Below, piece after piece: positions 1 through 64,000 of a DNA stretch of 64,000 nt. The notes under the pieces are model-generated. The model was not told the DNA's origin, searched no databases, and saw only the letters and a list, made by a program, of their open reading frames with translations. The position numbers and the translations under genes are program-made. The stretch comes from an uncultured bacterium. GTDB lineage: Bacteria; Patescibacteriota; Minisyncoccia; Phycocordibacterales; UBA9973. Positions within the stretch are counted from its first letter, which is position 1. The number at the start of each line of letters is the position of its first letter. The stretch lies in NCBI GenBank assembly GCA_903892035.1, contig CAITGV010000001.1, forward strand, positions 91,624-155,623, read 5' to 3'.

Positions 1-255
1 GTTGTCAAAGAACAAGAGCATATGCCCGAATACATCGGCAAGAACAAAAGGTGGGAAACATTCGACAGAGACTTGGAGATATACACGGCATACGAAAAGT
101 TAAGATCGGGTAGAACAGAAAAAAGAGCGGACTCATCGGGGCAATCACTAGATACCCAAGTATGGGGCGAGATGAAAAATAAGTATAAAAAATTGAAGCT
201 CGGTGATGTCCGACGAGCGGTTTCTCGCGTTGCAAAATTGGACTTGAAGGTCTAA
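1..255 (+). CDS. hypothetical protein, possibly 5'-partial. The frame is open to the window edge.
   Basis: ORF 22..255 has no upstream stop in frame and lies in GC-rich phage-like DNA. No motif recognised. Confidence 0.3.
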   Translation, partial: VVKEQEHMPEYIGKNKRWETFDRDLEIYTAYEKLRSGRTEKRADSSGQSLDTQVWGEMKNKYKKLKLGDVRRAVSRVAKLDLKV

Positions 256-320
256 CCGTACGATTAAACCCAACATTAGAAAAACCATACAAGAATAGAG
301 TAAGCACATTATTAGTTAGT

Positions 321-1616
321 GTGCTTTTTATTTATATGACTAAAAAGATTGTGTGGAAAACAGTGAAGCGCAAAGTCTCGAATTTGCTTCCCTACGAAAA
401 GAATCCGAGAAAAATTAGTGAGAAGCAGATGAAGGATTTAAAGCGTAGTTTGCGAAAGTATAACCTCGCCGAACTGCCTGCGATTAACTTGGACGGCGTG
501 GTGGTCGCGGGTCACCAGCGAATCAAAGCGTTGCACTTGATTGGTCGCGGTGATGAGGAGATTGAAGTCAGAATTCCGAATCGCCAACTTACAGAGGAGG
601 AATTCAAGGACTACCTCATTGTATCGAATAAGTCGGGCGGTTCATGGGACTTTGAGGGGCTTGCCGAGAATTTTGAGATGGACGCGCTGTCTCTTGCAGG
701 ATTCGAGGATGACGAACTGGGCGATATCTTCGCCAATAGTCTCCACGTCGATGATTCAGACACGAGCGACGAGGAGGAAGCGAAGAAGATCAAGAAGACC
801 AATATCAAGCGTGGTGACCTGTTCGCATTAGGAAAGCACCGTCTCTTGTGTGGTGACGCGCTCGACCCGAAGACCGTCAAGAAGCTTATGGGCTACGCGC
901 GCGCCGACCTCGTCAATGATGATTTGCCGTTCAATATTGACCTCTCATACGACAAAGGCGTGGGCAATAAGAAAAATTACGGCGGTACTACCAATGACAA
1001 CAAGACAGATGACGAGTATCGCGTGTTCGTGAAGACGATCATGCGGAACGCGAAGTCGGTAATGAAAAAAGACTCTCACTTCATGTTCTGGTGCGATGAG
1101 CGATATGTCTGGCTCTTTCAAATCCTTTACAAGGAACTCGGAATCGACAGCAAGCGTCTGCTCATATGGTTGAAAAATAATTCTTCTCCCACACCTATGG
1201 TCGCCTTTAACAAAGTCACAGAATTCATAGTCTATGGCACGATCGGCAGTCCATACCTCTCAAAGAAAGTCACTAATCTGAATGAGATTATAAACCCAAA
1301 AATGACGACAGGCAATAACCTTTCCACTGAGATTATCGACCAGTTAAACATCTGGATGGAGAAGCGTTTGCCCAGCAATGAGTATAACCACCCGACTGAA
1401 AAGAGTGCGTCGCTCCACGAAAAGGCGTTGCGCCGTTGCACTCGTCCCAACGACATCGTGCTTGACCTCACCGCTGGCGGCGGAAGCATTCTCATGGCGT
1501 GCGAGCAGTTGAAGCGCACGGCGTATGTCAATGAGTACGAGCCAATTTTTTGTCAGCTCATTATTAACAAGTTCGAGAAGCTTACTGGCATTAAGGCGAA
1601 AAAAATATATGAGTAA
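321..1616 (+). CDS. ParB-like nuclease domain fused to a beta-class N6A/N4C DNA methyltransferase. The start may be the MTKK Met at 336.
   Basis: N-terminal ParB-like stretch (LPYEKNPRKISEKQ...GHQRIKAL). DPPF-like motif (NDDLPFNI). C-terminal HPTEKS plus VLDLTAGGGS AdoMet motif. Sits directly upstream of the terminase genes, as in many phages. Confidence 0.75.
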   Translation: MLFIYMTKKIVWKTVKRKVSNLLPYEKNPRKISEKQMKDLKRSLRKYNLAELPAINLDGVVVAGHQRIKALHLIGRGDEEIEVRIPNRQLTEEEFKDYLIVSNKSGGSWDFEGLAENFEMDALSLAGFEDDELGDIFANSLHVDDSDTSDEEEAKKIKKTNIKRGDLFALGKHRLLCGDALDPKTVKKLMGYARADLVNDDLPFNIDLSYDKGVGNKKNYGGTTNDNKTDDEYRVFVKTIMRNAKSVMKKDSHFMFWCDERYVWLFQILYKELGIDSKRLLIWLKNNSSPTPMVAFNKVTEFIVYGTIGSPYLSKKVTNLNEIINPKMTTGNNLSTEIIDQLNIWMEKRLPSNEYNHPTEKSASLHEKALRRCTRPNDIVLDLTAGGGSILMACEQLKRTAYVNEYEPIFCQLIINKFEKLTGIKAKKIYE

Positions 1617-2043
1617 GAAATTGTCCGCCGCACAAACGCGAATTAAAAAGCAAAAAGAAGATTTGATTGACCAACTCAAAAAAAATCCTGTCATTCAGAT
1701 CGCGTGCGAGAAGCTCGACATCGGACGCGCCACGCACTACCGCTGGTACGCCGATGATGAGGAGTACGCCAAAGCGGTCGATTCCGCGATCGCCGAGGGT
1801 GTGACGTTCGTGGCGGAATTCGCCGAATCGCAGTTGCTCAACGCTGTCCGCAACGGCGATCCGTGGGCAGTCAGTATGGTACTCCGCGCCATGCATCCAC
1901 GATATAAGAACAAGGTTGAGTTCATAGGAACTATCAATCACACGAATCGCGAACTTACAGAAGAAGATATCGAGTTTATGAAAGAAAGCTTGATCCTTGC
2001 ATTACCAACTAATCAAAATCAAAATGAGAAACCTCAACCCTAG
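1609..2043 (+). CDS. phage terminase small subunit (HTH DNA-binding)
   Basis: Small protein between the MTase and the large terminase. HTH-like segment IGRATHYRWYADDEEY. Start overlaps the upstream stop (ATGAGTAA). Confidence 0.55.
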   Translation: MSKKLSAAQTRIKKQKEDLIDQLKKNPVIQIACEKLDIGRATHYRWYADDEEYAKAVDSAIAEGVTFVAEFAESQLLNAVRNGDPWAVSMVLRAMHPRYKNKVEFIGTINHTNRELTEEDIEFMKESLILALPTNQNQNEKPQP

Positions 2044-3481
2044 AGAAGAAGAGATCATTGATCGTATGATCAATGATCGCACGTTCCGCATCGCACTCGT
2101 GAAGCAAAGCCATTTTTGGTTTTTTCATTATTACTTTGGGCAGAAGTATGCAAAGTATCCAACAGCGGATTTCCAGCGCGAGATGTTCAACATCACGGAA
2201 AATCCAGACTTGCAGAACATCGTCATCACCGCGTTTCGAGGATCGGCAAAATCGACGATCTTCACCCTCTCGTATGTCATATGGTCAATTGTCGGCGTGA
2301 AGCAAAAGAAGTTCGCGATTATTCTCGGACGCACGCAGTTGAACACCACGCCCAACTTGAATGCTATCAAGAAGGAGCTTGAAGAAAATAAGGCATTCCG
2401 TAGTGACTTCGGACCCTTTAAGGAAGAAATCGACAGTAACGGAACAACCCAGTCGATCTCCTTGCCCGACTATAACGCCCAGATATCGACGCGCTCGATC
2501 GGGCAGAACATACGCGGAATCAAGCACTTTCAGTATCGCCCCGACCTCATCATCGCTGACGACATCGAGGATTCTGAATCAATCAAGACGCAAGAGAACC
2601 GCGACAAGCTGTTCGACTGGCTCACGGGCGATGTGATCCCCGCTGGAGACCGCGACACACAGCTCATCTTTATCGGTACTCCTCTGCATAACGATTCGAT
2701 ACTCATGCGATTGAAAGAGATATTTAAAAATGGTGATAGTAAAAATATCTTCCGTGAGTTTCCAATCGTGAACGAGGACGGGATACCATTGTGGCGCGGG
2801 AAATTCAAGACACAGACGGATATCGACAACGAGCGAGCCAAGTGCTTCAGCGAATCAGTCTGGCAACGCGAGTATTTGTTGAAGATTGTTGACGGCGAAG
2901 ATCAAATAGTCAGAAGCGAACACATCCATTACTACGACGACATTCCGAACGAAGAGTGCCGATTCGCCGCCGTGTCGGTCGATCCCGCCAGATCGCTGAA
3001 ATTGACTGCCGATTACACCGCCATGGTTTCAGGCAAAATGTATGGACACGGAAAGGACAGAAAACTATACATCATGCCAAACCCTGTGAATGCTCGTCTG
3101 AACACAGACCAGTTGATACAAAAGGTGAAGAGCATTTCAATGGCTCTCAACAACAACGGCTACTATGCGCGAGTGTACGTCGAAGATGTCGGAATGCAGG
3201 GAATAATCGCCGACATTTTGAAAGCTAACGGTCTATCTGCAAAACTGTTTCCTGTTCGCGGTTGGAGCAAGGAAGACCGCCTCACCGCCGTGTCCTCGCT
3301 TATCGAGCTTGGACAAGTCGTCTTCCCAAGAAAGGGAGCAGAAAAGCTGATCGAGCAAATACTGGGATTCGGAAAGGAAGCACACGACGATTTGGTAGAC
3401 GCTTGCACCATGCTCATAATTCAAGCATTCGAGGATTCAAAACAACCCAGAATGAGTATCAAGACTTATTATTTCAGATAG
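2024..3481 (+). CDS. phage terminase large subunit (ATPase plus RNaseH-like nuclease)
   Basis: Walker A-like AFRGSAKST, Walker B LIIADDIEDSE, C-terminal nuclease acidic residues (VYVEDVGMQG, AHDDLVDA). Confidence 0.8.
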   Translation: MRNLNPREEEIIDRMINDRTFRIALVKQSHFWFFHYYFGQKYAKYPTADFQREMFNITENPDLQNIVITAFRGSAKSTIFTLSYVIWSIVGVKQKKFAIILGRTQLNTTPNLNAIKKELEENKAFRSDFGPFKEEIDSNGTTQSISLPDYNAQISTRSIGQNIRGIKHFQYRPDLIIADDIEDSESIKTQENRDKLFDWLTGDVIPAGDRDTQLIFIGTPLHNDSILMRLKEIFKNGDSKNIFREFPIVNEDGIPLWRGKFKTQTDIDNERAKCFSESVWQREYLLKIVDGEDQIVRSEHIHYYDDIPNEECRFAAVSVDPARSLKLTADYTAMVSGKMYGHGKDRKLYIMPNPVNARLNTDQLIQKVKSISMALNNNGYYARVYVEDVGMQGIIADILKANGLSAKLFPVRGWSKEDRLTAVSSLIELGQVVFPRKGAEKLIEQILGFGKEAHDDLVDACTMLIIQAFEDSKQPRMSIKTYYFR

Positions 3482-3482
3482 G

Positions 3483-4247
3483 CTATTTCGCCTCGCCAGC
3501 GGCGGTCGCGTACTGCAACCAGTTCGTGCTGATTTCCTTTTGCGCTTCTTGGATCGTCATCGCACCGCTACAGACTTGTCGGTGCAAGTAATTCTCAAAA
3601 ACGTCTTTCACTCTCGCCCCGTCTGGTATCAAATATGATTCAGGATACAAATTCGAGATATCGTTGCTTCCGCCGATTTCCAAGCTGATGATGTGATCGA
3701 CTTCATAGTTGGAGTGTTCAGTGGAATATGAAATACCGTATTCTGCGAATACCTCTTCTTTTGTCGCAACTGAAACATCGCGGACGGTTTTTGTGTAGCC
3801 GACCGTACAAACAGTCGGAATGTCGGTCGTGAGAACCGCGCCCGGCGAACAGGCTGGATCGGGTAATACGCCGTCCACACATCCGCTTGTCTTTGTCTGC
3901 ACTCCGTAGGTCGGAGTAGAGGTCGATTGAACGACAGTTTGCGATTTTATTACTGGCGCGGCGACAGGCACGCTCGTTGGCGGTGGTGTGATTTTTGCGG
4001 GAGCTATGGCGACAACGGTGTCGGTTGTGGTCGTTGAAGCTATTAAGGTCTCGGGCGCAGAAGCAATCGGGGTCGTCGCTGGCGCGGGCGATGCTACTCC
4101 GAACAATATAAAAAATGCAATCATTGATCCGCCAAAAACCAGACCTGCTTTTTTCCTAGATTTCAGTTTAAGGAGCGACGGCTTCCCGAGACCGATGATG
4201 AGAGCGAGGATTGATAAAAGAAATAGTGCGAGGAATATGTCTCTCAT
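3483..4247 (-). CDS. membrane-anchored or secreted protein with C-terminal HNH/EndoVII-like nuclease motif
   Basis: N-terminal TM/signal segment, Thr/Pro-rich linker, then EVDHIISLEIGGSNDISNLYP (HNH-type DH...GG...N motif). Confidence 0.5.
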   Translation of the reverse strand: MRDIFLALFLLSILALIIGLGKPSLLKLKSRKKAGLVFGGSMIAFFILFGVASPAPATTPIASAPETLIASTTTTDTVVAIAPAKITPPPTSVPVAAPVIKSQTVVQSTSTPTYGVQTKTSGCVDGVLPDPACSPGAVLTTDIPTVCTVGYTKTVRDVSVATKEEVFAEYGISYSTEHSNYEVDHIISLEIGGSNDISNLYPESYLIPDGARVKDVFENYLHRQVCSGAMTIQEAQKEISTNWLQYATAAGEAK

Positions 4248-4250
4248 ACG

Positions 4251-4691
4251 CTAGTTCTTCGAGACGAACTCGTTGGGAACGAATCCCGACTGTCCAATGT
4301 AGTCTCCGCTCATTATTCGCACCTCACTCGAACTGAATCCCTCACCAATGACCTTGACTTGTGTTCCATTTTTTACGGGAAGCACTTGTCCGTCCAAAAC
4401 CATTTGTGCTATTCCAGTTGTGTCACCCGCGACAGAAAGTTGCATCGTTCGATCAAAGTAATCTTTTGTGATCGGAACGAGAATTGGATCGGCACTACTT
4501 TTCAGATATGCTGTGTCGCCGATTAAAACTTGGCTAGCAGGAGGAGTAGGTGCTGAAGCACCTGAAGAATTACTACTACCTGAATTGCTAATAATCATCA
4601 CGAGTACACCGAGACCAATGATTGATCCATAAATTATTTTCTTCTTCTTACTCAATGGCTTTTTCGCACCTGCTTGATCGCTTTTTTCCAT
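4251..4691 (-). CDS. membrane-anchored hypothetical protein
   Basis: Lys-rich N-terminus, single TM helix (IIYGSIIGLGVLVMII), Ser-rich linker, extracytoplasmic beta-rich domain. Confidence 0.4.
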   Translation of the reverse strand: MEKSDQAGAKKPLSKKKKIIYGSIIGLGVLVMIISNSGSSNSSGASAPTPPASQVLIGDTAYLKSSADPILVPITKDYFDRTMQLSVAGDTTGIAQMVLDGQVLPVKNGTQVKVIGEGFSSSEVRIMSGDYIGQSGFVPNEFVSKN

Positions 4692-4954
4692 ACATACTTT
4701 TTTTGCGTGTTAGTAATAAATCCGAGGATGAGACGCAAAAAGCCCACCACATGGGTTGAGGGCTATTAGACCCTCCATACACCTTTCGATGTACGGCGAT
4801 CAAGCAAACCCCATATGATGGGTTCTTTATGCTTGATCGACTTTATTCGCCATGCCGCCGCTGAAGCGAGGGTTTAGGCTACTTACTTATTCAGTTGTTA
4901 ACAAACAATAGCATTTTCGACGCTATTATTCCAGACCATGATATCGCAGTACTG

Positions 4955-5012
4955 TGAAATCACTGAGGGGAGTTACCAACACGTTGCCAACAACGACCCC
5001 TCAGTGATTTCA
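4955..5012. promoter_or_regulatory. perfect 16-bp inverted repeat (TGAAATCACTGAGGGG / CCCCTCAGTGATTTCA) with a 26-bp spacer, just upstream of the recombinase start
   Basis: Read directly from the sequence. Lies 25 nt upstream of the probable start codon at 5037. Candidate operator or att core. Confidence 0.5.
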
Positions 5013-5036
5013 ACGATCTGCGTCATTAATATATAC

Positions 5037-6368
5037 ATGGAGACACAGTCATATAGCGCAATGATCGGAACGGCGAAAGTCGTACCGACCGTAAAAGTGA
5101 GATATTGTCTTTATGCGAGAAAATCGACAGAGCAAGATGAGAAGCAAGCTCTGTCTATTGATTCTCAAGTAAAAGAAATGTTACAGATCGCCGAGCGAGA
5201 CGGTTTGGAAGTGATAGACATTAGGAGAGAATCGCACTCGGCAAAAGATTCTGGACAACGACCAGTTTTTAAAGAAATTTTAGAAGATCTGCGGCGAGAT
5301 AGATTCAACGGAATCCTTGCATGGGCACCAGATCGTTTAAGTAGAAACGCTGGCGACCTCGGAAGCGTCGTCGATCTGATGGACGAAAAGCATCTAGTAG
5401 AAATACGAACGTACGGACAACAATTTAGAAATTCGCCGAACGAGAAATTCTTGCTCATGATTCTGTGTTCACAAGCAAAGCTCGAAAATGACAACAAAAG
5501 TATAAACGTGAAGCGAGGTTTAAAAACGAGATGTGAAATGGGACTATGGCCATGTCCCGCCCCTACTGGGTACGTCAAAGAAAAAAGAATGGATCGGAGG
5601 TGTCAGACACTAATAGATCCAGAGCGCGGGGCGATCGTAAAAAAGATTTTCGAGAAGGCGGCGTACGAGAAGTGGAGCGGACGAAAGATATATCACTGGC
5701 TGAAATTCGATCTGAACTTCCGAAGTGCGAACAGTAACAAGAACCTTACTTTGAGCAATATATACATGATGTTGGAAAACCCCTTTTACTACGGGGTTTT
5801 TGAATATCCGAGAAAAAGCGGAAACTGGTACAAAGGAACGTACGAGCCGCTCATCACAAAGGAGCTGTTCGACCAAGTCCAAGGACAGATGAAAAGTCAG
5901 ATCGTCAGATCCGAGAGTAAAGAATTTGCTTTCACGAAACTCATGACATGCGGAATGTGCGAATCTGGAATATGCGCCGACGAGAAATTCAAAAAGCCTA
6001 AAAACGGAAACATTCACCGATATGTCTACTACGGTTGTACCCGATCGAGAGACAAGAATTGCAAGTGCGGATTTATCGAAGAGAAAGAACTAATCAAGCA
6101 ATTTGAGGACATGCTCGACACGATCGACTTGGACGAGATCGGGATAAAGGAAAAGCTCAAGATTGAAGTCGAGCGATTCAAAAAATTCCAGCGAGTGATA
6201 CTAGGTAGTAAGGAAAAAATCGAGATTGGCGATGTCGATATTCGGAACTATACCAAGTACTTACTGCGAGACGGTTCAGATTTAGAGAAACGAGAATTAC
6301 TTGGATGCTTTAAAAGTAAAATAACCCTAAAACAAAAGACGATTTCATTGGCTAAAAACTCAAGTTAG
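5037..6368 (+). CDS. large serine recombinase (resolvase N-terminal domain, recombinase domain and zinc ribbon). The ORF is open from 4938.
   Basis: YARKST catalytic-Ser motif, PDRLSRN, recombinase domain, and C-terminal Cys cluster CGMCESGIC...YYGCTRSRDKNCKC. Confidence 0.85.
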   Translation: METQSYSAMIGTAKVVPTVKVRYCLYARKSTEQDEKQALSIDSQVKEMLQIAERDGLEVIDIRRESHSAKDSGQRPVFKEILEDLRRDRFNGILAWAPDRLSRNAGDLGSVVDLMDEKHLVEIRTYGQQFRNSPNEKFLLMILCSQAKLENDNKSINVKRGLKTRCEMGLWPCPAPTGYVKEKRMDRRCQTLIDPERGAIVKKIFEKAAYEKWSGRKIYHWLKFDLNFRSANSNKNLTLSNIYMMLENPFYYGVFEYPRKSGNWYKGTYEPLITKELFDQVQGQMKSQIVRSESKEFAFTKLMTCGMCESGICADEKFKKPKNGNIHRYVYYGCTRSRDKNCKCGFIEEKELIKQFEDMLDTIDLDEIGIKEKLKIEVERFKKFQRVILGSKEKIEIGDVDIRNYTKYLLRDGSDLEKRELLGCFKSKITLKQKTISLAKNSS

Positions 6369-6420
6369 TCAAAAAACGCCTACTAAACTATCGACTGGGG
6401 CGATTCAAAAAAGACTTACG

Positions 6421-7062
6421 CTAAATTTTATTTAGTTGAGTAACATGTTGTGCGTGTTTTTGTGATTCCATGCGAGCCAATTTACCCTCATGTGTTTCTG
6501 GCTCTATGTTTGCCGCGTCCTTAAAAATTTCTGTTGCACGCGTTTTAATTTCAACCTGCGTTGCCAAATTTTCCCTGCGTGCCATCTTAGAAGCGATTAT
6601 ATCCAACTGGTTAAAAAATACTTTTATGTAAATGAAATTAAGAACATCGTCTGTGGGTGTTCCTCGGGCTGGACTTACTTTCTTAAAATGCTTCACGTTT
6701 GAAGCTGTTTTAATGTAATCGGACACATTTCCTTGATTGATTCCGATTTGACTTTTATTAAAAATAATTTTGAAGAAAACATAAACAAACCCGAGAGTGT
6801 ATCCTATTTGAACAGCCGGTGAGCCAAATTTAAAAATTGAAAATGTGATACCAAAAAATATAACGAAAAGAATCAATATGCTTCCCAAATATTTTGAAAT
6901 AATCGGGTGATTTTTCGCAATCATATTTTCACGTTCAAGCTCTACTGTCAAAGGGATACAGAAGACGAGACAAATAACAGCCGAGAGGAGCGTGTAGCTC
7001 GCTATTATCATTCCGAAAATGAACGACACTATTAAAATAATCATTATATACAAAGTAATCAT
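6421..7062 (-). CDS. multi-pass membrane protein, hypothetical
   Basis: About 4 predicted TM helices, then a charged cytoplasmic C-terminus. Starts 11 nt downstream of the giant helicase gene on the same strand. Confidence 0.45.
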   Translation of the reverse strand: MITLYIMIILIVSFIFGMIIASYTLLSAVICLVFCIPLTVELERENMIAKNHPIISKYLGSILILFVIFFGITFSIFKFGSPAVQIGYTLGFVYVFFKIIFNKSQIGINQGNVSDYIKTASNVKHFKKVSPARGTPTDDVLNFIYIKVFFNQLDIIASKMARRENLATQVEIKTRATEIFKDAANIEPETHEGKLARMESQKHAQHVTQLNKI

Positions 7063-7073
7063 ATTTTTATCTC

Positions 7074-10000
7074 CTAAAGTGCTTTTGTTCCTTTACAATA
7101 GGGAAATTTTGAACATCCGTAGAATTTTCCTCTTTTGCCATTTCGGAGAATCATTTTTGATCGACAGCGCGGGCAGTCCTTATCTGAAAGAACTGGCGCG
7201 GGCTTATTATCTTTAACGGCTTGCGCTAAATCCTTGCAATATTTACAAAATTTTCCGCGACCACTAATTAATTTAGGATTCTTAAAATCAACATCCTCTC
7301 TTATTTCATGGCATTTTGGACATTCCTTTTTATCTCCATTTTGAAGACCCTCGATCGTCTCTTGAATGCCAGTCAGAACGGGATTATAGCTAGTACGAAC
7401 ATTTTTTATGAGACCACTGATTCGCTCGTTCAATGTCGATATCTGGTTAGCACCGATGTTGAATTTGTTTATTCGGAGAAACTTGTAACCGTAGCTTTCT
7501 AAAACCTTCTGTCGATAAATATCATCCTCGGAATAATATTCTTTGTAGTTGAATTCATTTACCTCCGCGAGATCGCTAAAATGCTCCTTGAAGCCGTCGT
7601 ACTCAATGACTATCTTGTGTTCATTACGATTCTCGTCTTTGTATACCAACAAGAAATCAACCTTGTAGTGGGGGTGCTTATAGGTACGATCGAGCTGTTT
7701 AAGATATTTGCCGATCTCGAATTGAGGAAAAAATTCGATGTTCTCTTTATTATTTTTCCAGAACTCCGTTTGATAAAACCAGTTCAATACCTCTGGTTCC
7801 ATTTTTGATTTCTGGTCTGTCTCGGAAACATCATGTTCCTTTTTGGCTTCTTCAAGAATAAAATAGTAGTGTCTTAACGCGTCACCTATTGAACCGCTGA
7901 ATTTGTCGAGCGGTTTGCTGAGAACGAAGTGGATCGTCTCTTTCGCTCGGCTGAAACCTACGTTCAATCGTTGTACTTTTATTTTACCGTCTTCTTCCGT
8001 ATCGACACTGTTAAAGTCCTTTATGAATACGCCCCAGAGCCTGTCGCTATTTTCATTTGCAACCATGGAGTAGAAAATAATGTCTCGTTCCTCACCTTGG
8101 CAGGTGTCAAATGTCATTATCTTCAAATTGAGATTTTCAAAATAGAAGTCACGCTCTGGGAGCTTGCTGATTGCTTCCATGAGTAGCTTCTGCTGATTCG
8201 TGTGGGGCGTAATGATACCGACGCTCTGATTTGTCTTGGCTTCATACAAAGTCTGCAACTGCTTGATTATGAAATCAATCTCCGCTCTATTGCTGTTAGG
8301 TACACTTTCCTCTTTTCCGTCATGATCGACGAAGCTAAATTTAATGACATCGTCGATGTTCTTACCTCGAATTTTCATGACCTGAAGACCACCCTGATAG
8401 AAATATTTATTTGAGTAAGAAATGATTTCCTTGTAGCCACGAAAATGCTTGAGTAGCTGAGTATTGTAGTTTGTGATAAATTCAAAGAACTCCAAGATTG
8501 AAGTCTTGATATCGAATTTTCCGAGTTTAACCAATTTTGAATCCTCTTCGGAAACTTGATCTCGAAACACTCGCGCCAGAGAATTCAGGTATTCTCGGTT
8601 TGTCTCCGATTTCGCTTGAGCCGCCTTGATATTGCTGAACTGCTTTTTGTCTCCGAGAATAAGAACTTTTTTTGCGCGGATCAAAGCTGGAAATGCCTGC
8701 GCGATACTCACCTGTGAAGCCTCATCAATAATAACCAAATCAAACAACCCCGCATTTAAAGGGATATATTCTGCGTAGTCTCTTATGCCCGCAAGAATAC
8801 AAGGAAAAGCATCTTTAAGTTTGAGAAACTGCTCTTTGGGGAATTTCATCTTGTTTTTAATGACCTCCCGCAAGGTTTCGGCATCTGCCTTATTATTGTT
8901 GTAGAAATCAATGAGACGACCGTCCAAAACGTGGGTAACCTGAGTTGTCACGAGCGTCTCAAGCTCCTTCTTTTGACTAACATAGCTCATCGCTGGGATC
9001 GATCCAAACTTAGAAGTTATAGAAGCTTTAAGTACGGGGTAGCGCGCGGATCGATCGAAATCAAGGCTACTCATCGTCACAAGCGGACTATTAAATATTC
9101 CCGAAAAATGCTCTTTTGAAATATTTAATTTTTGGATTGAAGCTGGGCATAGATCGAATTCCTCGAACAGTGACAACGCTTCTTTTTCAGTAGAAAGAAT
9201 TATTTTTTCTTGCTCATCAAAGTTGGTCTTTGATGAAACGAGTTCAACCAAAACGGCGACATGGTCGATACTCATTTCAGTGATAAGTTTTGATTGCGCT
9301 ACCAAAGCTTGGAAATAATCAAAAATTTCTATCGTCTGCTTCAACTCCTTGATATTCTCGTGAGCAATTCGATACTCCACCAGAGGAAACAGCTCTTTGA
9401 ACGAATTATCCAAAGACTGGAGTTTTGATCCGCTGAACATATAACCGACAATAGGCATTTTTGCTTCTTCGCAGTCACGAACCCATTTTTTGAGATTCAC
9501 CAAGTCTTTTTGGGCGAAAACCTTAAGCCGTGAGATCCGCTGAATGTCCTCGCCGAATCGGCGGTATGTTTCTTGAGCAAGGTGGTAATATGCCAAAAGA
9601 ATCTGCAAGAAGTTTAAGAGAATATCTTTACTCTTAAGGGTTTCGAGTTCAACATGTAGAATCTTTGAGAGACAGTCATTTTTAAATATTTGAGGCAATG
9701 AGAGAATGAACGATCGAAACTCTCCCAAAAATACAATCGCGCTTTCATTTTGAGAAAGTTCGTTAAGATCAAACGCGTATCCGTGCGAAGAATAAAAATC
9801 TTCTAAGGAGTAAAACTCACTTATTTCCTTCAGATCAATTTCAGAGTAAGCCAAAGCCTCTGCCTCGATATCTTCTTTTAGTGAATTTGAGAGCTTGGAA
9901 ATATTTTCCTCAATCGCAGCAAAATCTTTTTGGACGGCTCGATGATGAGTTTTTATCTTTTCAATTGATGATTTCGCAAGTATCTGTCCATATGTATTTC

Positions 10001-11630
10001 CTGTTTTCCCAAGTCTTAAGATTGGATTTTGGAAACCCTCGTTATCGTCAAGACGACGCACCTTGTTCATCGTTTCGGTAATTTTATCCTCAACGACATC
10101 AAGTGCCTCTTTCTTATCAGAAAGAACAAGTACCGATTGGTGATTTAAAATCGCGTCAAAAATAATCGCGGTGATTGTATGACTTTTACCAGTACCCGGG
10201 GGACCCTCTACGGTGATGTACTTACAGCCTGGCTTCCTGATCGCCGACAGAATTTGAATCTGCTCACTATTGAGTGGGATAGGGCTTTCAGAAACGAGCC
10301 TGTCGGGAATTGAGGCATCGTCCCATTCTTTCTCAACCTCTGGATTGAGGAGAATTGGATTCTTATGAATAAAGTCTTCGATGAGGGTGTTGAATATTTG
10401 AGCAAGCTCTCCCTCTTCCAAACTAAGTTGCTGGAGAATTTCCTCATAGTCATTCACAAGAGCTTCGTCCGATTTATCGAACAAGGAGAAATAAATTGAG
10501 TTTGAAGTTCTGACGCTCAAGCTTCTCGCTTGCTGGGGATCCTTGGAAGCGAGATCGATATTTTTATCAAGATCAAAAAGGTTAGTGATCTCGTTTAAGA
10601 TCGCTTCGAGCGTGTCGTTAGACTTACCCTGAGATAAGTAGATGATACGGTCAGTTACAGTTTTCAAATTACCCTTTGTTCCTTTTTCTTTGTTGTACTC
10701 TTGTACGATGAATTCGAGTGCCTTTTTGTTTATATAAATCTGTGAATCAAATTCAATTTTAAAAACATCATTGTCTCTTCGCAGGGAAAAAGGCGTATAG
10801 AAAATTGGGTACTTCGTTTTATCAAAAGTGATGTCGCAGAAGTAGAGGTAAAATTCTTGCTTATCTAAAATCGCCCTATTCTTATCAATTTCAAAAAGCT
10901 CACTAAAAAGGTCTCCCACTTGGAACGATTCAAAGAAAGTGTTTATCGCATTTTTTGCATCAGAAAGATCTATCACCGATTTGATCTCTTTTTGAACATT
11001 AACTTTCTGTCCCGAGATAAGCAATTTCAGAATTTCAGAAAGCTTATTCTCGATAAGCCTCAAGAATATCTCGGTCAATTCTTCCTCCATTAAAAAGATA
11101 TCGTTCTCATCACCAATACCGAGGCTTTCAACCGATTTTTCAATACTACCGACAAAAGGCAACACTAAGAAAGTTTTTATATGCACCGCGCTGTCCTCAA
11201 GAATCAATCCAAGGGCTTTATCATATTCCTTGGCGTACAAAGTAGCCGACTTTTCAAGATCGTCCGTGACGGCATTGATAAGCTCATTTATTTGAGAATT
11301 TTGAATTTTACCAACCTGCAGGCTGATCAAATCCAAAAGACTTTGGGGTAAATTACTCCTGTACACGCCCTTGCTGATCGTACTCAAAGCTGACTTGTCA
11401 AAACCGTGAGTGATTAGTTTCCAAATTTCTTTTGTGAATGAGGGATATTTTGAAAGGTTAATCCCAACGAGTAGATTGTCACTGGTTCGATATTTTATTG
11501 ACCTTTTAGGATTCTTCCTTTTGTGGAAATCCGTCTCAAGAAAGTCCATGAAATACTTCGCAACTTCTTTAACAAAAGTTAGGTTGCCAAGTCGCTCTTT
11601 CTCTTCAGACTGATTGGATTCGTTTTTCAT
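7074..11630 (-). CDS. 1518-aa multidomain protein: N-terminal DUF4011-like region, SF1B Upf1/DNA2-like helicase (AAA_11/AAA_12), DUF559/Vsr-like PD-(D/E)xK endonuclease, and two topoisomerase-I-type zinc ribbons
   Basis: Helicase motifs: Walker A GPPGTGKSH, motif II LVIIDEASQ, motif III ILGDKKQ, motif V TFDTCQGEERD, motif VI RLNVGFSRAK. DUF559 core: KVDFLLV...IVIEYDGFKEHF...GYKFLRINKFNI. C-terminal CPKC..CKYC and CPRC..GCSKFPYC zinc ribbons. Confidence 0.8.
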   Translation of the reverse strand: MKNESNQSEEKERLGNLTFVKEVAKYFMDFLETDFHKRKNPKRSIKYRTSDNLLVGINLSKYPSFTKEIWKLITHGFDKSALSTISKGVYRSNLPQSLLDLISLQVGKIQNSQINELINAVTDDLEKSATLYAKEYDKALGLILEDSAVHIKTFLVLPFVGSIEKSVESLGIGDENDIFLMEEELTEIFLRLIENKLSEILKLLISGQKVNVQKEIKSVIDLSDAKNAINTFFESFQVGDLFSELFEIDKNRAILDKQEFYLYFCDITFDKTKYPIFYTPFSLRRDNDVFKIEFDSQIYINKKALEFIVQEYNKEKGTKGNLKTVTDRIIYLSQGKSNDTLEAILNEITNLFDLDKNIDLASKDPQQARSLSVRTSNSIYFSLFDKSDEALVNDYEEILQQLSLEEGELAQIFNTLIEDFIHKNPILLNPEVEKEWDDASIPDRLVSESPIPLNSEQIQILSAIRKPGCKYITVEGPPGTGKSHTITAIIFDAILNHQSVLVLSDKKEALDVVEDKITETMNKVRRLDDNEGFQNPILRLGKTGNTYGQILAKSSIEKIKTHHRAVQKDFAAIEENISKLSNSLKEDIEAEALAYSEIDLKEISEFYSLEDFYSSHGYAFDLNELSQNESAIVFLGEFRSFILSLPQIFKNDCLSKILHVELETLKSKDILLNFLQILLAYYHLAQETYRRFGEDIQRISRLKVFAQKDLVNLKKWVRDCEEAKMPIVGYMFSGSKLQSLDNSFKELFPLVEYRIAHENIKELKQTIEIFDYFQALVAQSKLITEMSIDHVAVLVELVSSKTNFDEQEKIILSTEKEALSLFEEFDLCPASIQKLNISKEHFSGIFNSPLVTMSSLDFDRSARYPVLKASITSKFGSIPAMSYVSQKKELETLVTTQVTHVLDGRLIDFYNNNKADAETLREVIKNKMKFPKEQFLKLKDAFPCILAGIRDYAEYIPLNAGLFDLVIIDEASQVSIAQAFPALIRAKKVLILGDKKQFSNIKAAQAKSETNREYLNSLARVFRDQVSEEDSKLVKLGKFDIKTSILEFFEFITNYNTQLLKHFRGYKEIISYSNKYFYQGGLQVMKIRGKNIDDVIKFSFVDHDGKEESVPNSNRAEIDFIIKQLQTLYEAKTNQSVGIITPHTNQQKLLMEAISKLPERDFYFENLNLKIMTFDTCQGEERDIIFYSMVANENSDRLWGVFIKDFNSVDTEEDGKIKVQRLNVGFSRAKETIHFVLSKPLDKFSGSIGDALRHYYFILEEAKKEHDVSETDQKSKMEPEVLNWFYQTEFWKNNKENIEFFPQFEIGKYLKQLDRTYKHPHYKVDFLLVYKDENRNEHKIVIEYDGFKEHFSDLAEVNEFNYKEYYSEDDIYRQKVLESYGYKFLRINKFNIGANQISTLNERISGLIKNVRTSYNPVLTGIQETIEGLQNGDKKECPKCHEIREDVDFKNPKLISGRGKFCKYCKDLAQAVKDNKPAPVLSDKDCPRCRSKMILRNGKRGKFYGCSKFPYCKGTKAL

Positions 11631-11713
11631 TTATATCTTTACATTCTAGCATTTTTGATTTATTTTCTAAATCTTTAAAAATCGCCCCGCGCGGGGCGAT
11701 TTTTAATCGAAAC

Positions 11714-12340
11714 CTAAAGCCCGAGAGCTTTCATTTTTTCTCGGATATGAGGAGAACTTTTTGACTCTCTAGGAAATGACCCATCTTCATTAAAGAAAGA
11801 AATTTCTTTAGCTGAATGATTTGCTTTTTTGGGAAATAATAATGCAATTTTTTCTATGTCAGTGTATGGAGCAACTTCTAGCTTTTTACCCTCAATCTCT
11901 GGACTTTCTTTTATAAGTTTACCTACTGCTTCGGCAGCTACTTGCCAGTAGGTAGCGATTGCTATTTCGTGTTCAACAATAGATCCTTCGTGATATTTTT
12001 CTAGATGTTCCAATAATTCTTCAGTAGAATACCAAAGGATATCCCATTTGTGTGATCCTTCCGAATAGTCGATTTTTGTTGATTCTCCTAGCATGAGGAG
12101 AAATGCCAGTTTCAAGAGAGGAGTCCCATTTTCAGCGTGCATTGAAAACACATCAAGCCAGTTTCCCTCAAGTTTTCCATACAAGTGAGGGTAGTCTTTA
12201 AATCTCTCTTTCTTTTTCTGTTCATATTCAACATCGGACTTTTCGTTAGCAATTTCTGTTTTTTCATCCTCCTTTTGACGAAAAATACGCCAGAGTATAT
12301 ATGCTATTATCCCAAGAAGAATCACAATAAGTATTTCCAT
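11714..12340 (-). CDS. hypothetical protein with N-terminal TM helix
   Basis: Hydrophobic N-terminus (ILIVILLGIIAYILW). No recognised motif. Upstream of the helicase on the same strand. Confidence 0.4.
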   Translation of the reverse strand: MEILIVILLGIIAYILWRIFRQKEDEKTEIANEKSDVEYEQKKKERFKDYPHLYGKLEGNWLDVFSMHAENGTPLLKLAFLLMLGESTKIDYSEGSHKWDILWYSTEELLEHLEKYHEGSIVEHEIAIATYWQVAAEAVGKLIKESPEIEGKKLEVAPYTDIEKIALLFPKKANHSAKEISFFNEDGSFPRESKSSPHIREKMKALGL

Positions 12341-12403
12341 ATCTTTATATTAGCAGAAAGCGACCCCGCTATAAAGCTCTAATTCTAAGCGTCTTGAACC
12401 AAC

Positions 12404-12431
12404 TAAAAAGCACCCAATCGGGTGCTTTTTA
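12404..12431. terminator. bidirectional rho-independent terminator hairpin
   Basis: AAAAAGCACCC-AATC-GGGTGCTTTTT. Confidence 0.55.
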
Positions 12432-12582
12432 GTTCTGAATACCGCTCTCAGCGGGTATGCTATTACTGAATAGATCCATTGAGTGGTTCGAGTCCAGAGA
12501 TGGTCATTGATTTTAGGATTTTTAGAGATTTCTAAAACCTTTATAAATCAACGCTCTCTGAGCGAACGAACTGCGCTCAACT

Positions 12583-12656
12583 TGGCTGCCGGACTTGGAC
12601 TCGAACCAAAATGACCACTTTCAGAGAGTGGCATCCTACCATTAGATGATCCGGCA
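12583..12656 (-). tRNA. tRNA-Gln (anticodon CUG)
   Basis: Hand-folded cloverleaf. Acceptor UGCCGGA/UCCGGCA, D-arm AUCU..GGAU, anticodon stem CCACU/AGUGG with loop CUCUGAA, T-arm UUUGG-UUCGAGU-CCAAG. G73 discriminator and encoded CCA. Confidence 0.8.
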
Positions 12657-12728
12657 ATGGTAAAAGCATTCTTACAATACCTTAAAAATGGCCTTTTTTC
12701 AAGGTCAAAAATCTGCTACACTCAAGTA

Positions 12729-13421
12729 ATGCCTGCACCAAAACACATTGTAATATTTTCACATGGATTCGGTACAAAAAAGGATGACCGAGGATTACTT
12801 TCTGGTGAACACGGAATTGCAGAAGCTTTACAAGAACAAGGTATCGAAACAATACTTTTCGACTACAATGATGTAAATGAAGATACTCAATACATTACAG
12901 TACGACCACTAAGTATTCAAATAAAAATGCTTGCAGATGTAATAGCTGAAAGTAGAGAGAGAAACGAAGATGTAATAATTGATATCATAGCTCATTCACA
13001 AGGTTGCATAACTCCTGCGAAACTAATGCCAGAAGGTATTCGCAAAATAATTTTCGTGGCCCCTTCGCTCGATGTAAACAACCAAAGAATGATAGACCAA
13101 TTCAAAGACCGCCCAGGAACGATAATAGATCTTGAAGGAACATCAACTTTTGGAGGACGCAAAGATGGAACTACAACTATTGTTCCAAAAGAATATTGGG
13201 TAGAAAGAGGGAATGCTCTGCCAATTCCCCTATTTAATGCGCTATCTAAAATTACAGAACTAACAATGATTCGGCCAAATCAAGATGACATTTTAGGAAA
13301 TATGAGCATTGATGGGCTCTCAAAAGAAATCAAAGTAATCTATCTCGATGGTAATCATGGTTTCCATGGAGAAAAAGATAGAACAAAATTAATTGAGACT
13401 ATAAAAAATATTTTAATTTAA
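12729..13421 (+). CDS. alpha/beta-hydrolase fold protein (ORF open from 12657)
   Basis: HGFG oxyanion motif and AHSQG nucleophile elbow (GxSxG). Confidence 0.55.
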   Translation: MPAPKHIVIFSHGFGTKKDDRGLLSGEHGIAEALQEQGIETILFDYNDVNEDTQYITVRPLSIQIKMLADVIAESRERNEDVIIDIIAHSQGCITPAKLMPEGIRKIIFVAPSLDVNNQRMIDQFKDRPGTIIDLEGTSTFGGRKDGTTTIVPKEYWVERGNALPIPLFNALSKITELTMIRPNQDDILGNMSIDGLSKEIKVIYLDGNHGFHGEKDRTKLIETIKNILI

Positions 13422-13425
13422 TTTT

Positions 13426-15402
13426 TTATTTCTTCTCACCTCTGACTAGGACTTGAAGCAAGAGGTCGAGTTTGATTGTAGCGACGCCGGTGACGCGGTC
13501 GCCACCGCCGTAATAGATATAGAGTAAACCGTCGCGTTCGGTAATGCCACAAGGAAATACGACATTGTTTACTATTCCATTTTTTTCATAATCTTCCTCT
13601 GGTTCAAATATCGGGTCTGTCGTACGAGAGATGACAATTGCAGGGTCTTTTTTATCAAGCAAAACTGCGCCGACGCGGTATGTGCTGTGGCTTTTTGAAA
13701 CACCGTGATAAAGAAGGAGCCAACCGTATTTTGTCTTTATCGGTGGTGCCGCGATGCCAACTTTGAGCCCATCCCAAGCATTTACGCGTGGACCAAAAAT
13801 TCGAATGCATTTTTTAACACTATCTTTTTTGAAATCTAAGGAATGCAAATAGTCTCCGCAAACTTGCTCCCCTACGCGGTGCATCACCATATATCCACCT
13901 TGAACTTTTTCTGGAAATATACAAGTATCTTTGTCGTCAAAACCATTTGGAGTAATTAGAATTGGTTTTTCCCATTTCCAATTTTTTGCAAGAAAATCTT
14001 TTTCAGTTATTGAAGTCACAGCTACGCGTGGTGGGCCGATGCTGTCATAAGCTGTATAACACATATAAATAATTTTCCCAATTTGCGTAATGCGTGGGTC
14101 TTCACAACCAGAATTTGCACCGGTAATTTTTTTTATTTCAAAATCCTCATGTGGAGAATAAATAGGCTCCGTTAAGCGTTCAAAAATAGTCACCCCGTCT
14201 TTACTTGAAGCATAACCGATATACGAAGTATTGTCGCCAGAAAGTGCGCGGTAAAGGATGTAAGTCATTTTACCAATTTTTATTGCTGCAGGATTAAATA
14301 CTGCTTTTGACTCCCATTCATGCTCAGGTATAGGTAAAAGAATAGGATTATTTTTATATCTTTTGCATTGCCAATCACCCTCTGTCTCACTTCTCATAGT
14401 AGAAAGTAAATCATTTACATCCACACTTGCTCTACATGCTGTAGTATCACTTGCGCCATAATAAATATGCAATGTTCTATCTTCCAATATAGCTCCACTT
14501 GGAAAAACAATATTTGAAATGTGCCCTGTAAGTTCATACGACTCAGTTGGAACTAAAATTGGGCCTTTTGTGCGAGCCAAAATTTTATGTGCATCATTTC
14601 TATCCATCAACAATGCTTCAATACCAAAAATACGATCCTGATTATTTCCACTTTGAAAATAATTTTCTATATATGAATATAAAAGTAGCCAACCATATTT
14701 TGTTTTTACTGGCACTGCCCCAACTTCAGTATGGTCGTATTGTGAGCGAAGAGGATTTACAAGAACATGCTTTTCCAAATCTTCATTCCATTTATCCCAA
14801 AATTCTTTTTTCCAAAAATCTTCCACATTATTTGCTTCTGCAATTGCAATTTTTGCTGGAGGGCTGTCTGTATGAATTGTTAAAATTAAAATTACTTTTC
14901 CGTTTATTCTTTCAGGAAAAAGTGCTGCAGCTTTTGCATTAAAAGGTGTTACCAAATGTCTTTCATCAACTTTTTCTAAATTCTTTGAAATTGCTACTGC
15001 AACTTTTATATTTTCTGCAGAAAATGGATACCCACCAAGAGCAGTGTAGAATGTATAATATTTTCCTTCAAAAAAAGTCACGCGCGGGTCCTCGCAACCA
15101 TATTTCTCCCACTCTGCTTCTGGCACAATAAATTGCCTTCTATCTTCAAAATGCACTCCGTCTTTCCCCTGCCCAATACCTATCACAGAAACTTGTTCTG
15201 GTTTTCGCATTTTGTCTGGCAAGGACATTGCGCGATATAGTCCATAATAATTTTTTCCAATTTTTATTGGTGAAAGATTGAAAGTCGCCGAAGATTCCCA
15301 GTAATGGTCTCTATCTGGAACAAGTATTGGATTGTGATGTGAGCGTTTTACGACGTACATATTATTTTTTCTTTTTAACTTCTTGTGTAGAAAATTTTGC
15401 AC
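13426..15402 (-). CDS. tandem GH130-family glycoside (mannoside) phosphorylase-like protein with two beta-propeller domains
   Basis: Two repeats of the GH130/DUF377 pattern (GCEDPR, YGWLLLYH, YYGxxD). Confidence 0.55.
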   Translation of the reverse strand: MQNFLHKKLKRKNNMYVVKRSHHNPILVPDRDHYWESSATFNLSPIKIGKNYYGLYRAMSLPDKMRKPEQVSVIGIGQGKDGVHFEDRRQFIVPEAEWEKYGCEDPRVTFFEGKYYTFYTALGGYPFSAENIKVAVAISKNLEKVDERHLVTPFNAKAAALFPERINGKVILILTIHTDSPPAKIAIAEANNVEDFWKKEFWDKWNEDLEKHVLVNPLRSQYDHTEVGAVPVKTKYGWLLLYSYIENYFQSGNNQDRIFGIEALLMDRNDAHKILARTKGPILVPTESYELTGHISNIVFPSGAILEDRTLHIYYGASDTTACRASVDVNDLLSTMRSETEGDWQCKRYKNNPILLPIPEHEWESKAVFNPAAIKIGKMTYILYRALSGDNTSYIGYASSKDGVTIFERLTEPIYSPHEDFEIKKITGANSGCEDPRITQIGKIIYMCYTAYDSIGPPRVAVTSITEKDFLAKNWKWEKPILITPNGFDDKDTCIFPEKVQGGYMVMHRVGEQVCGDYLHSLDFKKDSVKKCIRIFGPRVNAWDGLKVGIAAPPIKTKYGWLLLYHGVSKSHSTYRVGAVLLDKKDPAIVISRTTDPIFEPEEDYEKNGIVNNVVFPCGITERDGLLYIYYGGGDRVTGVATIKLDLLLQVLVRGEKK

Positions 15403-16591
15403 TAATATTTTTAATTAATTCATTTAGAAAATCATCAAGCTTTGCAGTTGCGACACAAGCGACAGTATCTGCCCCACCGTAATACACAAAAAGCTTTCCA
15501 CTTTTCACCACTGCCCCACAACAGTATACAACCCCCCACTTGTGACCATTGTTCTCATACCACTCATCTGGAGCAAGGACTGATTCACGACTGCGATATA
15601 GTACTTTTTTCGGATCTTTTTCATCTAAAATCATTGCAAAAAGTTTATAACGATTTGGATCATTTTGCTCCATCGCATGATATAGCACAAGCCACCCGTA
15701 TTTTGTTTTTATTGGTGCTGGGCCCACTCCACGAATTCCCCTATCGCGAAGTTGCCACAAAGGGCTATCTTGATGCAAACTATGAATAAATTTTTTACCA
15801 TCGAAAGCATCGAGGCTCTCGACATAGTCAATCATTATTTCAGGAGAAATTGCATGAAGGATTGCATATTTACCATTTATTTTCTCCGGGAAAATTACCC
15901 AATTTTTCTGAACTTCACCCGGCGGAGAAATCATCACCGATTTTTTCCAAGCCCAATTTTTTAAAATTAAATTTCGAAGCGTTATTGAAGTGAGAGCAAT
16001 ACGCACAGAACCCCAGCCATCAAATGCTGTATAGAGCATATAAACTTTCCCATTTATTAAAGTTAGTCGTGGATCTTCGCACCCCCCACTCCATCCACCA
16101 CCAGATACATATGAAATAGGTTTATTTTTTTTATTTGTTTTTACGTAAACTCGCGTAAAAACTGGCATTCCAGATTTCTCAATAATACTTTCTCCATCGA
16201 GACTCAAAGCATAGCCCAATGCTGAAGTATCTCCCACGCCTATTGCACGGTATATGATGTGCACTTTGCCATCATGCTCTACTGCGGAAGGATTGAATGT
16301 AGCTACTGATTCCCAATTTGGATAATGCGAAGGAGAAATAATAGGGTTATTTGTGGCTCTTACTAACTTCAGTGGTGATACTACTATCTTTTTCTTTATT
16401 ACTTTTTTTGTAATTTTTTTAATTACTTTCTTTACTATCTTTTTTTTAATTACAATTTTCTTTTTTAGAATAACTTTTTTCTTAACAAATACTTTCTTTT
16501 TTGAGACAGTTTTTTTCTTAGAAATTACTTTTTTCTTTTTGAAGATTTTCTGTACAACTTTTTTAATTTTTTTCTTTTTTAAAATTACCAT
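15362..16591 (-). CDS. GH130-family glycoside phosphorylase-like protein with a ~80-aa Lys/Val/Ile-rich N-terminal extension
   Basis: CEDPR, YGWLVLYHA and VYYGGADT motifs. The N-terminus is a periodic KKKVxxKK repeat. Confidence 0.55.
   Translation of the reverse strand: MVILKKKKIKKVVQKIFKKKKVISKKKTVSKKKVFVKKKVILKKKIVIKKKIVKKVIKKITKKVIKKKIVVSPLKLVRATNNPIISPSHYPNWESVATFNPSAVEHDGKVHIIYRAIGVGDTSALGYALSLDGESIIEKSGMPVFTRVYVKTNKKNKPISYVSGGGWSGGCEDPRLTLINGKVYMLYTAFDGWGSVRIALTSITLRNLILKNWAWKKSVMISPPGEVQKNWVIFPEKINGKYAILHAISPEIMIDYVESLDAFDGKKFIHSLHQDSPLWQLRDRGIRGVGPAPIKTKYGWLVLYHAMEQNDPNRYKLFAMILDEKDPKKVLYRSRESVLAPDEWYENNGHKWGVVYCCGAVVKSGKLFVYYGGADTVACVATAKLDDFLNELIKNISAKFSTQEVKKKK
16356..16588. repeat. 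low-complexity poly-A/T coding repeat encoding the Lys-rich tail
   Basis: Seen directly as periodic tttttctt/aaa tracts. Confidence 0.6.
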
Positions 16592-16592
16592 T

Positions 16593-17360
16593 TTATTTTG
16601 AGATAAGTTTTTTTATGACTTTTTCGGTTTCTTTTGGACCAGAAACTTCTACACAATCTGCTCCGGAAGCCCTTGCTGGAAAATCATTTCCACCAGGCTC
16701 GAGTTTATCACCCACAAACATAATATCACTTTTAATCACCCCAAGATAGGAAATAATTTTATTTATTGAATAAGCCTTATCAATCCCCTTTCTTGTCACA
16801 TCAATAGTACTCATTCCACCCAAGCTTATTGAAAAATCAGGTAAAAATGGAAGCATTACATCTCGAAGTGCACTTCTCTTTTCCATTTTTGGGTCCCATA
16901 CAGATTTTATTTCGATCGGTGCACTTTGCCCGCATCCAGAAAATGAAATTTGTGTTGCTCTATCTTCTATCACAGGGCCATATGAAGGAGTAGGTAAAAT
17001 TATTTTTGTTTGTTTCAAGGCTTCGTTCCATGCGTGCATTATTTTTGTTTTTTCGTCAGTATTCAATAATTCTTCATATTCACAAACCCAATTATTATCC
17101 TTATATAAATATAAGGAACTTCCATTTGTTGGGAATAAATATAAATGATTTTTCAATCCATCACCTATGTGGCCAAGTCCATCTAGAATTTGTTTTTGAT
17201 ATTGAGGAAATGCTCCACCAGAAACAATTGCAACGTAATGCTCTTCCAAAAGAGAGCTCAGTAAATCAGACATTTCAATGGTCATTTTTGACTTACTTTC
17301 AGTGAGAGTACCGTCGAGGTCAAAAACCACAACTTTATATTTTTTTTGATCTGGAATCAT
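16593..17360 (-). CDS. HAD-superfamily hydrolase, eukaryotic-type phosphomannomutase-like
   Basis: VVFDLDGTLT motif I, size ~255 aa, and context with the PMI cupin and GH130 genes. Confidence 0.5.
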   Translation of the reverse strand: MIPDQKKYKVVVFDLDGTLTESKSKMTIEMSDLLSSLLEEHYVAIVSGGAFPQYQKQILDGLGHIGDGLKNHLYLFPTNGSSLYLYKDNNWVCEYEELLNTDEKTKIMHAWNEALKQTKIILPTPSYGPVIEDRATQISFSGCGQSAPIEIKSVWDPKMEKRSALRDVMLPFLPDFSISLGGMSTIDVTRKGIDKAYSINKIISYLGVIKSDIMFVGDKLEPGGNDFPARASGADCVEVSGPKETEKVIKKLISK

Positions 17361-17845
17361 TTTTTTGTTTTTTTCTTTTTTGCATTAATTTTTGCTTTCG
17401 TACTTTTTTCAACAAGCAAAGAAGAGCTCTGGACTTTTCCACCGTGTCCAATGTCGTTCACGATTTTGCATCCAATTTCTTCACAAACCAAAACTTCAGG
17501 TGTAGGAATATTTCCAGTGTGACGATCGCCACCTTTTGCGAAAATATGTGGTCGTAGTGTTCGTAAATCATTACTAATACTTATATCTTTTGTATTTTTT
17601 TTATGAGAACTCAATATTACCCTATCGACTGCCTGAAATGCTTCAATAATTTCCTTGCGCTCGTGTTCTGGCATGAAAACATAACCTTTTTTTAATTTCA
17701 ACCAATTGTCATTGTTTATTACAACCACCAATTCGTCGCCAAGTTTTTTTGCTTCTTCAAACATACGCACATGCCCAATATGCACAGGATCGAAACCACC
17801 CGAGACCATCACAATTTTTTTCTTTTTACTTGTTTTCTCTGCCAT
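17357..17845 (-). CDS. HIGH-motif nucleotidyltransferase (cytidylyl/adenylyltransferase, RfaE domain II-like)
   Basis: GGFDPVHIGH motif. Resembles the heptose-1-P adenylyltransferase domain. Confidence 0.55.
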   Translation of the reverse strand: MAEKTSKKKKIVMVSGGFDPVHIGHVRMFEEAKKLGDELVVVINNDNWLKLKKGYVFMPEHERKEIIEAFQAVDRVILSSHKKNTKDISISNDLRTLRPHIFAKGGDRHTGNIPTPEVLVCEEIGCKIVNDIGHGGKVQSSSLLVEKSTKAKINAKKKKTKK

Positions 17846-18179
17846 AAATATCTTCGATTCTTACAATGTCTTCTTCGTCAAAATCTCCATATGCAATTTC
17901 TAAAATTTGAGCTTCATCTCCCCCACCTGCAAGTCTATGATGTTGCATTTTCTCAATTTTAAATTCATCACCTGGTTTTGCAGAAATTGTCTCTTCGCCA
18001 ATTGTGACTTTGGGATGTCCTGAAATTACACGCCAAAATTCTTCACGGTTGTGGTGATATTGCAAACTTAAAACTCCATCAGCTTTTACTGTAATAATTT
18101 TTACAGTAGTTATTTCATTATGAGTAAATTGTTCAAACTTACCCCATGGTCTTTCCACTACAAGTGTTTTCATATACAC
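17826..18179 (-). CDS. cupin-domain protein, mannose-6-phosphate isomerase type II-like
   Basis: Cupin motifs (HHNREEFWRVISG ... PGDEFKIEKMQHHR). Confidence 0.5.
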   Translation of the reverse strand: MYMKTLVVERPWGKFEQFTHNEITTVKIITVKADGVLSLQYHHNREEFWRVISGHPKVTIGEETISAKPGDEFKIEKMQHHRLAGGGDEAQILEIAYGDFDEEDIVRIEDIYGRENK

Positions 18180-18190
18180 ATAATAGCAAA

Positions 18191-18235
18191 TAAAAAGAAC
18201 CCCGTCATTCGTGAATAATGGGGTTCTTTTTATTT
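18191..18235. terminator. bidirectional rho-independent terminator
   Basis: AAAAAGAACCCCG-(loop)-CGGGGTTCTTTTT. Confidence 0.65.
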
Positions 18236-18249
18236 GCTATTTTACAGAT

Positions 18250-18582
18250 TTATTTTGTAGTTGAAGTAGATGCTGGGGCTGGAAGCTCGGAAATAGGAGC
18301 AATCTGCCATCCTCCACCTTGTCCATAACCAGAGTAGTCAGACATCATAGAACGGCGGTGATGAGAACCACTGTATCCATTTTCAAATGAACCCTTCATT
18401 TCACCTATTTTTTCACCAACACAGAAAACAAATGTTAAAATGAATATAACTAAAATCATTTTAATCAAGTTAAAATGACCATGCATTTTCTTTCCACACA
18501 TTGAACCCATGCCGTATTGCTTACATTCACAACCTCCGCATGAATTTCCTTCTTTATTTTCACCACATGTATTGTTACACAT
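18250..18582 (-). CDS. Cys-rich N-terminus plus TM hypothetical protein
   Basis: CxxxC/CGGCEC cluster, a TM helix, and a Gly/Ser-rich C-terminus. Confidence 0.35.
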   Translation of the reverse strand: MCNNTCGENKEGNSCGGCECKQYGMGSMCGKKMHGHFNLIKMILVIFILTFVFCVGEKIGEMKGSFENGYSGSHHRRSMMSDYSGYGQGGGWQIAPISELPAPASTSTTK

Positions 18583-18674
18583 ATATATTTTTTATAATTA
18601 ACTAATAAAAAGTCTTTTGTACGTATATTATACTACCTATTTCTATTTTGACCAAAATAAGGTAATCTCTATCT

Positions 18675-19430
18675 ATGATACAAAATAAAATTTTTATATA
18701 CGGTAAACATGCTTTGACCGAAGCCTTGCAAAATAGGCCCCAAGCAGTGAAAAAGATCTTTCTAGCCCCATATGTGGATGATCCAAAACTAAAGGAGCTT
18801 ATACGCAAAGTGGGTATTCCTACGTCACCTTTGGGTGGGAGTAGCGGTAAGATGCCATCTGAAGTAAGCGACAATGCTACACACCAAGGAATTATTGGAC
18901 AAATTTCTCTCTCTGACCTAGTCATTCCTTATGAGAAATTTGTAGAAAATTTAAAAATAAATTCAAATACTGCTCTTGTACTTTTAAATGAAATCCAAGA
19001 TCCGCACAATGTCGGTGCCGTCATCCGTTCTGCTGCTGCATTTGGTATTGCTGGAGTTCTTATTCCAGAACACAACCAAGCACCTATCACAGGCGCTGTG
19101 GTGAAAGTTTCTGCAGGAATGGCATTTCGTATTCCAATCGTTTCAATAGGAAATGAAAACCACATAATTCGTGATTTGAAAGATAAAGGTTTCTGGACTT
19201 ACGGCCTCGCAGGAGAAGGAGCAAAATCTCTCAATGAAGAAAAATTTGATGCTCCATCACTCTTTATCCTCGGCAACGAAGGTGCGGGCATCCGCGCCAA
19301 AACTCGCGAACTCTGTGATGTCCTCCTTTCTATCCCAATGCACCCTCAATGCGAATCTCTAAACGCCGCCACAGCAATGGCCATCACCCTCTACGCCTGG
19401 AGCGCCCAGCACAAGGGAGCACTGAAATAA
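18675..19430 (+). CDS. rlmB: SpoU/TrmH-family rRNA 2'-O-methyltransferase (RlmB-like)
   Basis: N-terminal L30e-like substrate-binding domain, then SpoU motifs (DPHNVGAVIRSAAAFG, GNEGAGI). Confidence 0.75.
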   Translation: MIQNKIFIYGKHALTEALQNRPQAVKKIFLAPYVDDPKLKELIRKVGIPTSPLGGSSGKMPSEVSDNATHQGIIGQISLSDLVIPYEKFVENLKINSNTALVLLNEIQDPHNVGAVIRSAAAFGIAGVLIPEHNQAPITGAVVKVSAGMAFRIPIVSIGNENHIIRDLKDKGFWTYGLAGEGAKSLNEEKFDAPSLFILGNEGAGIRAKTRELCDVLLSIPMHPQCESLNAATAMAITLYAWSAQHKGALK

Positions 19431-19450
19431 AAGGTTCTTCTAATAAATTT

Positions 19451-20464
19451 CTATAGCCACCTCATTTTTGGCGAAGGAGTATTGTTAAGTTTTCCATTTA
19501 AACAACTAAAATAAATAGTTTGAGCAGGAAACACTGGTGTTGGACAAAAGTTTTTGTAATCTGGACTAGAACTATTCAATACCTGCCCATTAACCTTCTG
19601 CTTTCCACTACAAACATCTTCAAAGGGTTTTACATCACTTTCAAATTTTATATACCCGTTTCCAGAAAAAGTACTACTATTACTGTTTATGTTATCCCAA
19701 ACAAAAGATATGTTATTAAAAATTCCAGTACTATAACCATTTGCACTCTTGTTGCTTTCATCTATTTTTACACCCTGTTTGGCAACATTAGTTTTAGTCT
19801 GAAGATAAATGCCACTACCGCTACTATTGACATTAGGCACAGAAAAATCAAAACTTTGACCTACATCATTTCCTGAAAAATCAATACCCATTTGCCAATT
19901 TACAGGACCAGATTTGCCATCTACATACTCACCATTTATTCTGCAGTCAGATTGAGTAAAACTGTATTGTTTACCATTATAACTAATATCAGTATTCTTG
20001 GTTTTTTGATAAGTAGGTACCGTTGAATTAGCTGGAGGCATGACGTCACACGGGAAATAACCAGTGCAATGATTCGAATGGATAGCTGTATTTTTATAAA
20101 ATGAATAAGCAAAATAACCTCCGACAAGAAGTCCAAATAGAACTAAAACTACAATAATCCACTTTTTGGATTTATGTGAAGTCGGAGTAGGGTTTTCATG
20201 GATAACAACAGGTTCAGCAATTGCTGGAGTTGGAGTTGGAACAAAGGTTTGTGGCTGGATTACTTGCGGTTGTGGAGTTTGTATTGGTGGCGGAGGAGGA
20301 ACACTTTTTGGAATTGGCATTCCAGTCTTTGCAATTTCAGCGAGAGCTTGGTCGACATCAAATGCCATCCAGCCTTGAGTAGAGAGATCTTTTCTATACT
20401 GCGTTTCTGGAATCCCAAGCTCTATCTGCTTTTTAACGTATTCCAAAAGTTCTGGATTTATCAT
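19451..20464 (-). CDS. membrane protein with Pro-rich linker and extracytoplasmic Ser/Asn-rich domain
   Basis: Cytoplasmic helical N-domain, PPPPPIQTPQP linker, one TM helix, then a beta-rich domain. Confidence 0.4.
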   Translation of the reverse strand: MINPELLEYVKKQIELGIPETQYRKDLSTQGWMAFDVDQALAEIAKTGMPIPKSVPPPPPIQTPQPQVIQPQTFVPTPTPAIAEPVVIHENPTPTSHKSKKWIIVVLVLFGLLVGGYFAYSFYKNTAIHSNHCTGYFPCDVMPPANSTVPTYQKTKNTDISYNGKQYSFTQSDCRINGEYVDGKSGPVNWQMGIDFSGNDVGQSFDFSVPNVNSSGSGIYLQTKTNVAKQGVKIDESNKSANGYSTGIFNNISFVWDNINSNSSTFSGNGYIKFESDVKPFEDVCSGKQKVNGQVLNSSSPDYKNFCPTPVFPAQTIYFSCLNGKLNNTPSPKMRWL

Positions 20465-20509
20465 TGTTTTATTATATAACACAAAAAAACTTATTACTAC
20501 ATATAGCAC

Positions 20510-20665
20510 CTCTGACGGCCGTCCGAAGTGCTACCTTTACCCACGACACCAGGTGTCGTGGGTTTACCGATTTTCCGCTATCGCGGATTTTCGGTAAATT
20601 TTACCAAGGGCTCCCCTTTGTAAACAGTAAGTCCCCGGAATAAATTAATACTCTACGGGGACCAC
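20510..20665. other. GC-rich, highly structured intergenic element (candidate ncRNA or REP-like cluster)
   Basis: At least 4 hairpins or palindromes: AGCACCTCTGACGG/CCGTCCGAAGTGCT, CCCACGACACC/GGTGTCGTGGG, TACCGATTTTCCGC/GCGGATTTTCGGTA, GTCCCCG/CGGGGAC. Confidence 0.4.
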
Positions 20666-20899
20666 TTAATGCGACTTTTTTGTTTTGATAATATCGTTTA
20701 GTAAGTCGGAGTAATAAGCAGATATATACAAAGTAATAGTGCTCACGAGCAATATAAGTGGTAGAAAAAATGAAACTTTACCACCAATTGCAAAACCTAA
20801 TGCCACCATTGTACCCTTCGCAAAAATTGCACCGAGAAACGATAAAATAAAACAAATCCATGTGTAATGGACAACCTTTTTTTGTGCCATATCTTTCAA
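20666..20899 (-). CDS. small two-TM membrane protein
   Basis: Hydrophobic helices. No motif. Confidence 0.3.
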   Translation of the reverse strand: MKDMAQKKVVHYTWICFILSFLGAIFAKGTMVALGFAIGGKVSFFLPLILLVSTITLYISAYYSDLLNDIIKTKKSH

Positions 20900-20952
20900 T
20901 TTTTACTAACCCTATCAGCAGGAAAAGCCTATGTCAACCTGGCAGGTTAACA

Positions 20953-22164
20953 TTACCACACGTTTTCTTTGAATTTTTTGATGTAGTTTAGTTGGCGGAA
21001 AAACATATAAAGCATGCGAAGAAAACCTGCATCTTTATTATAGTATAAAGGATTCACATAATTACCTGCTTTTATGAGCGACATTGCTTCGTCGCGTATA
21101 GCAATGTTCCCGACAAAATTTCGAATAACGATATGAGGAACAACAGTAAAAAGCATTGGTTTATTTATGAGTGCCAGCGAAAGCTCTTTTTTGTAAATAA
21201 TGTCATCAACTAAATACTTCGCGAGATTGTACCCGCAAGCTACAACATAAAAACTACTTCTCCCCTGTCTGACATTTACTTCAAAAATTTTAAATTTTCC
21301 ATCTCGTGTATCGTATTTAATATCAAAATTTGCAAAACCAACATAACCAATATCTTCAAGAAAATTTTTTAATTTCATCATCATCTCTTCATTGTATCTG
21401 GCAATCACAGAACAATAATTACCAATTGCAGTTTTTGTATGCTCCTGAAGAACAACTTGTCCAAAAGAAATTAATTTTGCTTTACCATCACGCCCACAAT
21501 AAAAAACACTATCCCACATAAAAGTATCGTCACCTGGAATAAAATCTTGAATTATAAGCTCATCTACATAACCACTAGCGACAATTGAGGAAATATTTTT
21601 CTGTAGTTCTTCCATACTCTCAGGTCTGTAAACTTTCTGCTGGCCATCGAAGTGACATTTTAGATAATTCACACCATTTGAAGGCTTAATAATTACTGGA
21701 AATTTTGTTATAGGCAGAACCTTGTCGTCATTTGCACAAGAATAAATAAAAGTCTCCGGAAAATCTACATTGTGAATTTTGCATAATTCATAAAAATTCT
21801 TTTTAACTAAAATCTTATTCAATAATTCTTCATTTATATAATTGAAAACAAAATACTTTTTTAATTCTTCTGTATTTTCAATTATAAGACGAACATAAAA
21901 ATCATTGGTTCCAACAAGTACCAATTTTTGATTTTTATAATCATATTTTTCTGCGACAGAAATCATTGTTTTCATAAATGAATCCGTATCCCAAAGAGCA
22001 TCATGAAGCACTATATCGCGAATAATTTTACTGTATTTTACAAATGGCAAAAGCATCTTACCAATGATTACAGGCTTTGTGCCGTAAGCTTCGTGAAATG
22101 CTCTCGACATCGAGTAAGCATTTATATCTGTTCCAATGATTATTGGAATGAAATCTTCTTTCAT
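20953..22164 (-). CDS. ATP-grasp domain protein (carboxylate-amine ligase-like)
   Basis: ATP-grasp core (FPVIIKPSNG ... FEVNVRQGRS). Confidence 0.5.
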   Translation of the reverse strand: MKEDFIPIIIGTDINAYSMSRAFHEAYGTKPVIIGKMLLPFVKYSKIIRDIVLHDALWDTDSFMKTMISVAEKYDYKNQKLVLVGTNDFYVRLIIENTEELKKYFVFNYINEELLNKILVKKNFYELCKIHNVDFPETFIYSCANDDKVLPITKFPVIIKPSNGVNYLKCHFDGQQKVYRPESMEELQKNISSIVASGYVDELIIQDFIPGDDTFMWDSVFYCGRDGKAKLISFGQVVLQEHTKTAIGNYCSVIARYNEEMMMKLKNFLEDIGYVGFANFDIKYDTRDGKFKIFEVNVRQGRSSFYVVACGYNLAKYLVDDIIYKKELSLALINKPMLFTVVPHIVIRNFVGNIAIRDEAMSLIKAGNYVNPLYYNKDAGFLRMLYMFFRQLNYIKKFKENVW

Positions 22165-22165
22165 G

Positions 22166-23836
22166 TTATTTCCCGCCTCTTCGGCGGGTCGCCGAAGAGG
22201 CGACTTTGATGAATGCTGTAAAAAGAGGGTGCGGTCTCAAAGGACGTGCTAAAAATTCTGGATGAAATTGAGTTCCTAAAAAGAATGGATGTTTCTCAGT
22301 TGGCAATTCGGCAATTTCCATAAGTGTTTTGTCTGGTGAACAACCAGAAAAAACTAAACCAGCTTTTTCAATATCAGCAATGTATTTTGGATTTACTTCG
22401 TAACGATGGCGATGGCGTTCTACTATCTCGCTTGATCCATATGCTTTGCGAGCTATACTTCCACTCTTAATCTGCGCTTTATATTCTCCAAGACGCATGC
22501 TTCCACCATAGCGCTTATTGCGAAGATTTTCTTTTTGATTTTCAATAATATCAATAACAGGATGCGGAGTTTTTGCATTTACCTCTACTGTGTGCGCATC
22601 TTTCAATTTCGCAACATTTCTAGCGTATTCGATTACAGCCAATTGCATTCCGTAACAAAGTCCGAAATATGGTATTTTATTTTCCCTTGCATAACGAATG
22701 ACATTTATCATTCCCTCAATACCACGAGAACCAAAACCCCCAGGAACGATAATACCATCATATTTTTTCAAATTTGAAACTGATTTTGGATCCTTTTCAT
22801 AATCCATAGCATTTAGCCATGTAAGCACTGGTTTTTTATTTTGAGTATAAGCAGAATATTTTAGAGCTTCAATAACTGAAAGATAAGAATCCGCGAGTAA
22901 ATATTCGCCTGTTTCAAAATATTTTCCAATGACTGCAATATGAATTTCGTCTTTTGCATTGTGAACTTTTTTTGTAAAATTCTTCCACTCTTTTGCGCTA
23001 GGCATCACAGTACTTGAACACTGCATTCCTCCAAGTTCGCAAAGTAAATCTGACAAACCATCCTTTTCAAAATTTTCTGGTACATCATAAATACTTTGTA
23101 CGTCTGGAGCAGAAATAACTCGCCCAGGTGAAATATTGCAAAACAAAGCTAATTTTTCTTTGCGTTTTGCATCAAGAGGAGAATTCCCTCTTGCAATAAG
23201 TATATCTGGTTGAATTCCTGAAGCATTTAAAGTACGGACTGCGTGCTGTGTTGGTTTTGTTTTCATTTCTCCTACAGTTGTAGGAACTGGCAAATATGAA
23301 ACCATTACAAAAATCACATCTCTTGGATTTTTTATTTTCATCATACGGGCAGCTTCAAGGAAAAGCATATTTTGATATTCACCAATTGTTCCGCCAATTT
23401 CTACAACCACAACATCAGCTTCAGATTGTTTCTGAGCAAGCTCAATGCGACGAATTACTTCCAAAGGAATATGCGGTACAACTTCCACACACTTGCCACC
23501 GTATTCTAAATTTCTCTCTTTTTCAATGACAGTCTGATACACACGACCAGTAGTCATATAATTTGTACGTGTAAGATCAATATTTAAAAATCTTTCATAA
23601 TTCCCCATATCTTGATCTGTCTCGTCTCCATCATTTAAAACAAAAACTTCCCCGTGTTCAGTCGGGTTCATTGTGCCTGCATCGATATTTATATATGGGT
23701 CGATTTTTATTGCAGTCGCTTTTTGACCTCGGTCTTGTAAAATTTTAGCTATCGAAGATGCTGCGACTCCTTTGCCGACACCTGAGATTACACCACCCAC
23801 AACAAATATGAATTTTGGATTATCTTTTTTCTGCAT
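22166..23836 (-). CDS. pyrG: CTP synthase
   Basis: N-terminal synthetase domain (FVVGGVISGVGKG) and C-terminal GATase domain (GLCYGMQ). Confidence 0.9.
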   Translation of the reverse strand: MQKKDNPKFIFVVGGVISGVGKGVAASSIAKILQDRGQKATAIKIDPYINIDAGTMNPTEHGEVFVLNDGDETDQDMGNYERFLNIDLTRTNYMTTGRVYQTVIEKERNLEYGGKCVEVVPHIPLEVIRRIELAQKQSEADVVVVEIGGTIGEYQNMLFLEAARMMKIKNPRDVIFVMVSYLPVPTTVGEMKTKPTQHAVRTLNASGIQPDILIARGNSPLDAKRKEKLALFCNISPGRVISAPDVQSIYDVPENFEKDGLSDLLCELGGMQCSSTVMPSAKEWKNFTKKVHNAKDEIHIAVIGKYFETGEYLLADSYLSVIEALKYSAYTQNKKPVLTWLNAMDYEKDPKSVSNLKKYDGIIVPGGFGSRGIEGMINVIRYARENKIPYFGLCYGMQLAVIEYARNVAKLKDAHTVEVNAKTPHPVIDIIENQKENLRNKRYGGSMRLGEYKAQIKSGSIARKAYGSSEIVERHRHRYEVNPKYIADIEKAGLVFSGCSPDKTLMEIAELPTEKHPFFLGTQFHPEFLARPLRPHPLFTAFIKVASSATRRRGGK

Positions 23837-23837
23837 T

Positions 23838-24761
23838 TTATTTTTTTAAATATTTTCTAATTGCCAAATAACTTGAAATGATACCAATGAGCACTCCTGA
23901 AAGTAATGCGATACTGAAAATTTGAAAGAAGCTTCCGGTAAAATAATTAAAAGCATTAATTCCCAAGAAATCGGAGAAATTTTTTCCAAGCCAAAGCGTA
24001 ATAGGAACAAAAATCACCATTGTCGCAACCGAAGCAATAATACCATAAATTATGCCAGCAATCATATAGGGACCAGTAATGTGCTTATTTTCAGCCCCTA
24101 CAAGCCTCATTACCCCTATTTCCTCTCGAGACATGAATATTGTGAGGCGAATAGTATTGAATGTTATAATTATAGAAATCAACACTAAAATAAGTGTGAC
24201 AGCGAAACCTAAAGCGTGAGCTCCTTTAGTAATTGCATTCAGGCGGTCTATCACAAATTTATTTTGAGTATAATCAATTTTGTCTATTATATGTGTTCCG
24301 TCTTTTGCTAAGCTACTATCATTGTCTAATACACCCACGATACTTTCATACTGAGTAGGATCTTTTGCTTTGATATTCATAACAGCACCAAAAGGATTTG
24401 TACCGACTTCATCTAGAGCTTGAATAATCAACGAATCGTCTTTATGCCTATCACGAAAATCTTGGAGAACTTGATCCTCTGGTGTATAAGCAACACTTGC
24501 CACTTCCCCCAATTTTTCTAAATTTGATTTTAGTGACAAAATCTGAGTTTCCGAAGCATCAGTCGTAAAATAAACTGTGACATCAATTTTTTTCTGCAAA
24601 CCTGAAAGTGATGAAGTAAGTACTGCTTGTAAAAAAATCAAAGTAGTGATAACAGAAATTGTAATTGTCATTACGAGCACTGAAGCAAGCGAAGTAGCTC
24701 CGCTTCTTTTAAAATTTTTCCAACCAGAACGTATAATTCTTTTTGTATCTGTCCAAAGCAT
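23838..24761 (-). CDS. ftsX: cell-division permease FtsX
   Basis: FtsX-like topology: TM, large periplasmic loop, then 3 TM. Adjacent to ftsE. Confidence 0.8.
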   Translation of the reverse strand: MLWTDTKRIIRSGWKNFKRSGATSLASVLVMTITISVITTLIFLQAVLTSSLSGLQKKIDVTVYFTTDASETQILSLKSNLEKLGEVASVAYTPEDQVLQDFRDRHKDDSLIIQALDEVGTNPFGAVMNIKAKDPTQYESIVGVLDNDSSLAKDGTHIIDKIDYTQNKFVIDRLNAITKGAHALGFAVTLILVLISIIITFNTIRLTIFMSREEIGVMRLVGAENKHITGPYMIAGIIYGIIASVATMVIFVPITLWLGKNFSDFLGINAFNYFTGSFFQIFSIALLSGVLIGIISSYLAIRKYLKK

Positions 24762-24765
24762 AAAT

Positions 24766-25446
24766 TTATATTATATATTTTCCATTTTTATCATCTCGAA
24801 CGACTTTACCTTTTTCGAGTGTAACTACACGCTTACCTATTGCATCTATCACTCCGCGATTGTGTGTTGTTAAAATTACCGTAGTACCAAGCTCGTTTAT
24901 TCTTTTTAAAATTTCTACAACTTCGTGTGTGCTTACTGGATCGAGATTTCCTGTTGGCTCATCGGCAATAATTATTTCTGGTTGATTTATAATTGCGCGT
25001 GCAATTGCAAGACGTTGACGCTCTCCCCCTGAAAGCTGATGCGGGAAATGGTTAGACTTATTTCCAAGATCAACAAGCTCAAGAACATGAGGAACGTCAC
25101 TCAAAATTTCTTCATCAATCTTTCCTGCTGCTTCCATAGCAAAAGCAATATTTTCATACGCAGTTTTATTTGGCAAAAGTCTAAAATCCTGAAAAACAAC
25201 ACCAATCTTTCGGCGAAGTTTTGTAATTTCTTTACTGTTTAACTTGTGAATATCCACAGATTCAAAAAAAACTGAGCCATCTGTAGGCTTCTCTTCGGCT
25301 AAAATCAATTTTACAAGTGTTGTCTTTCCAGCTCCTGAGTGCCCGACAATGGATACAAATTCCCCCGCAAACACAGTAAGGGTCACATTTTCAAGCGACG
25401 GCGAGTCTTTTGGATACACCTTTGAAACATTGTTGAAATAAATCAT
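24766..25446 (-). CDS. ftsE: cell-division ABC ATPase FtsE
   Basis: Walker A GHSGAGKTT, ABC signature LSGGERQR, Walker B IIADEPT. Confidence 0.9.
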   Translation of the reverse strand: MIYFNNVSKVYPKDSPSLENVTLTVFAGEFVSIVGHSGAGKTTLVKLILAEEKPTDGSVFFESVDIHKLNSKEITKLRRKIGVVFQDFRLLPNKTAYENIAFAMEAAGKIDEEILSDVPHVLELVDLGNKSNHFPHQLSGGERQRLAIARAIINQPEIIIADEPTGNLDPVSTHEVVEILKRINELGTTVILTTHNRGVIDAIGKRVVTLEKGKVVRDDKNGKYII

Positions 25447-25546
25447 AATTAATCTCCTGATTATACCGCATTAACAGCAAAGATAGAAGCGTGAGTCTAA
25501 TTAATTTATATAATTGCAATTATCATTATAGTATTATATAATGTGT

Positions 25547-25603
25547 TTATTAGAGAGGTTGCCTCTCTTGCTCGCAAGAGCCGATAGCCCCGCAAGGGGC
25601 TAT
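25547..25603. terminator. tandem hairpins downstream of the mazF-like gene (minus-strand transcript)
   Basis: ATAGCCCC-GCAA-GGGGCTAT and CTCTTGC..GCAAGAG stems. Confidence 0.5.
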
Positions 25604-25992
25604 TATAGTTTATAGAGCTTTTTAAAATAAATCTCAATATTGCTATATTCTTCATCTGAAAGAGTATACTTATATTCTGTTAGTCTTCTTTTGTCAAAAC
25701 TTCTTATTTGATAAATTAAAGCTGTATGTAATTTTCCATCATTTGTTTTAATAATACAGGAATATTTTCTACTTTTAATTTTTGAAGTAAGCGGAATTCC
25801 TATAAAACTCTCATTGCCTTCAGCATTTATTACTAAAACTGGTCTTGTGTAATCATCACCTTTCCCAAATACTTCACTCCCCACATTAATACCAACACTG
25901 CACCACCATATTTCTTTTTCTTTAGGGTGATTGTATTTTTCATTTCCATCAATTTTAATTTTTTTCTTGTTCCAACTATCAAAATCTTTCAT
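25603..25992 (-). CDS. MazF/PemK (EndoA-like) endoribonuclease toxin-family protein, with no obvious antitoxin
   Basis: GSEVFGKGDDYTRPVLVIN ... IRSFDKRRLTE matches MazF/EndoA conserved blocks. Confidence 0.65.
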   Translation of the reverse strand: MKDFDSWNKKKIKIDGNEKYNHPKEKEIWWCSVGINVGSEVFGKGDDYTRPVLVINAEGNESFIGIPLTSKIKSRKYSCIIKTNDGKLHTALIYQIRSFDKRRLTEYKYTLSDEEYSNIEIYFKKLYKL

Positions 25993-26074
25993 TAAAATAT
26001 TTTAACATATTTTATTAATAATAAAAAAATGGCCCAGACTTATCATCTGAACCATTTTCAATTTACCTTTAGAC

Positions 26075-27007
26075 CTAAAAAATTATTCTTTTACCGTATT
26101 GCAAAAATTTTTCTTCATTTGACTCGTCGTCATACCCAACAATAATCTCCTGAGGGCTCGAAGCGTAAAATGATGCAAACCCTAAGGAGTTAAGTTCGTC
26201 AGATAAACTCAAAGCAATAGATTCATCAAGATTTTGCAAACCTATTAATGAATTTTTTGCATGACTTTTTAACGCATACAAACGAATCATTACAGAATCA
26301 GGAGAAAATTGATTTCTTATCTCCTCTGGATTTACAAGCGAGTATCCTTGCATCATCGTAAAAGTGAGAGTAATTTTTCTTCCAGTTTCTTGTTTAAACT
26401 TGTCAGCATAATGAGAAACAACCTTAACAGGCATAAGATTTGCCTTTGCAATTTTTTTACGCATTTCATCATTACTAGCTAATAGTGAAACTTGCATATG
26501 AAATCGTTTGTCAGGATTATACTCAGTAAATTCAATCATACGATCAAAATTCTTATGCACAATCTGAGCATTTGGAAGTGTCGAAGAAAACTTTAAATAG
26601 CTAAACAAATCTCCAAGAACTGCATACTCTACAATTTCAGAAAAGTTTGAATTTAATAAAACTTCTCCCCCATCAGTAAAAGACAACTTAAATTTTTCAT
26701 TATTTGAAAAATTAAAATGATCTGGGAATTTTTTTGCAACAGCAAGTACTAAACTAACTTGTTGTTTTAAGTGTTTTACTCCCAGATTTTCAGAAAACTT
26801 TGGTAGGTTGCAAAACATACAACCCACAGCACAACCAACCTGCGTTGATACTTCAATAGTCCAATTATTTCCATTACTATTTCTAATAGGAAACAATATC
26901 ACTGCAACTTTTTCCTTTTTTTCAGGAAACTGAATAAAAGAAATGATTGTTTTACGTAATGGGTCATGGTAATTGCCCATAAAAATTTTTGTTTGATTTT
27001 TCTCCAT
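26075..27007 (-). CDS. radical SAM protein, RlmN/Cfr-like (N-terminally short)
   Basis: QVGCAVGCMFC (Cx3Cx2C), closely matching the RlmN motif. Confidence 0.5.
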   Translation of the reverse strand: MEKNQTKIFMGNYHDPLRKTIISFIQFPEKKEKVAVILFPIRNSNGNNWTIEVSTQVGCAVGCMFCNLPKFSENLGVKHLKQQVSLVLAVAKKFPDHFNFSNNEKFKLSFTDGGEVLLNSNFSEIVEYAVLGDLFSYLKFSSTLPNAQIVHKNFDRMIEFTEYNPDKRFHMQVSLLASNDEMRKKIAKANLMPVKVVSHYADKFKQETGRKITLTFTMMQGYSLVNPEEIRNQFSPDSVMIRLYALKSHAKNSLIGLQNLDESIALSLSDELNSLGFASFYASSPQEIIVGYDDESNEEKFLQYGKRIIF

Positions 27008-27049
27008 TTTTTAAGTTTTAAGTTAATTATTTATTTAATTATTAAAGTA

Positions 27050-27090
27050 CAAAATAAAAGCCCTTCGGAGACCGAAGGGCTTTTATTTGG
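27050..27090. terminator. bidirectional rho-independent terminator
   Basis: AAAAGCCCTTCGG-AGA-CCGAAGGGCTTTTATTT. Confidence 0.7.
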
Positions 27091-27221
27091 ATTCCTTAGA
27101 GATTCACTTTTAAGAAATAGCAATAAAAACCCTCCAGTTGAAGGACTTCTTTGCTTTCTTATTTGTGAATATAAAACTCATATAATTACAATAGCATATT
27201 GATAAAATATGTCAAATTTCT

Positions 27222-28106
27222 TTATAGCTTTTTTTCGGCTTCGATGAAAGCGTCGAGGTCGCCTTCTTCGAGTACTCCTTTAACATCAGAGGTTTCAACC
27301 CCTGTACGGAGGTCTTTTACGAGTTTGTAGGGGTGCAGGACGTAGTTTCTTATTTGATTTCCCCACTCTATCTCAGTCGCTTTACCCATTTGCATACTTT
27401 CGACAAGCGACTTGCGTTCGTCTTCGGCTTTTTTGAAAAGTTTTCCACGGATTATTTCCATTGCTCTTTCACGATTTTGTTCTTGTGAGCGTTCTTCGCG
27501 CACATGAGCTGAAATACCTGTAGGCTTGTGAACAACTCGCACTGCTGTTTCTCTTTTGTTCACATTTTGCCCTCCAGGACCCCCTGCTCGCGCAAAATCA
27601 AATTCCAAATCACCTTCATTGAGCTCTGGCATCATGGCTTTTGGAATTTTGGGAATAACTTCAACTAAAGCAAAACTAGTACTTCGTTTTCCTTTTGAGT
27701 TAAAAGGCGAATTTCGCACCAAGCGGTGCACCCCGCTCTCCTTCTTTAGGGTGCCATAAGTATTTTTACCTTCTATCTCAAGAGTAATATTTCTATAACC
27801 TCCATGATCATTTATATTTTCGTGGCGAATACTATATGAAAAATTTTGTTTTAAAAAATATTTTGCATACATTTCAAAAAGCATTCGTGCAAAATCTTCT
27901 GCATCATCGCCTCCTGCACCTGAGATAATGGTCAGTATTGCATTACCTCGATCAAAAACTGCAACACCTTCTTTTTTATTTTTTAATTCATTTAGTTCTC
28001 GAACTTTTGCTTGAGCTTCTACTTTGTTTTCCCAAAAGTTTGCCTGAGCCATTTCATTTTCAAGCTCTTCGATTTTTTGATCTATGGATTTTATTTCTTC
28101 TTTCAT
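27222..28106 (-). CDS. prfB: peptide chain release factor 2 (short N-terminus, no frameshift site seen)
   Basis: GGQ motif (GGQNVNK) and SPF motif. The ATG lies 2 nt after the upstream stop. Confidence 0.85.
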
Positions 28107-28107
28107 A

Positions 28108-28689
28108 TTATATTGCACCAAGCTCACGAAAAGCATCTTCGTAAACACGGATAGTCTGCATAGCCTCATTTTGGCTTAACTTAAAATCTGTACCTTCGTG
28201 GGCAATACGATTGCGAACCTTGTGAGCTTCCCAGAGTCTTTGAAAATTTGCAATATCTCCAGATGGAATATTTTGCATTCTCTCACCCAATGTGTCCCCC
28301 GTGTATCCACGTCCATCAACTACTTCATCTAAAATTGTATCGGCTTCAAGAATTGCCATGCGCCAGTCAGAAGGATTGTCAGAATTAATATGATTTAAAA
28401 CATTTTGCCATTTTGGATTTTGAGATTGATGTTTTTCTTCTGTTGCTGCCATTGCTACTGCATGCTCAATATGCCTGTGTTCATTTTTCCAAATTTCCAA
28501 CATTCGCACTAAGGCATAAATAATAACTGCCAAAAAAAATGCTCCAGCAAAACCAAAAATAAATTGTATTTTTGATGCTAAATGAGTATCGATTGAGTAA
28601 ACTTTAAAATTATCAAAAAAGTGAAGTACCTGATTGAAGAAATATTCAACATTTCCATAGGTTGGGTCTACTGTGAGTCCATTGTTCAT
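28108..28689 (-). CDS. membrane-anchored hypothetical protein with HEPN-like Rx4-6H motif
   Basis: TM helix, then a C-terminal helical domain containing [10 protein letters not shown]. Confidence 0.35.
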
Positions 28690-28694
28690 ATCAA

Positions 28695-30113
28695 TTACAT
28701 TTTCTCAAATTCTTTGCCAAGAGTAAATAGCAAACTATCTGCAAAATGTGGTGCCATAAATTGAATGTCTAGAGGTAGTCCATTTTTTGTAAAACCATTT
28801 GGTATAGATATTGCTGGAATTCCCGCAATATTTGCTGGCACGGTAAAAATATCAGCCAAATACATAGACAGTGGATCAGATTTTGCTCCAATTTTAAATG
28901 CGGGAGTTGGAGATGTGGGAGTTACAATAACATCAACACTTTCAAATACTTTCCTAAATTCATCTTTGATGGCTTCACTAACTGCTAAAGCTTTTGAATA
29001 ATAAGAATCAAAATGCCCATGTGAAAGAATATATGTTCCCAATAAAATTCTTCGACGTGTTTCTTTTCCAAAACCTGCTCCGCGAGATTTATTGTAAACT
29101 TCAGATAAATCTTTACCAGGGGCTGAGACTCCGTAACGAATACCATCAAATCTTGAAAGGTTTGTGGAAACTTCGGCAGGCATTATCACATAATACACAG
29201 CGAGAGAGTGCTGTGCTTTTGATAAATCAATATCAATGATTTCATAACCAGCATTTTTAAACTTCTCAATACTATTTTTAAAATTCTCTAAAACTTCTGG
29301 ATCTACTCCTTCTTTGAAAAGATGCCACGGTACGCCAATTTTTTTAACTTTTTTATTTTCGAAAATTCTTTTTTCTTCTGGAATTGACTGAGCATCAAGT
29401 GGGTCATGAATTTTAATTGCATTGAAAAATATTTCTGCATCGCTGACATTTTTTGCAATTGGCCCAATCTGGTCAAGTGAATTTCCCATCGGAATTATTC
29501 CTGAACGAGAAACGACACCATATGTTGGCTTGAAACCCACAACACCACAAAATGAAGCTGGTTGGCGTATTGATCCACCAGTATCAGAACCAAGAGAAAG
29601 AAGCGCCATATCACCGGCCACAGCTGAAGTCGAACCACCCGAAGAGCCACCAGCAACTGTAGATAAATCGTAAGGATTTTTTGTTACTCCATATGCAGAA
29701 TTTTCTGTTGAAGAACCCATTGCAAATTCATCCATATTTGTACGTCCTAAAATCACAGCCCCATGATTTTTTAAAATTTTCGCCATAGTGCCATCATATG
29801 TCGAATTATAATTTTCTAAAATCTTTGAACCAGCAGAACAAATTTCCCCTTCGACGAGCATATTGTCTTTGAGCGCCACAGGAATACCAGTGAGAGGTTT
29901 TATGTTTCCACTCTTTATCATTTCATCTGCTTTGTCTGCATCTTTTAAAGCATTGTCAAAAACTTCTAAATAAGCAAAAATATCTTTATTCTTTTTTTGA
30001 ATTTCATCAATATAAGCTTGAGTAAGTTCACGCGCAGAAAAATCACCATTACGAAAATGTGTCTGTGCTTTTTCTATTGTCATTGTTTTTAAGTTAATCA
30101 TTTGATGAAACAA
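28695..30113 (-). CDS. gatA: Glu-tRNA(Gln) amidotransferase subunit A
   Basis: Amidase signature GGSSGGSTSAVA...GSDTGGSIRQPA. Confidence 0.9.
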   Translation of the reverse strand: MFHQMINLKTMTIEKAQTHFRNGDFSARELTQAYIDEIQKKNKDIFAYLEVFDNALKDADKADEMIKSGNIKPLTGIPVALKDNMLVEGEICSAGSKILENYNSTYDGTMAKILKNHGAVILGRTNMDEFAMGSSTENSAYGVTKNPYDLSTVAGGSSGGSTSAVAGDMALLSLGSDTGGSIRQPASFCGVVGFKPTYGVVSRSGIIPMGNSLDQIGPIAKNVSDAEIFFNAIKIHDPLDAQSIPEEKRIFENKKVKKIGVPWHLFKEGVDPEVLENFKNSIEKFKNAGYEIIDIDLSKAQHSLAVYYVIMPAEVSTNLSRFDGIRYGVSAPGKDLSEVYNKSRGAGFGKETRRRILLGTYILSHGHFDSYYSKALAVSEAIKDEFRKVFESVDVIVTPTSPTPAFKIGAKSDPLSMYLADIFTVPANIAGIPAISIPNGFTKNGLPLDIQFMAPHFADSLLFTLGKEFEKM

Positions 30114-30156
30114 AATATTCTGAATTTTTGTGTAAAAGAATGTTTTATATAATTTT

Positions 30157-30202
30157 TTCGCGCTTTACCCTCTCTACGGGGGCTCCGACACGCTCTAAAA
30201 TT
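30157..30202. repeat. 46-nt intergenic motif, copy 1 (TTCGCGCTTTACCCTCTCTACGGGGGCTCCGACACGCTCTAAAATT)
   Basis: Matches copy 2 at 61179..61224 at 44 of 46 positions. Confidence 0.7.
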
Positions 30203-30227
30203 TTACAAAACATTCTTTTTAAATAAG

Positions 30228-30506
30228 CTACATAATCTTCCTTACTTTTAAATAACCATTCTCCTTCATTGGCATTTCGGCCAGTATGCTTTCTGTATAT
30301 TGCCCCCCGACATTTGCATTTTCATCCTCGCGCATAACATTATAAACAACACCCAATTTTTCGGACACTTCTTTGGTCTCAATAGATTGAATTTGGTCGA
30401 TATAGTCCAAAATTGAGCTAAAATTAGCTCCAATTTCAGCCTTTTCGCTATCGGTCATATCCATCTTTGCGAGCTTTGCGAGCTCGTCTATAACGCTTTT
30501 ATCCAT
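30228..30506 (-). CDS. gatC: Glu-tRNA(Gln) amidotransferase subunit C
   Basis: ~92 aa, GatC-like sequence, immediately upstream of gatA. Confidence 0.75.
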   Translation of the reverse strand: MDKSVIDELAKLAKMDMTDSEKAEIGANFSSILDYIDQIQSIETKEVSEKLGVVYNVMREDENANVGGQYTESILAEMPMKENGYLKVRKIM

Positions 30507-30521
30507 GGCTCCAGTATAACA

Positions 30522-32564
30522 TTAAGAAATCATTTTGAGAAAATTTGCCTCATCTAGCACTTCAACAGATAGCTTTTTAGCTTCGGTGAGTTTCGAGCCA
30601 GAATTTTCCCCCGCTACAACAAAAGAAGTATTTTTTGACACAGAGCTCGCGACTTTTCCACCCAAAGAATTTATCCGCATCTTTGCCTCATCGCGCGACA
30701 ATGCCTGCATTGTGCCTGTAAGAACAAAAATCTTGCCAGTAAGTTTTCCATTTTCAACTTTTTTCGCATTTTCAATTTTTACACCATTATTTTCCAATTT
30801 CTCTATAAAATGTAAATTAGTTTTCTCTTGAAAAAAATCATAAACACTTTTTGAAACCACAGGCCCAATATTTTCTATTGAATTAATCTGGCTCGCACTT
30901 GCATTCATTATTTTCTTTAAATTTCCAAAATTATTTGCAATATCCTTCGCAGTCTCTTCCCCGACGTGCATAATACCTAAAGCAAATAAAAATCTCCAAA
31001 GTAAAACTTTTTTTCTTTCTTGAATCGAAGCCACAATATTTTGTGCAGATTTTTCTCCAAATCTTTCTAAGCCTGAAAGGTCGGCTTCAGTGAGAGTAAA
31101 CAAGTCGGCAGAGTCCGAAATTAGTCCTTCTTCCTTGAGTCGGTCAAGAATTTTTGGTCCAACTTCATATATTTCAAAAACATTTACGAAGTGTTGCATA
31201 CCACGACGGTTTTTTGCCGGACACTTTTTATTCACACAATAATAAGCGACCGACCTGTCGGTCGTCCTGAGCGTAGTCGAAGGACCACCCAGGAGTTGCT
31301 CAACTTCGCTTTCGCATACTGGACATTTTGTAGGAATTTTAATTTTTTTCTCTTTACCAGATCTAAGTTTTTTCAAAACTTCCACGACTTCGGGAATTAC
31401 GTCCCCTGCTTTTTGAATAACCACAGTATCACCAATTCTTAAATCCAACCTTTCAATCTGATCAAAATTGTGAAGTGTAGCTTTTGAAACAGTTGAACCA
31501 GCGACAAGCGTTGGTCTAAAATGCGCAAGCGGTGTGATAACTCCAGTTCTTCCCACGTTCAGTGTAACATCTAGTACAATGGTCGTTGCACGTTCTGCTG
31601 GAAATTTATACGCAATTACAGCACGAGGATCTTTTCCTACCACACCCAATCTTTCGTATACCTCTGTACTATCAATATTTACTACTACCCCATCTATACC
31701 AAAAAGTAATGAGTCACGAATTTTTCCGATTTCCTGAATAAATTTATAAACTTCATTTAAATTTTTTATTTTCTTTGTATTTGAGTCTGTCATGAAACCA
31801 AATTTTTTCAATAAGTCATGTTTCAATGAATGCAGTTTTATTTTATCTTTCCAACTTTCATCTATTTGAGCAATTTCATAAGCCATAAAATCGAGCTCAC
31901 GCTCGCGTGTCAGACTTGGGTCAAGTTGACGAAGTGAGCCCGCTGCTGCATTTCTTGAATTTGCAAAAAGTGGTAAACCTTTTTTTTCATTTTGAACATT
32001 CAATTTTTTCCAAACACTTTTTTTCATCAGTGCTTCTCCACGAACTTCAAGAAGTTTTGGATATGGGGCTTTTAGACTAAGTGGTACAGTGGCAACCATT
32101 TTCAAATTTTCTGTAATATCCTCGCCTACCTCCCCGTCACCACGAGTAGCACCACGCACAAATTTTCCATCTTCATACAAAAGAGAAATTGCTAAACCAT
32201 CAAATTTTAATTCACAAAAATACTCAAATTTGGGAGCTAAGCTCCCAAAAAATTTAATATTTCGCTTTTCCCAGGCAAAGAGTTCTTCTTCAGAAAAAAC
32301 ATTTCCAAGTGAAAGAAGTCGAACACTGTGTTGAACTTTTTTAAATTTATCGAGAGGTCTACCAGCAACACGTGAAAGTATGCTATTTGGGTCGTGAAAT
32401 TCTGGATTTTCTTTTTCTAATTGCATTAATTCACGAGTAAGAGAATCATATACATCATCAGAAACAGCCGGATCGTCTGCCACATGATATCGATACCTTA
32501 AATCAGAAATCTCCTTACGGAGCTTGTTTATTCTAGCCAAAATAGCACTTTTGTCTGTACTCAT
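30522..32564 (-). CDS. ligA: NAD-dependent DNA ligase
   Basis: KxDG adenylation motif (CELKFDGLAISL), OB fold, Zn finger (CPVCESEV), HhH repeats and C-terminal BRCT. Confidence 0.9.
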   Translation of the reverse strand: MSTDKSAILARINKLRKEISDLRYRYHVADDPAVSDDVYDSLTRELMQLEKENPEFHDPNSILSRVAGRPLDKFKKVQHSVRLLSLGNVFSEEELFAWEKRNIKFFGSLAPKFEYFCELKFDGLAISLLYEDGKFVRGATRGDGEVGEDITENLKMVATVPLSLKAPYPKLLEVRGEALMKKSVWKKLNVQNEKKGLPLFANSRNAAAGSLRQLDPSLTRERELDFMAYEIAQIDESWKDKIKLHSLKHDLLKKFGFMTDSNTKKIKNLNEVYKFIQEIGKIRDSLLFGIDGVVVNIDSTEVYERLGVVGKDPRAVIAYKFPAERATTIVLDVTLNVGRTGVITPLAHFRPTLVAGSTVSKATLHNFDQIERLDLRIGDTVVIQKAGDVIPEVVEVLKKLRSGKEKKIKIPTKCPVCESEVEQLLGGPSTTLRTTDRSVAYYCVNKKCPAKNRRGMQHFVNVFEIYEVGPKILDRLKEEGLISDSADLFTLTEADLSGLERFGEKSAQNIVASIQERKKVLLWRFLFALGIMHVGEETAKDIANNFGNLKKIMNASASQINSIENIGPVVSKSVYDFFQEKTNLHFIEKLENNGVKIENAKKVENGKLTGKIFVLTGTMQALSRDEAKMRINSLGGKVASSVSKNTSFVVAGENSGSKLTEAKKLSVEVLDEANFLKMIS

Positions 32565-32601
32565 AGATACAGTATAACAAATATCTATTTAGTATAGAAA
32601 A

Positions 32602-33126
32602 TTAACTTGTCGGGCCAGTATATGTAATTTCTTCTCTGCGCTCCACACTTCCTGAACTATTTGGTAGATTTGTATTATATCCAAGTGAAACAACTGTTGT
32701 ATTTCCATTACTCATATCTTTAGTTAAAGTAACATCTGCAAATTCTTTTGTATTTATGACAAATGTAAAGTGATAAACATTGATAGATCCAGAATTTGTG
32801 AATTCAATTGGAATACTATTTGCTCCTCCAGCACAATAAATATTTGCTGGACTTGATGTTACAAAATTACTTGTAGTCGTTGTTAAGTCCCAATAAAGTG
32901 CACAATCGGCACCAGTATCTGCAGAATAAAATGCATAATCACTATTTGATGTTGTACTTGTAAGTATCAATTCCTTCATTGCAACATTTGCCAGACTCAT
33001 GGCCATTATCAACACAACACTTGAAACAACTACAGCTAAAAGTATCGCCATTCCATTTTGTCTATTATATTTAATTTTATTGTTTATATTTTTCATATTC
33101 ATATTATGGATGTGCTGAAAAGGCAT
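32602..33126 (-). CDS. PilX-like minor pilin
   Basis: N-terminal hydrophobic segment MAILLAVVVSSVVLIMAMSLANVA in the pilus locus. Confidence 0.45.
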   Translation of the reverse strand: MPFQHIHNMNMKNINNKIKYNRQNGMAILLAVVVSSVVLIMAMSLANVAMKELILTSTTSNSDYAFYSADTGADCALYWDLTTTTSNFVTSSPANIYCAGGANSIPIEFTNSGSINVYHFTFVINTKEFADVTLTKDMSNGNTTVVSLGYNTNLPNSSGSVERREEITYTGPTS

Positions 33127-33715
33127 AAGGCCATTGATTTAAAAATTCAACATAAGAAATATTTTTATTTGTTCCACCATCTACCCACGATACAGTAGAA
33201 GTAACTTTCACTTCATCAATACCAGAAGTATTCATATGTTCAATTTTAATAGCACGGTAATATGCTTTGCCAGCATTAGAAGTTGTATCATATAAACCCG
33301 TACTTGCATCATAATACAAAGCGCAACCATTCATTGGCCCCATAGGACAAGGTGTACCAACAAGGTCAATGTCTGTTGGAATTATATTACAACCACCGTC
33401 GGTACTACACGCAGGAACATAATTTGATAAAAACAAACTCCAACCAGAAACATTGGGGTTATTTGGAAAATCTAAAATATAAGTATCTCTTGCATTTCTG
33501 ACTAATTCAATACCCTCTTGGGCTAAATATGAAGCGACTAATTTATTTTTGGATGCAAGCACTTGACCTTGGCTTGACGTAGAAAGTGACATAAGTGCAG
33601 TAATAGAAACAGTAAAAATCATTACAGCGACAAGTGTTTCTAAAACTGTAAAACCTTTATTTATTTTTTTATTAAAATTATTTTTCATATTATGGCGCAA
33701 TTGGACCCATATCAA
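33104..33715 (-). CDS. type IV pseudopilin/minor pilin (start possibly 33688)
   Basis: Prepilin N-terminus KGFTVLETLVAVMIF. Confidence 0.6.
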   Translation of the reverse strand: MIWVQLRHNMKNNFNKKINKGFTVLETLVAVMIFTVSITALMSLSTSSQGQVLASKNKLVASYLAQEGIELVRNARDTYILDFPNNPNVSGWSLFLSNYVPACSTDGGCNIIPTDIDLVGTPCPMGPMNGCALYYDASTGLYDTTSNAGKAYYRAIKIEHMNTSGIDEVKVTSTVSWVDGGTNKNISYVEFLNQWPYAFSAHP

Positions 33716-34355
33716 GTTGTCTTTTCGACACTGTTGTCTCTAAGTTAAATGGAATAGTTACATCTTGATATGTAGCTGTACCAGATAATCTAATTATCAC
33801 CCTTGCTTGACCGTCTGTATCTGCAACAAGGTTACTTGCTGGTACACTAGAACCAATAACTTGAAAACCAGAATGATTTGGATCTATTTGAACATCAACA
33901 GCTGAAGTTAAGGTGTGTAAACTTGGATCATTTGGATCAAAATTATTACTTATTCCAAGAGATTTTTTTATGACATATGAACCATTTGTATCCTGCCCAA
34001 TATAATATACTATCCTATTTTCATCTCCTTGATCAGTATTCTCCACACCCCTAATTGCTAATAAATAACTAAAACTAGATGTCGAACAATCTCCTGACAC
34101 AGAAACATCCCCACCTCCACAATGATAATCACTCCCAAGTCGAATATTTCTTGTCATATCTTCCATTGCAAAAGAAAGATTATCCATTGCGCTACGAAGT
34201 TTTCGGGTCACATTATTTGTCTTATTGACTTCATAAATTGCCCCCATGCTCATTGTCGCCAAAATTGTAAAAATACCAACTGCAACAACCATTTCAATGA
34301 CTGTAAAACCTTTATTAAATTTTATTTCTTTTATAAATTTCATATTATTCAACAC
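33690..34355 (-). CDS. type IV pseudopilin/minor pilin
   Basis: KGFTVIEMVVAVGIF prepilin signature. Confidence 0.6.
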   Translation of the reverse strand: MLNNMKFIKEIKFNKGFTVIEMVVAVGIFTILATMSMGAIYEVNKTNNVTRKLRSAMDNLSFAMEDMTRNIRLGSDYHCGGGDVSVSGDCSTSSFSYLLAIRGVENTDQGDENRIVYYIGQDTNGSYVIKKSLGISNNFDPNDPSLHTLTSAVDVQIDPNHSGFQVIGSSVPASNLVADTDGQARVIIRLSGTATYQDVTIPFNLETTVSKRQLDMGPIAP

Positions 34356-34935
34356 TTATCTGACCAGTCGAAAAAACTCTTATAGTTTTAGTACGCGAAG
34401 TATTTGCTGATTGTATATCAATTTCAATATCAGAAATTGAATTATTACTTTGATTACGAAAAGTAGCATCAGTATACGGGCGAATAAATGTTACATCTAA
34501 ATCCTGACCTGGAGGATATGAATTCATACCATTGTTTGCAATTAAATTTGAAACAACAATATTGCTAGGTAATTTTAATATATCAAGACACTCTGGAGGG
34601 TTACACACAGATAAAGAAGAAGTGTAAGTCTTATTTCCAGTTGTATCAATAAAATTTACAATTTTATAAAATCCATCACTGTGATCCATCGACAAATGAA
34701 CTCCGTAACTAGGTGCTAAAGTACCAAATGCAGAGTTTTGTAAACCAGAAACTGAATTTACTTGAGCTTTGTGAATATCAAGAGCAATGTCTTGTGCGAC
34801 ATTTGTTAAATTTGCATTGTCGCCAAAGTCTCTAAAATTAAAAAGTACAATGCCGGCAATTATTGCAAAGATACCAATTACAACAATTAGCTCAATAAAT
34901 GTAAAACCTGAATTTTTATTTTTTATATCAATCAT
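34345..34935 (-). CDS. type IV pseudopilin/minor pilin
   Basis: SGFTFIELIVVIGIF prepilin signature. Start set at the internal Met (MIDIKNK). Confidence 0.6.
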   Translation of the reverse strand: MIDIKNKNSGFTFIELIVVIGIFAIIAGIVLFNFRDFGDNANLTNVAQDIALDIHKAQVNSVSGLQNSAFGTLAPSYGVHLSMDHSDGFYKIVNFIDTTGNKTYTSSLSVCNPPECLDILKLPSNIVVSNLIANNGMNSYPPGQDLDVTFIRPYTDATFRNQSNNSISDIEIDIQSANTSRTKTIRVFSTGQISVE

Positions 34936-34936
34936 T

Positions 34937-35734
34937 TTAAAAAGTAAACCACGATGCCAAAGTAACAAAACCAATTTGACAAAAATATGCTAAAGCCGTT
35001 CCTAAAATAAGAAAAGGTGCGAAAGGAATTTCGGTCCTCATTGTCACAGTACTTTTTGAAATTTTCTTATACAATTTACTTACCAAAAGCAAAATGATTG
35101 AAAAAATTGCTCCTATCCAAAATGACAATAAGAAAGCTGCGACGCCCTTTGAAAGCCCGAGAAAAAAACCGACAGCAAGAAGGAGCTTCGCATCTCCAAG
35201 CCCTACCCACTTCCCTTTTGAAATAAACCACACGAGAGCAATTGGTAGTGCCAGTATTGGACCAGCAAGTAAAGTATAAATATCTGGGGAATGAAAACTA
35301 TTTGTATAAAAATTAAAAAATACTGAAAAAAGTGAGACTAGAATCAATGGGTATACTAACCTATCTGGAATAATTTTATGTCGCAAATCATAAACTCCGA
35401 TAACGATAAGTACAGAAAATACCCACATTGAGTAAACCATTTCAGAATATGGTACATGACGAAGGAAAAGTAAAAGAAAAACTAAACCAGAAAGAGCTTC
35501 GACTGCAGGATACTGCCATGAAATTTTACTGTTACAGTGCCCGCACTTCCCTTTTTGCACCATAAAACTAAAGATTGGAATAAGCTCACTACTTCTCAAA
35601 GTTTCTCCACAAGACATGCACATTGACCGGCCTCCTAAACCTTTGCCACTTTGAAAACGTAAAATGACAACATTTAAAAAACTTCCGATAATAACTCCGA
35701 AAACAAAAACTATTACATCTGTAAGAATTTCCAT
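34937..35734 (-). CDS. pilD: prepilin peptidase (A24 family)
   Basis: N-terminal CxxC..CxxC zinc motif and polytopic TM peptidase body. Confidence 0.8.
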   Translation of the reverse strand: MEILTDVIVFVFGVIIGSFLNVVILRFQSGKGLGGRSMCMSCGETLRSSELIPIFSFMVQKGKCGHCNSKISWQYPAVEALSGLVFLLLFLRHVPYSEMVYSMWVFSVLIVIGVYDLRHKIIPDRLVYPLILVSLFSVFFNFYTNSFHSPDIYTLLAGPILALPIALVWFISKGKWVGLGDAKLLLAVGFFLGLSKGVAAFLLSFWIGAIFSIILLLVSKLYKKISKSTVTMRTEIPFAPFLILGTALAYFCQIGFVTLASWFTF

Positions 35735-35770
35735 ATTTTTATTATACCACCTCAAGCACAAAAACAAATA

Positions 35771-36415
35771 TTAATTTTGTTTCATTATGTCGTAGCAGTA
35801 TTTACCTGAATCATAGTCAGTATTTGAATTCATATTATGAGTGCAACCACCGGTTACACCCTCAGCTGTACCATCAGCAACATTTGTGGCATATTGAGGA
35901 CTACCACACCTATATCCAGGTCGATTTGTAAGGACATTTGTATCATCACTAATAAAATCTGAGTCTGAATTTATCACAGAATTGCTTTTCTCTAATGAAA
36001 CAGCGAGGTGGTAACTATTACAATATACTAAATCGCTCGCTGTAGGTGTTGATGAGGTGTGAAAACTTGGAGCCTGCATACTTAAAGCTGTGTAATGATA
36101 ATTTGAATTTCCTCCTAGTGGATCTACTGGAACAGAGGGCAGATAACCTTCAGCAACTAAACGATTTAAGTTATTTGCCGACGGATTCAAGCTTCCATCG
36201 TAAAATGGATAATATCCGTATTTATCATAATAAAGAGTAAGTGCAGTTTGAATGCTATGTATTTCTTCAATACGTTTTGCGTCGCGAGCTTTTGCTCGAG
36301 CATCTGCCATTGATGCTAAAATCACTCCAGCCAAAATACCAATGATTGCAATTACAACCAAAAGCTCAAGAACAGTAAAACCTTTTTTAATAGAATTAAA
36401 TTTATTTAAACTCAT
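35771..36415 (-). CDS. type IV pilin-like protein
   Basis: KGFTVLELLVVIAIIGILAG signature. Confidence 0.7.
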   Translation of the reverse strand: MSLNKFNSIKKGFTVLELLVVIAIIGILAGVILASMADARAKARDAKRIEEIHSIQTALTLYYDKYGYYPFYDGSLNPSANNLNRLVAEGYLPSVPVDPLGGNSNYHYTALSMQAPSFHTSSTPTASDLVYCNSYHLAVSLEKSNSVINSDSDFISDDTNVLTNRPGYRCGSPQYATNVADGTAEGVTGGCTHNMNSNTDYDSGKYCYDIMKQN

Positions 36416-36425
36416 ACATACTCAC

Positions 36426-36869
36426 TTAAGAACAAACTCCAGTTGAAAGCGTACAAGTCACATTTGTGCTTGTTGTAGATGCGCTAAAAATAAGTGTCGG
36501 AGGTGAAGTAAGAGCACCGCCATTTGAAACTGGGAGGTACGCTGCACCTGTAGGCAATGCTGGCCACTTTGCATTGTGTCCAGACAAAGCTCCATATGGA
36601 GATGTTCCGCTTACACAAATTGCAACTCCAGTAGTCGGTGTCCCTGTTGCACTTGGCTGAGAACCAGCTGTGCCAGTACTTACATAACCACTATCATATG
36701 CGCAATTATTTAATTCTGAAACTACTCCGCTAAGTGTCGAAATTGTCGCCGCTCTGATAGACTTTGCTTTCGAAGAACTCATAGATGTTAAAACTATCCC
36801 AGTAATTATCATTATGATTGCAATAACAACCAATAATTCTAGAACTGTAAAACCTTTACTTTTTTTCAT
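36426..36869 (-). CDS. type IV pilin
   Basis: KGFTVLELLVVIAII signature, ~147 aa. Confidence 0.75.
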   Translation of the reverse strand: MKKSKGFTVLELLVVIAIIMIITGIVLTSMSSSKAKSIRAATISTLSGVVSELNNCAYDSGYVSTGTAGSQPSATGTPTTGVAICVSGTSPYGALSGHNAKWPALPTGAAYLPVSNGGALTSPPTLIFSASTTSTNVTCTLSTGVCS

Positions 36870-36924
36870 ATATACAAAGGAAAATATTATTAATTAATAT
36901 GTAAACTATTATATCATTCCCCAA

Positions 36925-36963
36925 ACAAAAAACCACTCCGACTGAAGCCAAAGTGGTTTTTTG
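36925..36963. terminator. rho-independent terminator after the pilin gene (minus-strand)
   Basis: AAAAAACCACT...AGTGGTTTTTTG hairpin with U-tract. Confidence 0.5.
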
Positions 36964-36985
36964 TTAATAAATAATCAAGAAATGA

Positions 36986-37438
36986 TTATGAGCAAGTTAG
37001 ATTTGTTGTAGTACCTTGTACACAATGAATATCCGCAAAACCAGTTCCCCCTACAAGATAGAAATCAGTACCACTTGCCAATGTACCCGCTGTAAATGCT
37101 GTTGGAGTTGGACCAGCTGCTGAAGAATATTGGTAAGGGTTGCCTGCAGGTAATGCTGGCCAAGTAACTGTGTGATTACCACCAGTACAAATTTGTGTTG
37201 TTCCAGGTGTTACAGGATTGTTAAGTGTAAGGGAATCATCATAACACAAAGTCATTTCTGTTCCCAAACCAGAAACTGTTGCCAAAGCTGAAGCTTTTTT
37301 AGCCTTGTTTGTAGCACCTGACAATGATGTCAAAACGATAGATGCAAGAATACCGATGATTGCGATAACGACGAGCAATTCGATCAATGTAAAACCACGA
37401 CTTTTAAGAACGGGTAAACCTTTTTGTTTATTAAACAT
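36986..37438 (-). CDS. type IV pilin (major pilin candidate)
   Basis: Leader MFNKQKGLPVLKSRG, then FTLIELLVVIAIIG. Confidence 0.8.
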   Translation of the reverse strand: MFNKQKGLPVLKSRGFTLIELLVVIAIIGILASIVLTSLSGATNKAKKASALATVSGLGTEMTLCYDDSLTLNNPVTPGTTQICTGGNHTVTWPALPAGNPYQYSSAAGPTPTAFTAGTLASGTDFYLVGGTGFADIHCVQGTTTNLTCS

Positions 37439-37506
37439 ATATATAAAAAAATTAATTAATAATAAAATAATAATACAACCTAGTTACTATTATACTCCTC
37501 TCAAAA

Positions 37507-37536
37507 CAAAAAACCACCTAGGTGGTGGTTTTTTGT
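37507..37536. terminator. rho-independent terminator after the pilin gene
   Basis: AAAAAACCACC-TAGG-TGGTGGTTTTTT. Confidence 0.5.
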
Positions 37537-37559
37537 TAATAACTTAATCAAATTCCAAA

Positions 37560-38003
37560 TTATGAACAAATAAGATTTGATGTTGCAGACCATCCACAAG
37601 TAATCGTAGGTAAAGTTGCACTTGTTAGATAAAACGAATGAACAGCGTTACTTGTTAATGCAGTATCTGCTGTAGTACCAGAATATGTACTTGCAGTTGA
37701 GTATTGATAATCTCCCGGAAGAGTTGGCCAGTTTACAACTGTGTGATTAGCTGCATTTGAACCCAAAGTTCCAGTAACTCTACAAATTGATGCTAAAACA
37801 ATTGGTTGAACTGGTGTAGCACTATCGTCTATACATAATATCAATTCTGTTCCTACACTTGAAACTGATGCCAAAGCTGAAGCTCTCTTAGCTTTGTTTG
37901 TTGCTCCTGACAATGATGTCAAAACGATTGATGCCAAGATACCGATGATTGCAATAACAACGAGCAATTCGATCAATGTAAAACCTTTTTGTTTATTTAA
38001 CAT
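37560..38003 (-). CDS. type IV pilin
   Basis: KGFTLIELLVVIAIIG signature. The longer ORF to 38288 was rejected. Confidence 0.75.
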   Translation of the reverse strand: MLNKQKGFTLIELLVVIAIIGILASIVLTSLSGATNKAKRASALASVSSVGTELILCIDDSATPVQPIVLASICRVTGTLGSNAANHTVVNWPTLPGDYQYSTASTYSGTTADTALTSNAVHSFYLTSATLPTITCGWSATSNLICS

Positions 38004-38139
38004 TTTAATAATATAAAACTTATAATTAATCTTCTCTTCATTACTAAATGTTGGAAGAGAAAACGACCTGCTTTCAATCTTTCGATAGAAAGACTTTGTT
38101 TCTAATAGAATAATTATATCACGAGAAGAAAAATAAAGG

Positions 38140-38205
38140 GCAATATAGGGGGCTGTGGATAAGTATCCCCCCTCTCCTTTACAAGAAGAGGGGTTGGGGA
38201 GAGGT
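38140..38205. terminator. GC-rich hairpin pair immediately downstream of pilC (minus-strand)
   Basis: GGGGG..CCCCCC and CCTCTCC..GGAGAGG stems, followed by a U-run on the minus transcript. Confidence 0.4.
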
Positions 38206-38208
38206 GAC

Positions 38209-39414
38209 TTATATTCCACTCGCCATATTGTAAATTGGCACAAGAACAGATACAAGAAGGAGTCCAACCCCAAGACCAAGCACCACAATCATAATAGGCT
38301 CAATAAGACCGACAAGTGTATCAATAGCATTATCAACTTCGCGTTTATAAAACTTAGCTAAAGTTTTTAGAATTGGAGCGATAGACCCAGTCTCTTCTCC
38401 GACTTTTACCATCTGAACCATTATAGAAGGAATTTGCTCTGGATATTTTTCCAAAGATGCTGAAAAGGAGCCCCCGGCTTTCACACTCTCGACGGCGTCG
38501 GTCATAATTTTCTTATAAACCCTATTACCAACAACGTCACCTGTAATTTCAATAGAGCGTACTATAGCGATACCCGAAGAAAGCATCGTATCCATGTTGT
38601 CCGCAATACGAGCAAGATAAATCTTAGTAAACATAGGTCCGACAGCAGGAATTGAGAGCTTGATGCCATCTAGTGCTTCTTTGCCCTTCTCACTACGAAG
38701 CATATACCAAATGTAACCTATTAAAATTATCAAAAACATCAATAAAAATATTCCGTAATTAACAACGAAATTTGAAACTCCTATTACGACTTGTGTATAT
38801 ATCGGAATCGATTGCCCAGAAGATTTAATGATTTCAGACAATCTTGGGATAACTACTGTGAGCATCAAAGTCATAACAGCAAAAAATGTAAAAATAACAA
38901 AAGCTGGATAAACAAGAGCATTTTTTGTTTTTGAATTTATTTCGAATTCGCGGTCTAAATAATCAGCGAGGTAAGAAAAAGTTTGATTTAATTTTCCACT
39001 TTCTTCTCCAGCTTTAACCATATTTATATAAAAATCAGAAAAGACATCTGGGTGTTTCGCAAGTGCGCCAGAAATTGAAAAACCAGCTTGAAGATCGTCG
39101 ACAACTTGAGTAAGTTTTACACGAAGTAGTCTATTGTCAGCATTCGAAGCAAGCATTGAAAATGCTTTTAATGCTGAAACCTGAGCATCAAAAAGAGTAG
39201 ATATTTGGCGAGAAAGAATAACGACGTCTTTTACTGGAACTTTTTCAAAAACAGATTTTTGCAAAAAGGGTTTATTTTCTTGGTCGTGAATTGAAACAAC
39301 AATAAGTCCCCTGCGCTGAAGAGCACCAATGGCAAGGTCTTTGTTTACGGCATCCACTCCGCCTTCTTTTGTGACACCAGTATTGTCTATAGCTTTATAT
39401 TGGTATGTAGGCAT
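38209..39414 (-). CDS. pilC: type IV pilus assembly platform protein PilC (GspF family)
   Basis: Two GspF repeats, 3-TM topology, located between pilT and the pilin genes. Confidence 0.85.
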   Translation of the reverse strand: MPTYQYKAIDNTGVTKEGGVDAVNKDLAIGALQRRGLIVVSIHDQENKPFLQKSVFEKVPVKDVVILSRQISTLFDAQVSALKAFSMLASNADNRLLRVKLTQVVDDLQAGFSISGALAKHPDVFSDFYINMVKAGEESGKLNQTFSYLADYLDREFEINSKTKNALVYPAFVIFTFFAVMTLMLTVVIPRLSEIIKSSGQSIPIYTQVVIGVSNFVVNYGIFLLMFLIILIGYIWYMLRSEKGKEALDGIKLSIPAVGPMFTKIYLARIADNMDTMLSSGIAIVRSIEITGDVVGNRVYKKIMTDAVESVKAGGSFSASLEKYPEQIPSIMVQMVKVGEETGSIAPILKTLAKFYKREVDNAIDTLVGLIEPIMIVVLGLGVGLLLVSVLVPIYNMASGI

Positions 39415-39415
39415 A

Positions 39416-40477
39416 TTAGACTAGACGCTCAAGCGCTTTTGGATTAAGTGAATAAGCGTAGGCATTTTCAATACTTATTTCTCCTTGACGTACAAGTTCC
39501 AAAAGTGAGCGATTCATATCGATCATCCCCTGTTCAAAACCAGTTTCAATCACAACATCTATCTCGTGAGTTCTTCTTTCGCGAATAAGATTTGCGACAG
39601 CGTTGTTGTTTATCAAAAGTTCGTAAGCAGGAACTAAGCCTCCGGCAATACGAGGAACCAAACGTTGTGAAAAGATTCCAAGCAAAGAATTTGAAAGTTG
39701 TGTGCGAATTTGATCTTGTTGACCTGCTGGAAAAGCGTCAATGATGCGGTCGAGTGTTTGTGAAGCATTGTTTGTATGAAGTGTCGAAAGTACAAGGTGG
39801 CCAGTCTCCGCGGCCGTCACTGCTGTTGCAATAGTTTCTGGTGAGCGCATTTCTCCAACCATTATCACATTTACATCTTCACGAAAAATTGATTTGAGTG
39901 CTGTCTCAAAACTTTTTGTATCAATACCAACTTCGCGCTGGTCGATCATTGCGTGTTTTTGTTCAAATAAATATTCAATAGGATCTTCGATGGTGACGAT
40001 ATGCTCTGGTCGCTCTTCGTTTATCAAATTTACCATTGCTGACATTGTTGTAGATTTTCCTTGCCCCACAGGACCCACAATCAAAAAGAAGCCTTGTTTA
40101 CGTCGAGCAAAATCTGCAAGTATTGGTGGAAGTTTCAATTCCTGTAAAGTTTTAACTTTTGGAATTAAGCGCAAAGCCATACCGACTTCACCTTTTTGAA
40201 AAAAAGCATTACCACGAAGTCGCGCAGTACCCTGGAAATCATAAGAGAAGTCGATTTCCTGATTCACTTTAAAACGCTCGAGTTTTACTTTGTCACCCAA
40301 TAATATTTCAAGCATTACTAATACATCGTCATTTGTAGCCATTTGTCTTTTTACAAGAGCAATAAGCGTACCTGCGACACGGATTGCCGGATATCGCCCT
40401 GCAGAAATATGCAAATCAGAACCACCTTCGCGTATTATTGTTTGAATAAGTTCGTCTAATTCTTTTTTATGATCCAT
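39416..40477 (-). CDS. pilT: twitching-motility retraction ATPase PilT
   Basis: Walker A GPVGQGKST, Asp box, His box, ~350 aa. Confidence 0.9.
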   Translation of the reverse strand: MDHKKELDELIQTIIREGGSDLHISAGRYPAIRVAGTLIALVKRQMATNDDVLVMLEILLGDKVKLERFKVNQEIDFSYDFQGTARLRGNAFFQKGEVGMALRLIPKVKTLQELKLPPILADFARRKQGFFLIVGPVGQGKSTTMSAMVNLINEERPEHIVTIEDPIEYLFEQKHAMIDQREVGIDTKSFETALKSIFREDVNVIMVGEMRSPETIATAVTAAETGHLVLSTLHTNNASQTLDRIIDAFPAGQQDQIRTQLSNSLLGIFSQRLVPRIAGGLVPAYELLINNNAVANLIRERRTHEIDVVIETGFEQGMIDMNRSLLELVRQGEISIENAYAYSLNPKALERLV

Positions 40478-40481
40478 AGTT

Positions 40482-40871
40482 TTATTTTTTATTTGCTAAC
40501 TCTTTTACTTTTTCTACGGCTTCTGCTGGAGTAGTGTTTACTTTTACTATATAGGCGATTGCACCGAGAGCTTTACCGCGATCTATATCTTGAGCTTGAC
40601 CCAAATTTGAAAGAATAATTTTCATTGTATTTGGAATAAGTTTTTCTTCATTAATTTTTTCAAGCAAAGCAAAACCGTCCATTACTGGCATTACGATATC
40701 AAGAAGCATTATATCTGGCACGAGACCAGCTTTCAATTTGTCTAGCGCAAAAACTGGGCCTTCAGCAGTGACAACATCAAAACCAGATTGACTGAATTTC
40801 AATGCATACATATCAAGCAAAAAACTGTCATCGTCCACAATCAATATTTTTATCTTTTTTTCTTCAGCCAT
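40482..40871 (-). CDS. CheY-like response regulator, receiver domain only (PilH-like)
   Basis: ILIVDDD..D..MP..DG receiver motifs, embedded in the pilus operon. Confidence 0.7.
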   Translation of the reverse strand: MAEEKKIKILIVDDDSFLLDMYALKFSQSGFDVVTAEGPVFALDKLKAGLVPDIMLLDIVMPVMDGFALLEKINEEKLIPNTMKIILSNLGQAQDIDRGKALGAIAYIVKVNTTPAEAVEKVKELANKK

Positions 40872-40902
40872 GTTCTTATATTATATACTACACTTATATG
40901 TA

Positions 40903-42639
40903 CTACAAGTTATAAACTTCTTGGAAAGGCACAATGCCTTGCATACTTTTCAAAATAGCGTCTTCTCGCATAGAAAGCATACCTTTATCACGCACAACTT
41001 TGTAAATTTCCATCTCACTCGGAGTTTTTAAAATAACACTTTCTATTTCTTTGTCTATTTTAAACATTTCATAAACTGCCACTCGCCCACGTGTACCAGA
41101 CGGGCATTCGGATGATGGCACTGCTTCGTAGACATTGTCACTTTTTGGTATTTTTGTTTTATATTGTTCTGGTAAATCTGCAAATTGCTTGTCTATCATC
41201 AACTTGTAACTATCTGTAATTGGTACTGGTTTTTTTGAAGTAGGACAAATAACTCGAGTGAGGCGTTGAGCAATTGCCAAAACCAAAGTCGGTGCAATGA
41301 GGTAAGGATCCACCCCCATATCAATAAGACGAGGAATAACTCCTATGGCATTGTTTGTGTGAAGGGTTGAAAGTACAAGATGACCCGTAAGAGCGGCTTG
41401 AATTGCAAGTTGTGCTGTCTCTTTATCACGAATTTCTCCCACCATTATGATGTCTGGATCTTGACGCAAAATTGAACGCAAACCTGAAGCAAAGGTATAA
41501 CCGATTTCAGGCATTACTTGTGACTGATTTACGTCTGGTATGTGATATTCAACTGGGTCTTCCAGAGAAACAATATTTGCTTTTTCTCTATCTAAAGCAT
41601 TTAGCATTGAATAAAGTGTAGTAGTTTTTCCAGAACCCGTAGGTCCAGTAATGAGAATAAGACCAAATGGTTTTGCCAATGCTTCTTTTATCATTGCCAA
41701 ATTTTCAGGAGACATTTCAAGAGCATCCAGCGCCTTCACACCTTTTTCAGAATCCAAAATACGCAAAACTGCTTTTTCACCATAGTATGCAGGCAGAGTA
41801 GAAACACGAAAATCTATTTTTCTATTTTCAATAGTAGCTGAAAACCCACCATCTTGAGGTTTACGTTTTTCATCGAGACGCAATTTTGCTAAAATTTTTA
41901 TTCTAGCAATAACACCATTGTATGCTTGAATCGGCAAAACTAGAGATGTGTGCAATACACCATCAACTCGAAAACGAACTTTGACCTTATCCCCCGTGTT
42001 TTCTATGTGAATATCCGAAGCATTGCCATCGATAGCGTTTCTCAAAATCACAGCAACAATTTTTATTATTGGTGCATCTTCGACAATTTTCTCTTCATCG
42101 GTATCTTTTTTTTCTTCTTTTTTTACGCCTTTATTTTTGGCTTGCTCATTGGCTTCTTTTTCTAAATTTAAATCTGTATCAAACTCAGTCAAAGCATGGT
42201 CAACTTCCCCGGTCATACCTTTATATGTCTCAGCCAAAGTTTTAAAATTGTCTTTTGAAATTATGAAGAATTTAAAAGGTACATTCAATTTGTTTGAAAT
42301 GAATTGTAATGCATCAGTAGCACCAATATTGTCTGGGTCCACTACGCCCACCTCAAGTACACCGTCAGCAAAACCTATCGGTACTATCTGATAATGTAAT
42401 GCAGAATCTTCTGGAATATATTTATACAAATCGTAAGAAACAGATTTTGAATCAACTACACGGAAAGGAATTCCATAATAATCACTTTTCCACTGTAATA
42501 CCGATTTTGGATCAGCTCCAATTTCAATTAAAGCCAAATCAATATCACCACCAAATTTGTTTTCAGCGCGCCGAATAATATCTCCGGCCTGATTCTCTTT
42601 AATAATTCCTTTTGAGACAAGCTGTTCTAAGAAACTCAT
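40903..42639 (-). CDS. pilB: type IV pilus assembly ATPase PilB (GspE family)
   Basis: N-terminal GSPII domain and Walker A GPTGSGKTTT. Confidence 0.9.
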   Translation of the reverse strand: MSFLEQLVSKGIIKENQAGDIIRRAENKFGGDIDLALIEIGADPKSVLQWKSDYYGIPFRVVDSKSVSYDLYKYIPEDSALHYQIVPIGFADGVLEVGVVDPDNIGATDALQFISNKLNVPFKFFIISKDNFKTLAETYKGMTGEVDHALTEFDTDLNLEKEANEQAKNKGVKKEEKKDTDEEKIVEDAPIIKIVAVILRNAIDGNASDIHIENTGDKVKVRFRVDGVLHTSLVLPIQAYNGVIARIKILAKLRLDEKRKPQDGGFSATIENRKIDFRVSTLPAYYGEKAVLRILDSEKGVKALDALEMSPENLAMIKEALAKPFGLILITGPTGSGKTTTLYSMLNALDREKANIVSLEDPVEYHIPDVNQSQVMPEIGYTFASGLRSILRQDPDIIMVGEIRDKETAQLAIQAALTGHLVLSTLHTNNAIGVIPRLIDMGVDPYLIAPTLVLAIAQRLTRVICPTSKKPVPITDSYKLMIDKQFADLPEQYKTKIPKSDNVYEAVPSSECPSGTRGRVAVYEMFKIDKEIESVILKTPSEMEIYKVVRDKGMLSMREDAILKSMQGIVPFQEVYNL

Positions 42640-42656
42640 ATTATTTTTGTTTTCGT

Positions 42657-43304
42657 TTAATTTGTTTTAAAAGTTAGCACTTCTCCATAAGTCACCACAT
42701 CTCCAACCTTGATTGCTGCTTTGAAATAATAAGTGGTCAGGCGAGTAAGTCCTGCGGCTGTTTGATGAAATGACCCTGCAACTCCGCCGACTGAAACCTC
42801 TGGAGTTTTTGAACCCATGTCTGTAGTTGTACCATATTCAAACCATCGAGTAGCATTTACATCAGTACTAGTTGTGGAACCATTTAACACTGCATTGAAT
42901 TTGAGTGAGCTTGTGACAGGAAGAGTCGTGACAATACTTGTACTTGAATTCACAACAGGTGCTTGAACAAAACTATCAATAGGCGCAAAAGGATTTGGAC
43001 GACCAGATGGCTCTGGAATAAGAGTAGTCGTATAATCTTGTAAACTTAAAAATGATGCACTATCAAAAACACTTGCATTTAATTTAATATTTTGAATACC
43101 AAGCAATGTATTTAAAAATTCTTGACCTGTAGTAGAACCAGTGCCTGTTTGGTCAGTAGATACAGGATTTACAACTGCGCCCGTCATAGCAGAAGTCAAA
43201 CTCGATGACGAAGAAGTATTACCTTTATTTACAAATATTGAATAACCCACAAATGCTAGGGCTAATATTACTACAAAAATAATGACATTTTTAAATTTTG
43301 ACAT
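42657..43304 (-). CDS. pilus-associated TM plus Thr/Ser-rich hypothetical protein (PilP-like position)
   Basis: Single TM helix and a beta-rich C-terminus in the pilM/N/O-x arrangement. Confidence 0.35.
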   Translation of the reverse strand: MSKFKNVIIFVVILALAFVGYSIFVNKGNTSSSSSLTSAMTGAVVNPVSTDQTGTGSTTGQEFLNTLLGIQNIKLNASVFDSASFLSLQDYTTTLIPEPSGRPNPFAPIDSFVQAPVVNSSTSIVTTLPVTSSLKFNAVLNGSTTSTDVNATRWFEYGTTTDMGSKTPEVSVGGVAGSFHQTAAGLTRLTTYYFKAAIKVGDVVTYGEVLTFKTN

Positions 43305-43305
43305 A

Positions 43306-43911
43306 TTAATTCTTTAACCAATAAGTATTAATTGTGAAATCGTATTGGTATCCATTTGTGGAAATTCCTGTTGCACTTCCAGATGTACTTTGAGTTGGAC
43401 TTACTGAAGTAAAACCGACTGAATCAATATCTACTATTCTTAAACTTTTTTCTAAGTCACCTACAAAACTCAAGAAATTGTCATAAGTACCTTGTGTAGA
43501 GAAACCAAGAGACATTGTTCCATAGTCTTTGTTTTGTGCAGCTAGGTCAGTAGCAGAAGGTGCAGAAAATGTTTGTGTGGCATCCTTCTTTTGAGTATCG
43601 TCGTACTTAACATTTTTTAATTGCATACCATACTTACGTGCTATTGCATCAATTTCTATAATAAGACGAATGTTGTCTACATTATTTGGAAGAAGTTTGT
43701 TCAATTTATCAATATTTGTCTGCGGAAATGCATTATATTGACCCACAAGCTCATCACGTTTTGCCTGTAGTGCTTTTGCATTTCCAAGAGCTGTATCATA
43801 AGAAGATGCTTGCGCTCGTAGAGCTTGCACATTTTGATAATGCTTGTCGGTAAAGATAAAAAAACCGGCAACAGCAACTAATATCATAAATATTGGTAGA
43901 AATGTTCTCAT
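43306..43911 (-). CDS. pilO: PilO-like pilus assembly protein
   Basis: TM helix plus coiled coil, operon position. Confidence 0.5.
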   Translation of the reverse strand: MRTFLPIFMILVAVAGFFIFTDKHYQNVQALRAQASSYDTALGNAKALQAKRDELVGQYNAFPQTNIDKLNKLLPNNVDNIRLIIEIDAIARKYGMQLKNVKYDDTQKKDATQTFSAPSATDLAAQNKDYGTMSLGFSTQGTYDNFLSFVGDLEKSLRIVDIDSVGFTSVSPTQSTSGSATGISTNGYQYDFTINTYWLKN

Positions 43912-44516
43912 TGTGTTGGGTTTTGATTAGCTTTTGTAATATTGCTCGAATATGAAACAAATGATGGGTCAACAGAAAATGTCAGGTCAAAATTTACACT
44001 TCCCTTGTCGTCAAGATTTAAGTTTGAAAAAACAGGATCAATTAAATATTTATTTTGACCAAAATTATCAGCCTGAATTGCAATGGATTGATAACTTGGG
44101 GCCTTTCCACTCATTTTAATTAAAATATTTGATGTACCTTTTGGAATACTGTAGTCGAATTTTGTATATTGAATTGATTTTAGTGTAGTGTCCCCAAGAG
44201 TTTTAAAAATTGGAGTGACAGCGATGTGGTGATTTAAAATATCATTTGCTGAATTTAGTCTTTTATTTAATGCAACAAGGTCATTGATAACTGTTGGTTC
44301 AAAAGCATCTTGGGCTCGTTTTAGACTATCGGCAGAACTAGCAACTTGCTTAGTTAAAAGTATTTCATAAAAATACACACCACCACCTGCAACAATACTC
44401 GCAATAAAAATGATAGTTGCAAGAAAAGAAAATACTCCAACAGAACGGGGTTTTATAATTCGATCTTCAGCAAGTGGTTTTTTAGGTATGAAAGATGTTT
44501 GAAATTGCTGTTCCAT
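43908..44516 (-). CDS. pilN: PilN-like pilus assembly protein
   Basis: TM helix plus coiled coil, operon position. Confidence 0.5.
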   Translation of the reverse strand: MEQQFQTSFIPKKPLAEDRIIKPRSVGVFSFLATIIFIASIVAGGGVYFYEILLTKQVASSADSLKRAQDAFEPTVINDLVALNKRLNSANDILNHHIAVTPIFKTLGDTTLKSIQYTKFDYSIPKGTSNILIKMSGKAPSYQSIAIQADNFGQNKYLIDPVFSNLNLDDKGSVNFDLTFSVDPSFVSYSSNITKANQNPTQ

Positions 44517-44603
44517 AATTTACTTTAAAATTATAGCACAAAAATAGATGTCAATATAGATATACATGTGTATAAATATGAAACTTCAGCACAGAATATT
44601 AGT

Positions 44604-45731
44604 TTAACTTAATTTTCGCAAAGCAAGACCGACAGCGACTGAAAATTCTGGACCAGCACTTTCTAAGGCATGCTCCAAAAATGCTGGGGCTTCAACTTTT
44701 CCAAAAGGATTACCTAATATAACTTCTGAATGAAAATTATCTTGAGCAATTTCTAGAAAACCTTTCAGTAGTGATCCCCCACCAGTCAATATGACTTTAC
44801 TTATTGTGCGATTATATTTTTTCTCATATGCCAAAACGACACTGTTTGTTTCGGAAATAATGTAGTCGACAGAAAGTTTTAAAATTTCTGCAACACTCTT
44901 GTCCGCAGATGCAGTCGTCAAGCCCAATTCCTTTTTCATTTGTTCAGCTTTTGTAAAAGGAATACTTAAAGATTTTGAAAGAGCTGTCGTCATGTCGAAA
45001 CCTCCACGATTTATAATATGAAAAGACCTGACAATGCCGTGCTCGACAATTGAAAGTTTTGTTTTCGATGCACCAAGGTCTAAAAGTAAAACTGGGGAAA
45101 GTTCATGACCAAAAGTCGAACGAATATTTGAAAAAACTTCAATTTCAAAAAAATCTGCAGAAAGATTTGCGCGCTTCACGATATCGCGGTATTTGGAAAT
45201 TGTTTCATTGTGAATTGCTGCAACAAGAATTTCTGTTTTTTGGGCCACAGTCTCTGTCGTAGCTTCTTCTAAAGATTCTTCTTTTTTTGGAATTGCCCAC
45301 CAATCGAGAGAAACTTCAGATATTGGTACTGGAATATATTTTCGAGCTTCTGTAGGAATGATATTTGCAAATTCTTTTTCTGGAACTGCTGCGGGAATGT
45401 CGATAAGGAAAACCAAACTTGCTGAAGATGGAATAGACAAAGCGCAAGACTTCGATGTTATGTCGGATTCTTTTAATACGTCTACAGTTGCAACTCCCAA
45501 TTTTTCTTCTGGAAGATTTGTAACATTGCCCACGTCGAGATCACCATAAGGACCTAGAGAAAGTGCACCGTAAGTTTCAAGTACGGCTTTACCTCCTTTG
45601 CGTTTAAGTTGAACAACCTTTATAGATGAGGCTCCGATATCAATACCAACTACACTTTCCGATGAGCTACTACCACCCATTTTGAGCATTGCCAAACCTT
45701 TTGCCAATATTTCTTTGAACGGATTATCCAT
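44604..45731 (-). CDS. pilM: PilM (actin-like ATPase fold) pilus assembly protein
   Basis: VVGIDIGASSIKVV actin-like fold. Start set at MDNPFKE. Confidence 0.7.
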   Translation of the reverse strand: MDNPFKEILAKGLAMLKMGGSSSSESVVGIDIGASSIKVVQLKRKGGKAVLETYGALSLGPYGDLDVGNVTNLPEEKLGVATVDVLKESDITSKSCALSIPSSASLVFLIDIPAAVPEKEFANIIPTEARKYIPVPISEVSLDWWAIPKKEESLEEATTETVAQKTEILVAAIHNETISKYRDIVKRANLSADFFEIEVFSNIRSTFGHELSPVLLLDLGASKTKLSIVEHGIVRSFHIINRGGFDMTTALSKSLSIPFTKAEQMKKELGLTTASADKSVAEILKLSVDYIISETNSVVLAYEKKYNRTISKVILTGGGSLLKGFLEIAQDNFHSEVILGNPFGKVEAPAFLEHALESAGPEFSVAVGLALRKLS

Positions 45732-45753
45732 AATGTATAATACATTATACACT

Positions 45754-46401
45754 ATGATTTTTTTAAAGCATATACTAGATGCTCTATTCCCAAGGTCATG
45801 CATTGGTTGCGATAAAAATGGCAGAACTATTTGTGAAAAGTGCATTGAAAGAGCTCCGAAAGCACGCGACACAGAAAATAGCTTTCTTTCTGTCTTTGAC
45901 TATCGAGATGGTGTGATAAAAAAAGCACTTTGGATGCTTAAATATAAAAACCGCCGTGATGTGGCGGAAGACCTGGGTCGCACAATGGCCGACCATTTTG
46001 CTGAGGACCTCATCGAACTTGCTCAAATGAAAAATTTTGTAAATCCTGTCCTTATCCCTATTCCCCTATCAAAAAAGAAGCTCCGCAAACGCGGATACAA
46101 TCAATCATTATTAATAGCAAAGTCTGTGGCGAAAAATTTACAGAATTTTAATTTAGAAATTATTGAAAATGTTTTAATTAAAACAAAAGATACACCACCT
46201 CAAGCCAAAATAAAAAATCGCAGGGAACGTTTGGAAAATTTGAAAGATTGTTTTGCAATTTCAAATAAAGAAAAAATAGTCGGCCGAAACATTATTCTCG
46301 TCGACGACATCACCACCACCGGCGCAACTCTCCGCGAAGCCACAAAAGTCCTCAAAAATGCCCACGCCAAAAAAATAATTTCAATCACTGCAGCGCATTA
46401 A
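45754..46401 (+). CDS. comF: ComF/ComFC competence protein (phosphoribosyltransferase family)
   Basis: N-terminal CxxC..CxxC, then C-terminal PRTase motif ILVDDITTTGAT. Confidence 0.7.
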   Translation: MIFLKHILDALFPRSCIGCDKNGRTICEKCIERAPKARDTENSFLSVFDYRDGVIKKALWMLKYKNRRDVAEDLGRTMADHFAEDLIELAQMKNFVNPVLIPIPLSKKKLRKRGYNQSLLIAKSVAKNLQNFNLEIIENVLIKTKDTPPQAKIKNRRERLENLKDCFAISNKEKIVGRNIILVDDITTTGATLREATKVLKNAHAKKIISITAAH

Positions 46402-46422
46402 TAAATCTGCTATTATATTCAT

Positions 46423-47640
46423 ATGTCTAAAAAAAATTCTTGTCCGTATTGTGGACCGAGTCAGATAAATCATTTTATTGCTTGGTTCTCTGCTTGGGTT
46501 GATCATAGCTTCAGTATTTTTTCGAGTAAACCAAATTTTCTTTTAAGTTGGCTCGAACCACTTATTCCAAATAAATTTTATGAAATCGGAAGTTTAGGAA
46601 TAATTAATACACTTACATTTTTGCATTTAGGAACCATAAAAAGAAAGCCAGATGAGCGTGATAGTTACCGAGGGCGAGTCCTTTGGGAAGAAGCAGAAAA
46701 AAGAGGAATAGAAATGTATGAATTTTTACTTTTTGGAACAAGAAAAGATTTTTTTGTAGCGAAATATGGTGGAGTTGTAAGATGTTTCGATGGTTTGCCT
46801 CGCCCTCGCGGAAAAGAATCTGATGCTCTAAACTGGATGGATAATAAAGCAATTTTGCATAAAAAATTGAGCGCACATGGAATTCCTATGGCAAAATTTG
46901 GTGTTGCTTCTACTTGGAGTCAAGCACAAAAAATATTCAAAAATTTAAAAGCTCCTGTAATTTCAAAACCTCACTTGGGTTCCAGAAGTCGCCACACGAC
47001 TACACACATTACTGATGAAATAATTTTGAAAAAAGCATTTTATATTGCAAGGCAACTTTCTCCGTGGGTAATAATTGAAGAGGAACTTTCTGGGATGGTT
47101 TACCGTGGAACTGTAATTGGTGGAAAATTAATTGGTGTAGTCGAGCGCTCTCCTGCATCTGTGACCGGGGACGGCATTCACACGCTTCGCGAACTTGTGG
47201 ATGAAGAAAATAAAAATCCACTTCGCCAAGGACCAATTTTTCACCATATACCAGAAAATTCAGATACAATTGAAGAACTTTCTCGACAAGGAATTGATTG
47301 GAAAACTATTCCAGAAAAAAATAAAATAATTACTCTCGGACAAAAAGCTAGTCGCGGACTCGGAGGTGGAATTACAAATGTCACTCACATAATGCACTCT
47401 GACAATGTCGCAATACTTGAAAATGTCGGCAAAGTTTTAGCTGACCCACTTATTGGAATTGATTTTATAATGGACGACGTCACCCGCTCGTGGAAAGAAG
47501 AACCTCGCTCGGGAGTGATTGAAGTAAATAGTTTACCTTTCATAGATTTGCACCACTACCCACTCGTAGGAAAACCTGAAAATGTTGCTGGTGCTCTTTG
47601 GGATATTGTTTTTCCAGAGTCAGCGAAAGGAAAAATATAA
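46423..47640 (+). CDS. ATP-grasp ligase (RimK/CphA-like) with N-terminal Cys motif
   Basis: ATP-grasp core (ISKPHLGSRS ... VIEVNSLP) and N-terminal CPYCGP. Confidence 0.5.
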   Translation: MSKKNSCPYCGPSQINHFIAWFSAWVDHSFSIFSSKPNFLLSWLEPLIPNKFYEIGSLGIINTLTFLHLGTIKRKPDERDSYRGRVLWEEAEKRGIEMYEFLLFGTRKDFFVAKYGGVVRCFDGLPRPRGKESDALNWMDNKAILHKKLSAHGIPMAKFGVASTWSQAQKIFKNLKAPVISKPHLGSRSRHTTTHITDEIILKKAFYIARQLSPWVIIEEELSGMVYRGTVIGGKLIGVVERSPASVTGDGIHTLRELVDEENKNPLRQGPIFHHIPENSDTIEELSRQGIDWKTIPEKNKIITLGQKASRGLGGGITNVTHIMHSDNVAILENVGKVLADPLIGIDFIMDDVTRSWKEEPRSGVIEVNSLPFIDLHHYPLVGKPENVAGALWDIVFPESAKGKI

Positions 47641-47699
47641 GTAAAAAATAGTCTGGGGATTTTTTCCGAGGACTTTTTTTAATTTTATTTTTCCTGTAG

Positions 47700-48179
47700 C
47701 TATTTATTATATGTAATTTCAGAATCTGGTGTCGGCACAGTAGTGTCGGGTTCGAGATGTGAAATATGTTTTCGGGTCACCACATAAGTTCCAAGAAATT
47801 TCAAAAAATCATTTGTTTTTGGTCTCTCCCCTTTTTCAAAAAAGTGTCGGAGCGGTGATGCTTCTGGCGTCAGCTCAAAGTGTCCACGAATCTCTCCATT
47901 TGAAAAAACACGCAAATGATATTGTTCACTAAAGCTCGTGAGCTTTCTCCAAGATAGAACTTGCGATGGATCTTCCCATGCCACAAAATGGTTTCCGAAA
48001 CCCCACTGTTCCGATAAATGTTTTTTTAGTCCTGCAAGTGTGTGGTGAGGATCAAGCCAACCTATATGATATTTCTGCCTTTTATTTGTATGTAAAAAAA
48101 GAAACCAATGTTCCAAATATGGAAATACAGGGTACAACCATCTCCAAATCTTTTGTTCAATCTTTCTGTATAGATTCAT
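47700..48179 (-). CDS. hypothetical protein
   Basis: No motif recognised. Convergent with the ATP-grasp gene. Confidence 0.3.
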   Translation of the reverse strand: MNLYRKIEQKIWRWLYPVFPYLEHWFLFLHTNKRQKYHIGWLDPHHTLAGLKKHLSEQWGFGNHFVAWEDPSQVLSWRKLTSFSEQYHLRVFSNGEIRGHFELTPEASPLRHFFEKGERPKTNDFLKFLGTYVVTRKHISHLEPDTTVPTPDSEITYNK

Positions 48180-48499
48180 ATATAAAACATATTAACACAA
48201 ATCAAAGATTCATCAATTCCTTTAGTGATTCAATAATATAAGTTGGATTTTTTGTTTCTTCGTTTGGAACCTCATCTTTAAACTTTCCTTTCTTTATCCA
48301 TAATTATTTTTCTTTACACCATTCCATAATTTCCAATGCTTCAGGAAATTCCATATTAGTTTCTGGGTCATGCAATGTCCTTCCCCAGTCAAAAATTATT
48401 GCTTTAATATTCATCTGCGGGTGGTACTAGACGAAGTTAGAACCTTCATAATGCTTAATTCTAGCACTAAATTCTCAATTGTGAACACTTGGTAGGCAT

Positions 48500-49891
48500 T
48501 TAAGCAGACTTAGTATATTTTCCCTCCATATCAGTATGTTTTACTATTTGCTCAATTTTTTCACCATCACCTCTGTCATCTAGTTTTATATAAACTCCGA
48601 CCCTTTCAATCACAGGAAGTAATTGAACTTCATTGTCATAATTTCCACCACCTTTTTCAAGCTGAAACCATACCATTGTCAGTATACTGTCATTTTCTTT
48701 ATAGAGGTCCAAATTGTACCAGATAACGAAATCTAACTCACCCCAATCGCTTGAATCAATTCTAATTGAGGATTTTGGCAAAAGCTCTCCTTTTTCTCTT
48801 ACTACTTTACTTGTTTCTAGTAAACCATCTTCGTCACCACAGTATGCTCCAGACAATAAGTTTACTCTTGTATATTTAGAATCTGTTGAGTTTACAAGAT
48901 GTACTTCAAAAGTGCTATCTTCTTCATTCATTATAAATGCCACAAACGGTTTATCTATCTCTGATTTTACTTTTAGAACAGATACCATTTCTGACTCTTT
49001 CATTTTTTCTTGGAAGTCTGCAAAAGTACTAAGGCAGTCTGCGATGTGTGCCATCAGAAGAAATGTTATCATATCTTCTTTGCTGTGCTCCTCTATATTT
49101 TTAATAACCGCTTTAAACGCAGTCATATCTGCGAGAAAACTTCGTTCAAATGCAGGAATGTCATTATGTTTCCGAAGAATACCAATATCAGATTGTGTAC
49201 GTTTACACAATTCAATTACTTTCTCTGCCATAAATGAACTTTTAAACACGCGACTTATTTCATATAGAATATATGCCAAATTCCATTCAATATAAGAAAT
49301 ATGTCCTTCATCTAAAGCTTGTACCCTGTACAATTCAATATCTATTTCTAAAAGGTCTTGCCTGAGAGGACTTTCAAACCAGCATTCCAATATTGTGGCG
49401 ATAACTTTGCGAGTGTAATGGATTATTTTTTCTTTTGGGGCATTGAACCTATCAAAAGTTTTTTCTCCATCTATTTTATAATCAGCAATAAGCTCTGATG
49501 TGTTTGAGATTATATCGGCGGATTTTAAGAGTAAAGAATCATTTGAGAAAGTTTTGATATGCTCTAGTGCTTCAGCTTTTCGCTCTACCCAAGACAAAGA
49601 CTTGTCTTGCTCTGTCACACTTAAAACCAAATCAGATACTCTCTGACCAAACATATCAGTAATCATTTCTTTAGTGACTTTGTGTTCAGTCACACTATCC
49701 TCAATAGTATCGTGCAGTATTCCAGCGACTACCACATCCTCTGTAGCCCCTGTATTAGCCAGTATTAGCCCCACAGAGAGCGGATGAGTGATGTATGGGA
49801 CATCTTTGCCTTTCCTTTTTTGCTTCTGGTCCAGCTCGTGGGTTTTGATTGCTAAGTTTATTGCTTTTTGAATGCGTGATGTATATATCAT
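48500..49891 (-). CDS. SpoT/Mesh1-type HD-domain (p)ppGpp hydrolase-like domain fused to a ~270-aa unknown C-terminal domain
   Basis: YITHPLSVGLILA...AGILHDTIED...FGQRVSDLV...LLLKSADIISN matches Rel/SpoT HD-domain blocks. No synthetase domain. Confidence 0.6.
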   Translation of the reverse strand: MIYTSRIQKAINLAIKTHELDQKQKRKGKDVPYITHPLSVGLILANTGATEDVVVAGILHDTIEDSVTEHKVTKEMITDMFGQRVSDLVLSVTEQDKSLSWVERKAEALEHIKTFSNDSLLLKSADIISNTSELIADYKIDGEKTFDRFNAPKEKIIHYTRKVIATILECWFESPLRQDLLEIDIELYRVQALDEGHISYIEWNLAYILYEISRVFKSSFMAEKVIELCKRTQSDIGILRKHNDIPAFERSFLADMTAFKAVIKNIEEHSKEDMITFLLMAHIADCLSTFADFQEKMKESEMVSVLKVKSEIDKPFVAFIMNEEDSTFEVHLVNSTDSKYTRVNLLSGAYCGDEDGLLETSKVVREKGELLPKSSIRIDSSDWGELDFVIWYNLDLYKENDSILTMVWFQLEKGGGNYDNEVQLLPVIERVGVYIKLDDRGDGEKIEQIVKHTDMEGKYTKSA

Positions 49892-50142
49892 AATATTTAT
49901 AATTATTTTTATAATACTCTTAACGCAATAGTTGCGGACTAGGCAAACAAAAAAGCGACTAAGAGATTTACACCAGTACGACTTACTGATAGAAATCTCC
50001 CAACCGCTTTAACGCTAGTCAGTCATTTATAACTTGTGGCTCATCGCAGATTTCCCAACTTGCCTACCCATTTAAGGGAGATATAAACGGTCTGATTTGC
50101 TTGCTCAGACTACAATGTTTCTAATAAAGAACTACACTTACA

Positions 50143-51639
50143 CTATATCACAGAAAGCAGATGCTTCCAAATCGCATACATCGCATATGTATCTAGCTTG
50201 CAATACTTTAAAAGGTCCTGAATCTGAGTTTGCTTATCAGTTTCACTGTATTGGTCTGTGACAATCTTATTCCAAGTATCTGAAGCCACAGCCCCATTTT
50301 GTATGCCAAGCTCTTTATAACTCAAATCCGAGAGCGTAGGCAACACAAATTTGATAGAAGTCTTACCTTTAAATCCCTTGTGAACATACATCTGTTTTTT
50401 AAACACATCTTCCAAATCAACAACTTTTGAGTTTAAGTTTTCTAAGAAATCTTTATATTCAGGGTTTCTTTCAACAAGCTTATTATTGATACCCATTTCA
50501 AAACTTTTATTCCAGACAATTATAGAGCCAGTTTTCGGTAGCTGTTTCTGTAGAGCTTCTATAAATTCTATGTCGGGCTTTGTTGATTCGGAGAATATAA
50601 ATTCGCTGTGGGCTGGCTCTATACTTTCTTCGCTTGCTATATGCAAGGAAAATTGAAATGGTATCTGGTTGAATGGACCATAGCCAGAAAATCTAGGGAT
50701 AGCTGATGGAAATGTCTCGTAATCTAAAAATGATATTGGATACTTAATCGTCTCAAGAAATTCACTGATTGCATTTTTATCAATCAATTTCTTGTCTATC
50801 TGTGCAACTTGAACCTGATTCTTTTGAATATCACTTAGCTCAAAGTCCTCTGGTACCTCTAGTATAGAAAACTTCTCTAGGTTCATATCTACAAGGTCCT
50901 CAAGTTTTTTCTTTGATAAACCGATGCGGGCTATGTCGTGAATGCTGTAATCAGAAACATCAGGATTGGAATACTTGAAAGTCGTACAGTGTGAGCTTCT
51001 ACCTCTGGTGATACATTTACACTCTCCGTGCGGTTCTTCAGTCTGAGATAGTACACCAAAGGCACTATCCATATCAGAGCTGACAGCATCAATAATACCG
51101 TTTACTTTGTCTGTAAAATCTTCTTTAGTAAGTAGCCCATTTAAATCAATGTCTCCCGCACGAATATATTCTTTATTTAAACGCACGAGATATAGTTTGT
51201 TTATAGGTATATTATTTTCTTTCAAAACAACATACTGAAAAGCTAAATCGTTAGAATAGATTTCATCTTTTGCTTTCTTGTTTTCTCCACTATTGGAAGC
51301 CTTTACTTCATAAACATCATACGCTCCTACTTCACTGTTCCAGACAAAAATATCAGAAATCATTTTAAACTTTTCTGTTTCAAATACTGGCTGATATATA
51401 ACTGGTGTTTTCTTTTCAATCAAACTTTTGGTCAATTCTGTATCATCTCTATCTTCCACCAAAACACCATTTGGAAACAACCCTCGTGCGAGCGTATCCA
51501 CATCATTACCAGTCTCAATAATCATCATTTCAAACTCTGAAAGTGGCTGTGATTTATACACCTCAGGCTTGTGAATCTTCAGCCAAGCATTCTTACCGCA
51601 ATCTTGGTATATAAGATAGTTTGTTTTTGATAGTTTCAT
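50143..51639 (-). CDS. DUF2779-like predicted dual nuclease (N-terminal PD-(D/E)xK plus C-terminal DnaQ-like exonuclease motifs)
   Basis: N-terminus LSKTNYLIYQDCGKNAWL. D..YEVK motif. C-terminal FLDYETF and YCKLDTYAMY. 3-nt gap to the RM gene. Confidence 0.45.
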   Translation of the reverse strand: MKLSKTNYLIYQDCGKNAWLKIHKPEVYKSQPLSEFEMMIIETGNDVDTLARGLFPNGVLVEDRDDTELTKSLIEKKTPVIYQPVFETEKFKMISDIFVWNSEVGAYDVYEVKASNSGENKKAKDEIYSNDLAFQYVVLKENNIPINKLYLVRLNKEYIRAGDIDLNGLLTKEDFTDKVNGIIDAVSSDMDSAFGVLSQTEEPHGECKCITRGRSSHCTTFKYSNPDVSDYSIHDIARIGLSKKKLEDLVDMNLEKFSILEVPEDFELSDIQKNQVQVAQIDKKLIDKNAISEFLETIKYPISFLDYETFPSAIPRFSGYGPFNQIPFQFSLHIASEESIEPAHSEFIFSESTKPDIEFIEALQKQLPKTGSIIVWNKSFEMGINNKLVERNPEYKDFLENLNSKVVDLEDVFKKQMYVHKGFKGKTSIKFVLPTLSDLSYKELGIQNGAVASDTWNKIVTDQYSETDKQTQIQDLLKYCKLDTYAMYAIWKHLLSVI

Positions 51640-51641
51640 AA

Positions 51642-53921
51642 CTATTTCAACAGCTCATATTTAAACAATTTTGGTGTGATATATCTTGCGTAGTAGTTCT
51701 TAAGTTTCTTTTTAAGATTCTCTAATTCACCATTGAGTGTTGAGTAGTGATAAACTATTTTATTATTTTCATCTTTCTCCGATGTATTTAATTCCATTTC
51801 AATTTGGTAAGGACCGTACGCTAATTTTTTACTATAGTTTTCTGTCTTCTTAGCTTCAACTAAAACAGCTTCCCATATCTTTACTAATTCTTTTTCGTCA
51901 CCATTTAATTTGAATTTTTCAAGCTGTTTACTTGCTAGTGTGTCATTATCAAAACACAATTCATTTTTATAGAATCGTTTGTCGCTACCAGTAAAAGAAA
52001 TACATTTATTGTATCGAGATAAACATGCAAAGATAAAGCATGATTTCAAGAAGTCTTTATCTTTTGTGTATTTATCACCACCATCACCAGTGGTAAAATA
52101 AACATCTTTTTCATACCACTTTTCTTGAGGGTAAAGTTTTGCTGAAAAAAGTGGTAATTTTTCAAAGTAATTATCGTCTCGCAAATAAAAACCATTTTTT
52201 CTTAAATTTATAGTTGTCCTTGTTAAATTTTTTGCTTGTCCATTAAACATCAAACCGACTAAGTGTAAGTAAGCGATTATATTTTTATTGTAAATATTTT
52301 CTGTAGCAGTGCTTTTCTGTTTTGGTGCTTCATAACCATCCGCTCCACACCAAACACCATTAGTAATATCATCCTTTAGTACTCTTCTGTCAAAATAAAC
52401 TTCATTCGGTGATTTATAACATTTACGAATGATTATGTCTTGAATTTGAAAAATCGTATCATCAGAAACATCAGCTGTATTTTTTGTGTTAATATCAAAA
52501 GCATTCAAAGTAAAATTTTCCTGATTTTTGTCAAAATTTTGCCACAAAATGCAAGAGATTGTTGATGGAGAAGCATGAAAAAATTTGCGATTAAAAGCAA
52601 AACCAAGTTTAAATGTTTTGTTTACAAGTCCAATATTTTTAAAGTATTTTACTGGACTGAATAAAATATAACTATCGGTAGGTTGCCTCAAGTAATAATG
52701 AAACCCAGACCATATAAATAAGTTGGCTAATTCCTTTGATGGAACATTTCCTTTCATTTTTGATTTAAAATTTTTCTTAAATTCAGTTGAAATAAAAGAA
52801 TTTTTACCAACATTACGAGATACTCCAGTTTCCATCGTATCCCCAGAAGCATCACTATATGGTGGGTTCTCAAATAAAATTACCGTACATTTTGAATTAT
52901 CAGTATATTGTTTAATAATTTCATTATTTACAAAATCTTCACTAAGAGCGTCTGCATTTACCACAAAGCCAGCAGAAAATTCTACGTTGTCATCAGTTGG
53001 TGGAATAATATGACGAACACGTCCATTGAAACGTTCTAACAAAACCTTGTATTCATAATATTCATAAGTACTAACAATGGTGTGCTCAAGTTCTTCACTA
53101 GAAAGCTCTGCTTCCAAATTTCCAGTCCCCGCACATCGGTCTAAAATAATATAATCATTACCCTTAGGAACAAGCTTGATTGCTTCACGAACAAGCTCTA
53201 CAGATTTTTTTGCATAAGCAGGTGGAGTAAAGAATGCACCGAGTTCTTTTTTTATCAAATTATCATTCAACTTATCCATCAAATACTTAAATTTGATGTT
53301 TGTTTTTTCCTTAAATGGCAGAATATAGTCCTTGAACTTTATTGGTTTGCGAATTTCGCCACCGTCTTTATCATCAAGATAATCACTTTTCTTTGCAGTT
53401 GGATTTTCTCGGTAAAATTTTTCCGCCCATCCAACAATACAATCCTCATCAATTTTTATTTTAGTGAAATTATTTTCTTTTAGTATTTTTAAAATCTTGT
53501 CTGCACCCATACCCGTAGAGTAGTCAATTTCTATTGGCTGTTTTTTTATTACAAAACCATCATTATTTTTACTTGCTCCACCATAATAAATTTGGTGAAT
53601 TTCTTCAAAATAATCTCCGCTATCAAAAATATTTGCCTTGCTCTGATTCAACGAAATAAGCAAAATATTTTTGGGCACTGGATTACCAGTAATTCTTAGT
53701 CGTGAAAGATACTTAATTGCCTGAAAAAGTACTTGCTGTGTGTTGTTGATGTTTAATTTAAATTCAAAAATATTCCCTTTATTAACACCATCGGTGTTAG
53801 CAATTAAAATATCATTTTCATCAATGTTTATTCCAAAATTCTTGAAAAAGTGAAGTTGACCTTCCCGTTCAGTGGTAAAAGTTTTATTTAGTGTTTTTTT
53901 ATTTTTAGTTTCTGTTTTCAT
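51642..53921 (-). CDS. type IIG/IIL restriction-modification enzyme (PD-ExK nuclease fused to gamma-class N6-adenine methyltransferase and TRD)
   Basis: N-terminal D..EFK motif. GAFFTPP (motif X), DRCAGTGN (motif I), NPPY (motif IV). ORF open to 53972. Confidence 0.65.
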   Translation of the reverse strand: MKTETKNKKTLNKTFTTEREGQLHFFKNFGINIDENDILIANTDGVNKGNIFEFKLNINNTQQVLFQAIKYLSRLRITGNPVPKNILLISLNQSKANIFDSGDYFEEIHQIYYGGASKNNDGFVIKKQPIEIDYSTGMGADKILKILKENNFTKIKIDEDCIVGWAEKFYRENPTAKKSDYLDDKDGGEIRKPIKFKDYILPFKEKTNIKFKYLMDKLNDNLIKKELGAFFTPPAYAKKSVELVREAIKLVPKGNDYIILDRCAGTGNLEAELSSEELEHTIVSTYEYYEYKVLLERFNGRVRHIIPPTDDNVEFSAGFVVNADALSEDFVNNEIIKQYTDNSKCTVILFENPPYSDASGDTMETGVSRNVGKNSFISTEFKKNFKSKMKGNVPSKELANLFIWSGFHYYLRQPTDSYILFSPVKYFKNIGLVNKTFKLGFAFNRKFFHASPSTISCILWQNFDKNQENFTLNAFDINTKNTADVSDDTIFQIQDIIIRKCYKSPNEVYFDRRVLKDDITNGVWCGADGYEAPKQKSTATENIYNKNIIAYLHLVGLMFNGQAKNLTRTTINLRKNGFYLRDDNYFEKLPLFSAKLYPQEKWYEKDVYFTTGDGGDKYTKDKDFLKSCFIFACLSRYNKCISFTGSDKRFYKNELCFDNDTLASKQLEKFKLNGDEKELVKIWEAVLVEAKKTENYSKKLAYGPYQIEMELNTSEKDENNKIVYHYSTLNGELENLKKKLKNYYARYITPKLFKYELLK

Positions 53922-54046
53922 AGGCATCCGTACTGAGATGCCTAAAAACAAAATAGGCACCCCGAGTAGCAAGGTGCCCCAAGATAACAGCTTTCGCCGT
54001 TGGTCCTGATTCCCTGACTAGGGTGCCCATTATGGGCAGGACCAAC
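53922..54046. other. cluster of nested GC-rich hairpins in the divergent intergenic region
   Basis: AGGCATC/GATGCCT, GGCACC/GGTGCC, and GTTGGTCCTG/CAGGACCAAC enclosing CCCT..AGGG and CCCA..TGGG. Confidence 0.45.
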
Positions 54047-54170
54047 AACAAAAAGCATAAAACTTCTTGAAAAACTATTATCTTGGGGCAACATAAATAT
54101 AGCAAAAAATACTTAATTTTACCAGTCAAATATGATAAAATGTCTTTGTTTTCAATAAACCACCATTACA

Positions 54171-55283
54171 ATGAATAAACTGCATTCAAAACTATATACT
54201 GCAAAAAAACTCCTACTGAGCCATTTGGAAGTGAACGGTAAAAGAAACACTTTCTCTAAGCTAGATTTTTCAAAAAGCACTCTAACCGCTTTAGAGCAAG
54301 ATGGGCTAATAAAATTTGATAAGCCTTTATTGAGCAAGAAATATATCAATAATTATCAAAGTGCCAGAAAAACATTTGAAAGCATACAAGAAAAAAAGCG
54401 TCTAGCTTCTCTTTCTTTTGGTGGACCTCGAAGCTCGTATGGTCTTGAGCAGACAAAGAAAGAATTTGAAAATTATCTAGCTGATAAATACTGTAGTCTC
54501 GGAAAAGGGCTATATGAAAAACTTCAAGAAAGCCCAGAGATTGAAATTGACCACTTAAGTTTTCAGAGTATCGCAACGAAAGATTTTGCAAACGATTCTT
54601 TAAGTTTTAACCTAGAATTTTCACCTGAAAAAATACAAGAGTTTTTGAATGAGAAAATGGATTTGTTTATTACAGACGAGTTAGAATTGTCTGATGACCA
54701 AGCCCATAGATTTTTAAGCTATGAGAAACAAAAAGAGCAGTTTTCTATTGGTATTGTGAAGCTAACAAATACTGGATATTCTGCAAATAATTTAAAGATA
54801 GATTATATGCAGATTTTTAAGAAAGAGGATTTATTGCAAACAAACTTTGTTGAAACAGCTCTAGCTATGGAAAGAGAGGGATTGATAGAGGTAAAAAATA
54901 TCATAGAAACAACGCCAGCAAACCCTGTAGTTATAACTAGTCAAGATGTATTTAAATATCCTACGATTATACAGCTTAAGGTTCTTGGTAAATTCTCGCC
55001 TTACTATGAACAAGTTTATAAGAAATACTCACCTAAAACACAGGAATCAACCCAAGAAGCCTTAACGCCAAACAATAAGAAATTGAAACTACTTGAAAAA
55101 TTGAAAGAGGAAAAAGATTTAATGCCTAAATGGAAAACAGTTATGGATATTCATCCCCCTAAATTCTCTAGTTGGATGAGAGAGTGCGGTATTGATGACT
55201 ACACCCAGCTAAGAAATATTCTTGATAGTCTTCAAGAAGAAGAATTACTTATTTCTATTAAGTCTGTTAATCCAGCTATGTGA
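54171..55283 (+). CDS. hypothetical protein (cargo of the integrated element)
   Basis: 370-aa ORF with no recognised motif. Confidence 0.35.
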   Translation: MNKLHSKLYTAKKLLLSHLEVNGKRNTFSKLDFSKSTLTALEQDGLIKFDKPLLSKKYINNYQSARKTFESIQEKKRLASLSFGGPRSSYGLEQTKKEFENYLADKYCSLGKGLYEKLQESPEIEIDHLSFQSIATKDFANDSLSFNLEFSPEKIQEFLNEKMDLFITDELELSDDQAHRFLSYEKQKEQFSIGIVKLTNTGYSANNLKIDYMQIFKKEDLLQTNFVETALAMEREGLIEVKNIIETTPANPVVITSQDVFKYPTIIQLKVLGKFSPYYEQVYKKYSPKTQESTQEALTPNNKKLKLLEKLKEEKDLMPKWKTVMDIHPPKFSSWMRECGIDDYTQLRNILDSLQEEELLISIKSVNPAM

Positions 55284-55801
55284 TGATGAATTATCTACAA
55301 ATACAATTTCCTGAAGACTTTGAGAAAAGGTATAAAAAATACAAGGACCAGATTTTGCATTCCTCTACTAAAAATACTTTCTCAAAGATACCCTCAGATG
55401 AACCAACAGTTGCCACCCAAGAAACAGAAAATCAAAAAGGTGTTAAATCAAACCCTGAATCAGGCAAGAAAATGGCTTCAATTGAGTATAACCCAATCAC
55501 TGGTGATGGAATTGTAAATACAACAAGTTTTAAATTCAAAGACCACCAGCCTGAATATAGGTTATTTAAACTTCTGTGCGAAAAGGTTAATAATAAAATT
55601 CAACGCTATGACGTTCTTGTAGCAATCCATTTTTATGAAGATGGTGCAGATGTTGAACCAGCTAGAAAGTCTCTTGAGACTGAAGAAATAAATAAAGTTG
55701 TTAAAAAAATCAGAGGGAAAACTGGGCTTACTACAAAACAGCTAGTAAATAACAATGGAAATGTAACATTACTCGGGAATATAGTACCAAATCAAACCTA
55801 A
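55280..55801 (+). CDS. hypothetical protein
   Basis: Overlaps the upstream stop by 4 nt. No motif. Confidence 0.3.
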   Translation: MMMNYLQIQFPEDFEKRYKKYKDQILHSSTKNTFSKIPSDEPTVATQETENQKGVKSNPESGKKMASIEYNPITGDGIVNTTSFKFKDHQPEYRLFKLLCEKVNNKIQRYDVLVAIHFYEDGADVEPARKSLETEEINKVVKKIRGKTGLTTKQLVNNNGNVTLLGNIVPNQT

Positions 55802-56167
55802 AACCATACTGAATCTAGTCTAAATCGCATCTAACTCGAATAAGTGAATAAATATAGGATGATACTAAGCCTATATTTTTTTTGGCTGGGGAAATCTTGA
55901 ACCCCCTGTAAGCCCTTTGCTTACTCGGCAGGTGCCTCACGGCGTTCAAGAACCTACCGAGTAAATAGTGGGCTTGCCTATGTTACCAGAACAAGCCATA
56001 ACAGAATACAAGAAGCTCTACGAAGCCCGTTACGGCGTCGTTTTAAGCGATGCTGAGGCATCGTTGCGGGCGAATAACCTTGTAAATTTCTATAAGGCTA
56101 CTTTGGGGTCGGAACATCCAAATACAACGAAAGTGGTCGATGAACCTCGTTGTAATTATTAACAAAT

Positions 56168-56515
56168 ATGGCAAAAATAAATTGTCATAAAATTTACAGC
56201 AGTATGAGCTACACAGTAAAAGAACTAGCAAACGAGTTAGGAATATCAGAAAAAACAATTTTCCGTTGGATTGAAAATGGTTTAAGAATTGTAGATGGAA
56301 GCAAGAAACCCATCCTGATAATGGGTGTGGAAGTAAAAGATTTTACAAGAAGAAAAGATTCAAAAAAGAAAGTAGGTAAAATTAAAAGGAATGAGTTTTT
56401 GTGCCTAACGTGTAAGAAAGGGAGACGTGCAAAAAGAGGTTCAATTAAGAAACTGAAGAGCAAGAAACTAGGAGAATGTTATGTCTGTAACGGGAAAATG
56501 AGCAGAACAATCTAG
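56168..56515 (+). CDS. excisionase/MerR-like HTH protein with C-terminal zinc ribbon
   Basis: YTVKELANELGISEKTIFRWIENG HTH and CLTC..CYVC. Immediately upstream of the tyrosine integrase. Confidence 0.45.
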   Translation: MAKINCHKIYSSMSYTVKELANELGISEKTIFRWIENGLRIVDGSKKPILIMGVEVKDFTRRKDSKKKVGKIKRNEFLCLTCKKGRRAKRGSIKKLKSKKLGECYVCNGKMSRTI

Positions 56516-56594
56516 CTCGACCAAAAGGACTATGTAGTATTGTCTCTTCTAGTTTAAATGTCCATTATTAACTATTAACGCATCTATTAAAATT

Positions 56595-57701
56595 ATGACA
56601 AAAACAACGCTCGAAAATGAGCAAATAAAGAGGGATTTTTTTGACCAACTAAAGGGAGCAAAAGGGTTTGCAAAAAGCTCAGTAGTAGCTTTTTCAGATG
56701 CAATATCCCAGTGGCAAAAATTCACTGAAAATGAAAGTTTTTCAAAGTTTACTAAAGAAGAAGCGACAGCTTTTGTGGAGTGGTTAAGCACCAAGCCATC
56801 TAAAACAAAAACTGGTAAAATCGCTCTAGTTACTCAAGACAATTATCTTCGCAGAGTGAAGAAGTTTTTTGAGTGGCTGTCTGAGCAATCGGGATATAAA
56901 AGCAAAATATCAAAAAATGAAGTAGAGTGGCTGAGGCTTTCCAAGACCGATGCTCGTATTGCAAGAATGGGGACTACCCGCACAGAGCCTGTATTTGAGG
57001 AGGTAAAAAAAGTTATAGAAAGTATAAAAGGTAAAAGTGAAGTAGATATGAGGGATAGAGCCATTATTTCTCTAGCATTGATTACAGGGGCTCGTATTTC
57101 CGCCATTACCTCTTTGAAAATGCGTAGCTTCGACAAGAAAAAGAATGTCGTGTATCAAAGTCCAAAAGATGGTATTAAAACAAAAAGCTCAAAGCTGATA
57201 GCTACCTTGATTTTCCCTATTGAATGGCGTGAACCAGAAAGATATTTTGTCGAATGGTATGAGTATCTAGAGTCAAAAGGTTTCCGCCCAGATGACCCTA
57301 TTTTCCCAGCAACATTTAATGATATAGGTAATAAAAATACTAGCAAAGCAGTGGTCAGCAAGCGTTTTTGGAGTAATGCTAACTCTGCACGAAATATCTT
57401 TAAAACAAGATGTTTGGATGCTGGCATTCCTTACTTCAATCCTCACTCCTTTCGTCACCTAATTGTGGGTATGTGGATGGAGGAGATACTTCCCGAGAAA
57501 TATAAAAAGGCTATCAGCCTGAATCTTGGTCACGAAAGTGTTTCTACTACCTTTGATTCATATGGTCATAGTAATATGACCCAAAATGAGGTCTTTGGAA
57601 TTATTAAAAATCTCAAGAATTTAAAAGCAGAGAGTAAAAGCACTTCGATAACACAAGAAGAAAGGGAGGCTATCGAGAAGCTACTTAAAAGAAGTGCATA
57701 A
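56595..57701 (+). CDS. tyrosine site-specific integrase
   Basis: N-terminal SAM-like domain. Catalytic R (ITGARIS), HSFRHL (HxxR) and the SYGH Tyr motif. Confidence 0.8.
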   Translation: MTKTTLENEQIKRDFFDQLKGAKGFAKSSVVAFSDAISQWQKFTENESFSKFTKEEATAFVEWLSTKPSKTKTGKIALVTQDNYLRRVKKFFEWLSEQSGYKSKISKNEVEWLRLSKTDARIARMGTTRTEPVFEEVKKVIESIKGKSEVDMRDRAIISLALITGARISAITSLKMRSFDKKKNVVYQSPKDGIKTKSSKLIATLIFPIEWREPERYFVEWYEYLESKGFRPDDPIFPATFNDIGNKNTSKAVVSKRFWSNANSARNIFKTRCLDAGIPYFNPHSFRHLIVGMWMEEILPEKYKKAISLNLGHESVSTTFDSYGHSNMTQNEVFGIIKNLKNLKAESKSTSITQEEREAIEKLLKRSA

Positions 57702-57742
57702 CACCACTTGCTATGTAAAGAATAGTAAAGTATACTAGATAT

Positions 57743-58690
57743 ATGAATAATAATAAATTGGGTAAATTAAGCAAGGTAGACTTGCGGGAAATTTGGAAAA
57801 ATGAAGAGTATGACTTTTCAGCTTGGCTGGCTGAAGAAGAAAATCTTGCTCTTTTGTCCGACGAACTTGGTGTTTCAATAAAATTGATTGAGAGAGAAGC
57901 GGGTGTTGGAAAATACAGCTTGGATATTTTAGCGGAAGAGGAAGGCACGGGGCATAAAATCGTGATAGAGAACCAACTTGAAAATACTGACCACGACCAT
58001 TTGGGAAAAATCATCACGTACTCTGCTGGGCACGATGCGAAAATCATCGTTTGGATTTTCAAAGACATCTGTGAAGAGCACCGCAGTGCGATTGACTGGC
58101 TCAACGACAACACAGGCGATGACCTTCACTTTTTCGCTGTGAAGTTGGAAGTATGGAAAATCAACGAATCCGAATCAGCTCCGAAGTTTCAAATAATTTG
58201 TAAGCCGAACGAGTGGAAAAAAATTGTAAAACATAGTTCGGGAAGTAAGGATTTGGGAAGTACTGAATTGAAAAAACTTGATTTTTGGACAAAACTCAAA
58301 TCATACGCTTTAGATAAAAAAGTAACTCTATTCACACGAACACCCAACCCGTATCACTGGTATGATATATCTATTGGAACTTCTGGAGCTCATATTTCAC
58401 TCACTATCGGTATTAGAGAAAGTAAAATTGGTTGTGAACTTTATATTGACGATAACAAGCCCTTATTTGAGCATCTCAAAACAAAAAAGATGGAGCTTGA
58501 AGGACAGCTCAACGGGAAGCTTGAGTGGATAGTAGCAGAAAAGGCGTGTCGCATCGTGTTACGAAAAGAAAATGCCAACTTGGATGATGAAGAAAATACC
58601 AGCACCTTATTTGATTGGATGATTGAAAAAGCGGTCGTTTTTCATAAAGTATTTAGTCCGTTAGTAAAGCAATACAAAAATGAGCAATAA
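57743..58690 (+). CDS. hypothetical protein with PD-(D/E)xK-like core (possible DUF4268-like)
   Basis: YSLDILAEEEGTGHKIVIENQLENTDHDHLGKIITY block. Confidence 0.35.
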   Translation: MNNNKLGKLSKVDLREIWKNEEYDFSAWLAEEENLALLSDELGVSIKLIEREAGVGKYSLDILAEEEGTGHKIVIENQLENTDHDHLGKIITYSAGHDAKIIVWIFKDICEEHRSAIDWLNDNTGDDLHFFAVKLEVWKINESESAPKFQIICKPNEWKKIVKHSSGSKDLGSTELKKLDFWTKLKSYALDKKVTLFTRTPNPYHWYDISIGTSGAHISLTIGIRESKIGCELYIDDNKPLFEHLKTKKMELEGQLNGKLEWIVAEKACRIVLRKENANLDDEENTSTLFDWMIEKAVVFHKVFSPLVKQYKNEQ

Positions 58691-58871
58691 AGATTTTTAC
58701 ACAGCCAAAGAACTGGCAGATAAACTGCGAGTAAATATAATGACCATCTATCGCTATATAGGTGCGAAAGGTGCAAAGAAATTAAATGCCTATAAATTTG
58801 GCAAGGAATTTAGAATTGATAAGAAAGAGTTTGATAGTTTCTTGAACAAGGCAAAAACTAATGGAAAATAA
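58680..58871 (+). CDS. excisionase-family HTH DNA-binding protein
   Basis: YTAKELADKLRVNIMTIYRYI HTH. Overlaps the serine recombinase start. Confidence 0.5.
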   Translation: MSNKDFYTAKELADKLRVNIMTIYRYIGAKGAKKLNAYKFGKEFRIDKKEFDSFLNKAKTNGK

Positions 58872-60468
58872 AACTGTCAAAATGATATATGGTGGCTACC
58901 ACAGAAAATCTACCGAATCTGAGGATAGGCAGGTTCTTTCTATTGATTCTCAAATTGATGAGGGTAAGAGAATCGCAGATAGCTTAGGGATAAAAGTGAA
59001 ACCTGAGCATATTCTTTCAGAATCAAAATCAGCCAAAGTAACTGGTAAGCGATTAAAGTTCCAGCAAATGCTCAGTATGATTGAGCGAGGAGAAATAAAT
59101 GGAATCATTGTATGGCACGCAGACAGGCTTTCAAGAAATGCTATGGACTCAGCTTTACTTATTGACCTGATAGATAAAGGAAAACTTATTGAAATAGTTA
59201 CGCCAGCACAAACATTCAGGAATACTCCGTTAGATAAATTTATGTTTATGTTCCAGTGTAGTCAGGCAAAAATGGAGAACGACAAAAAAGGCGTTGATGT
59301 AACAAGAGGACTTCATAAAAAAGCTAGTCTCGGAATGTATCCTGCACCAGCACCTGTTGGTTACAAAAATGATAAGTATGCAGAGAAAGGAAACAAAGTG
59401 CCACTAGTAGATGCGGAAAGATTCCCACTGGTGCGAAAAATGATAGACCTTATGCTTACAGGAAATTATACTGTGGCGGAGATATGGAGAATCGCAAGAA
59501 ACGAATGGGGCTTTACTATGCCGAGTGGAAAGAAAATCAGTAGACCTACTGTTTATAGAATTTTCTCAAACCCTTTTTATTATGGGAGATACGAATATCC
59601 TCTCAGAAGCGGTAAGTGGTATGACGCTATCCATACTCCGATGATGGATGTGGAGGAGTACGACAAGATTCAATTTATCCTTGGCAAGAAAGGTAAACCT
59701 AGACCGAAGTCTCACATATTTGATTTTACAGGAATGATGCACTGCGGAGAGTGCGGAGCAAGTATTACAGCCGAGACAAAAATTAAAAGGCAGAAAAATG
59801 GGAACATTCATACCTATGTTTACTATCACTGCACTAAAAGAATAAATCCAAACTGCACGCAAGGCTCTATTGAGGAGAAAGATTTAAAGAAGCAAATTGT
59901 AGCTGAAATTGAGAGTATTGAAATACCGCCAGAATTTCATAGTTTTGCTATGAAATGGTTTAAGAAAGAGAACGAAAAAGAAATTGATGGTCGTAATGCT
60001 GTTATAAAAGCCAATGAGAAAGCCTACAAGGCTTGTTTAGCGAAGATTGACGGCTTAACCGATATGAGAGCGGGTGGCGAAATATCAGCCGTAGAATTTG
60101 CTGAAAGAAAAATAAAATTCCTTGCAGAAAAGAAACAACTTGATAATTTATACGGTGATACAAGTAAGAGAGTAGATAGGTGGCTAGATACTGCCGATAA
60201 TATGTTTACTTTTATTGAAAACGCAAAAGATAAATTTGAAAATGGAACGATTCAGACAAGACGCTCAATACTTTCAACACTAGGTTCAGACCTCATACTA
60301 AAGGATAAAATACTCAGTATTGATATAGATAAATCACTCTTTCCAATAAAAAGAGTCTCAAAAGAGGCTAATGCAATTAGTAAACGGTTAGAACCTCTCA
60401 AAACTATTGATAAACAAAGAGAATTTGACCTTTTGTGTGATAAAAATCCCGTAATGCGGAGGCGGTGA
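58861..60468 (+). CDS. large serine recombinase (paralog of the 5037..6368 gene)
   Basis: YHRKST catalytic Ser, ADRLSRN, and zinc ribbon CGECGA...YYHCTKRINPNC. By eye about 45 % identical to the first recombinase. Confidence 0.85.
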   Translation: MENKTVKMIYGGYHRKSTESEDRQVLSIDSQIDEGKRIADSLGIKVKPEHILSESKSAKVTGKRLKFQQMLSMIERGEINGIIVWHADRLSRNAMDSALLIDLIDKGKLIEIVTPAQTFRNTPLDKFMFMFQCSQAKMENDKKGVDVTRGLHKKASLGMYPAPAPVGYKNDKYAEKGNKVPLVDAERFPLVRKMIDLMLTGNYTVAEIWRIARNEWGFTMPSGKKISRPTVYRIFSNPFYYGRYEYPLRSGKWYDAIHTPMMDVEEYDKIQFILGKKGKPRPKSHIFDFTGMMHCGECGASITAETKIKRQKNGNIHTYVYYHCTKRINPNCTQGSIEEKDLKKQIVAEIESIEIPPEFHSFAMKWFKKENEKEIDGRNAVIKANEKAYKACLAKIDGLTDMRAGGEISAVEFAERKIKFLAEKKQLDNLYGDTSKRVDRWLDTADNMFTFIENAKDKFENGTIQTRRSILSTLGSDLILKDKILSIDIDKSLFPIKRVSKEANAISKRLEPLKTIDKQREFDLLCDKNPVMRRR

Positions 60469-60542
60469 GATTCGAACTCACGGTCCTTTAAAGGGACGAC
60501 GGTTTAGTAAACCGTTGATTTAAACCACTCATCCACGCCTCC
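60457..60542 (-). tRNA. class-II (long variable arm, Ser-like) tRNA with anticodon loop UUACUAA, i.e. apparent anticodon ACU. CCA is not encoded.
   Basis: Hand-folded. Acceptor GGAGGCG/CGCCUCC, T-arm GUGAG-UUCGAAU-CUCAC, anticodon stem ACGGU/ACCGU, variable stem GUCC/GGAC. The last 12 nt are overlapped by the recombinase stop. Confidence 0.55.
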
Positions 60543-60610
60543 AGTGGTAGCTTAACTTATAACATTTTATGGAGAAAAAAACAAAAATATGCTACTCTTT
60601 CTTGGTATTT

Positions 60611-60695
60611 GGAGACGTGTCGGAGTGGTCTAACGTACCTCCTTGCTAAGGAGGCAGGCTTCACGGCCTCGCGAGTTCGAATCTCGCCGTCTCCG
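60611..60695 (+). tRNA. tRNA-Ser (anticodon GCU)
   Basis: Acceptor GGAGACG/CGUCUCC, anticodon stem CCUCC/GGAGG with loop UUGCUAA, long variable arm, T-arm GCGAG-UUCGAAU-CUCGC, G73. Confidence 0.85.
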
Positions 60696-60697
60696 CT

Positions 60698-61174
60698 ATG
60701 AAGAAAATTCCTATAGGTATCGTTCACGGAAGATTTCAGCCACTACATAGTGGGCATTTGAAATACATACTTGCAGGACTCGCAAGATGTGATTTTTTAT
60801 ATATTGGGGTTTGTACACCAAAACTTTGCACTAAAGAAGAGGCAGAAAAAACTGGCTTCCCCTGCCTACCAGAACAAAACCCACTTTCTTTTATTGAAAG
60901 AAAAAAAATGATAGTGGAAGCATTGAAAGAAAAAAATATTCCAAATAAAAAATATAAAATTATTAAATTTCCAAGTGATTATAAAAATATTGAAAAATAC
61001 ATTCCTAAAAATACTACATTTTTTATGACGGCATGGAATGACGAAGGGGAAAATAAGGTAAAAGCTCTGCGAAGGCTTGGTTTAAAAGTTTCAGTTTTAA
61101 GTTCCATAAAAAAGGAGAAAGGTGAAAAAAGTGGGACTGAAATAAGAAAAATATTCGCTCGTGCGGTAACTTAA
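60698..61174 (+). CDS. archaeal-type nicotinamide-nucleotide adenylyltransferase-like nucleotidyltransferase
   Basis: GRFQPLHSGH motif. Confidence 0.55.
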   Translation: MKKIPIGIVHGRFQPLHSGHLKYILAGLARCDFLYIGVCTPKLCTKEEAEKTGFPCLPEQNPLSFIERKKMIVEALKEKNIPNKKYKIIKFPSDYKNIEKYIPKNTTFFMTAWNDEGENKVKALRRLGLKVSVLSSIKKEKGEKSGTEIRKIFARAVT

Positions 61175-61178
61175 TTTA

Positions 61179-61224
61179 TTCGCGCTTAACCCTCTCTACG
61201 GGGGCTCCGACACGCTCAAAAATT
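61179..61224. repeat. 46-nt intergenic motif, copy 2
   Basis: TTCGCGCTTAACCCTCTCTACGGGGGCTCCGACACGCTCAAAAATT. Matches copy 1 at 44 of 46 positions. Confidence 0.7.
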
Positions 61225-61276
61225 ATGTTACCGCACTCACAAATTACTTTTTCCCAGCCTGTGCTATAATTTTTAT

Positions 61277-61966
61277 ATGAGTGAAATTACAAAAGAGGAA
61301 AATATTGCAATCGAAGCACACCAGCTAAAGACAAATTTAGGTGCGGCAAAGTGGGTACTAAAAATGATGGAGGATGGTGACACAGGAGCTCTCACAGAAG
61401 AACAAAGAGGATTAATAAACAAACTCTACAAAAACAATGAAGACATGCTCGCTCAAGTAGGTAAAATGCTTGCAATCAGTCGCGACGGTGAGAAAAGTGA
61501 AGAGTACAATTTTACTTCTGTAGATTTAATAAAGATTACAGACGATGTTCTTTTTGCATTCCGTGAACAAATTTTAAAAAGACAAATTGAAGTTATTTTT
61601 ATTCGCCCTGAGGAAAATATGCTAGCAAAAGCAGATGCTAAAAAAATTCATATTGTAATACAAAACCTAATTGAAAATGCTATTAAGTATGGAAGCGAAA
61701 AAGGTAAAATTTTTATATCTGCAAGAAAAATAGACAATACGGTAGAGATGGCAGTAAAAGACTCTGGTTTAAAAATTTCTGAAAGTGACCAGCCAAATAT
61801 ATTTGAAAAATATTTCCGTGGAGAAAAAGGTTTGGCAAATGAAACAAGTACCGGACTTGGCCTTTATATTACAAAAAATATCATAGAAAATCATGGTGGC
61901 AAGATCTGGTTTGAAAGCACAGACTCTAGTACAACCTTTTACTTTACCTTGCCAGCTATGGTATAA
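61277..61966 (+). CDS. cytoplasmic sensor histidine kinase (HisKA plus HATPase_c, no TM)
   Basis: H-box EAHQLKTNLG. N-box IQNLIENAIKY. G-boxes DSGLKI and GLGLYI. Confidence 0.6.
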   Translation: MSEITKEENIAIEAHQLKTNLGAAKWVLKMMEDGDTGALTEEQRGLINKLYKNNEDMLAQVGKMLAISRDGEKSEEYNFTSVDLIKITDDVLFAFREQILKRQIEVIFIRPEENMLAKADAKKIHIVIQNLIENAIKYGSEKGKIFISARKIDNTVEMAVKDSGLKISESDQPNIFEKYFRGEKGLANETSTGLGLYITKNIIENHGGKIWFESTDSSTTFYFTLPAMV

Positions 61967-61973
61967 TGTTTTT

Positions 61974-62339
61974 ATGAGTAAAAAGATATTAGTAGTTGAA
62001 GATGATTCATTTCTGTCGGGCCTCGAAGCAAAAAAGCTAACAATGGAGGGTTTTGAAGTTTCTACAGCACCAGATGGCGAGACGGCTGTAAAGCTCGCAG
62101 ATCAACTTAAACCTGATCTTATTCTTCTCGACCTTATTCTCCCTGGAATGGACGGTTTTGGTGTACTCGAAAAAGTTCGTAAAAACGAAGCTCTAAAAAA
62201 TGTACCTATTTTGGCATTTTCAAATCTTTCTGAAGAAAAAGACGTAGCAAAAGCAAAAGAACTAGGTGCAGTGGACTTTATGATAAAATCAAATTTTACT
62301 CTCGATGAAGTCGTAGCTAAAGTAAAAGAATATATATAA
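61974..62339 (+). CDS. response regulator, receiver domain only
   Basis: ILVVEDD..D..LPGMDG..K receiver motifs. Confidence 0.75.
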   Translation: MSKKILVVEDDSFLSGLEAKKLTMEGFEVSTAPDGETAVKLADQLKPDLILLDLILPGMDGFGVLEKVRKNEALKNVPILAFSNLSEEKDVAKAKELGAVDFMIKSNFTLDEVVAKVKEYI

Positions 62340-62343
62340 TTTT

Positions 62344-62550
62344 ATGAGTAAAAAGAAAAAACTTTATGTTGTTATTGCTGTATTTATTGTAATAATCATC
62401 ACATATCTTATAGTTAGTAAGACCATCCCTACCCCAGGCTCACAGCCAGCAACTCAAAACAACGCTACTGACCAAAATGATTTTCCAAGTGCGCAAAATT
62501 CTCCAAACGAAGTAGCACCCCCAGATGTTACTCACAATGCAACTAAGTGA
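62344..62550 (+). CDS. small TM protein
   Basis: Single TM helix (LYVVIAVFIVIIITYLIV). Confidence 0.3.
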   Translation: MSKKKKLYVVIAVFIVIIITYLIVSKTIPTPGSQPATQNNATDQNDFPSAQNSPNEVAPPDVTHNATK

Positions 62551-64000
62551 TTCCATATCAAAACATTTTCGTCTAGACTCTCAAACAGAGAGTAGCTTAA
62601 AACGCCTAGGTCTTGAAAAAATAAAGGACCTTATTTTTTATTTTCCAATTCGATATGGCGATATGAGTGCACTTAAAAATGTGGCTGATCTTGTCGCAGG
62701 AGAGACCGCGACTCTATATGGCACAATAAAAAATCCAAAAACAAAAAAAGGTTTTGTTTCAAAGATACCAATGGCTGAAGCAACATTTGAAGACCTATCG
62801 GGAAGCATAAAAATTATTTGGTTTCACCAAGCATATTTAGCAAAAATGGTTCACGACGGTCAATCTGTAAAACTTACCGGAAAAGTTTCAGAAAATAAAA
62901 ATGGTTTATACCTCTCAAATCCTGAATTTGAGAAAGTTTCCACAATGCCCATTGATAGCAACTCCTCACTTTTCAAAAATGGACAGAATAATGAGACAAT
63001 CTTTGGTGGCGGCTATCCTGTTTACAAAGAAACAAAAGGTCTTTCTTCAAAATGGATTTATCATACAATAATAAAAATTTTCAAAAGCGGGCTTTTAGAC
63101 AACATATCTGAATACTTACCAGAAAAAATATTAGAAAAATATCATCTACCGAAACTAAAAACAGCACTTATTTGGATTCACTCTCCAAAGAAGAAAGAGG
63201 ACGCCGAAAGTGCAAGAAAACGTTTTGCTTTTGAAGAAGTATTTTTTATTCAACTTCAACGTGCACATGAAAGAAATAATTTTGAAAAAAATAATGCATA
63301 CATTGTAAATACGGACAAAAATGATATAGAAAATTTTGTGAATCGTTTTCCATTTCAAATGACAAAATCTCAAGAGAATGCAATAAATGCAATTTTGGAT
63401 AATATGGAAAAATCAAACCCTATGGCTCGCCTACTCGAAGGTGATGTGGGTAGCGGAAAAACTGCTGTCGCTGCAACATCTGCGTATTCTGTTATAAAAA
63501 ATAGACCACCAAAGCCACAGGCCTTGCCTAGGGGAATTCCCCTAGGCAAGGCCTGTGGTGAAAGGCAAGCTTTTGGAAATCTTCAAGTCGCATATATGGC
63601 ACCAACAGAAATTCTTGCGACTCAACATTTTGAAAATTTTATTCAGTACTTCAAACACACCGGAATATCCATTGGATTAATTACTGGAAGTGGTTGCAGA
63701 AAATTTCCAACCAAAGTCGCATCTGCGCGTGAACCATGGACAAATATTTCTCGTGCACAACTTTTGAAATGGGTTGCAAATGGTGAGATTCCAATATTAA
63801 TTGGAACTCATGCTCTTATCCAAAAATCTGTAAAATTTAAAGATTTAGCACTTGTGATTGTCGATGAACAACATCGTTTTGGAGCCCTGCAACGCGCTCG
63901 ACTTGCAAAAAAAGAAAATTTTGCACCACACTACCTTTCAATGACTGCAACCCCAATTCCCCGCACATTGGCTCTCACAATTTATGGTGACCTCGACCTT
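62537..64000 (+). CDS. recG: ATP-dependent DNA helicase RecG (3'-partial, runs off the window)
   Basis: N-terminal wedge domain, helicase motif I GDVGSGKT, MAPTEILATQH, motif II VIVDEQHRFG. Alternative start at 62525. Confidence 0.85.
   Translation, partial: MQLSDSISKHFRLDSQTESSLKRLGLEKIKDLIFYFPIRYGDMSALKNVADLVAGETATLYGTIKNPKTKKGFVSKIPMAEATFEDLSGSIKIIWFHQAYLAKMVHDGQSVKLTGKVSENKNGLYLSNPEFEKVSTMPIDSNSSLFKNGQNNETIFGGGYPVYKETKGLSSKWIYHTIIKIFKSGLLDNISEYLPEKILEKYHLPKLKTALIWIHSPKKKEDAESARKRFAFEEVFFIQLQRAHERNNFEKNNAYIVNTDKNDIENFVNRFPFQMTKSQENAINAILDNMEKSNPMARLLEGDVGSGKTAVAATSAYSVIKNRPPKPQALPRGIPLGKACGERQAFGNLQVAYMAPTEILATQHFENFIQYFKHTGISIGLITGSGCRKFPTKVASAREPWTNISRAQLLKWVANGEIPILIGTHALIQKSVKFKDLALVIVDEQHRFGALQRARLAKKENFAPHYLSMTATPIPRTLALTIYGDLDL
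63515..63558. repeat. perfect 44-bp GC-rich palindrome inside recG, in frame
   Basis: CCACAGGCCTTGCCTAGGGGAA|TTCCCCTAGGCAAGGCCTGTGG. Encodes PQALPRGIPLGKACG between helicase motifs I and Ia. Confidence 0.8.

What the first reader, a model, noticed from the sequence alone, without database searches (positions are those of the whole stretch)
6421..12340. Three-gene operon centred on a 1518-aa helicase-nuclease-zinc-ribbon fusion, flanked by membrane proteins
The 7074..11630 ORF joins four parts in one polypeptide. There is a ~470-aa N-terminal region, a complete SF1B Upf1/DNA2-like helicase, a DUF559/Vsr-like PD-(D/E)xK endonuclease core (VDFLLV..IVIEYDGxxH..GYKFLRI), and two topoisomerase-I-type zinc ribbons. 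It is co-directional with an upstream TM protein and followed after 11 nt by a 4-TM protein. Nuclease-helicase fusions of this kind recur in anti-phage immunity, and membrane partners often act as effectors. The operon sits between a phage-like island and tRNA-Gln. That this assembly is a defence module is my inference, not an established system.
Basis: partly seen in the sequence, partly recalled or inferred. Interest (0 to 1): 0.7.

Follow-up and report, generated by a model that had tools for sequence, protein, structure and literature searches.

The report
Stand-alone Hhe-like helicase-nuclease gene cassette
The 1518-residue helicase-nuclease-zinc-ribbon protein is real. It is a stand-alone, horizontally spreading gene, distantly related to the single-protein anti-phage system Hhe, and not the centre of a three-gene operon with membrane partners.

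Summary
The three ORFs and the domain layout of the 1518-aa protein are confirmed. It has a family-specific N-terminal domain and an Upf1-like SF1 helicase split by a variable ~340-aa insert. These are followed by a divergent Vsr/MTES_1575-type nuclease and C-terminal zinc ribbons.

The "three-gene operon" does not hold. A strong terminator hairpin and a promoter-like site separate the upstream gene from the helicase. Neither flanking membrane protein occurs in any of 80 related loci. The downstream gene has only two homologs besides itself among 5.8 billion proteins.

The large protein belongs to a tightly conserved family of about 1300-1700 aa. The family was found in 105 of 185,579 species genomes, mostly Patescibacteria, but also many other bacterial phyla and archaea. 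Homology between close relatives stops at the ORF borders. The gene is AT-richer than its flanks. About a quarter of loci have a large serine recombinase within 10 kb.

The closest known relative is the anti-phage protein Hhe. The order of parts is the same, with 23-31% identity over helicase and nuclease. It fails Hhe membership because it has no DUF4011 and scores far below the cut-off.

My best reading is a single-protein nuclease-helicase defence or mobile-element conflict gene, at confidence about 0.5. No enrichment of known defence genes was seen nearby.

The parts
7074..11630 (-). Single gene for the 1518-aa helicase-nuclease-zinc-ribbon protein. This is the whole functional unit proposed here.
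   Evidence: ORF. More than 120 full-length homologs at 57-81% identity. DNA homology to the closest relatives starts about 40 nt inside the ORF and ends at the stop codon.
10275..11630 (-). N-terminal family-specific domain (residues 1-452). It has a long helical bundle plus an alpha/beta subdomain, with conserved FLETDF and DKSDEALxNDYEEIL motifs.
9831..10274 (-). Helicase domain 1A, first part (residues about 453-600), with Walker A GPPGTGKSHT at 476-485.
   Evidence: AAA_11 at 453-591. Upf1 and IGHMBP2 align here. Walker A is kept in 187 of 190 full-length relatives.
8811..9830 (-). Variable insertion inside the helicase (residues about 601-940). It is the least conserved part of the family.
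   Evidence: The consensus of alignment A1 is mostly undefined here. Hhe has a longer insertion at the same place.
7911..8810 (-). Helicase core, second part (residues about 941-1240). It carries Walker B IIDEASQ 967-973, GDKKQ 993-997, QGEERD 1178-1183 and VGFSRAK 1224-1230.
   Evidence: AAA_12 at 1055-1235 and AAA_30. PADLOC MkoC, PDC-S37, MkoA and Hhe, and NCBIfam ProA and Hhe, match only this part. The motifs are kept in at least 186 of 190 relatives.
7416..7910 (-). Linker and Vsr/MTES_1575-type PD-(D/E)xK endonuclease (residues about 1241-1405). Predicted active-site residues are D1325, E1343, D1345, H1350, D1370 and R1373.
   Evidence: MTES_1575 in 17 of 17 and DUF559 in 16 of 17 members, below the gathering scores. 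The domain aligns collinearly with the MTES_1575 domain of annotated Hhe. These residues are invariant in A1. EYDGxxH is kept in 186 of 190 relatives.
7221..7343 (-). First zinc ribbon (CPKC 1437-1440 ... CKYC 1462-1465).
   Evidence: The four Cys are invariant in A1. It aligns to the zinc-ribbon region of E. coli topoisomerase I as part of a profile match whose whole-sequence E is 1e-5 (this stretch alone: i-Evalue 2.1). PRK06319 covers 1407-1515. Some family members lack it.
7077..7181 (-). Second zinc ribbon, topoisomerase-I type (CPRC 1486-1489 ... C1506, C1512).
   Evidence: Pfam Zn_ribbon_Top1 E 8e-11, above the cut-off. Present in 137 of 190 relatives.
11675..11706 (-). Intrinsic-terminator hairpin after the upstream gene. 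It has A and T runs on either side of the stem.
   Evidence: Sequence. Fold of -29.2 kcal/mol, z -4.9, with 0 of 200 shuffles as stable.
11643..11671 (-). Promoter-like site TTTAGA-17-TAGAAT with TG before the -10 element, 13 nt upstream of the helicase ATG.
   Evidence: Consensus scan. This is a pattern match only.
6421..7062 (-). Downstream 213-aa membrane protein. It is probably co-transcribed here but is not a conserved partner, so it is not counted as part of the system.
   Evidence: SD AGGAG at 7071-7075 and an 11-nt gap. Only two homologs besides itself. Absent from the 80 related genome loci.
11714..12340 (-). Upstream 208-aa protein with one N-terminal hydrophobic segment. It is a separate transcription unit and not part of the system.
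   Evidence: Terminator. More than 400 homologs in other contexts. Absent from helicase loci.
4938..6368 (+). Large serine recombinase, convergent with the helicase unit. This gene class recurs near family members.
   Evidence: NCBIfam CcrB/XisF-like and PHROG integrase. A large serine recombinase lies within 10 kb in 22 of 84 loci.

Best explanation
The 7074-11630 gene is a self-contained, single-protein nuclease-helicase. It is carried as horizontally transferred cargo, often on integrative elements or prophages that use large serine recombinases.

It most likely acts in defence or in conflict between mobile elements, in the manner of Hhe.

Proposed mechanism (inferred, not shown):
- The Upf1-like SF1 motor loads on single-stranded DNA exposed in invading or replicating foreign DNA. 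The Topo-I-type zinc ribbons help it hold the strand.
- The motor translocates using ATP.
- The Vsr-type PD-(D/E)xK domain cuts the DNA.
- The family-specific N-terminal domain and the variable insert in the helicase would sense the target or keep the enzyme off until triggered.

Shown here: the domain content, the conservation of the ATPase and nuclease motifs, the single-gene unit, the patchy distribution across phyla, and the link to recombinases.

Inferred: the substrate, the trigger and the biological role.
For: Family and motifs
- Homologs are full-length and strongly conserved (57-81% identity in the top 120).
- ATPase and nuclease motifs are kept in at least 97% of 190 full-length relatives.

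Distribution and mobility
- Relatives were found in 105 of 185,579 species genomes. They are spread over Patescibacteria, many other bacterial phyla and archaea at 40-79% identity.
- DNA homology between close relatives stops at the ORF borders.
- The gene has lower G+C than its flanks in all six related loci checked, for example 36% against 46-48% in L082. In the window it has 39.5% G+C, between the phage module (47.6%) and the host DNA (35.5%).
- A large serine recombinase lies within 10 kb in 22 of 84 loci. It is the only clearly enriched neighbour family.
- A small HTH gene sits directly upstream in about 25 loci.

Link to a known defence protein
- The order of parts matches annotated anti-phage Hhe. 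BLASTP identity is 23% across the helicase second half plus nuclease (E 1e-17) and 31% across the Walker A region (E 5e-12).
- NCBIfam's two best hits are the anti-phage proteins ProA and Hhe. PADLOC's best hits are MkoC, PDC-S37, MkoA and Hhe.
Against: - No experiment exists for this family.
- Scores to every defence model come from the helicase only and lie far below the family cut-offs (140 against 1500 for ProA, 109 against 2000 for Hhe).
- A random sample of 123 neighbouring genes from 57 loci shows mostly housekeeping genes. Only two UvrD-type helicases reached E<=1e-15 among the 25 most-matched PADLOC families shown. The usual guilt-by-association signal is therefore missing. Defence models may also be poor for Patescibacteria.
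- Only 2 hits in 2.9 million viral contigs, and no full-length hit in 50,697 phage records.
- All related loci are metagenome bins, so part of the taxonomic breadth could come from mis-binned mobile contigs.
Confidence: 0.5

Rival explanations
1. The protein serves the mobile element that carries it. It would act as a replication, recombination or DNA-processing helicase-nuclease of serine-recombinase elements or prophages, not as an immune enzyme.
For: It lies next to a module of ParB-methyltransferase, TerS, TerL and serine recombinase in the window and 7 other loci, in several orders. In L082 and L023 the recombinase and helicase ORFs end 7-8 nt apart. L028 and L073 share both the recombinase and the helicase at 77-90% DNA identity.
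Against: About three quarters of loci have no recombinase within 10 kb, and many sit among housekeeping genes, for example L084. The gene's G+C differs from the element on both sides. It is nearly absent from viral contigs and phage genomes. No PHROG family covers it.
Confidence: 0.17
2. It is a Mokosh-like RNA-directed system. The Upf1-like motor would act on phage RNA or RNA-DNA hybrids, with the nuclease as effector.
For: The best PADLOC scores are to MkoC and MkoA (150 and 130 bits). The best solved relatives, Upf1, IGHMBP2 and Sen1, act on RNA as well as DNA (their substrates are from my own knowledge).
Against: The matches cover the helicase core only. No PLD domain is present. The effector is a Vsr-type DNA endonuclease and the zinc ribbons are of the single-stranded-DNA-binding Topo I type.
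Confidence: 0.12
3. One reading: a three-gene defence operon in which the flanking membrane proteins are effectors or partners of the helicase-nuclease.
For: The three genes are co-directional. The downstream gene is almost certainly co-transcribed (11-nt gap, SD overlapping the stop). One of its two homologs sits upstream of a SIR2_2 gene.
Against: Neither protein occurs in any of the 80 related genome loci. The downstream protein has only two homologs besides itself. A terminator and a promoter-like site insulate the upstream gene. Downstream genes of homologs are heterogeneous, and 13 of 45 have predicted membrane segments, which I judge, without a computed control, to be no enrichment.
Confidence: 0.04
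4. It is a housekeeping repair or replication helicase-nuclease (DNA2- or AddAB-like) of this lineage.
For: The helicase-plus-nuclease combination resembles DNA2. DNA2 appears among weak PDB hits.
Against: It is present in 0.06% of species genomes. Even relatives at 79% identity share no synteny. The composition is foreign to the flanks.
Confidence: 0.03

Closest known systems
Hhe (HheA), single-protein anti-phage system: DUF4011 + SF1 helicase + Vsr-type endonuclease. The example used is Klebsiella plasmid pNU-CRE047_5, WP_058876132.
   Same: Both are one large polypeptide with the same order of parts. A roughly 430-450-aa N-terminal region is followed by an SF1 helicase split by a long insert, then an MTES_1575/Vsr-type nuclease, then a C-terminal extension. 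Alignment is collinear, at 31% identity around Walker A and 23% from Walker B through the nuclease.
   Different: The N-terminal domain is not DUF4011 (Pfam none; hmmsearch E>=0.2; hhalign probability 0.2%). The insert is about 340 aa against about 740 aa. The C-terminus carries zinc ribbons. In the family's founding protein MTES_1575 the C-terminal DUF3320 region overlaps two winged-helix domains (PMC3710099). The NCBIfam score is 109 against a cut-off of 2000.
ProA (NCBIfam NF058533, 'anti-phage protein ProA')
   Same: It is the best NCBIfam hit. The profile is about 1900 positions long with the helicase in the same relative position.
   Different: The score is 140 against a cut-off of 1500, and only the helicase second half matches. 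I found no paper describing ProA in the library.
Mokosh MkoA/MkoC and PADLOC candidate PDC-S37
   Same: Upf1-like SF1 helicase core. These are the best PADLOC scores, at 130-150 bits.
   Different: Only residues about 953-1245 match. Mokosh type II pairs the helicase with a PLD nuclease (my own knowledge), and no PLD domain is present here.
Eukaryotic and archaeal Upf1-like SF1B helicases (Upf1, IGHMBP2, Sen1, DNA2)
   Same: All helicase motifs are shared. They are the best solved-structure relatives. TIGR00376 (IGHMBP2 family) matches at 3e-21.
   Different: Those are housekeeping RNA or DNA surveillance enzymes, and they lack the N-terminal domain, the Vsr nuclease and the Topo-I ribbons seen here.
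Other nuclease-helicase defences (Nhi, Hna, Hachiman HamAB)
   Same: The general logic is the same: a helicase motor coupled to a nuclease acting on foreign DNA. Hachiman is described in PMC12278908.
   Different: No sequence match was reported to the PADLOC models of these systems. The helicase families or nuclease folds differ (my own knowledge).

Membership tests
Hhe (HheA) | N-terminal DUF4011 domain | tested here: not met
   No DUF4011 hit at E<=10 in 16 members. hmmsearch of the N-terminal profile against 5 Hhe-like proteins gives E>=0.2. hhalign probability 0.2%. Annotated Hhe scores 1.5e-37 for DUF4011.
Hhe (HheA) | SF1 helicase (AAA_11/AAA_12) split by a long insert | tested here: met
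Hhe (HheA) | MTES_1575/Vsr-type endonuclease after the helicase | tested here: met
   Collinear BLASTP alignment through the Hhe nuclease. MTES_1575 in 17 of 17 members, but below the gathering score (best 4e-6). Motif residues are invariant.
Hhe (HheA) | Score above the curated family cut-off (NCBIfam NF042953, 2000 bits) | tested here: not met
   108.9 bits, helicase part only. The PADLOC Hhe model gives 72.6 bits, helicase part only.
Hhe (HheA) | Protects cells against phage | not testable with these tools
   Needs a phage challenge of the cloned gene.
ProA (NF058533) | Score above the curated cut-off (1500 bits) | tested here: not met
   140.4 bits, covering residues 939-1234 only.
Mokosh type II (MkoC) | Helicase fused to a PLD-family nuclease | tested here: not met
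   No PLD domain in Pfam. The MkoC match is limited to 960-1245.
Upf1-like SF1(B) helicases | Walker A, Walker B and motifs III, V and VI; similarity to Upf1/IGHMBP2 | tested here: met
   The 5'-3' polarity is inferred only.
Vsr/DUF559 PD-(D/E)xK endonucleases | D...ExDG..H...D..R motif set and a Pfam match | tested here: inconclusive
   The motif set is present and invariant. Pfam matches are consistent across members but all below the gathering scores (24.6 against 38.2 and 15.6 against 20.6). No solved Vsr structure was hit by the profile. The C-terminal structure was not modelled.
Topoisomerase-I-type zinc ribbon | Pfam PF01396 above the cut-off | tested here: met
   Second ribbon: 42-45 bits against a cut-off of 32. 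The first ribbon aligns only in the profile search against E. coli Topo I.
Defence-island gene (guilt by association) | Neighbours enriched in known defence genes | tested here: not met
   Among 123 sampled neighbours, the only PADLOC hits at E<=1e-15 in the list shown (25 of 173 families) come from two UvrD-type helicases. Pfam shows mostly housekeeping genes plus serine recombinases. A few immediate downstream genes are OLD/GajA-like or AriA-like. No formal background control was run.

The most novel reading that the evidence does not exclude
This would be an unrecognised, widespread family of single-protein nuclease-helicase immune enzymes. Its roughly 450-aa N-terminal domain has no detectable relative in Pfam or in solved structures. 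The family is concentrated in the ultra-small Patescibacteria and occurs in archaea, where few defence systems are known. It would be exchanged across phyla and domains as a bare one-gene cassette, often next to large serine recombinases.
Probability: 0.45. Interest if true: 0.6.

Novelty: new variant of a known kind. Interest (0 to 1): 0.45.

Why it matters
If the family is defensive, it adds a distinct branch to the Hhe-type single-protein nuclease-helicases. It would also give a concrete, testable immune gene for Patescibacteria and DPANN-type archaea. These are groups whose anti-virus repertoire is poorly covered by current models.

The well-modelled N-terminal domain has no structural relative. 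It is the obvious candidate for a new sensing or regulatory module.

The result also removes a false lead, because the membrane proteins are not partners.

Tried and rejected
- Synteny of the flanking genes: tblastn against the 80 related genome loci found nothing.
- A hidden common family among downstream genes: BLAST clustering and iterated HMMs kept them in small clade-specific groups.
- DUF4011 in the N-terminus: rejected by Pfam at E<=10, hmmsearch and hhalign.
- First N-terminal structure model with a shallow alignment: too poor to use (pLDDT 61). It was redone with a diverse alignment.
- The AlphaFold-database library was not available.
- Island borders and att sites: no meaningful direct repeats in 1-13500. 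The tRNA-like fragment at 12481-12506 is unique in the window and in all loci. The left end of the island lies outside the window.
- Self-mobile cassette with terminal repeats: rejected, because homology between close relatives ends at the ORF borders with no shared flanks.
- Phage-borne gene: only 2 viral contigs and no full-length hit in phage genomes.
- Literature on ProA, or on this domain combination: nothing found.
- Organism name through cluster look-up: no names.
Full report
**1. What is in the sequence**

Three ORFs lie on the minus strand: 12340-11714 (208 aa), 11630-7074 (1518 aa) and 7062-6421 (213 aa).

The large protein contains the following parts.
- An SF1 helicase. Pfam AAA_11 matches at 453-591 and AAA_12 at 1055-1235, with AAA_30 as well.
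- In a profile search of solved structures, the best relatives are IGHMBP2, Upf1, Sen1 and DNA2. NCBIfam gives the IGHMBP2 family at 3e-21.
- After the helicase comes a divergent Vsr-type nuclease. MTES_1575 is hit by all 17 family members tested and DUF559 by 16, always below Pfam's gathering scores.
- The motif residues D1325, E1343, D1345, H1350, D1370 and R1373 are invariant in a 16-sequence alignment.
- The C-terminus has two four-cysteine ribbons. The second passes Pfam's Zn_ribbon_Top1 cut-off.
- Both ribbons fall within a profile match to the zinc-ribbon region of E. coli topoisomerase I (whole-sequence E 1e-5; the stretch that spans both ribbons scores weakly on its own).

**2. The operon claim**

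Between the stop of the upstream gene and the ATG of the helicase lies a 14-bp G+C-rich hairpin flanked by A and T runs. Its free energy is -29.2 kcal/mol, with z -4.9 and no shuffle as stable. A TTTAGA-17-TAGAAT site with an extended -10 follows. The upstream gene is therefore its own transcription unit.

The downstream gene starts 11 nt after the helicase stop, with AGGAG overlapping that stop. It is probably co-transcribed.

**3. Are the flanking genes partners? No.**

- A scan of one genome for each of 185,579 species found 105 relatives, and 80 loci were kept.
- tblastn with both flanking proteins found nothing in those 80 loci at E<=0.01. The only hit was the downstream protein in L001, the source's own contig.
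- The 213-aa protein has two homologs besides itself among 5.8 billion proteins. One of them sits upstream of a SIR2_2 gene on a short contig.
- The 208-aa protein belongs to a Patescibacteria family of more than 400 hits that occurs in varied contexts without the helicase.
- In 45 of 63 loci with downstream DNA there is a co-directional ORF within 200 nt. These ORFs fall into many unrelated families:
  - DUF2779 (a BLAST cluster of five, three of which hit the Pfam model)
  - DUF2130, three
  - ParA-like, three
  - one OLD/GajA-like and two AriA-like
  - several housekeeping enzymes
- Iterated HMMs did not merge them.
- Hydrophobic segments occur in 13 of 45, which I judge, without a computed control, to be about what is usual for membrane proteins.

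**4. The family**

- The top 120 homologs are all about 1500-1610 aa and 57-81% identical over the full length.
- The N-terminal 452 residues are as conserved as the enzymatic parts.
- A profile of this region, searched against 1.84 billion representative proteins, found 538 proteins. The region was always at the N-terminus of proteins of 1300-1715 aa, or in shorter sequences that look like fragments.
- Members differ at the C-terminus. Of 190 full-length sequences, 137 have the Topo-I-type ribbon, about 25 have a single ribbon and about 20 end right after the nuclease.
- Walker A, Walker B, motifs III, V and VI, and the nuclease EYDGxxH motif are kept in at least 97% of members. This argues that both enzymatic activities are in use.

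**5. The N-terminal domain**

- With a shallow alignment the model was poor. With 30 diverse sequences it reached pLDDT 84.5 and pTM 0.64.
- The fold is a long helical bundle (about 96-235), then an alpha/beta subdomain (about 237-385), then more helices.
- Foldseek gave nothing at E<=0.001.
- The domain has no Pfam match.
- It shows no profile similarity to the DUF4011 regions of five Hhe-like proteins.
- Its role as sensor or regulator is my inference from its position and conservation.

**6. Distribution and mobility**

- The 80 loci come from Patescibacteria (about 32) and archaea (6: Methanoperedens, Woesearchaeota and one uncultured archaeon).
- The rest come from a wide set of other phyla, including Acidobacteriota, Planctomycetota, Actinomycetota, Bacillota, Chloroflexota and several Proteobacteria.
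- All are metagenome bins, so some assignments may be wrong.
- A more distant member (36% identity) sits on a Priestia megaterium plasmid.
- Relatives at 79% protein identity share no neighbouring genes with the window.
- DNA homology runs from about 40 nt inside the ORF to the stop codon and no further.
- The gene is AT-richer than both flanks in all six related loci examined:

| Locus | Gene G+C | Flank G+C |
|---|---|---|
| L082 | 36% | 46-48% |
| L023 | 30% | 32-40% |
| L072 | 27% | 33-40% |
| Window | 39.5% | 47.6% (phage module), 35.5% (host) |

- The one clearly enriched neighbour is a large serine recombinase, found within 10 kb in 22 of 84 loci.
- In the window and 7 other loci the gene lies next to a module of ParB-methyltransferase, TerS, TerL (missing in some of these loci) and recombinase, in varying order.
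- Small HTH genes lie directly upstream in about 25 loci, but not in the window.
- Only two of 2.9 million viral contigs carry the gene, and no phage genome record does.

**7. Comparison with known systems**

- The best annotated relative is Hhe, a single-protein anti-phage system. Its activity is referred to in 10.1101/2024.04.14.589459, and it is listed as HheA in PMC12278908.
- The Klebsiella Hhe has DUF4011, a split SF1 helicase and an MTES_1575 nuclease.
- It aligns collinearly with the window protein, at 31% identity around Walker A and 23% from Walker B through the nuclease.
- MTES_1575 was defined as a novel Vsr-type restriction-endonuclease fold fused to SF1 helicases (PMC3710099).
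- The window protein fails Hhe membership on the N-terminal domain and on the family cut-off (109 against 2000 bits). It fails ProA in the same way (140 against 1500 bits).
- PADLOC's MkoC, PDC-S37 and MkoA match only the helicase core.
- I therefore file it as working like Hhe, but as a separate family.

**8. How strong is the defence inference?**

For it:
- homology and shared architecture with a validated defence protein
- patchy distribution across phyla and a bare-cassette structure
- foreign base composition
- linkage to integrative elements
- frequent small upstream regulator genes

Against it:
- A random sample of 123 neighbouring genes (at least 200 aa, within 8 kb, from 57 loci) is dominated by housekeeping functions. 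The only PADLOC hits at E<=1e-15 among the 25 most-matched families shown come from two UvrD-type helicases.
- No background control was run, and defence models may under-detect in Patescibacteria.

**9. Verdict**

This is a new variant of a known kind, of moderate interest.

Noticed in passing
window 12481-12506 (+): A 26-nt stretch, GAGTGGTTCGAGTCCAGAGATGGTCA, looks like the T-arm plus 3' acceptor strand of a tRNA. No complete tRNA is called there. It lies between tRNA-Gln and the 208-aa gene. It could be an old attachment-site remnant. It is unique in the window and in all fetched loci.
   Followed up: partly
window 321-6368, and L082, L057, L041, L062, L023: A recurring module of ParB-methyltransferase, TerS, TerL, 0-3 small genes and a large serine recombinase; L041 and L062 lack TerL. 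No portal or capsid gene follows TerL. It may be a satellite-like or defective element and not a full prophage.
   Followed up: partly
L089 1-14255: In a relative, the 79% ortholog of the 208-aa gene is followed by Multi_ubiq and ThiF/E1-like genes and then a convergent serine recombinase. It is preceded by GmrSD, a type I restriction-modification system and a UvrD helicase. The layout matches the window but the cargo differs, which suggests a variable hotspot.
   Followed up: no
window 60456-60542 (-) and 60611-60696 (+): Two divergent tRNA-Ser genes lie 68 nt apart. ARAGORN reports one with the unusual anticodon ACT.
   Followed up: no
left of window start (contig shown; L001 12272-14631): A gene for a KAP-family P-loop NTPase (YobI-ATPase) of more than 920 aa lies just beyond the methyltransferase. 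This is another domain often seen in conflict systems.
   Followed up: no
L090 147-3475: One of the only two homologs of the 213-aa membrane protein sits at the head of a co-directional cluster that includes a SIR2_2 protein.
   Followed up: no
P0305; L075, L080: Some family members come from Gracilibacteria and Absconditabacterales. P0305 reads W where glycine is conserved (WPPWTWKSH), consistent with UGA read as glycine in those lineages and mistranslated in the source.
   Followed up: no
L069 6082-10652: Here the homolog is split into two ORFs of 571 and 937 aa. It may be a pseudogene or a sequencing error.
   Followed up: no
window 13426-17845: To the right of tRNA-Gln lies a sugar cluster: two GH130 beta-1,2-mannoside phosphorylase-like genes, a phosphomannomutase-type hydrolase and a nucleotidyltransferase. 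This is ordinary host DNA at about 35% G+C.
   Followed up: no

Follow-up and report, generated by a model that had tools for sequence, protein, structure and literature searches.

Small alarmone hydrolases (SAHs) of the RelH type are single-domain proteins of ~180–200 aa. SAHs neutralise every toxSAS toxin tested and are also carried by phages (PMC7229694). In a prophage of B. caccae, the toxin Apk2 is followed by the gene pair BcTis1 and Aph1, which provides bicistronic immunity; Tis1 homologues diverge to ~24% identity (PMC10083569).

The gene described here is located on a 64-kb stretch of DNA from an ultra-small bacterium of the Patescibacteria (CPR), the whole of which was analysed and is referred to as the window. 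The HD_4 fold of its product resembles RelH (7qoc/7qod), the L. levettii SAH (7qoe), Lmo0812 (4yf1) and Mesh1 (TM 0.84–0.90, rmsd 1.8–2.2 Å, 32–33% identity). It carries the same metal-binding and catalytic residues as the RelH-type SAHs and likewise has no synthetase domain, but, unlike these, the window protein extends further, by a helical bundle of 120 aa and a beta-domain of 155 aa. ATfaRel of C. marina and the phage SAHs of PVP-SE1 and SSU5 are also hydrolases without a synthetase on mobile or accessory DNA (type IV antitoxin logic), and a neutralising role is plausible for the window protein as well; the helical bundle and the beta-domain are absent from those proteins. In contrast to the FaRel-ATfaRel type of toxSAS-SAH module, no toxSAS gene is adjacent. 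The neighbouring genes encode a DUF2779 protein and an orphan protein of 159 aa instead.

The Apk2-BcTis1-Aph1 system is similar in that a small non-enzymatic protein is combined with a hydrolase of the SAH fold, here as a fusion and at another locus (L004) as adjacent genes. It differs in that the gene has no synthetase toxin of the MuF or PAAR kind nearby and in that the HD domain is RelH-like, Aph1 (7smg) being matched with an E-value of just 1e-5. Between Tis1 and the beta-domain no match was obtained in the PDB at E≤10 and none by Foldseek, a comparison made with a moderate model of the beta-domain and with a family whose members diverge to ~24% identity.

Modular composition of the gene product

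The gene encodes a protein of three modules, the second and third of which are termed MID and tail in the following:

48500..49891, minus strand: whole ORF, HD(SAH)-MID-tail fusion, 463 aa from ATG to stop (ORF list)
49364..49891, minus strand: small alarmone hydrolase (HD_4) domain, residues 1–176, catalytic residues complete (Pfam, PDB matches, Foldseek)
48983..49339, minus strand: MID, five-helix bundle, residues 185–303 (alignment A1, model, MID HMM)
48509..48976, minus strand: tail, predicted all-beta domain of a new family, residues 306–461, ~155 aa (homologues, alignments A2 and A6, model)

The order of the modules is HD (1–176), MID (185–303) and tail (306–461). The identical 463-aa protein was called on 5–6 contigs of independent assemblies, including ENA ERZ1426842 and the Logan assembly of ERR4194711, and the fusion is therefore not an assembly artefact. 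Structures were predicted in two separate runs, one for the full-length protein and one for the tail alone. The AlphaFold model of the full-length protein has a pLDDT >90 over residues 1–303, and the tail was not resolved in it. The original prediction had described the C-terminal half as a single unknown domain of 270 aa with no recognisable motif. The latter agrees with the searches of Pfam, NCBIfam, PADLOC and PHROGs, all of which returned 0 matches for the C-terminal ~270 aa. This half is indeed uncharacterised, but it consists of two separate modules rather than one domain, and the last of them belongs to a sizeable independent family.

The hydrolase domain

Residues 1–176 form a complete SAH of the Mesh1/RelH type with an intact active site. 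The HD-domain blocks of Rel/SpoT hydrolases, from which the gene was originally recognised, are far above chance. Pfam HD_4 was matched above the gathering threshold (E 4e-14, 52.9 bits, cut-off 27.2), the PDB sequence matches of the protein are SAHs (7qoe, 9e-26; 7qoc, 3e-22; 4yf1, 7e-19; Mesh1, 4e-11), and the Foldseek comparison of the model with RelH of C. glutamicum (7qoc) gave a TM of 0.90 with an rmsd of 1.8 Å. PDB entries 5vxa and 9chy were among the Foldseek matches of the SAH fold as well. All metal-binding and catalytic residues are present (R26, K27, H36, H60-D61, E64-D65, D126, N130), so that none of the metal-binding His and Asp residues is missing on alignment. H36, H60-D61, E64-D65, D126 and N130 align with those of RelH, the L. 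levettii SAH and Lmo0812 and are invariant in 35 homologues.

The protein does not have the composition of a long RSH enzyme (SpoT, Rel or RelA), since Pfam RelA_SpoT, TGS and ACT gave 0 matches. The absence of a synthetase domain had been predicted and is also seen with TIGR00691 (spoT_relA), which is confined to the N-terminal ~100 residues (model positions 3–95) and scores 61.6 bits where 499 are required. In a six-frame translation of the 64-kb window, no synthetase-like sequence was found (best E 0.39); in the positive control for this search, a SpoT hydrolase domain recovered the target at 2e-11.

The same SAH clade is found in at least 571 species-representative genomes, nearly all of them Patescibacteria (CPR), with 55–76% identity. 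An ordinary member is usually a standalone protein of ~190 aa. The HD domain of the window protein is 84% identical to a common member of 256 aa; therefore, the unusual part of the protein is the appended modules and not the hydrolase. With at least 571 species-level genomes, the clade is among the commonest proteins of Patescibacteria, at odds with the original argument that there is hardly any cause for a small genome to retain such a hydrolase on its own. The opposite view, of a sole conserved SpoT ortholog among syntenic housekeeping genes, agrees with the conserved CPR clade but not with its surroundings, as the clade has no syntenic context. A conserved operon partner of the ordinary CPR SAH was considered and rejected, the largest neighbour family being present at 7/80 loci and 150 neighbours belonging to 139 Pfam families. 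These neighbours include ResIII, GmrSD, GIY-YIG and DUF2779. No synthetase recurs beside the ordinary CPR SAHs, and no tail gene was located within 6 kb of them (0/80 loci). A search of a limited collection of papers found none linking this SAH clade or (p)ppGpp to Patescibacteria.

MID and the tail family

The helices of MID were modelled at residues 177–304 with a pLDDT >90, and the MID HMM matched with 1e-43. MID is common to a minority of CPR SAHs and was seen at two of the 80 ordinary CPR SAH genome loci; it has no relatives among PDB sequences or in Pfam.

For the tail, six close standalone homologues of ~155 aa were found (45–48% identity), and the family comprises at least 215 clusters (E≤1e-3). 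The tail is thus an independent domain of an undescribed family. Pfam and PDB sequence searches of the C-terminal half gave no relative for either MID or the tail, the outcome for the latter being this family of 215 clusters instead. With the tail profile, 0 matches to PDB chain sequences were obtained at E≤10, and Pfam, PHROGs, PADLOC and BFVD contained no informative relative. The model of the tail alone is a beta-sandwich of moderate confidence (pLDDT 64, pTM 0.63). Foldseek searches of the PDB with it returned generic beta-sandwiches and weak matches to C2 and Kir cytoplasmic domains (TM <0.4), none of which is informative (structure searches overall TM <0.5). Three loci were recovered by a metagenome scan for the tail and 14 proteins by a word-indexed protein search with alignment A6. 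Pattern scans of species-representative genomes and viral contigs gave no relatives, the diverse alignment A6 being too variable as a query.

The block 'ELDFVIWYNLDL' is conserved in the tail. Across 27 diverse tails, the polar residues N334 and D395 are invariant and a Y, an S, a W and an R are near-invariant. Such residues would be more in keeping with a conserved pocket than with a protein interface under co-evolution.

Of the 154 proteins of the tail family, the majority (107) are standalone; another 16 carry TM helices (one to five per protein), and eight are fused to a catalytically intact SAH. The SAH fusions occur as HD-tail (six clusters), as tail-HD (two clusters) and, in the window protein, as HD-MID-tail. 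In addition, tail and HD are encoded by an adjacent gene pair in this order, 17 bp apart (L004/L005). The HD domains of the tail-coupled proteins have kept all catalytic residues, share 23–54% mutual identity and are 27–37% identical to that of the window protein. Tail-SAH coupling is, to judge from these comparisons, recurrent and independent, in divergent HD lineages. No conserved neighbour of the HD-tail fusions was found; therefore, they look self-contained. Genes for 2-TM or multi-TM proteins are located directly upstream of the tail genes at four loci (L002, L003, L007 and L008). The same cargo slot of large serine recombinase (LSR)/DUF5659 elements is occupied either by 2TM plus tail (L002/L003) or by tail-HD (L096/L097). 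A WapI-like immunity domain is the fusion partner of one tail protein. Pfam searches of 39 multi-domain members returned HD_4, HD, WapI and DUF6320 alone (E≤1e-3), with no match to S_2TMBeta, SAVED or CARF.

Cap15/S-2TMbeta, SAVED and CARF are sensors fused to TM or enzymatic domains in nucleotide-signalling defence. The tail is comparable to them as a small soluble beta-rich domain with TM or enzyme partners in defence islands. It is unlike them in lacking sequence or confident fold similarity and a cyclase or synthetase partner, and its ligand is putative.

Genomic context

The genes surrounding the fusion gene are the following:

47700..48179, minus strand: orphan ORF of 159 aa, 320 bp downstream of the gene; co-occurs in L001, membership in the module uncertain
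50143..51639, minus strand: DUF2779 protein (Cas4-like nuclease and RNase H-like), 251 bp upstream of the gene; Pfam 2e-38, weak PADLOC Cas4 match
51642..53972, minus strand: N6-adenine DNA methyltransferase-like protein of 776 aa; FFTPP, DRCAGTG and NPPY in the translation, weak PHROG methyltransferase match
56595..57701, plus strand: tyrosine integrase; PHROG integrase 1e-23, Pfam Phage_integrase
57743..58690, plus strand: DUF4268 protein; Pfam 2e-28, BLAST link to L004_2
58861..60468, plus strand: large serine recombinase, located at the edge of the island; matches to Pfam Resolvase, Recombinase and Zn_ribbon_recom

The 159-aa ORF gave 0 matches in Pfam, NCBIfam, PADLOC, PHROGs and the PDB. 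The stop codon of the methyltransferase-like gene is located 3 bp ahead of the DUF2779 gene, and the 3' end of the recombinase gene overlaps a tRNA-Ser gene (60456–60542). An HTH_17 gene is also present in the island, and in L004 the tail-HD gene pair is immediately preceded, on its upstream side, by a gene of the DUF4268 family. The island was delimited by its gene content and by a modest dip in GC; when att-type direct repeats were sought at its boundaries, chance-level short repeats were all that emerged. Promoter and terminator counts around the gene were equal to the shuffled expectation. The gene is best read as cargo of an integrative, defence-like island. Its predicted position beside defence genes is borne out in part, by the methyltransferase-like, DUF2779, integrase and recombinase neighbours but not by PADLOC, none of whose system models matches at the locus.

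About 11 contexts of tail genes were inspected, several of which are short. In 7/8 contexts of at least 9 kb, the tail genes lie in LSR elements or in R-M/Abi islands. The contexts include, besides the island of the window, LSR and PrimPol elements, SNF2 with an Eco57I/MmeI enzyme, Shedu SduA_C, type I R-M with DUF4238 and NERD, and type I R-M with Fic, Abi_C and a KAP NTPase. In the LSR elements of L002/L003, the tail operon and the gene for a cI-like HTH_3 repressor point in opposite, divergent directions. No alarmone synthetase, cyclase, CD-NTase or Cas10 is encoded beside the tail genes in the contexts inspected or in the window. The pairing of the tail with an SAH or membrane segments in defence islands suggests a module of microbial conflict that has so far gone undescribed. 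The LSR elements with a tail gene do not all belong to one family, as their recombinases are just ~25% identical.

Proposed role and alternative explanations

Tentatively, and at somewhat less than an even chance, the window protein is regarded as an island-borne SAH whose activity a sensor-like beta-domain gates or targets and which guards against alarmone arrest, rather than as a housekeeping SpoT. The cargo gene would encode a self-contained cytoplasmic protein of three modules. In the first of them, a Mn2+ site (H36, H60-D61, D126) and the pair E64-D65, both assigned by homology, would strip the 3'-pyrophosphate off (p)ppGpp or (p)ppApp-type nucleotides, with 3'-pyrophosphorylated tRNA as a possible further substrate. 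MID may serve as a helical spacer or oligomerisation bundle. The tail would be the input part, sensing a ligand or partner, with either an SAH or transmembrane helices as alternate outputs, and in the window protein it would gate or target alarmone hydrolysis. As the tail model is of moderate confidence and has no informative structural relative, the term sensor follows solely from the logic of the architecture. The cell or the mobile element would thereby be protected from an alarmone-based growth arrest, caused by toxSAS or Apk-type toxins or by alarmone-mediated abortive infection. The antitoxin or counter-defence role proposed originally is plausible in this respect, but the gene linkage expected for it was not found, since no toxSAS- or Apk-like synthetase is adjacent to the gene, is encoded in the window or recurs beside CPR SAHs. 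A more far-reaching version appears possible but rather doubtful. According to it, the tail would be the founding member of a new sensor family, binding an alarmone-like or other nucleotide and connected to interchangeable SAH or membrane-disrupting TM outputs. The family would then represent an unrecognised class of one- or two-gene conflict modules on serine-recombinase elements and R-M islands, with the window protein as one of several independently evolved hydrolase versions.

A 'structural immunity plus SAH' gene pair has been published (PMC10083569), and the window protein might be its fused equivalent, in which the tail binds the toxin and HD provides enzymatic immunity, both jointly neutralising an incoming (p)ppApp/(p)ppGpp synthetase toxin. 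Parallels to the BcTis1-Aph1 pairing are the adjacent tail and HD genes of L004 and the occurrence of fusions in either order. The WapI-like fusion partner points in the same direction, and CPR cells, which live attached to hosts, could come under attack by exported alarmone synthetases (PMC12691689). Such a bipartite immunity protein is nevertheless considered unlikely, because no toxin gene (MuF, PAAR, LXG or synthetase) adjoins a tail gene in any context inspected, the tail has neither a PDB chain match (E≤10) nor a Tis1-like structure among its Foldseek matches, and the similarity of HD to RelH (1e-22 to 1e-26) far exceeds that to Aph1 (1e-5). Furthermore, invariant polar residues are atypical of immunity proteins co-evolving with toxins, and the frequent multi-pass TM fusions are hard to square with a binder of a cytoplasmic synthetase. 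A housekeeping or salvage SAH, on the other hand, would clear 3'-pyrophosphorylated or phosphorylated nucleotides (host-derived ppGpp or NADPH-type, as for Mesh1 and orphan SAHs), with the tail as a C2/Ig-like membrane-proximal or regulatory addition and the island as an incidental location. Orphan SAHs with promiscuous metabolic roles have been described (PMC9765508). The wide distribution and very high conservation of the clade, the 84% identity of the window HD to an ordinary member and the fusion of family members to P-loop, Zeta/adenylate-kinase-like kinases, which fits nucleotide metabolism, are in accordance with such a function, and the weak C2/Kir matches of the tail together with its TM fusions are compatible with a membrane-proximal domain. 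Those matches remain below a TM of 0.4, however, and the ordinary loci lack tail genes and, with two exceptions, MID. Since the ordinary SAH also has no conserved housekeeping neighbourhood, with ResIII, GmrSD, GIY-YIG and DUF2779 nearby, and seven of the eight longer tail contexts are LSR elements or R-M/Abi islands, this explanation is held to be improbable.

CBASS, Pycsar and type III CRISPR effectors follow the principle of one sensor with swappable TM or enzymatic effectors. Accordingly, the tail could sense a phage cue or signalling nucleotide and trigger a toxic output in abortive infection, either membrane disruption in the TM fusions or, in the window protein, runaway hydrolysis of an essential nucleotide (NADPH, PAPS) or of needed alarmones. 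Enzymes of the SAH fold are capable of dephosphorylating NADPH and of binding PAPS (PDB 5vxa, 9chy), tail genes lie beside R-M, Abi_C and Shedu genes in defence islands, and the operon divergent from the cI-like repressor in the LSR elements is in line with this reading. SAH activity is, however, normally detoxifying and not toxic (PMC7229694), a Pfam signal of S_2TMBeta, SAVED or CARF was present in 0/39 multi-domain members, no signal-generating enzyme was found near the tails in any context, and no PADLOC system model matched at the window locus, which makes an effector of this kind decidedly unlikely. A counter-defence function for the mobile element, with the tail as a nucleotide sponge and HD degrading the host defence signal thus captured, is judged very improbable. 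A sponge would explain the many standalone copies of ~150 aa on integrative elements, 107/154 family members being small standalone proteins and tails being carried on LSR/PrimPol elements, and phage-encoded SAHs were proposed to counter alarmone-based defence (PMC7229694). Against this, the tail is unmatched in PHROGs, viral contigs and BFVD, a soluble sponge is at odds with the TM-fused members, and several tail genes are located inside chromosomal R-M islands and not on elements.

If the island-borne, tail-gated hydrolase is the correct reading, a regulated multi-domain form would be added to the SAHs, so far known as single-domain enzymes. It would also provide a handle on a family of ~150 aa and at least 215 clusters, whose recurrent pairing with SAHs or membrane segments points to alarmone-linked conflict. 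Attention would further be drawn to the conserved SAH present in almost all Patescibacteria, episymbionts with a minimal metabolism, and to the question why these organisms must destroy alarmones, and whose alarmones. The near-identical, ubiquitous CPR SAH may itself serve housekeeping or salvage, a point against a conflict role. The DUF2779 family, encoded next to the fusion gene in the window, was detected near ordinary CPR SAHs at 3/80 loci.

Hydrolase domain of the fusion protein

The protein is encoded by an ORF with an ATG start codon:

48500-49891 (-): 463-aa fusion of an HD domain (residues ~1-176), a middle module (MID, residues 185-303) and a C-terminal domain (TAIL, residues 306-461)

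The identical 463-aa protein, with the same neighbours, is encoded on five to six independently assembled contigs (359-488 kb long in ENA/NCBI, plus the Logan assembly of ERR4194711); therefore, the fusion is a genuine gene and no artefact. The window is AT-rich (G+C ~35%) and its gene content includes a type IV pilus operon and ComF. The nearest relatives of the protein are all found in Patescibacteria (CPR), namely Parcubacteria, Nomurabacteria, Yonathbacteria and others.

The N-terminal domain matched Pfam HD_4 above threshold (E 4e-14), and the NCBIfam RelA/SpoT model was matched over its first ~95 positions only (61.6 bits vs a cut-off of 499). Among solved structures, the best relatives by sequence were small alarmone hydrolases (SAHs).

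Sequence comparison of the HD domain with solved structures (E values)
L. levettii SAH (7qoe): 9e-26
C. glutamicum RelH (7qoc): 3e-22
Listeria Lmo0812: 7e-19
Mesh1: 4e-11
Aph1, a (p)ppApp-specific enzyme: only 1e-5

In the AlphaFold model (35 homologues in the alignment), residues 1-303 were predicted at pLDDT >90, and the model superposed on RelH with a TM score of 0.90 and an rmsd of 1.8 Å. The metal-binding and catalytic residues (R26, K27, H36, H60, D61, E64, D65, D126 and N130) are complete and invariant in the family. No synthetase domain was found in the protein, and the RelA and SpoT synthetase domains had no match in the six-frame translation of the whole window (best E 0.39); the SpoT hydrolase domain, serving as positive control, recovered the ORF at 2e-11. 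The original prediction of an ORF with HD blocks and without synthetase was thus borne out, exact coordinates included, and the protein is, on solid sequence grounds, predicted to be a catalytically competent RelH-type SAH belonging to a common CPR clade.

Lone hydrolases in CPR genomes

When one genome per species was scanned, the HD clade was encountered at no fewer than 571 loci, nearly all of them in Patescibacteria; identity over residues 1-180 ranges from 48 to 76%. At the best 80 of these loci, the proteins are usually ~190 aa long, or reach 260-300 aa through a short tail; two of the 80 carry MID and none carries TAIL. Some genomes harbor two copies: two HD genes lie 3 kb apart at L040, and two further pairs (L059/L084 and L074/L076) each come from a single contig or MAG. 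No synteny was observed at the 80 loci, the commonest neighbour family occurring at only seven. Among the 150 flanking proteins, 139 Pfam families were matched, the most frequent being ResIII/DEAD (4), GmrSD_N (3) and GIY-YIG (3), and DUF2779 was found within four genes of the SAH at three of the 80 loci (representative L027_4) as well as in the window. A Rel-type synthetase near the SAH was encountered among the 80 only at L061, a GC-rich contig labelled Bdellovibrionales, where a long RSH (synthetase and TGS) is encoded at the right end (about 10040-10723, -), ~4 kb from the CPR-type SAH copy. A literature search returned no paper tying SAHs or ppGpp to Patescibacteria. The earlier interpretation holds for a hydrolase without synthetase, but not for the supposed oddity of keeping it alone in a small genome, since a lone SAH is the norm in CPR.

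The MID and TAIL modules

The C-terminal half, first taken as one uncharacterised domain, is indeed uncharacterised but consists of two modules. MID (residues ~185-303), common to a minority of CPR SAHs in the alignment with longer homologues, was confidently modelled as a five-helix bundle; it has no relatives in PDB and Pfam, and W203, E211, H282 and D285 are invariant. In other family members, the slot behind HD or HD-MID is variable, being empty or occupied by Zn-ribbon tails or Zeta_toxin-like P-loop kinases. The Zeta_toxin (PF06414)/adenylate-kinase-like kinases are joined at the C-terminus directly or through the MID bundle (proteins P0007, P0016, P0035, P0037, P0038, P0045, P0055, P0079 and P0087), a 3'-(pyro)phosphatase plus kinase layout that calls to mind enzymes of nucleotide salvage or RNA end healing.

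TAIL aligned with none of the HD homologues. Its six close homologues (45-48% identity) are all standalone proteins of ~155 aa. When 1.84 billion representatives were searched with a profile, 215 clusters were retrieved at E<=1e-3, 131 of them at E<=1e-10. Searches of Pfam, NCBIfam, PADLOC, PHROGs and PDB sequences gave no match to the family. AlphaFold predicted, with moderate confidence (pTM 0.63; core pLDDT 70-89), an all-beta sandwich, for which Foldseek returned generic beta-sandwich likenesses only (TM <0.5; DUF2027, C2, Kir cytoplasmic domains and phage fibre fragments). Two residues (N334 and D395, numbered as in the 463-aa protein) are invariant in a set of 27 diverse members, and Y340, G348, L370, S374, W391, P426 and R440 nearly so. 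On solid grounds, both the helical module and the beta-domain, which represents a new family, are acquisitions of the SAH.

Partners and genomic contexts of TAIL

Custom HMMs and a hydropathy scan sorted 154 TAIL representatives into standalone proteins (107), fusions to one to five N- or C-terminal transmembrane helices (16), fusions to SAH-type HD domains (8; six HD-tail, two tail-HD) and proteins with other soluble extensions (23), with a WapI-like immunity domain in one member. At L004/L005, TAIL and a 191-aa HD_4 protein are encoded separately, 17 bp apart. Transmembrane partners also occur as separate genes: a conserved 119-aa gene product with two helices precedes TAIL at L002, L003 and L007, and multi-TM ORFs do so at L008. 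All HDs joined to or paired with TAIL retain the full catalytic set. They share only 23-54% identity with each other and 27-37% with the window's HD; between the latter and an ordinary CPR SAH of 256 aa, identity reaches 84%. TAIL was thus joined to SAH on several independent occasions. Such repeated joining is strong evidence that the two are functionally linked. Both the TAIL domain and its switching between partners are new.

Contexts of other TAIL genes
L002/L003: LSR (large serine recombinase)/HTH_17/PrimPol/DUF5659 elements; TAIL in a cargo operon transcribed divergently from a cI-like HTH_3 gene
L089: LSR/PrimPol element adjoining a Shedu SduA_C gene
L096/L097: LSR/DUF5659 element; TAIL as tail-HD
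L004: TAIL after SNF2 helicase, 1555-aa Eco57I/MmeI-type enzyme and DUF4268
L091: TAIL directly after hsdM-hsdS-hsdR, overlapping DUF4238, near NERD
L094: TAIL directly before hsdM-Fic-hsdS-Abi_C-KAP NTPase

The LSRs share only ~25% identity, and the elements are therefore distinct. Differing TAIL modules occupy an equivalent cargo slot by the regulatory region of the LSR/DUF5659 elements (L002 7628-9095; L003 7100-9158; L096 5224-8959), with a 2-TM gene, TAIL and a ~200-aa signal-peptide-like protein in L002/L003 and SNase, tail-HD and two unknown genes in L096. The HD-tail fusions have no conserved neighbour in common.

The island and the possible role of the fusion

The 776-aa N6-adenine methyltransferase-like protein (NPPY motif), DUF2779, the fusion and a 159-aa orphan ORF form, in this order, a co-directional block, beyond which lie two unknown genes, a tyrosine integrase, DUF4268, an HTH_17 gene and an LSR. 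G+C falls to 0.31-0.35 in the island; no att repeats were found there. The fusion is carried, on solid grounds, by an integrative, R-M-bearing island, partly confirming its initial placement beside defence genes.

Features of the island
46423-47640 (+): standalone ATP-grasp protein at the left edge; cyanophycin synthetase match to the central part only (model positions 209-479), no Pfam match
47700-48179 (-): 159-aa orphan ORF; no homologue in Pfam, NCBIfam, PADLOC, PHROGs or PDB; co-occurs with the fusion in the independent contig L001
50143-51639: DUF2779, a Cas4-like nuclease with an RNase H-like domain
57743-58690: DUF4268, detectably homologous to L004 6920-7849, directly upstream of the L004/L005 tail-HD gene pair
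60456-60542 (-): tRNA-Ser (ARAGORN) with unusual anticodon ACT (loop TTACTAA), overlapping the LSR gene at its 3' end by 13 nt
60611-60696 (+): normal tRNA-Ser(GCT) on the opposite strand, 70 nt from the former

TAIL would serve as sensor or adaptor and the hydrolase as output, a reading favoured by the recurrent independent pairing with SAHs or TM helices, the conserved polar residues and the defence-island and mobile-element contexts. Phages carry SAHs, and toxSAS toxins are neutralised by these enzymes (PMC7229694); for this reason, protection from alarmone-type growth arrest is tentatively regarded as the likeliest role. No synthetase, cyclase or recognisable toxin adjoins TAIL genes in any context examined.

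A fused structural and enzymatic immunity protein, as in BcTis1 with Aph1 (PMC10083569), seems unlikely; RelH, matched in fold, and its SAH relatives are far closer by sequence to the HD domain than Aph1. That the protein is a housekeeping or salvage SAH with an add-on for localisation or regulation is likewise rather improbable; the commonness of the clade and the 84% identity of the HD to an ordinary SAH speak in its favour. An Abi-type effector, for which the R-M and Abi_C neighbourhoods may be considered, is quite unlikely, and a counter-defence factor combining sponge and hydrolase, as might be carried by a mobile element, very unlikely.

Further features of the window

A second mobile element and another gene that looks defence-like are located towards the start of the window.

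1-6400: element with G+C of 0.45-0.48 (vs ~0.35), encoding an N6_N4 DNA methylase, an HTH protein, a terminase-like protein and a second LSR, 41% identical to that at 58861
4758-4880 (-): LOOT RNA (Rfam RF03000, 76 bits), just upstream of the second recombinase
7074-11630 (-): 1518-aa SF1 helicase (AAA_11/AAA_12/AAA_30) with a weak MTES_1575 restriction-endonuclease-like domain and a C-terminal topoisomerase-type zinc ribbon

What the first reader, a model, noticed from the sequence alone, without database searches (positions are those of the whole stretch)
50143..53972. Type IIG restriction-modification enzyme in a tight operon with a DUF2779-like dual nuclease
The 776-aa ORF carries a PD-ExK nuclease motif ahead of gamma-class N6A MTase motifs (FFTPP, NPPY). 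That makes it a single-chain MmeI-like RM enzyme. Three nucleotides downstream is a 498-aa protein. Its N-terminus (LSKTNYLIYQDCGKNAWL, D..YEVK) looks like a Cas4/RecB-like nuclease. Its C-terminus (FLDYETF, YCKLDTYAMY) looks like a DnaQ-type exonuclease. A standalone RM enzyme needs no partner. A co-transcribed dual nuclease therefore suggests an RM-coupled DNA-degradation or acquisition module.
Basis: partly seen in the sequence, partly recalled or inferred. Interest (0 to 1): 0.6.

Follow-up and report, generated by a model that had tools for sequence, protein, structure and literature searches.

The report
Solitary restriction enzyme beside resident nuclease
A horizontally acquired single-chain restriction-modification enzyme from an unannotated family lies two bases upstream of a resident DUF2779 double-nuclease gene, but the pairing is found only in the closest relative, so it is most likely a local juxtaposition and not a new defence module.

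Summary
Both ORFs are real and all quoted motifs are present. The upstream gene most likely starts at the ATG at 53927 (761 aa, not 776), and the spacer is 2 nt (TAG-tt-ATG).

The 761-aa protein has no hit in Pfam, NCBIfam, PADLOC, PHROGs or PDB sequences. Its invariant D..ExK/QxxxY and FxTP/DRCAGTG/NPPY motifs, its mosaic TRD-like variable segments and its AlphaFold model all support a type IIG-like nuclease-methyltransferase. The best Foldseek hit is the type IIG enzyme BpuSI (5e-8), followed by BsaXI.

The 498-aa protein is a bona fide DUF2779: an N-terminal Cas4-like domain with four cysteines and a C-terminal DEDDy exonuclease. This architecture is already published.

The proposed functional coupling is not supported:
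- No DUF2779 gene lies beside the RM-like gene in 9 looked-up contexts or in 80 metagenomic loci.
- Only 1 of 80 DUF2779 loci carries the RM-like gene, and that locus is the nearest relative.
- DUF2779's usual neighbours are housekeeping genes (PheRS, DsbA, RpoD, GyrB).
- The RM-like gene has a distinct GC content (0.30 against 0.36) and abuts an integrase/recombinase island.

Side finding: a conserved structured leader RNA of about 150 nt lies upstream of the RM-like gene and has no Rfam match.

The parts
51642..53927 (-).
   Evidence: ORF. Homologues of about 750 aa align from this Met. The source assembly aa. AF2 model pLDDT 82.4 with best Foldseek hit BpuSI.
53583..53885 (-). N-terminal PD-(D/E)xK-type nuclease domain (about aa 15-115), with invariant D46, E55-F-K57, Q69 and Y73 (QxxxY)
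   Evidence: Invariant columns in 34 homologues. Beta-strand 52-57 followed by helix 63-79 in the AF2 model. The Foldseek alignment to BpuSI spans 532 columns, though which residues it covers is not reported. Domain boundaries are approximate.
52518..53252 (-). Gamma-class N6-adenine methyltransferase domain (about aa 226-470): motif X GAF(F/Y)TP, motif I (I/L)DRCAGTG, motif IV NPPY
   Evidence: Invariant F232, T234, P235, D263-G269 and N354-Y357. Foldseek hits to PacII, M.BseCI and HsdM. Sub-threshold N6_Mtase match in 4 of 34 members. Includes a hypervariable loop at aa 361-400.
52128..52517 (-). Hypervariable TRD-like segment (about aa 471-600)
   Evidence: Identity falls to 12-55% here in relatives that are 85-100% identical elsewhere. 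The distant homologues P0069 and P0095 share this segment at 60-85%.
51645..52127 (-). Highly conserved Cys-rich C-terminal domain (aa 601-761), function unknown
   Evidence: Invariant W604, D615, D623, N640, C642, C658 and others. pLDDT above 90. No structural counterpart was identified.
51640..51641 (-). 2-nt spacer (tt) between the TAG stop of the RM-like gene and the ATG of DUF2779
   Evidence: Sequence read directly. No terminator-like site between the genes.
50143..51639 (-). 498-aa DUF2779 dual-nuclease gene
   Evidence: PF11074, E = 1.9e-38, 132 bits against a cutoff of 23.3. 2504 homologues of about 497 aa. AF2 model pLDDT 87.9.
50935..51639 (-). Cas4/RecB-like PD-(D/E)xK domain of DUF2779 (about aa 1-235): invariant D96, E111, K113, Q135 and four Cys (C14, C207, C209, C218)
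   Evidence: Invariant columns. Foldseek hits to Cas4 4r5q (4e-4), Cas4/Cas1 7mi4, RecE and MGME1. Weak PADLOC Cas4 match.
50146..50742 (-). DEDD(y) 3'-5' exonuclease-like domain of DUF2779 (about aa 300-498): invariant D306, E308, D408, Y479, D483
   Evidence: Pfam DUF2779 match at residues 304-428 and a weak RNase_H_2 match at 352-494. Invariant columns. Foldseek hits to Maelstrom, RNase T and ExoI.
53942..54090 (-). Structured leader RNA of about 150 nt upstream of the RM-like gene, ending in a hairpin plus U-run
   Evidence: MFE -59.1 kcal/mol, z = -5.76. Conserved upstream of two homologues, in L015 and L116. 98% of cells paired, 10 compensatory pairs against 1-2 in slid controls. No Rfam match.
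54171..60542 (+). Adjacent divergent integrative island: hypothetical genes, tyrosine integrase, PDC-S11/DUF4268, two excisionase-like HTH proteins, and a large serine recombinase abutting tRNA-Ser
   Evidence: Pfam, PADLOC PDC-S11 at 1e-116, PHROGs integration/excision families, tRNAs.

Best explanation
The 761-aa gene encodes a solitary, horizontally mobile, type IIG-like restriction-modification enzyme from a family that current annotation libraries do not cover.

Inferred mechanism:
- The variable TRD-like segments (aa ~361-400 and ~471-600) read a DNA site.
- The NPPY methyltransferase domain uses SAM to N6-methylate an adenine in that site and so protects host DNA.
- The N-terminal D46/E55/K57 nuclease domain cuts unmodified DNA.

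The gene lies at the edge of a tRNA-Ser-linked integrase/recombinase island and directly upstream of a resident DUF2779 gene. DUF2779 encodes a lineage-conserved enzyme that joins a Cas4-like (probably Fe-S) nuclease to a DEDDy exonuclease and most likely works in general DNA-end processing or repair.

The 2-nt junction probably causes read-through co-transcription. It reflects gene packing in a very compact genome and shared ancestry with one close relative, not a dedicated two-protein system.

Shown here: gene identities, folds, motif conservation, non-conservation of the linkage, the compositional difference. Inferred: enzymatic activities, co-transcription, insertion history.
For: RM-like identity:
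- D46, E55-x-K57, Q69xxxY73, FxTP, DRCAGTG and NPPY are invariant in 34 homologues.
- The AF2 model (pLDDT 82.4, pTM 0.70) best matches the type IIG enzyme BpuSI (E = 5e-8, 532 columns), then the type IIB enzyme BsaXI, then gamma-class N6A methyltransferases.
- Conservation is mosaic. Residues 1-360 and 601-761 are 85-100% identical in relatives whose segments 361-400 and 481-600 are 12-55% identical. Distant homologues share those same segments at 60-85%. This is the behaviour expected of exchangeable specificity modules in IIG/IIL enzymes (PMC4833311).

Solitary and mobile:
- The gene stands alone or beside varying defence/MGE genes: GmrSD, DUF4238, Schlafen/AlbA_2, a SieB-like gene, relaxase, a type III RM system.
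- A homologue sits on a 9-kb MOBP plasmid.
- A small Xre-type HTH gene lies 4 nt upstream in the closest relatives.
- Gene GC stays at 0.29-0.32 whether host flanks are 0.30 or 0.42. In the window it is 0.304, against 0.356 for both DUF2779 and the HD gene.

No conserved linkage:
- DUF2779 is absent from 9 looked-up contexts and from all 80 metagenomic loci, 51 of which have at least 1.5 kb downstream.
- The RM-like gene occurs in 1 of 80 DUF2779 loci. None of the 66 loci with at least 2.5 kb of upstream flank has it.
- DUF2779's neighbours are PheRS, DsbA, RpoD, GyrB, racemase and MurG.
- About 20 of 74 DUF2779 genes have an unrelated same-strand gene ending within 60 nt upstream, so tight junctions are the norm for this gene.

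DUF2779 identity; literature PMC3985635 and PMC13621843.
Against: - The pair, with a 2-5 nt spacer, is retained at 81% nucleotide identity in the nearest relative (L019) even though the DNA downstream of DUF2779 differs. Some local selective value cannot be excluded.
- Neither the boundaries of the island nor an insertion scar next to the RM-like gene could be identified: no att-like direct repeat was found.
- No biochemical evidence exists for any activity. No sequence profile (Pfam, NCBIfam, PADLOC or PDB sequences) recognises the 761-aa protein, so its classification rests on motifs and a predicted structure. TM-scores are low (0.23), as expected for a multi-domain protein.
- DUF2779 also has some mobile or defence-like neighbours: AAA_15/21 ATPases, an SNF2 helicase, HerA, and serine recombinases nearby in 9 of 80 loci. 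'Resident housekeeping gene' is therefore not certain.
Confidence: 0.75

Rival explanations
1. In this narrow Nomurabacteria-like lineage the two genes form a real functional operon. The RM-like enzyme cuts foreign DNA, and the co-expressed Cas4-like/DEDD nuclease resects or degrades the fragments. This would finish off restricted DNA, or recycle nucleotides in an organism that cannot make them.
For: - A 2-nt spacer with no terminator between the genes.
- The pair is kept with a 5-nt spacer in the nearest relative, L019, although the downstream genes differ.
- Both DUF2779 domains keep all their catalytic residues.
Against: - The linkage is seen in only 1 of 80 DUF2779 loci and in none of about 89 contexts of the RM-like family.
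- The RM-like gene is found alone on small plasmids and in many genomes.
- The two genes differ in composition.
- DUF2779 is tightly packed against many unrelated genes.
Confidence: 0.1
2. The 761-aa protein is not a classical restriction enzyme. It could be an orphan or regulatory methyltransferase whose nuclease-like domain has another role, or a component of a different kind of defence, for example one that depends on DNA modification or causes abortive infection.
For: - No RM profile in Pfam, NCBIfam or PADLOC recognises it.
- It has an unusually conserved Cys-rich C-terminal domain for which no counterpart was identified.
- Variants of about 512-547 aa start near profile position 210-250 and so lack the nuclease domain.
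- In three loci it is preceded by a structured leader RNA and not by a C protein.
Against: - The nuclease catalytic triad and the QxxxY motif are invariant across phyla.
- The best structural matches are bifunctional RM enzymes.
- The TRD-like mosaicism is typical of IIG/IIL enzymes.
- It sits in defence islands and on mobilisable elements.
Confidence: 0.1
3. DUF2779 is itself an accessory, defence-island gene in these genomes. Both genes would then be independent cargo of a variable hotspot, still without a specific partnership.
For: - The genes tightly upstream of DUF2779 include AAA_15/21/13 ATPases, an SNF2 helicase, a HerA-like ATPase and an MTES_1575 helicase-nuclease.
- Serine-recombinase homologues lie nearby in 9 of 80 loci.
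- Homologues at 45-57% identity occur in Hyphomicrobium, Zixibacteria and Margulisbacteria.
- The slot downstream of DUF2779 differs between the window and L019.
- The 2026 paper discusses the family under 'immunity connections'.
Against: - The most frequent neighbours are housekeeping genes: PheRS, DsbA, RpoD, GyrB.
- DUF2779's GC equals that of the resident genes.
- The family has a uniform length and about 60% identity across Paceibacteria.
- The Mycoplasma homologue is quasi-essential.
Confidence: 0.15

Closest known systems
RM.BpuSI (type IIG restriction endonuclease, PDB 3S1S; PMC3185434)
   Same: - One polypeptide with the same domain order: N-terminal PD..ExK endonuclease, helical connector, gamma-class N6-adenine methyltransferase (NPPY), then TRD.
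- It is the best Foldseek hit of the AF2 model (E = 5e-8, 532 columns).
   Different: - Only 14% identity, and no sequence-profile match.
- The window protein is shorter (761 aa against 870 aa).
- Its nuclease motif is D-x8-ExK followed by QxxxY, where BpuSI has PD-x15-ExK.
- It has a highly conserved Cys-rich C-terminal domain.
- The BpuSI paper's methods section lists separate M1 and M2 genes. This family is usually solitary.
MmeI family (type IIL; PMC4833311)
   Same: - A solitary bifunctional RM enzyme in which the nuclease and methyltransferase share one TRD, so specificity can change by TRD variation.
- The overall plan of nuclease, connector, methyltransferase, TRD and C-terminal helical region resembles this protein.
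   Different: - No MmeI_N, MmeI_hel, MmeI_Mtase, MmeI_TRD or MmeI_C Pfam match.
- MmeI is not among the top 50 Foldseek hits.
- Motif I is DRCAGTG. By my own recollection, not checked here, MmeI has a DPACGSG-type motif I.
- 761 aa against 919 aa.
DUF2779 / PF11074 (e.g. MMSYN1_0389 of JCVI-syn3.0; RNase H-like family F.17)
   Same: - Full-length family member (132 bits).
- Cas4-like N-terminal nuclease with the D/E/K triad, plus a C-terminal DEDD(y) exonuclease with Tyr in place of His, exactly as described.
   Different: - This Patescibacteria subgroup is shorter (498 aa) and keeps all four Cas4-type cysteines (C14, C207, C209, C218). MMSYN1_0389 has only two.
- It scores far below the NCBIfam UU173 cutoff (57 bits against 225).
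CRISPR-associated Cas4
   Same: The fold and catalytic residues of the N-terminal half of DUF2779, including the four Cys (Foldseek 4r5q and 7mi4).
   Different: - No cas1, cas2 or any other cas gene among the called neighbours within about 10 kb.
- It is fused to a DEDD exonuclease.
- It is a 'solo Cas4-like' protein and not part of an adaptation module.

Membership tests
Type IIG/IIL bifunctional RM enzymes (BpuSI/MmeI kind) | Single polypeptide with an N-terminal PD-(D/E)xK endonuclease domain | tested here: met
   D46, E55-x-K57 and Q69xxxY73 are invariant in 34 homologues. The beta/alpha pattern in the AF2 model fits. The best Foldseek hit, BpuSI, aligns over 532 columns. All in silico.
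Type IIG/IIL bifunctional RM enzymes (BpuSI/MmeI kind) | Gamma-class N6-adenine methyltransferase motifs in the order X - I - IV (FxTP ... DxxxGxG ... NPPY) | tested here: met
   GAF(F/Y)TP 230-235, (I/L)DRCAGTG 262-269 and NPPY 354-357 are invariant. Structural hits to PacII, M.BseCI and HsdM.
Type IIG/IIL bifunctional RM enzymes (BpuSI/MmeI kind) | A shared TRD after the methyltransferase domain that varies between close relatives | tested here: met
   Mosaic identity profile: 12-55% in aa 361-400 and 481-600 against 85-100% elsewhere. The same segments are shared with otherwise distant homologues.
Type IIG/IIL bifunctional RM enzymes (BpuSI/MmeI kind) | Recognition by the curated sequence models of the known families (Pfam N6_Mtase, Eco57I, MmeI_*; PADLOC RM models; PDB sequences) | tested here: not met
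   No hit at threshold in Pfam, NCBIfam, PADLOC, PHROGs or PDB sequences. N6_Mtase is sub-threshold in 4 of 34 members. Divergent relatives are also unmatched.
Type IIG/IIL bifunctional RM enzymes (BpuSI/MmeI kind) | SAM-dependent site-specific methylation, and cleavage of unmodified DNA at a fixed offset | not testable with these tools
   Requires a methylome and in vitro cleavage assays.
Type IIG/IIL bifunctional RM enzymes (BpuSI/MmeI kind) | Functions without a dedicated partner gene (solitary occurrence) | tested here: met
   Variable or absent neighbours in 9 looked-up contexts and 80 metagenomic loci. A homologue lies on a 9-kb mobilisable plasmid. A methyltransferase encoded elsewhere in those genomes cannot be excluded.
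DUF2779 (PF11074) | Pfam model match above the gathering threshold | tested here: met
   E = 1.9e-38, 132 bits against a cutoff of 23.3, residues 304-428.
DUF2779 (PF11074) | N-terminal Cas4/RecB-like nuclease with a conserved D/E/K triad | tested here: met
   D96, E111, K113, Q135 and four Cys are invariant in 27 sequences. Foldseek hits to Cas4 4r5q, 7mi4 and RecE.
DUF2779 (PF11074) | C-terminal DEDD(h/y) exonuclease residues | tested here: met
   D306, E308, D408, Y479 and D483 are invariant. Weak RNase_H_2 match. Foldseek hits to Maelstrom, RNase T and ExoI.
DUF2779 (PF11074) | Nuclease activities | not testable with these tools
   No family member has been characterised biochemically, according to PMC13621843.
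   1 of 80 DUF2779 loci, the nearest relative only. None of about 89 contexts of the RM-like family. No RM family among the recurrent DUF2779 neighbours.
CRISPR adaptation module (Cas4 with Cas1/Cas2) | Adjacency to cas1/cas2 or a CRISPR array | tested here: not met
   The called genes within about 10 kb carry no cas families. PADLOC gives only a weak Cas4 match to DUF2779 itself.

The most novel reading that the evidence does not exclude
The 761-aa protein represents a widespread but entirely unannotated lineage of type IIG-like RM enzymes. The lineage has more than 3,500 sequences in about 830 clusters at 50% identity, found in Patescibacteria, Bacillota and Planctomycetota. It has its own conserved Cys-rich C-terminal domain. 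In some Patescibacteria its expression would be governed by a previously undescribed structured leader RNA of about 150 nt, acting like a riboswitch or attenuator in place of a controller protein. In the Nomurabacteria-like lineage the gene may in addition have been recruited into an operon with the DUF2779 nuclease.
Probability: 0.2. Interest if true: 0.55.

Novelty: new member of a known kind. Interest (0 to 1): 0.3.

Why it matters
The headline idea, an RM enzyme wired to a dual nuclease as a degradation or acquisition module, would have been a new kind of defence system. The evidence says it is a juxtaposition, so that idea should not be pursued on the basis of this locus.

Two things of modest value remain:
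- A sizeable family of predicted single-chain RM enzymes is invisible to Pfam, NCBIfam, PADLOC and PGAP, where members are annotated 'hypothetical protein'. Defence-system censuses therefore miss it, particularly in Patescibacteria, whose defence repertoires are considered sparse. Its mosaic TRD segments could interest enzyme engineers.
- A structured leader RNA upstream of some members would be an unusual way to control a toxic RM gene, if it proves to be regulatory.

Tried and rejected
- **Sequence-profile identification of the 761-aa protein.** Pfam, NCBIfam, PADLOC and PHROGs, phmmer against PDB, and a 34-sequence profile against PDB all gave nothing.
- **WIV_dom.** A recurrent weak Pfam match (14 of 34 members) turned out to be a 23-residue sub-threshold stretch and was dismissed.
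- **Divergent relatives.** Those from the deep search also have no Pfam domains.
- **C-protein idea.** Small upstream ORFs are common, but only those of the closest relatives are Xre-type HTH proteins. The rest have no match, and at least one (in L116) is in fact the structured leader.
- **Island boundaries.** No convincing att-like direct repeats were found in 49.5-62 kb.
- **More copies of the leader.** A 15-base pattern scan of viral contigs gave 52 hits. None matched the covariance model, so they are chance. The model found only its three training sequences in about 1.3 Mb of held loci. Rfam gave no credible hit for the leader.
- **Phage carriage.** tblastn against 50,697 phage records found no match.

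Full report
**Observation.** The minus strand carries two long ORFs at 51642-53972 (776 aa from a TTG) and 50143-51639 (498 aa). Both are real genes. The first has more than 3,500 full-length homologues of about 750 aa, and the second has more than 2,500 of about 497 aa. Three details need correcting.
The source assembly calls a 761-aa product. The extra 15 codons overlap a hairpin plus T-run at 53979-53955. The gene is therefore 51642-53927.
- The junction reads AAA TAG tt ATG AAA, a 2-nt spacer.
- No terminator-like site lies between the genes, and the promoter-like matches in the region are no more frequent than in shuffled sequence. Co-transcription is plausible but was not shown.

**What the 761-aa protein is.** No curated library recognises it. 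Pfam, NCBIfam, PADLOC and PHROGs all return nothing, as do phmmer and a 34-sequence profile against all PDB sequences. Only 4 of 34 family members give even a sub-threshold N6_Mtase match. RefSeq plasmid copies are annotated 'hypothetical protein'.

Several lines of evidence still point to a nuclease-methyltransferase.
- An alignment of 34 homologues (52-88% identity; Patescibacteria, a Planctomycete, a Clostridium, gut metagenomes) has invariant D46, E55-F-K57, Q69 and Y73. This is a D..ExK motif followed by QxxxY.
- It also has the gamma-class methyltransferase motifs in the order X-I-IV: GAF(F/Y)TP, (I/L)DRCAGTG and NPPY.
- An AlphaFold2 model built on this alignment is confident (pLDDT 82.4, pTM 0.70).
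- Its best Foldseek matches in the PDB are the type IIG enzyme BpuSI (E = 5e-8, 532 aligned columns) and the type IIB enzyme BsaXI, followed by PacII, M.BseCI and type I HsdM methyltransferases.
- BpuSI has the plan of N-terminal PD..ExK nuclease, helical connector, M.TaqI-like N6A methyltransferase and TRD (PMC3185434). MmeI adds a C-terminal helical region (PMC4833311).

The identity profile is strikingly mosaic. Against relatives of about 75% overall identity, residues 1-360 and 601-761 are 85-100% identical, while 361-400 and 481-600 fall to 12-55%. The distant Planctomycete homologues (53% overall) share exactly those segments at 60-85%. That is the signature of exchangeable specificity modules. 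A profile search of 1.84 billion cluster representatives finds only 830 relatives (277 at E <= 1e-30), so the family is compact and well separated from the generic N6_Mtase families. The search also shows recurrent forms of about 512-547 aa that lack the nuclease domain. Divergent members also have no Pfam domain. I therefore accept 'type IIG-like single-chain RM enzyme' at the level of architecture and fold. It is not a member of the MmeI, Eco57I or N6_Mtase sequence families. The very conserved Cys-rich C-terminal domain (aa 601-761) remains unexplained.

**What the 498-aa protein is.** It matches PF11074/DUF2779 at 132 bits, against a cutoff of 23.3. In 27 homologues the following residues are invariant:
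- the Cas4/RecB triad D96, E111 and K113, plus Q135;
- four cysteines (C14, C207, C209, C218);
- the DEDDy set D306, E308, D408, Y479 and D483.

The AF2 model (pLDDT 87.9) matches Cas4 (4r5q), the Cas4-Cas1 fusion (7mi4), RecE and MGME1 with its N-terminal half. Its C-terminal half matches Maelstrom, RNase T and ExoI. This dual-nuclease architecture is already published (PMC3985635, family F.17; PMC13621843 on the quasi-essential MMSYN1_0389).

**Is the pairing meaningful? From the RM-like side.** I looked up nine homologues spanning 53-88% identity. None has DUF2779 nearby (tblastn). What lies immediately downstream of the gene varies:
- nothing recognisable;
- a DUF4238 gene at the same 2-nt spacing (six distinct contigs);
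- GmrSD;
- an AAA ATPase;
- a His_Phos gene.

The wider contexts in which homologues were found include next to a relaxase on an integrative element, in a defence island carrying a type III RM system, and next to RecG.

A metagenome scan returned 80 further loci (45-89% identity). None has DUF2779, and 51 of them have at least 1.5 kb of downstream sequence. A sample of the downstream genes includes GmrSD, Schlafen/AlbA_2, a SieB-like gene, HD_4, dUTPase_2 and gyrB. A 38%-identical homologue lies on a 9-kb MOBP plasmid of Limosilactobacillus with no DUF2779.

**From the DUF2779 side.** A scan of one genome per species returned 80 loci. Only L019 carries the RM-like gene. L019 is the nearest relative, with a DUF2779 that is 85% identical. 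None of the 66 loci with at least 2.5 kb of upstream flank carries it. A Pfam scan of 128 immediate neighbours gave the following counts:
- PheRS subunits: up to 16 members;
- DsbA/thioredoxin: 9;
- RpoD: 6;
- GyrB: 4;
- also racemase, MurG and TerC;
- a minority of ATPases and helicases.

No RM or methyltransferase family appears among the recurrent neighbours. About 20 of 74 DUF2779 genes have an unrelated same-strand gene ending within 60 nt upstream. A tight junction is therefore normal for this gene in these compact genomes.

**Composition and context.** The RM-like gene has the lowest GC of its neighbourhood (0.304; GC3 0.231). DUF2779 and the downstream HD gene are both at 0.356. Family members keep a GC of 0.29-0.32 whether their host flanks are 0.30 or 0.42, and in L019 the RM fragment is at 0.266 against 0.333 for DUF2779. 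Divergently upstream lies an integrative island (54.2-60.5 kb). It carries a tyrosine integrase, the candidate defence gene PDC-S11/DUF4268 (PADLOC 1e-116), two excisionase-like HTH proteins, and a large serine recombinase whose 3' end overlaps a tRNA-Ser gene. I could not define att sites.

**The one exception.** L019 and the window are colinear at 81% nucleotide identity from inside the RM-like gene to exactly the DUF2779 stop codon. L019 has a 5-nt spacer. Similarity then stops, apart from a 77-nt intergenic patch. The pair therefore predates the split of two close relatives. That is compatible with simple inheritance and does not by itself show coupling, but it keeps a lineage-specific operon as a minor rival explanation.

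**Verdict.** The domain calls are right. The most likely reading (about 0.75) is that a solitary, mobile, type IIG-like RM gene from an unannotated family landed next to a resident DUF2779 DNA-end-processing gene.

**Side finding.** The 150 nt upstream of the RM-like gene (53942-54090, minus strand) fold far more stably than shuffled sequence (-59.1 kcal/mol, z = -5.8).
- The element is conserved upstream of two homologues, in L015 and L116. The 1-nt and 2-nt indels between copies rule out a conserved ORF.
- 98% of cells are paired, and 10 pairs keep pairing through changes on both sides, against 1-2 in slid controls.
- It has no Rfam match.
- It ends in a hairpin plus U-run. The base of that hairpin (GGCA) could alternatively pair with the 5' UGCC. 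That would be a riboswitch-like or attenuator-like layout, but this is inference.
- Only three copies are known, two of them nearly identical. It remains a lead and not a finding.

Noticed in passing
window 53942-54090 (minus strand); also L015 7825-7976 and L116 3689-3842: A structured RNA of about 150 nt lies upstream of the RM-like gene. It has a multi-stem junction plus a terminator-like hairpin (z = -5.8). 98% of cells are paired, and 10 pairs are compensatory against 1-2 in slid controls. It has no Rfam match. Only three copies were found, so it is a possible novel cis-regulatory leader.
   Followed up: partly
window 54171-60696: An integrative island lies divergent from the RM-like gene. 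It carries two hypothetical genes, an HTH protein, a tyrosine integrase (56595-57701), PDC-S11/DUF4268 (57743-58690; PADLOC 1e-116), an excisionase-like HTH protein and a large serine recombinase (58861-60468). The recombinase ORF overlaps tRNA-Ser at 60456-60542 (-), and a second, inverted tRNA-Ser lies at 60611-60696 (+). No att repeats were found.
   Followed up: partly
window 48500-49891 (minus strand); L174 5399-6298; L175 5874-6785: A 463-aa protein with an HD_4 (RelA/SpoT-hydrolase-like) domain follows DUF2779 in the window. HD_4 genes of about 300 aa lie 110-140 nt downstream of RM-like family genes in L174 and L175 (tblastn for both; Pfam confirmed for L174 only). The HD slot is replaced by other genes in the close relative L019, and a 77-nt conserved intergenic patch lies at window 48417-48493.
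   Followed up: partly
window 4758-4880 (minus strand) and 5088-6131: A LOOT RNA (Rfam RF03000, 76 bits) lies next to a second serine-recombinase homologue that is 41% identical to the one at 58861-60468.
   Followed up: no
L023, L032, L052, L054, L060, L070, L077, L091, L097: Homologues of the window's large serine recombinase lie within 10 kb of DUF2779 in 9 of 80 loci. In five of them the recombinase is upstream and divergent, as in the window. This may mark a recurrent integration hotspot near DUF2779.
   Followed up: no
L040 8859-10004, L054 8263-9972, L058 2534-4750, L060 7145-9985: AAA_15, AAA_21 or AAA_13 ABC-type ATPase genes end within 40 nt upstream of DUF2779 in four loci. SNF2, HerA-like and MTES_1575 helicase-nuclease genes do so in three others. 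This hints that DUF2779 sometimes sits in defence-like contexts.
   Followed up: no
proteins P0267, P0275, P0279, P0290, P0295, P0299, P0302, P0304, P0305, P0310, P0321: Recurrent members of the RM-like family of about 512-547 aa start at profile position ~210-250, so they lack the N-terminal nuclease domain. They may be methyltransferase-only forms or split systems.
   Followed up: no
window 51645-52127 (aa 601-761 of the RM-like protein): The C-terminal domain is very conserved and confidently modelled. Cysteines C642 and C658 are invariant, and C630 and C635 are nearly invariant. No structural or sequence counterpart was identified.
   Followed up: partly
L102-L107 and L109-L110 (P0006 contexts): In the 86-88% identical homologues, a 48-67-aa Xre-type HTH gene (HTH_3) lies 4-10 nt upstream. 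This resembles an RM controller protein. In most of these loci a DUF4238 gene starts 2 nt downstream, the same spacing as DUF2779 in the window.
   Followed up: partly
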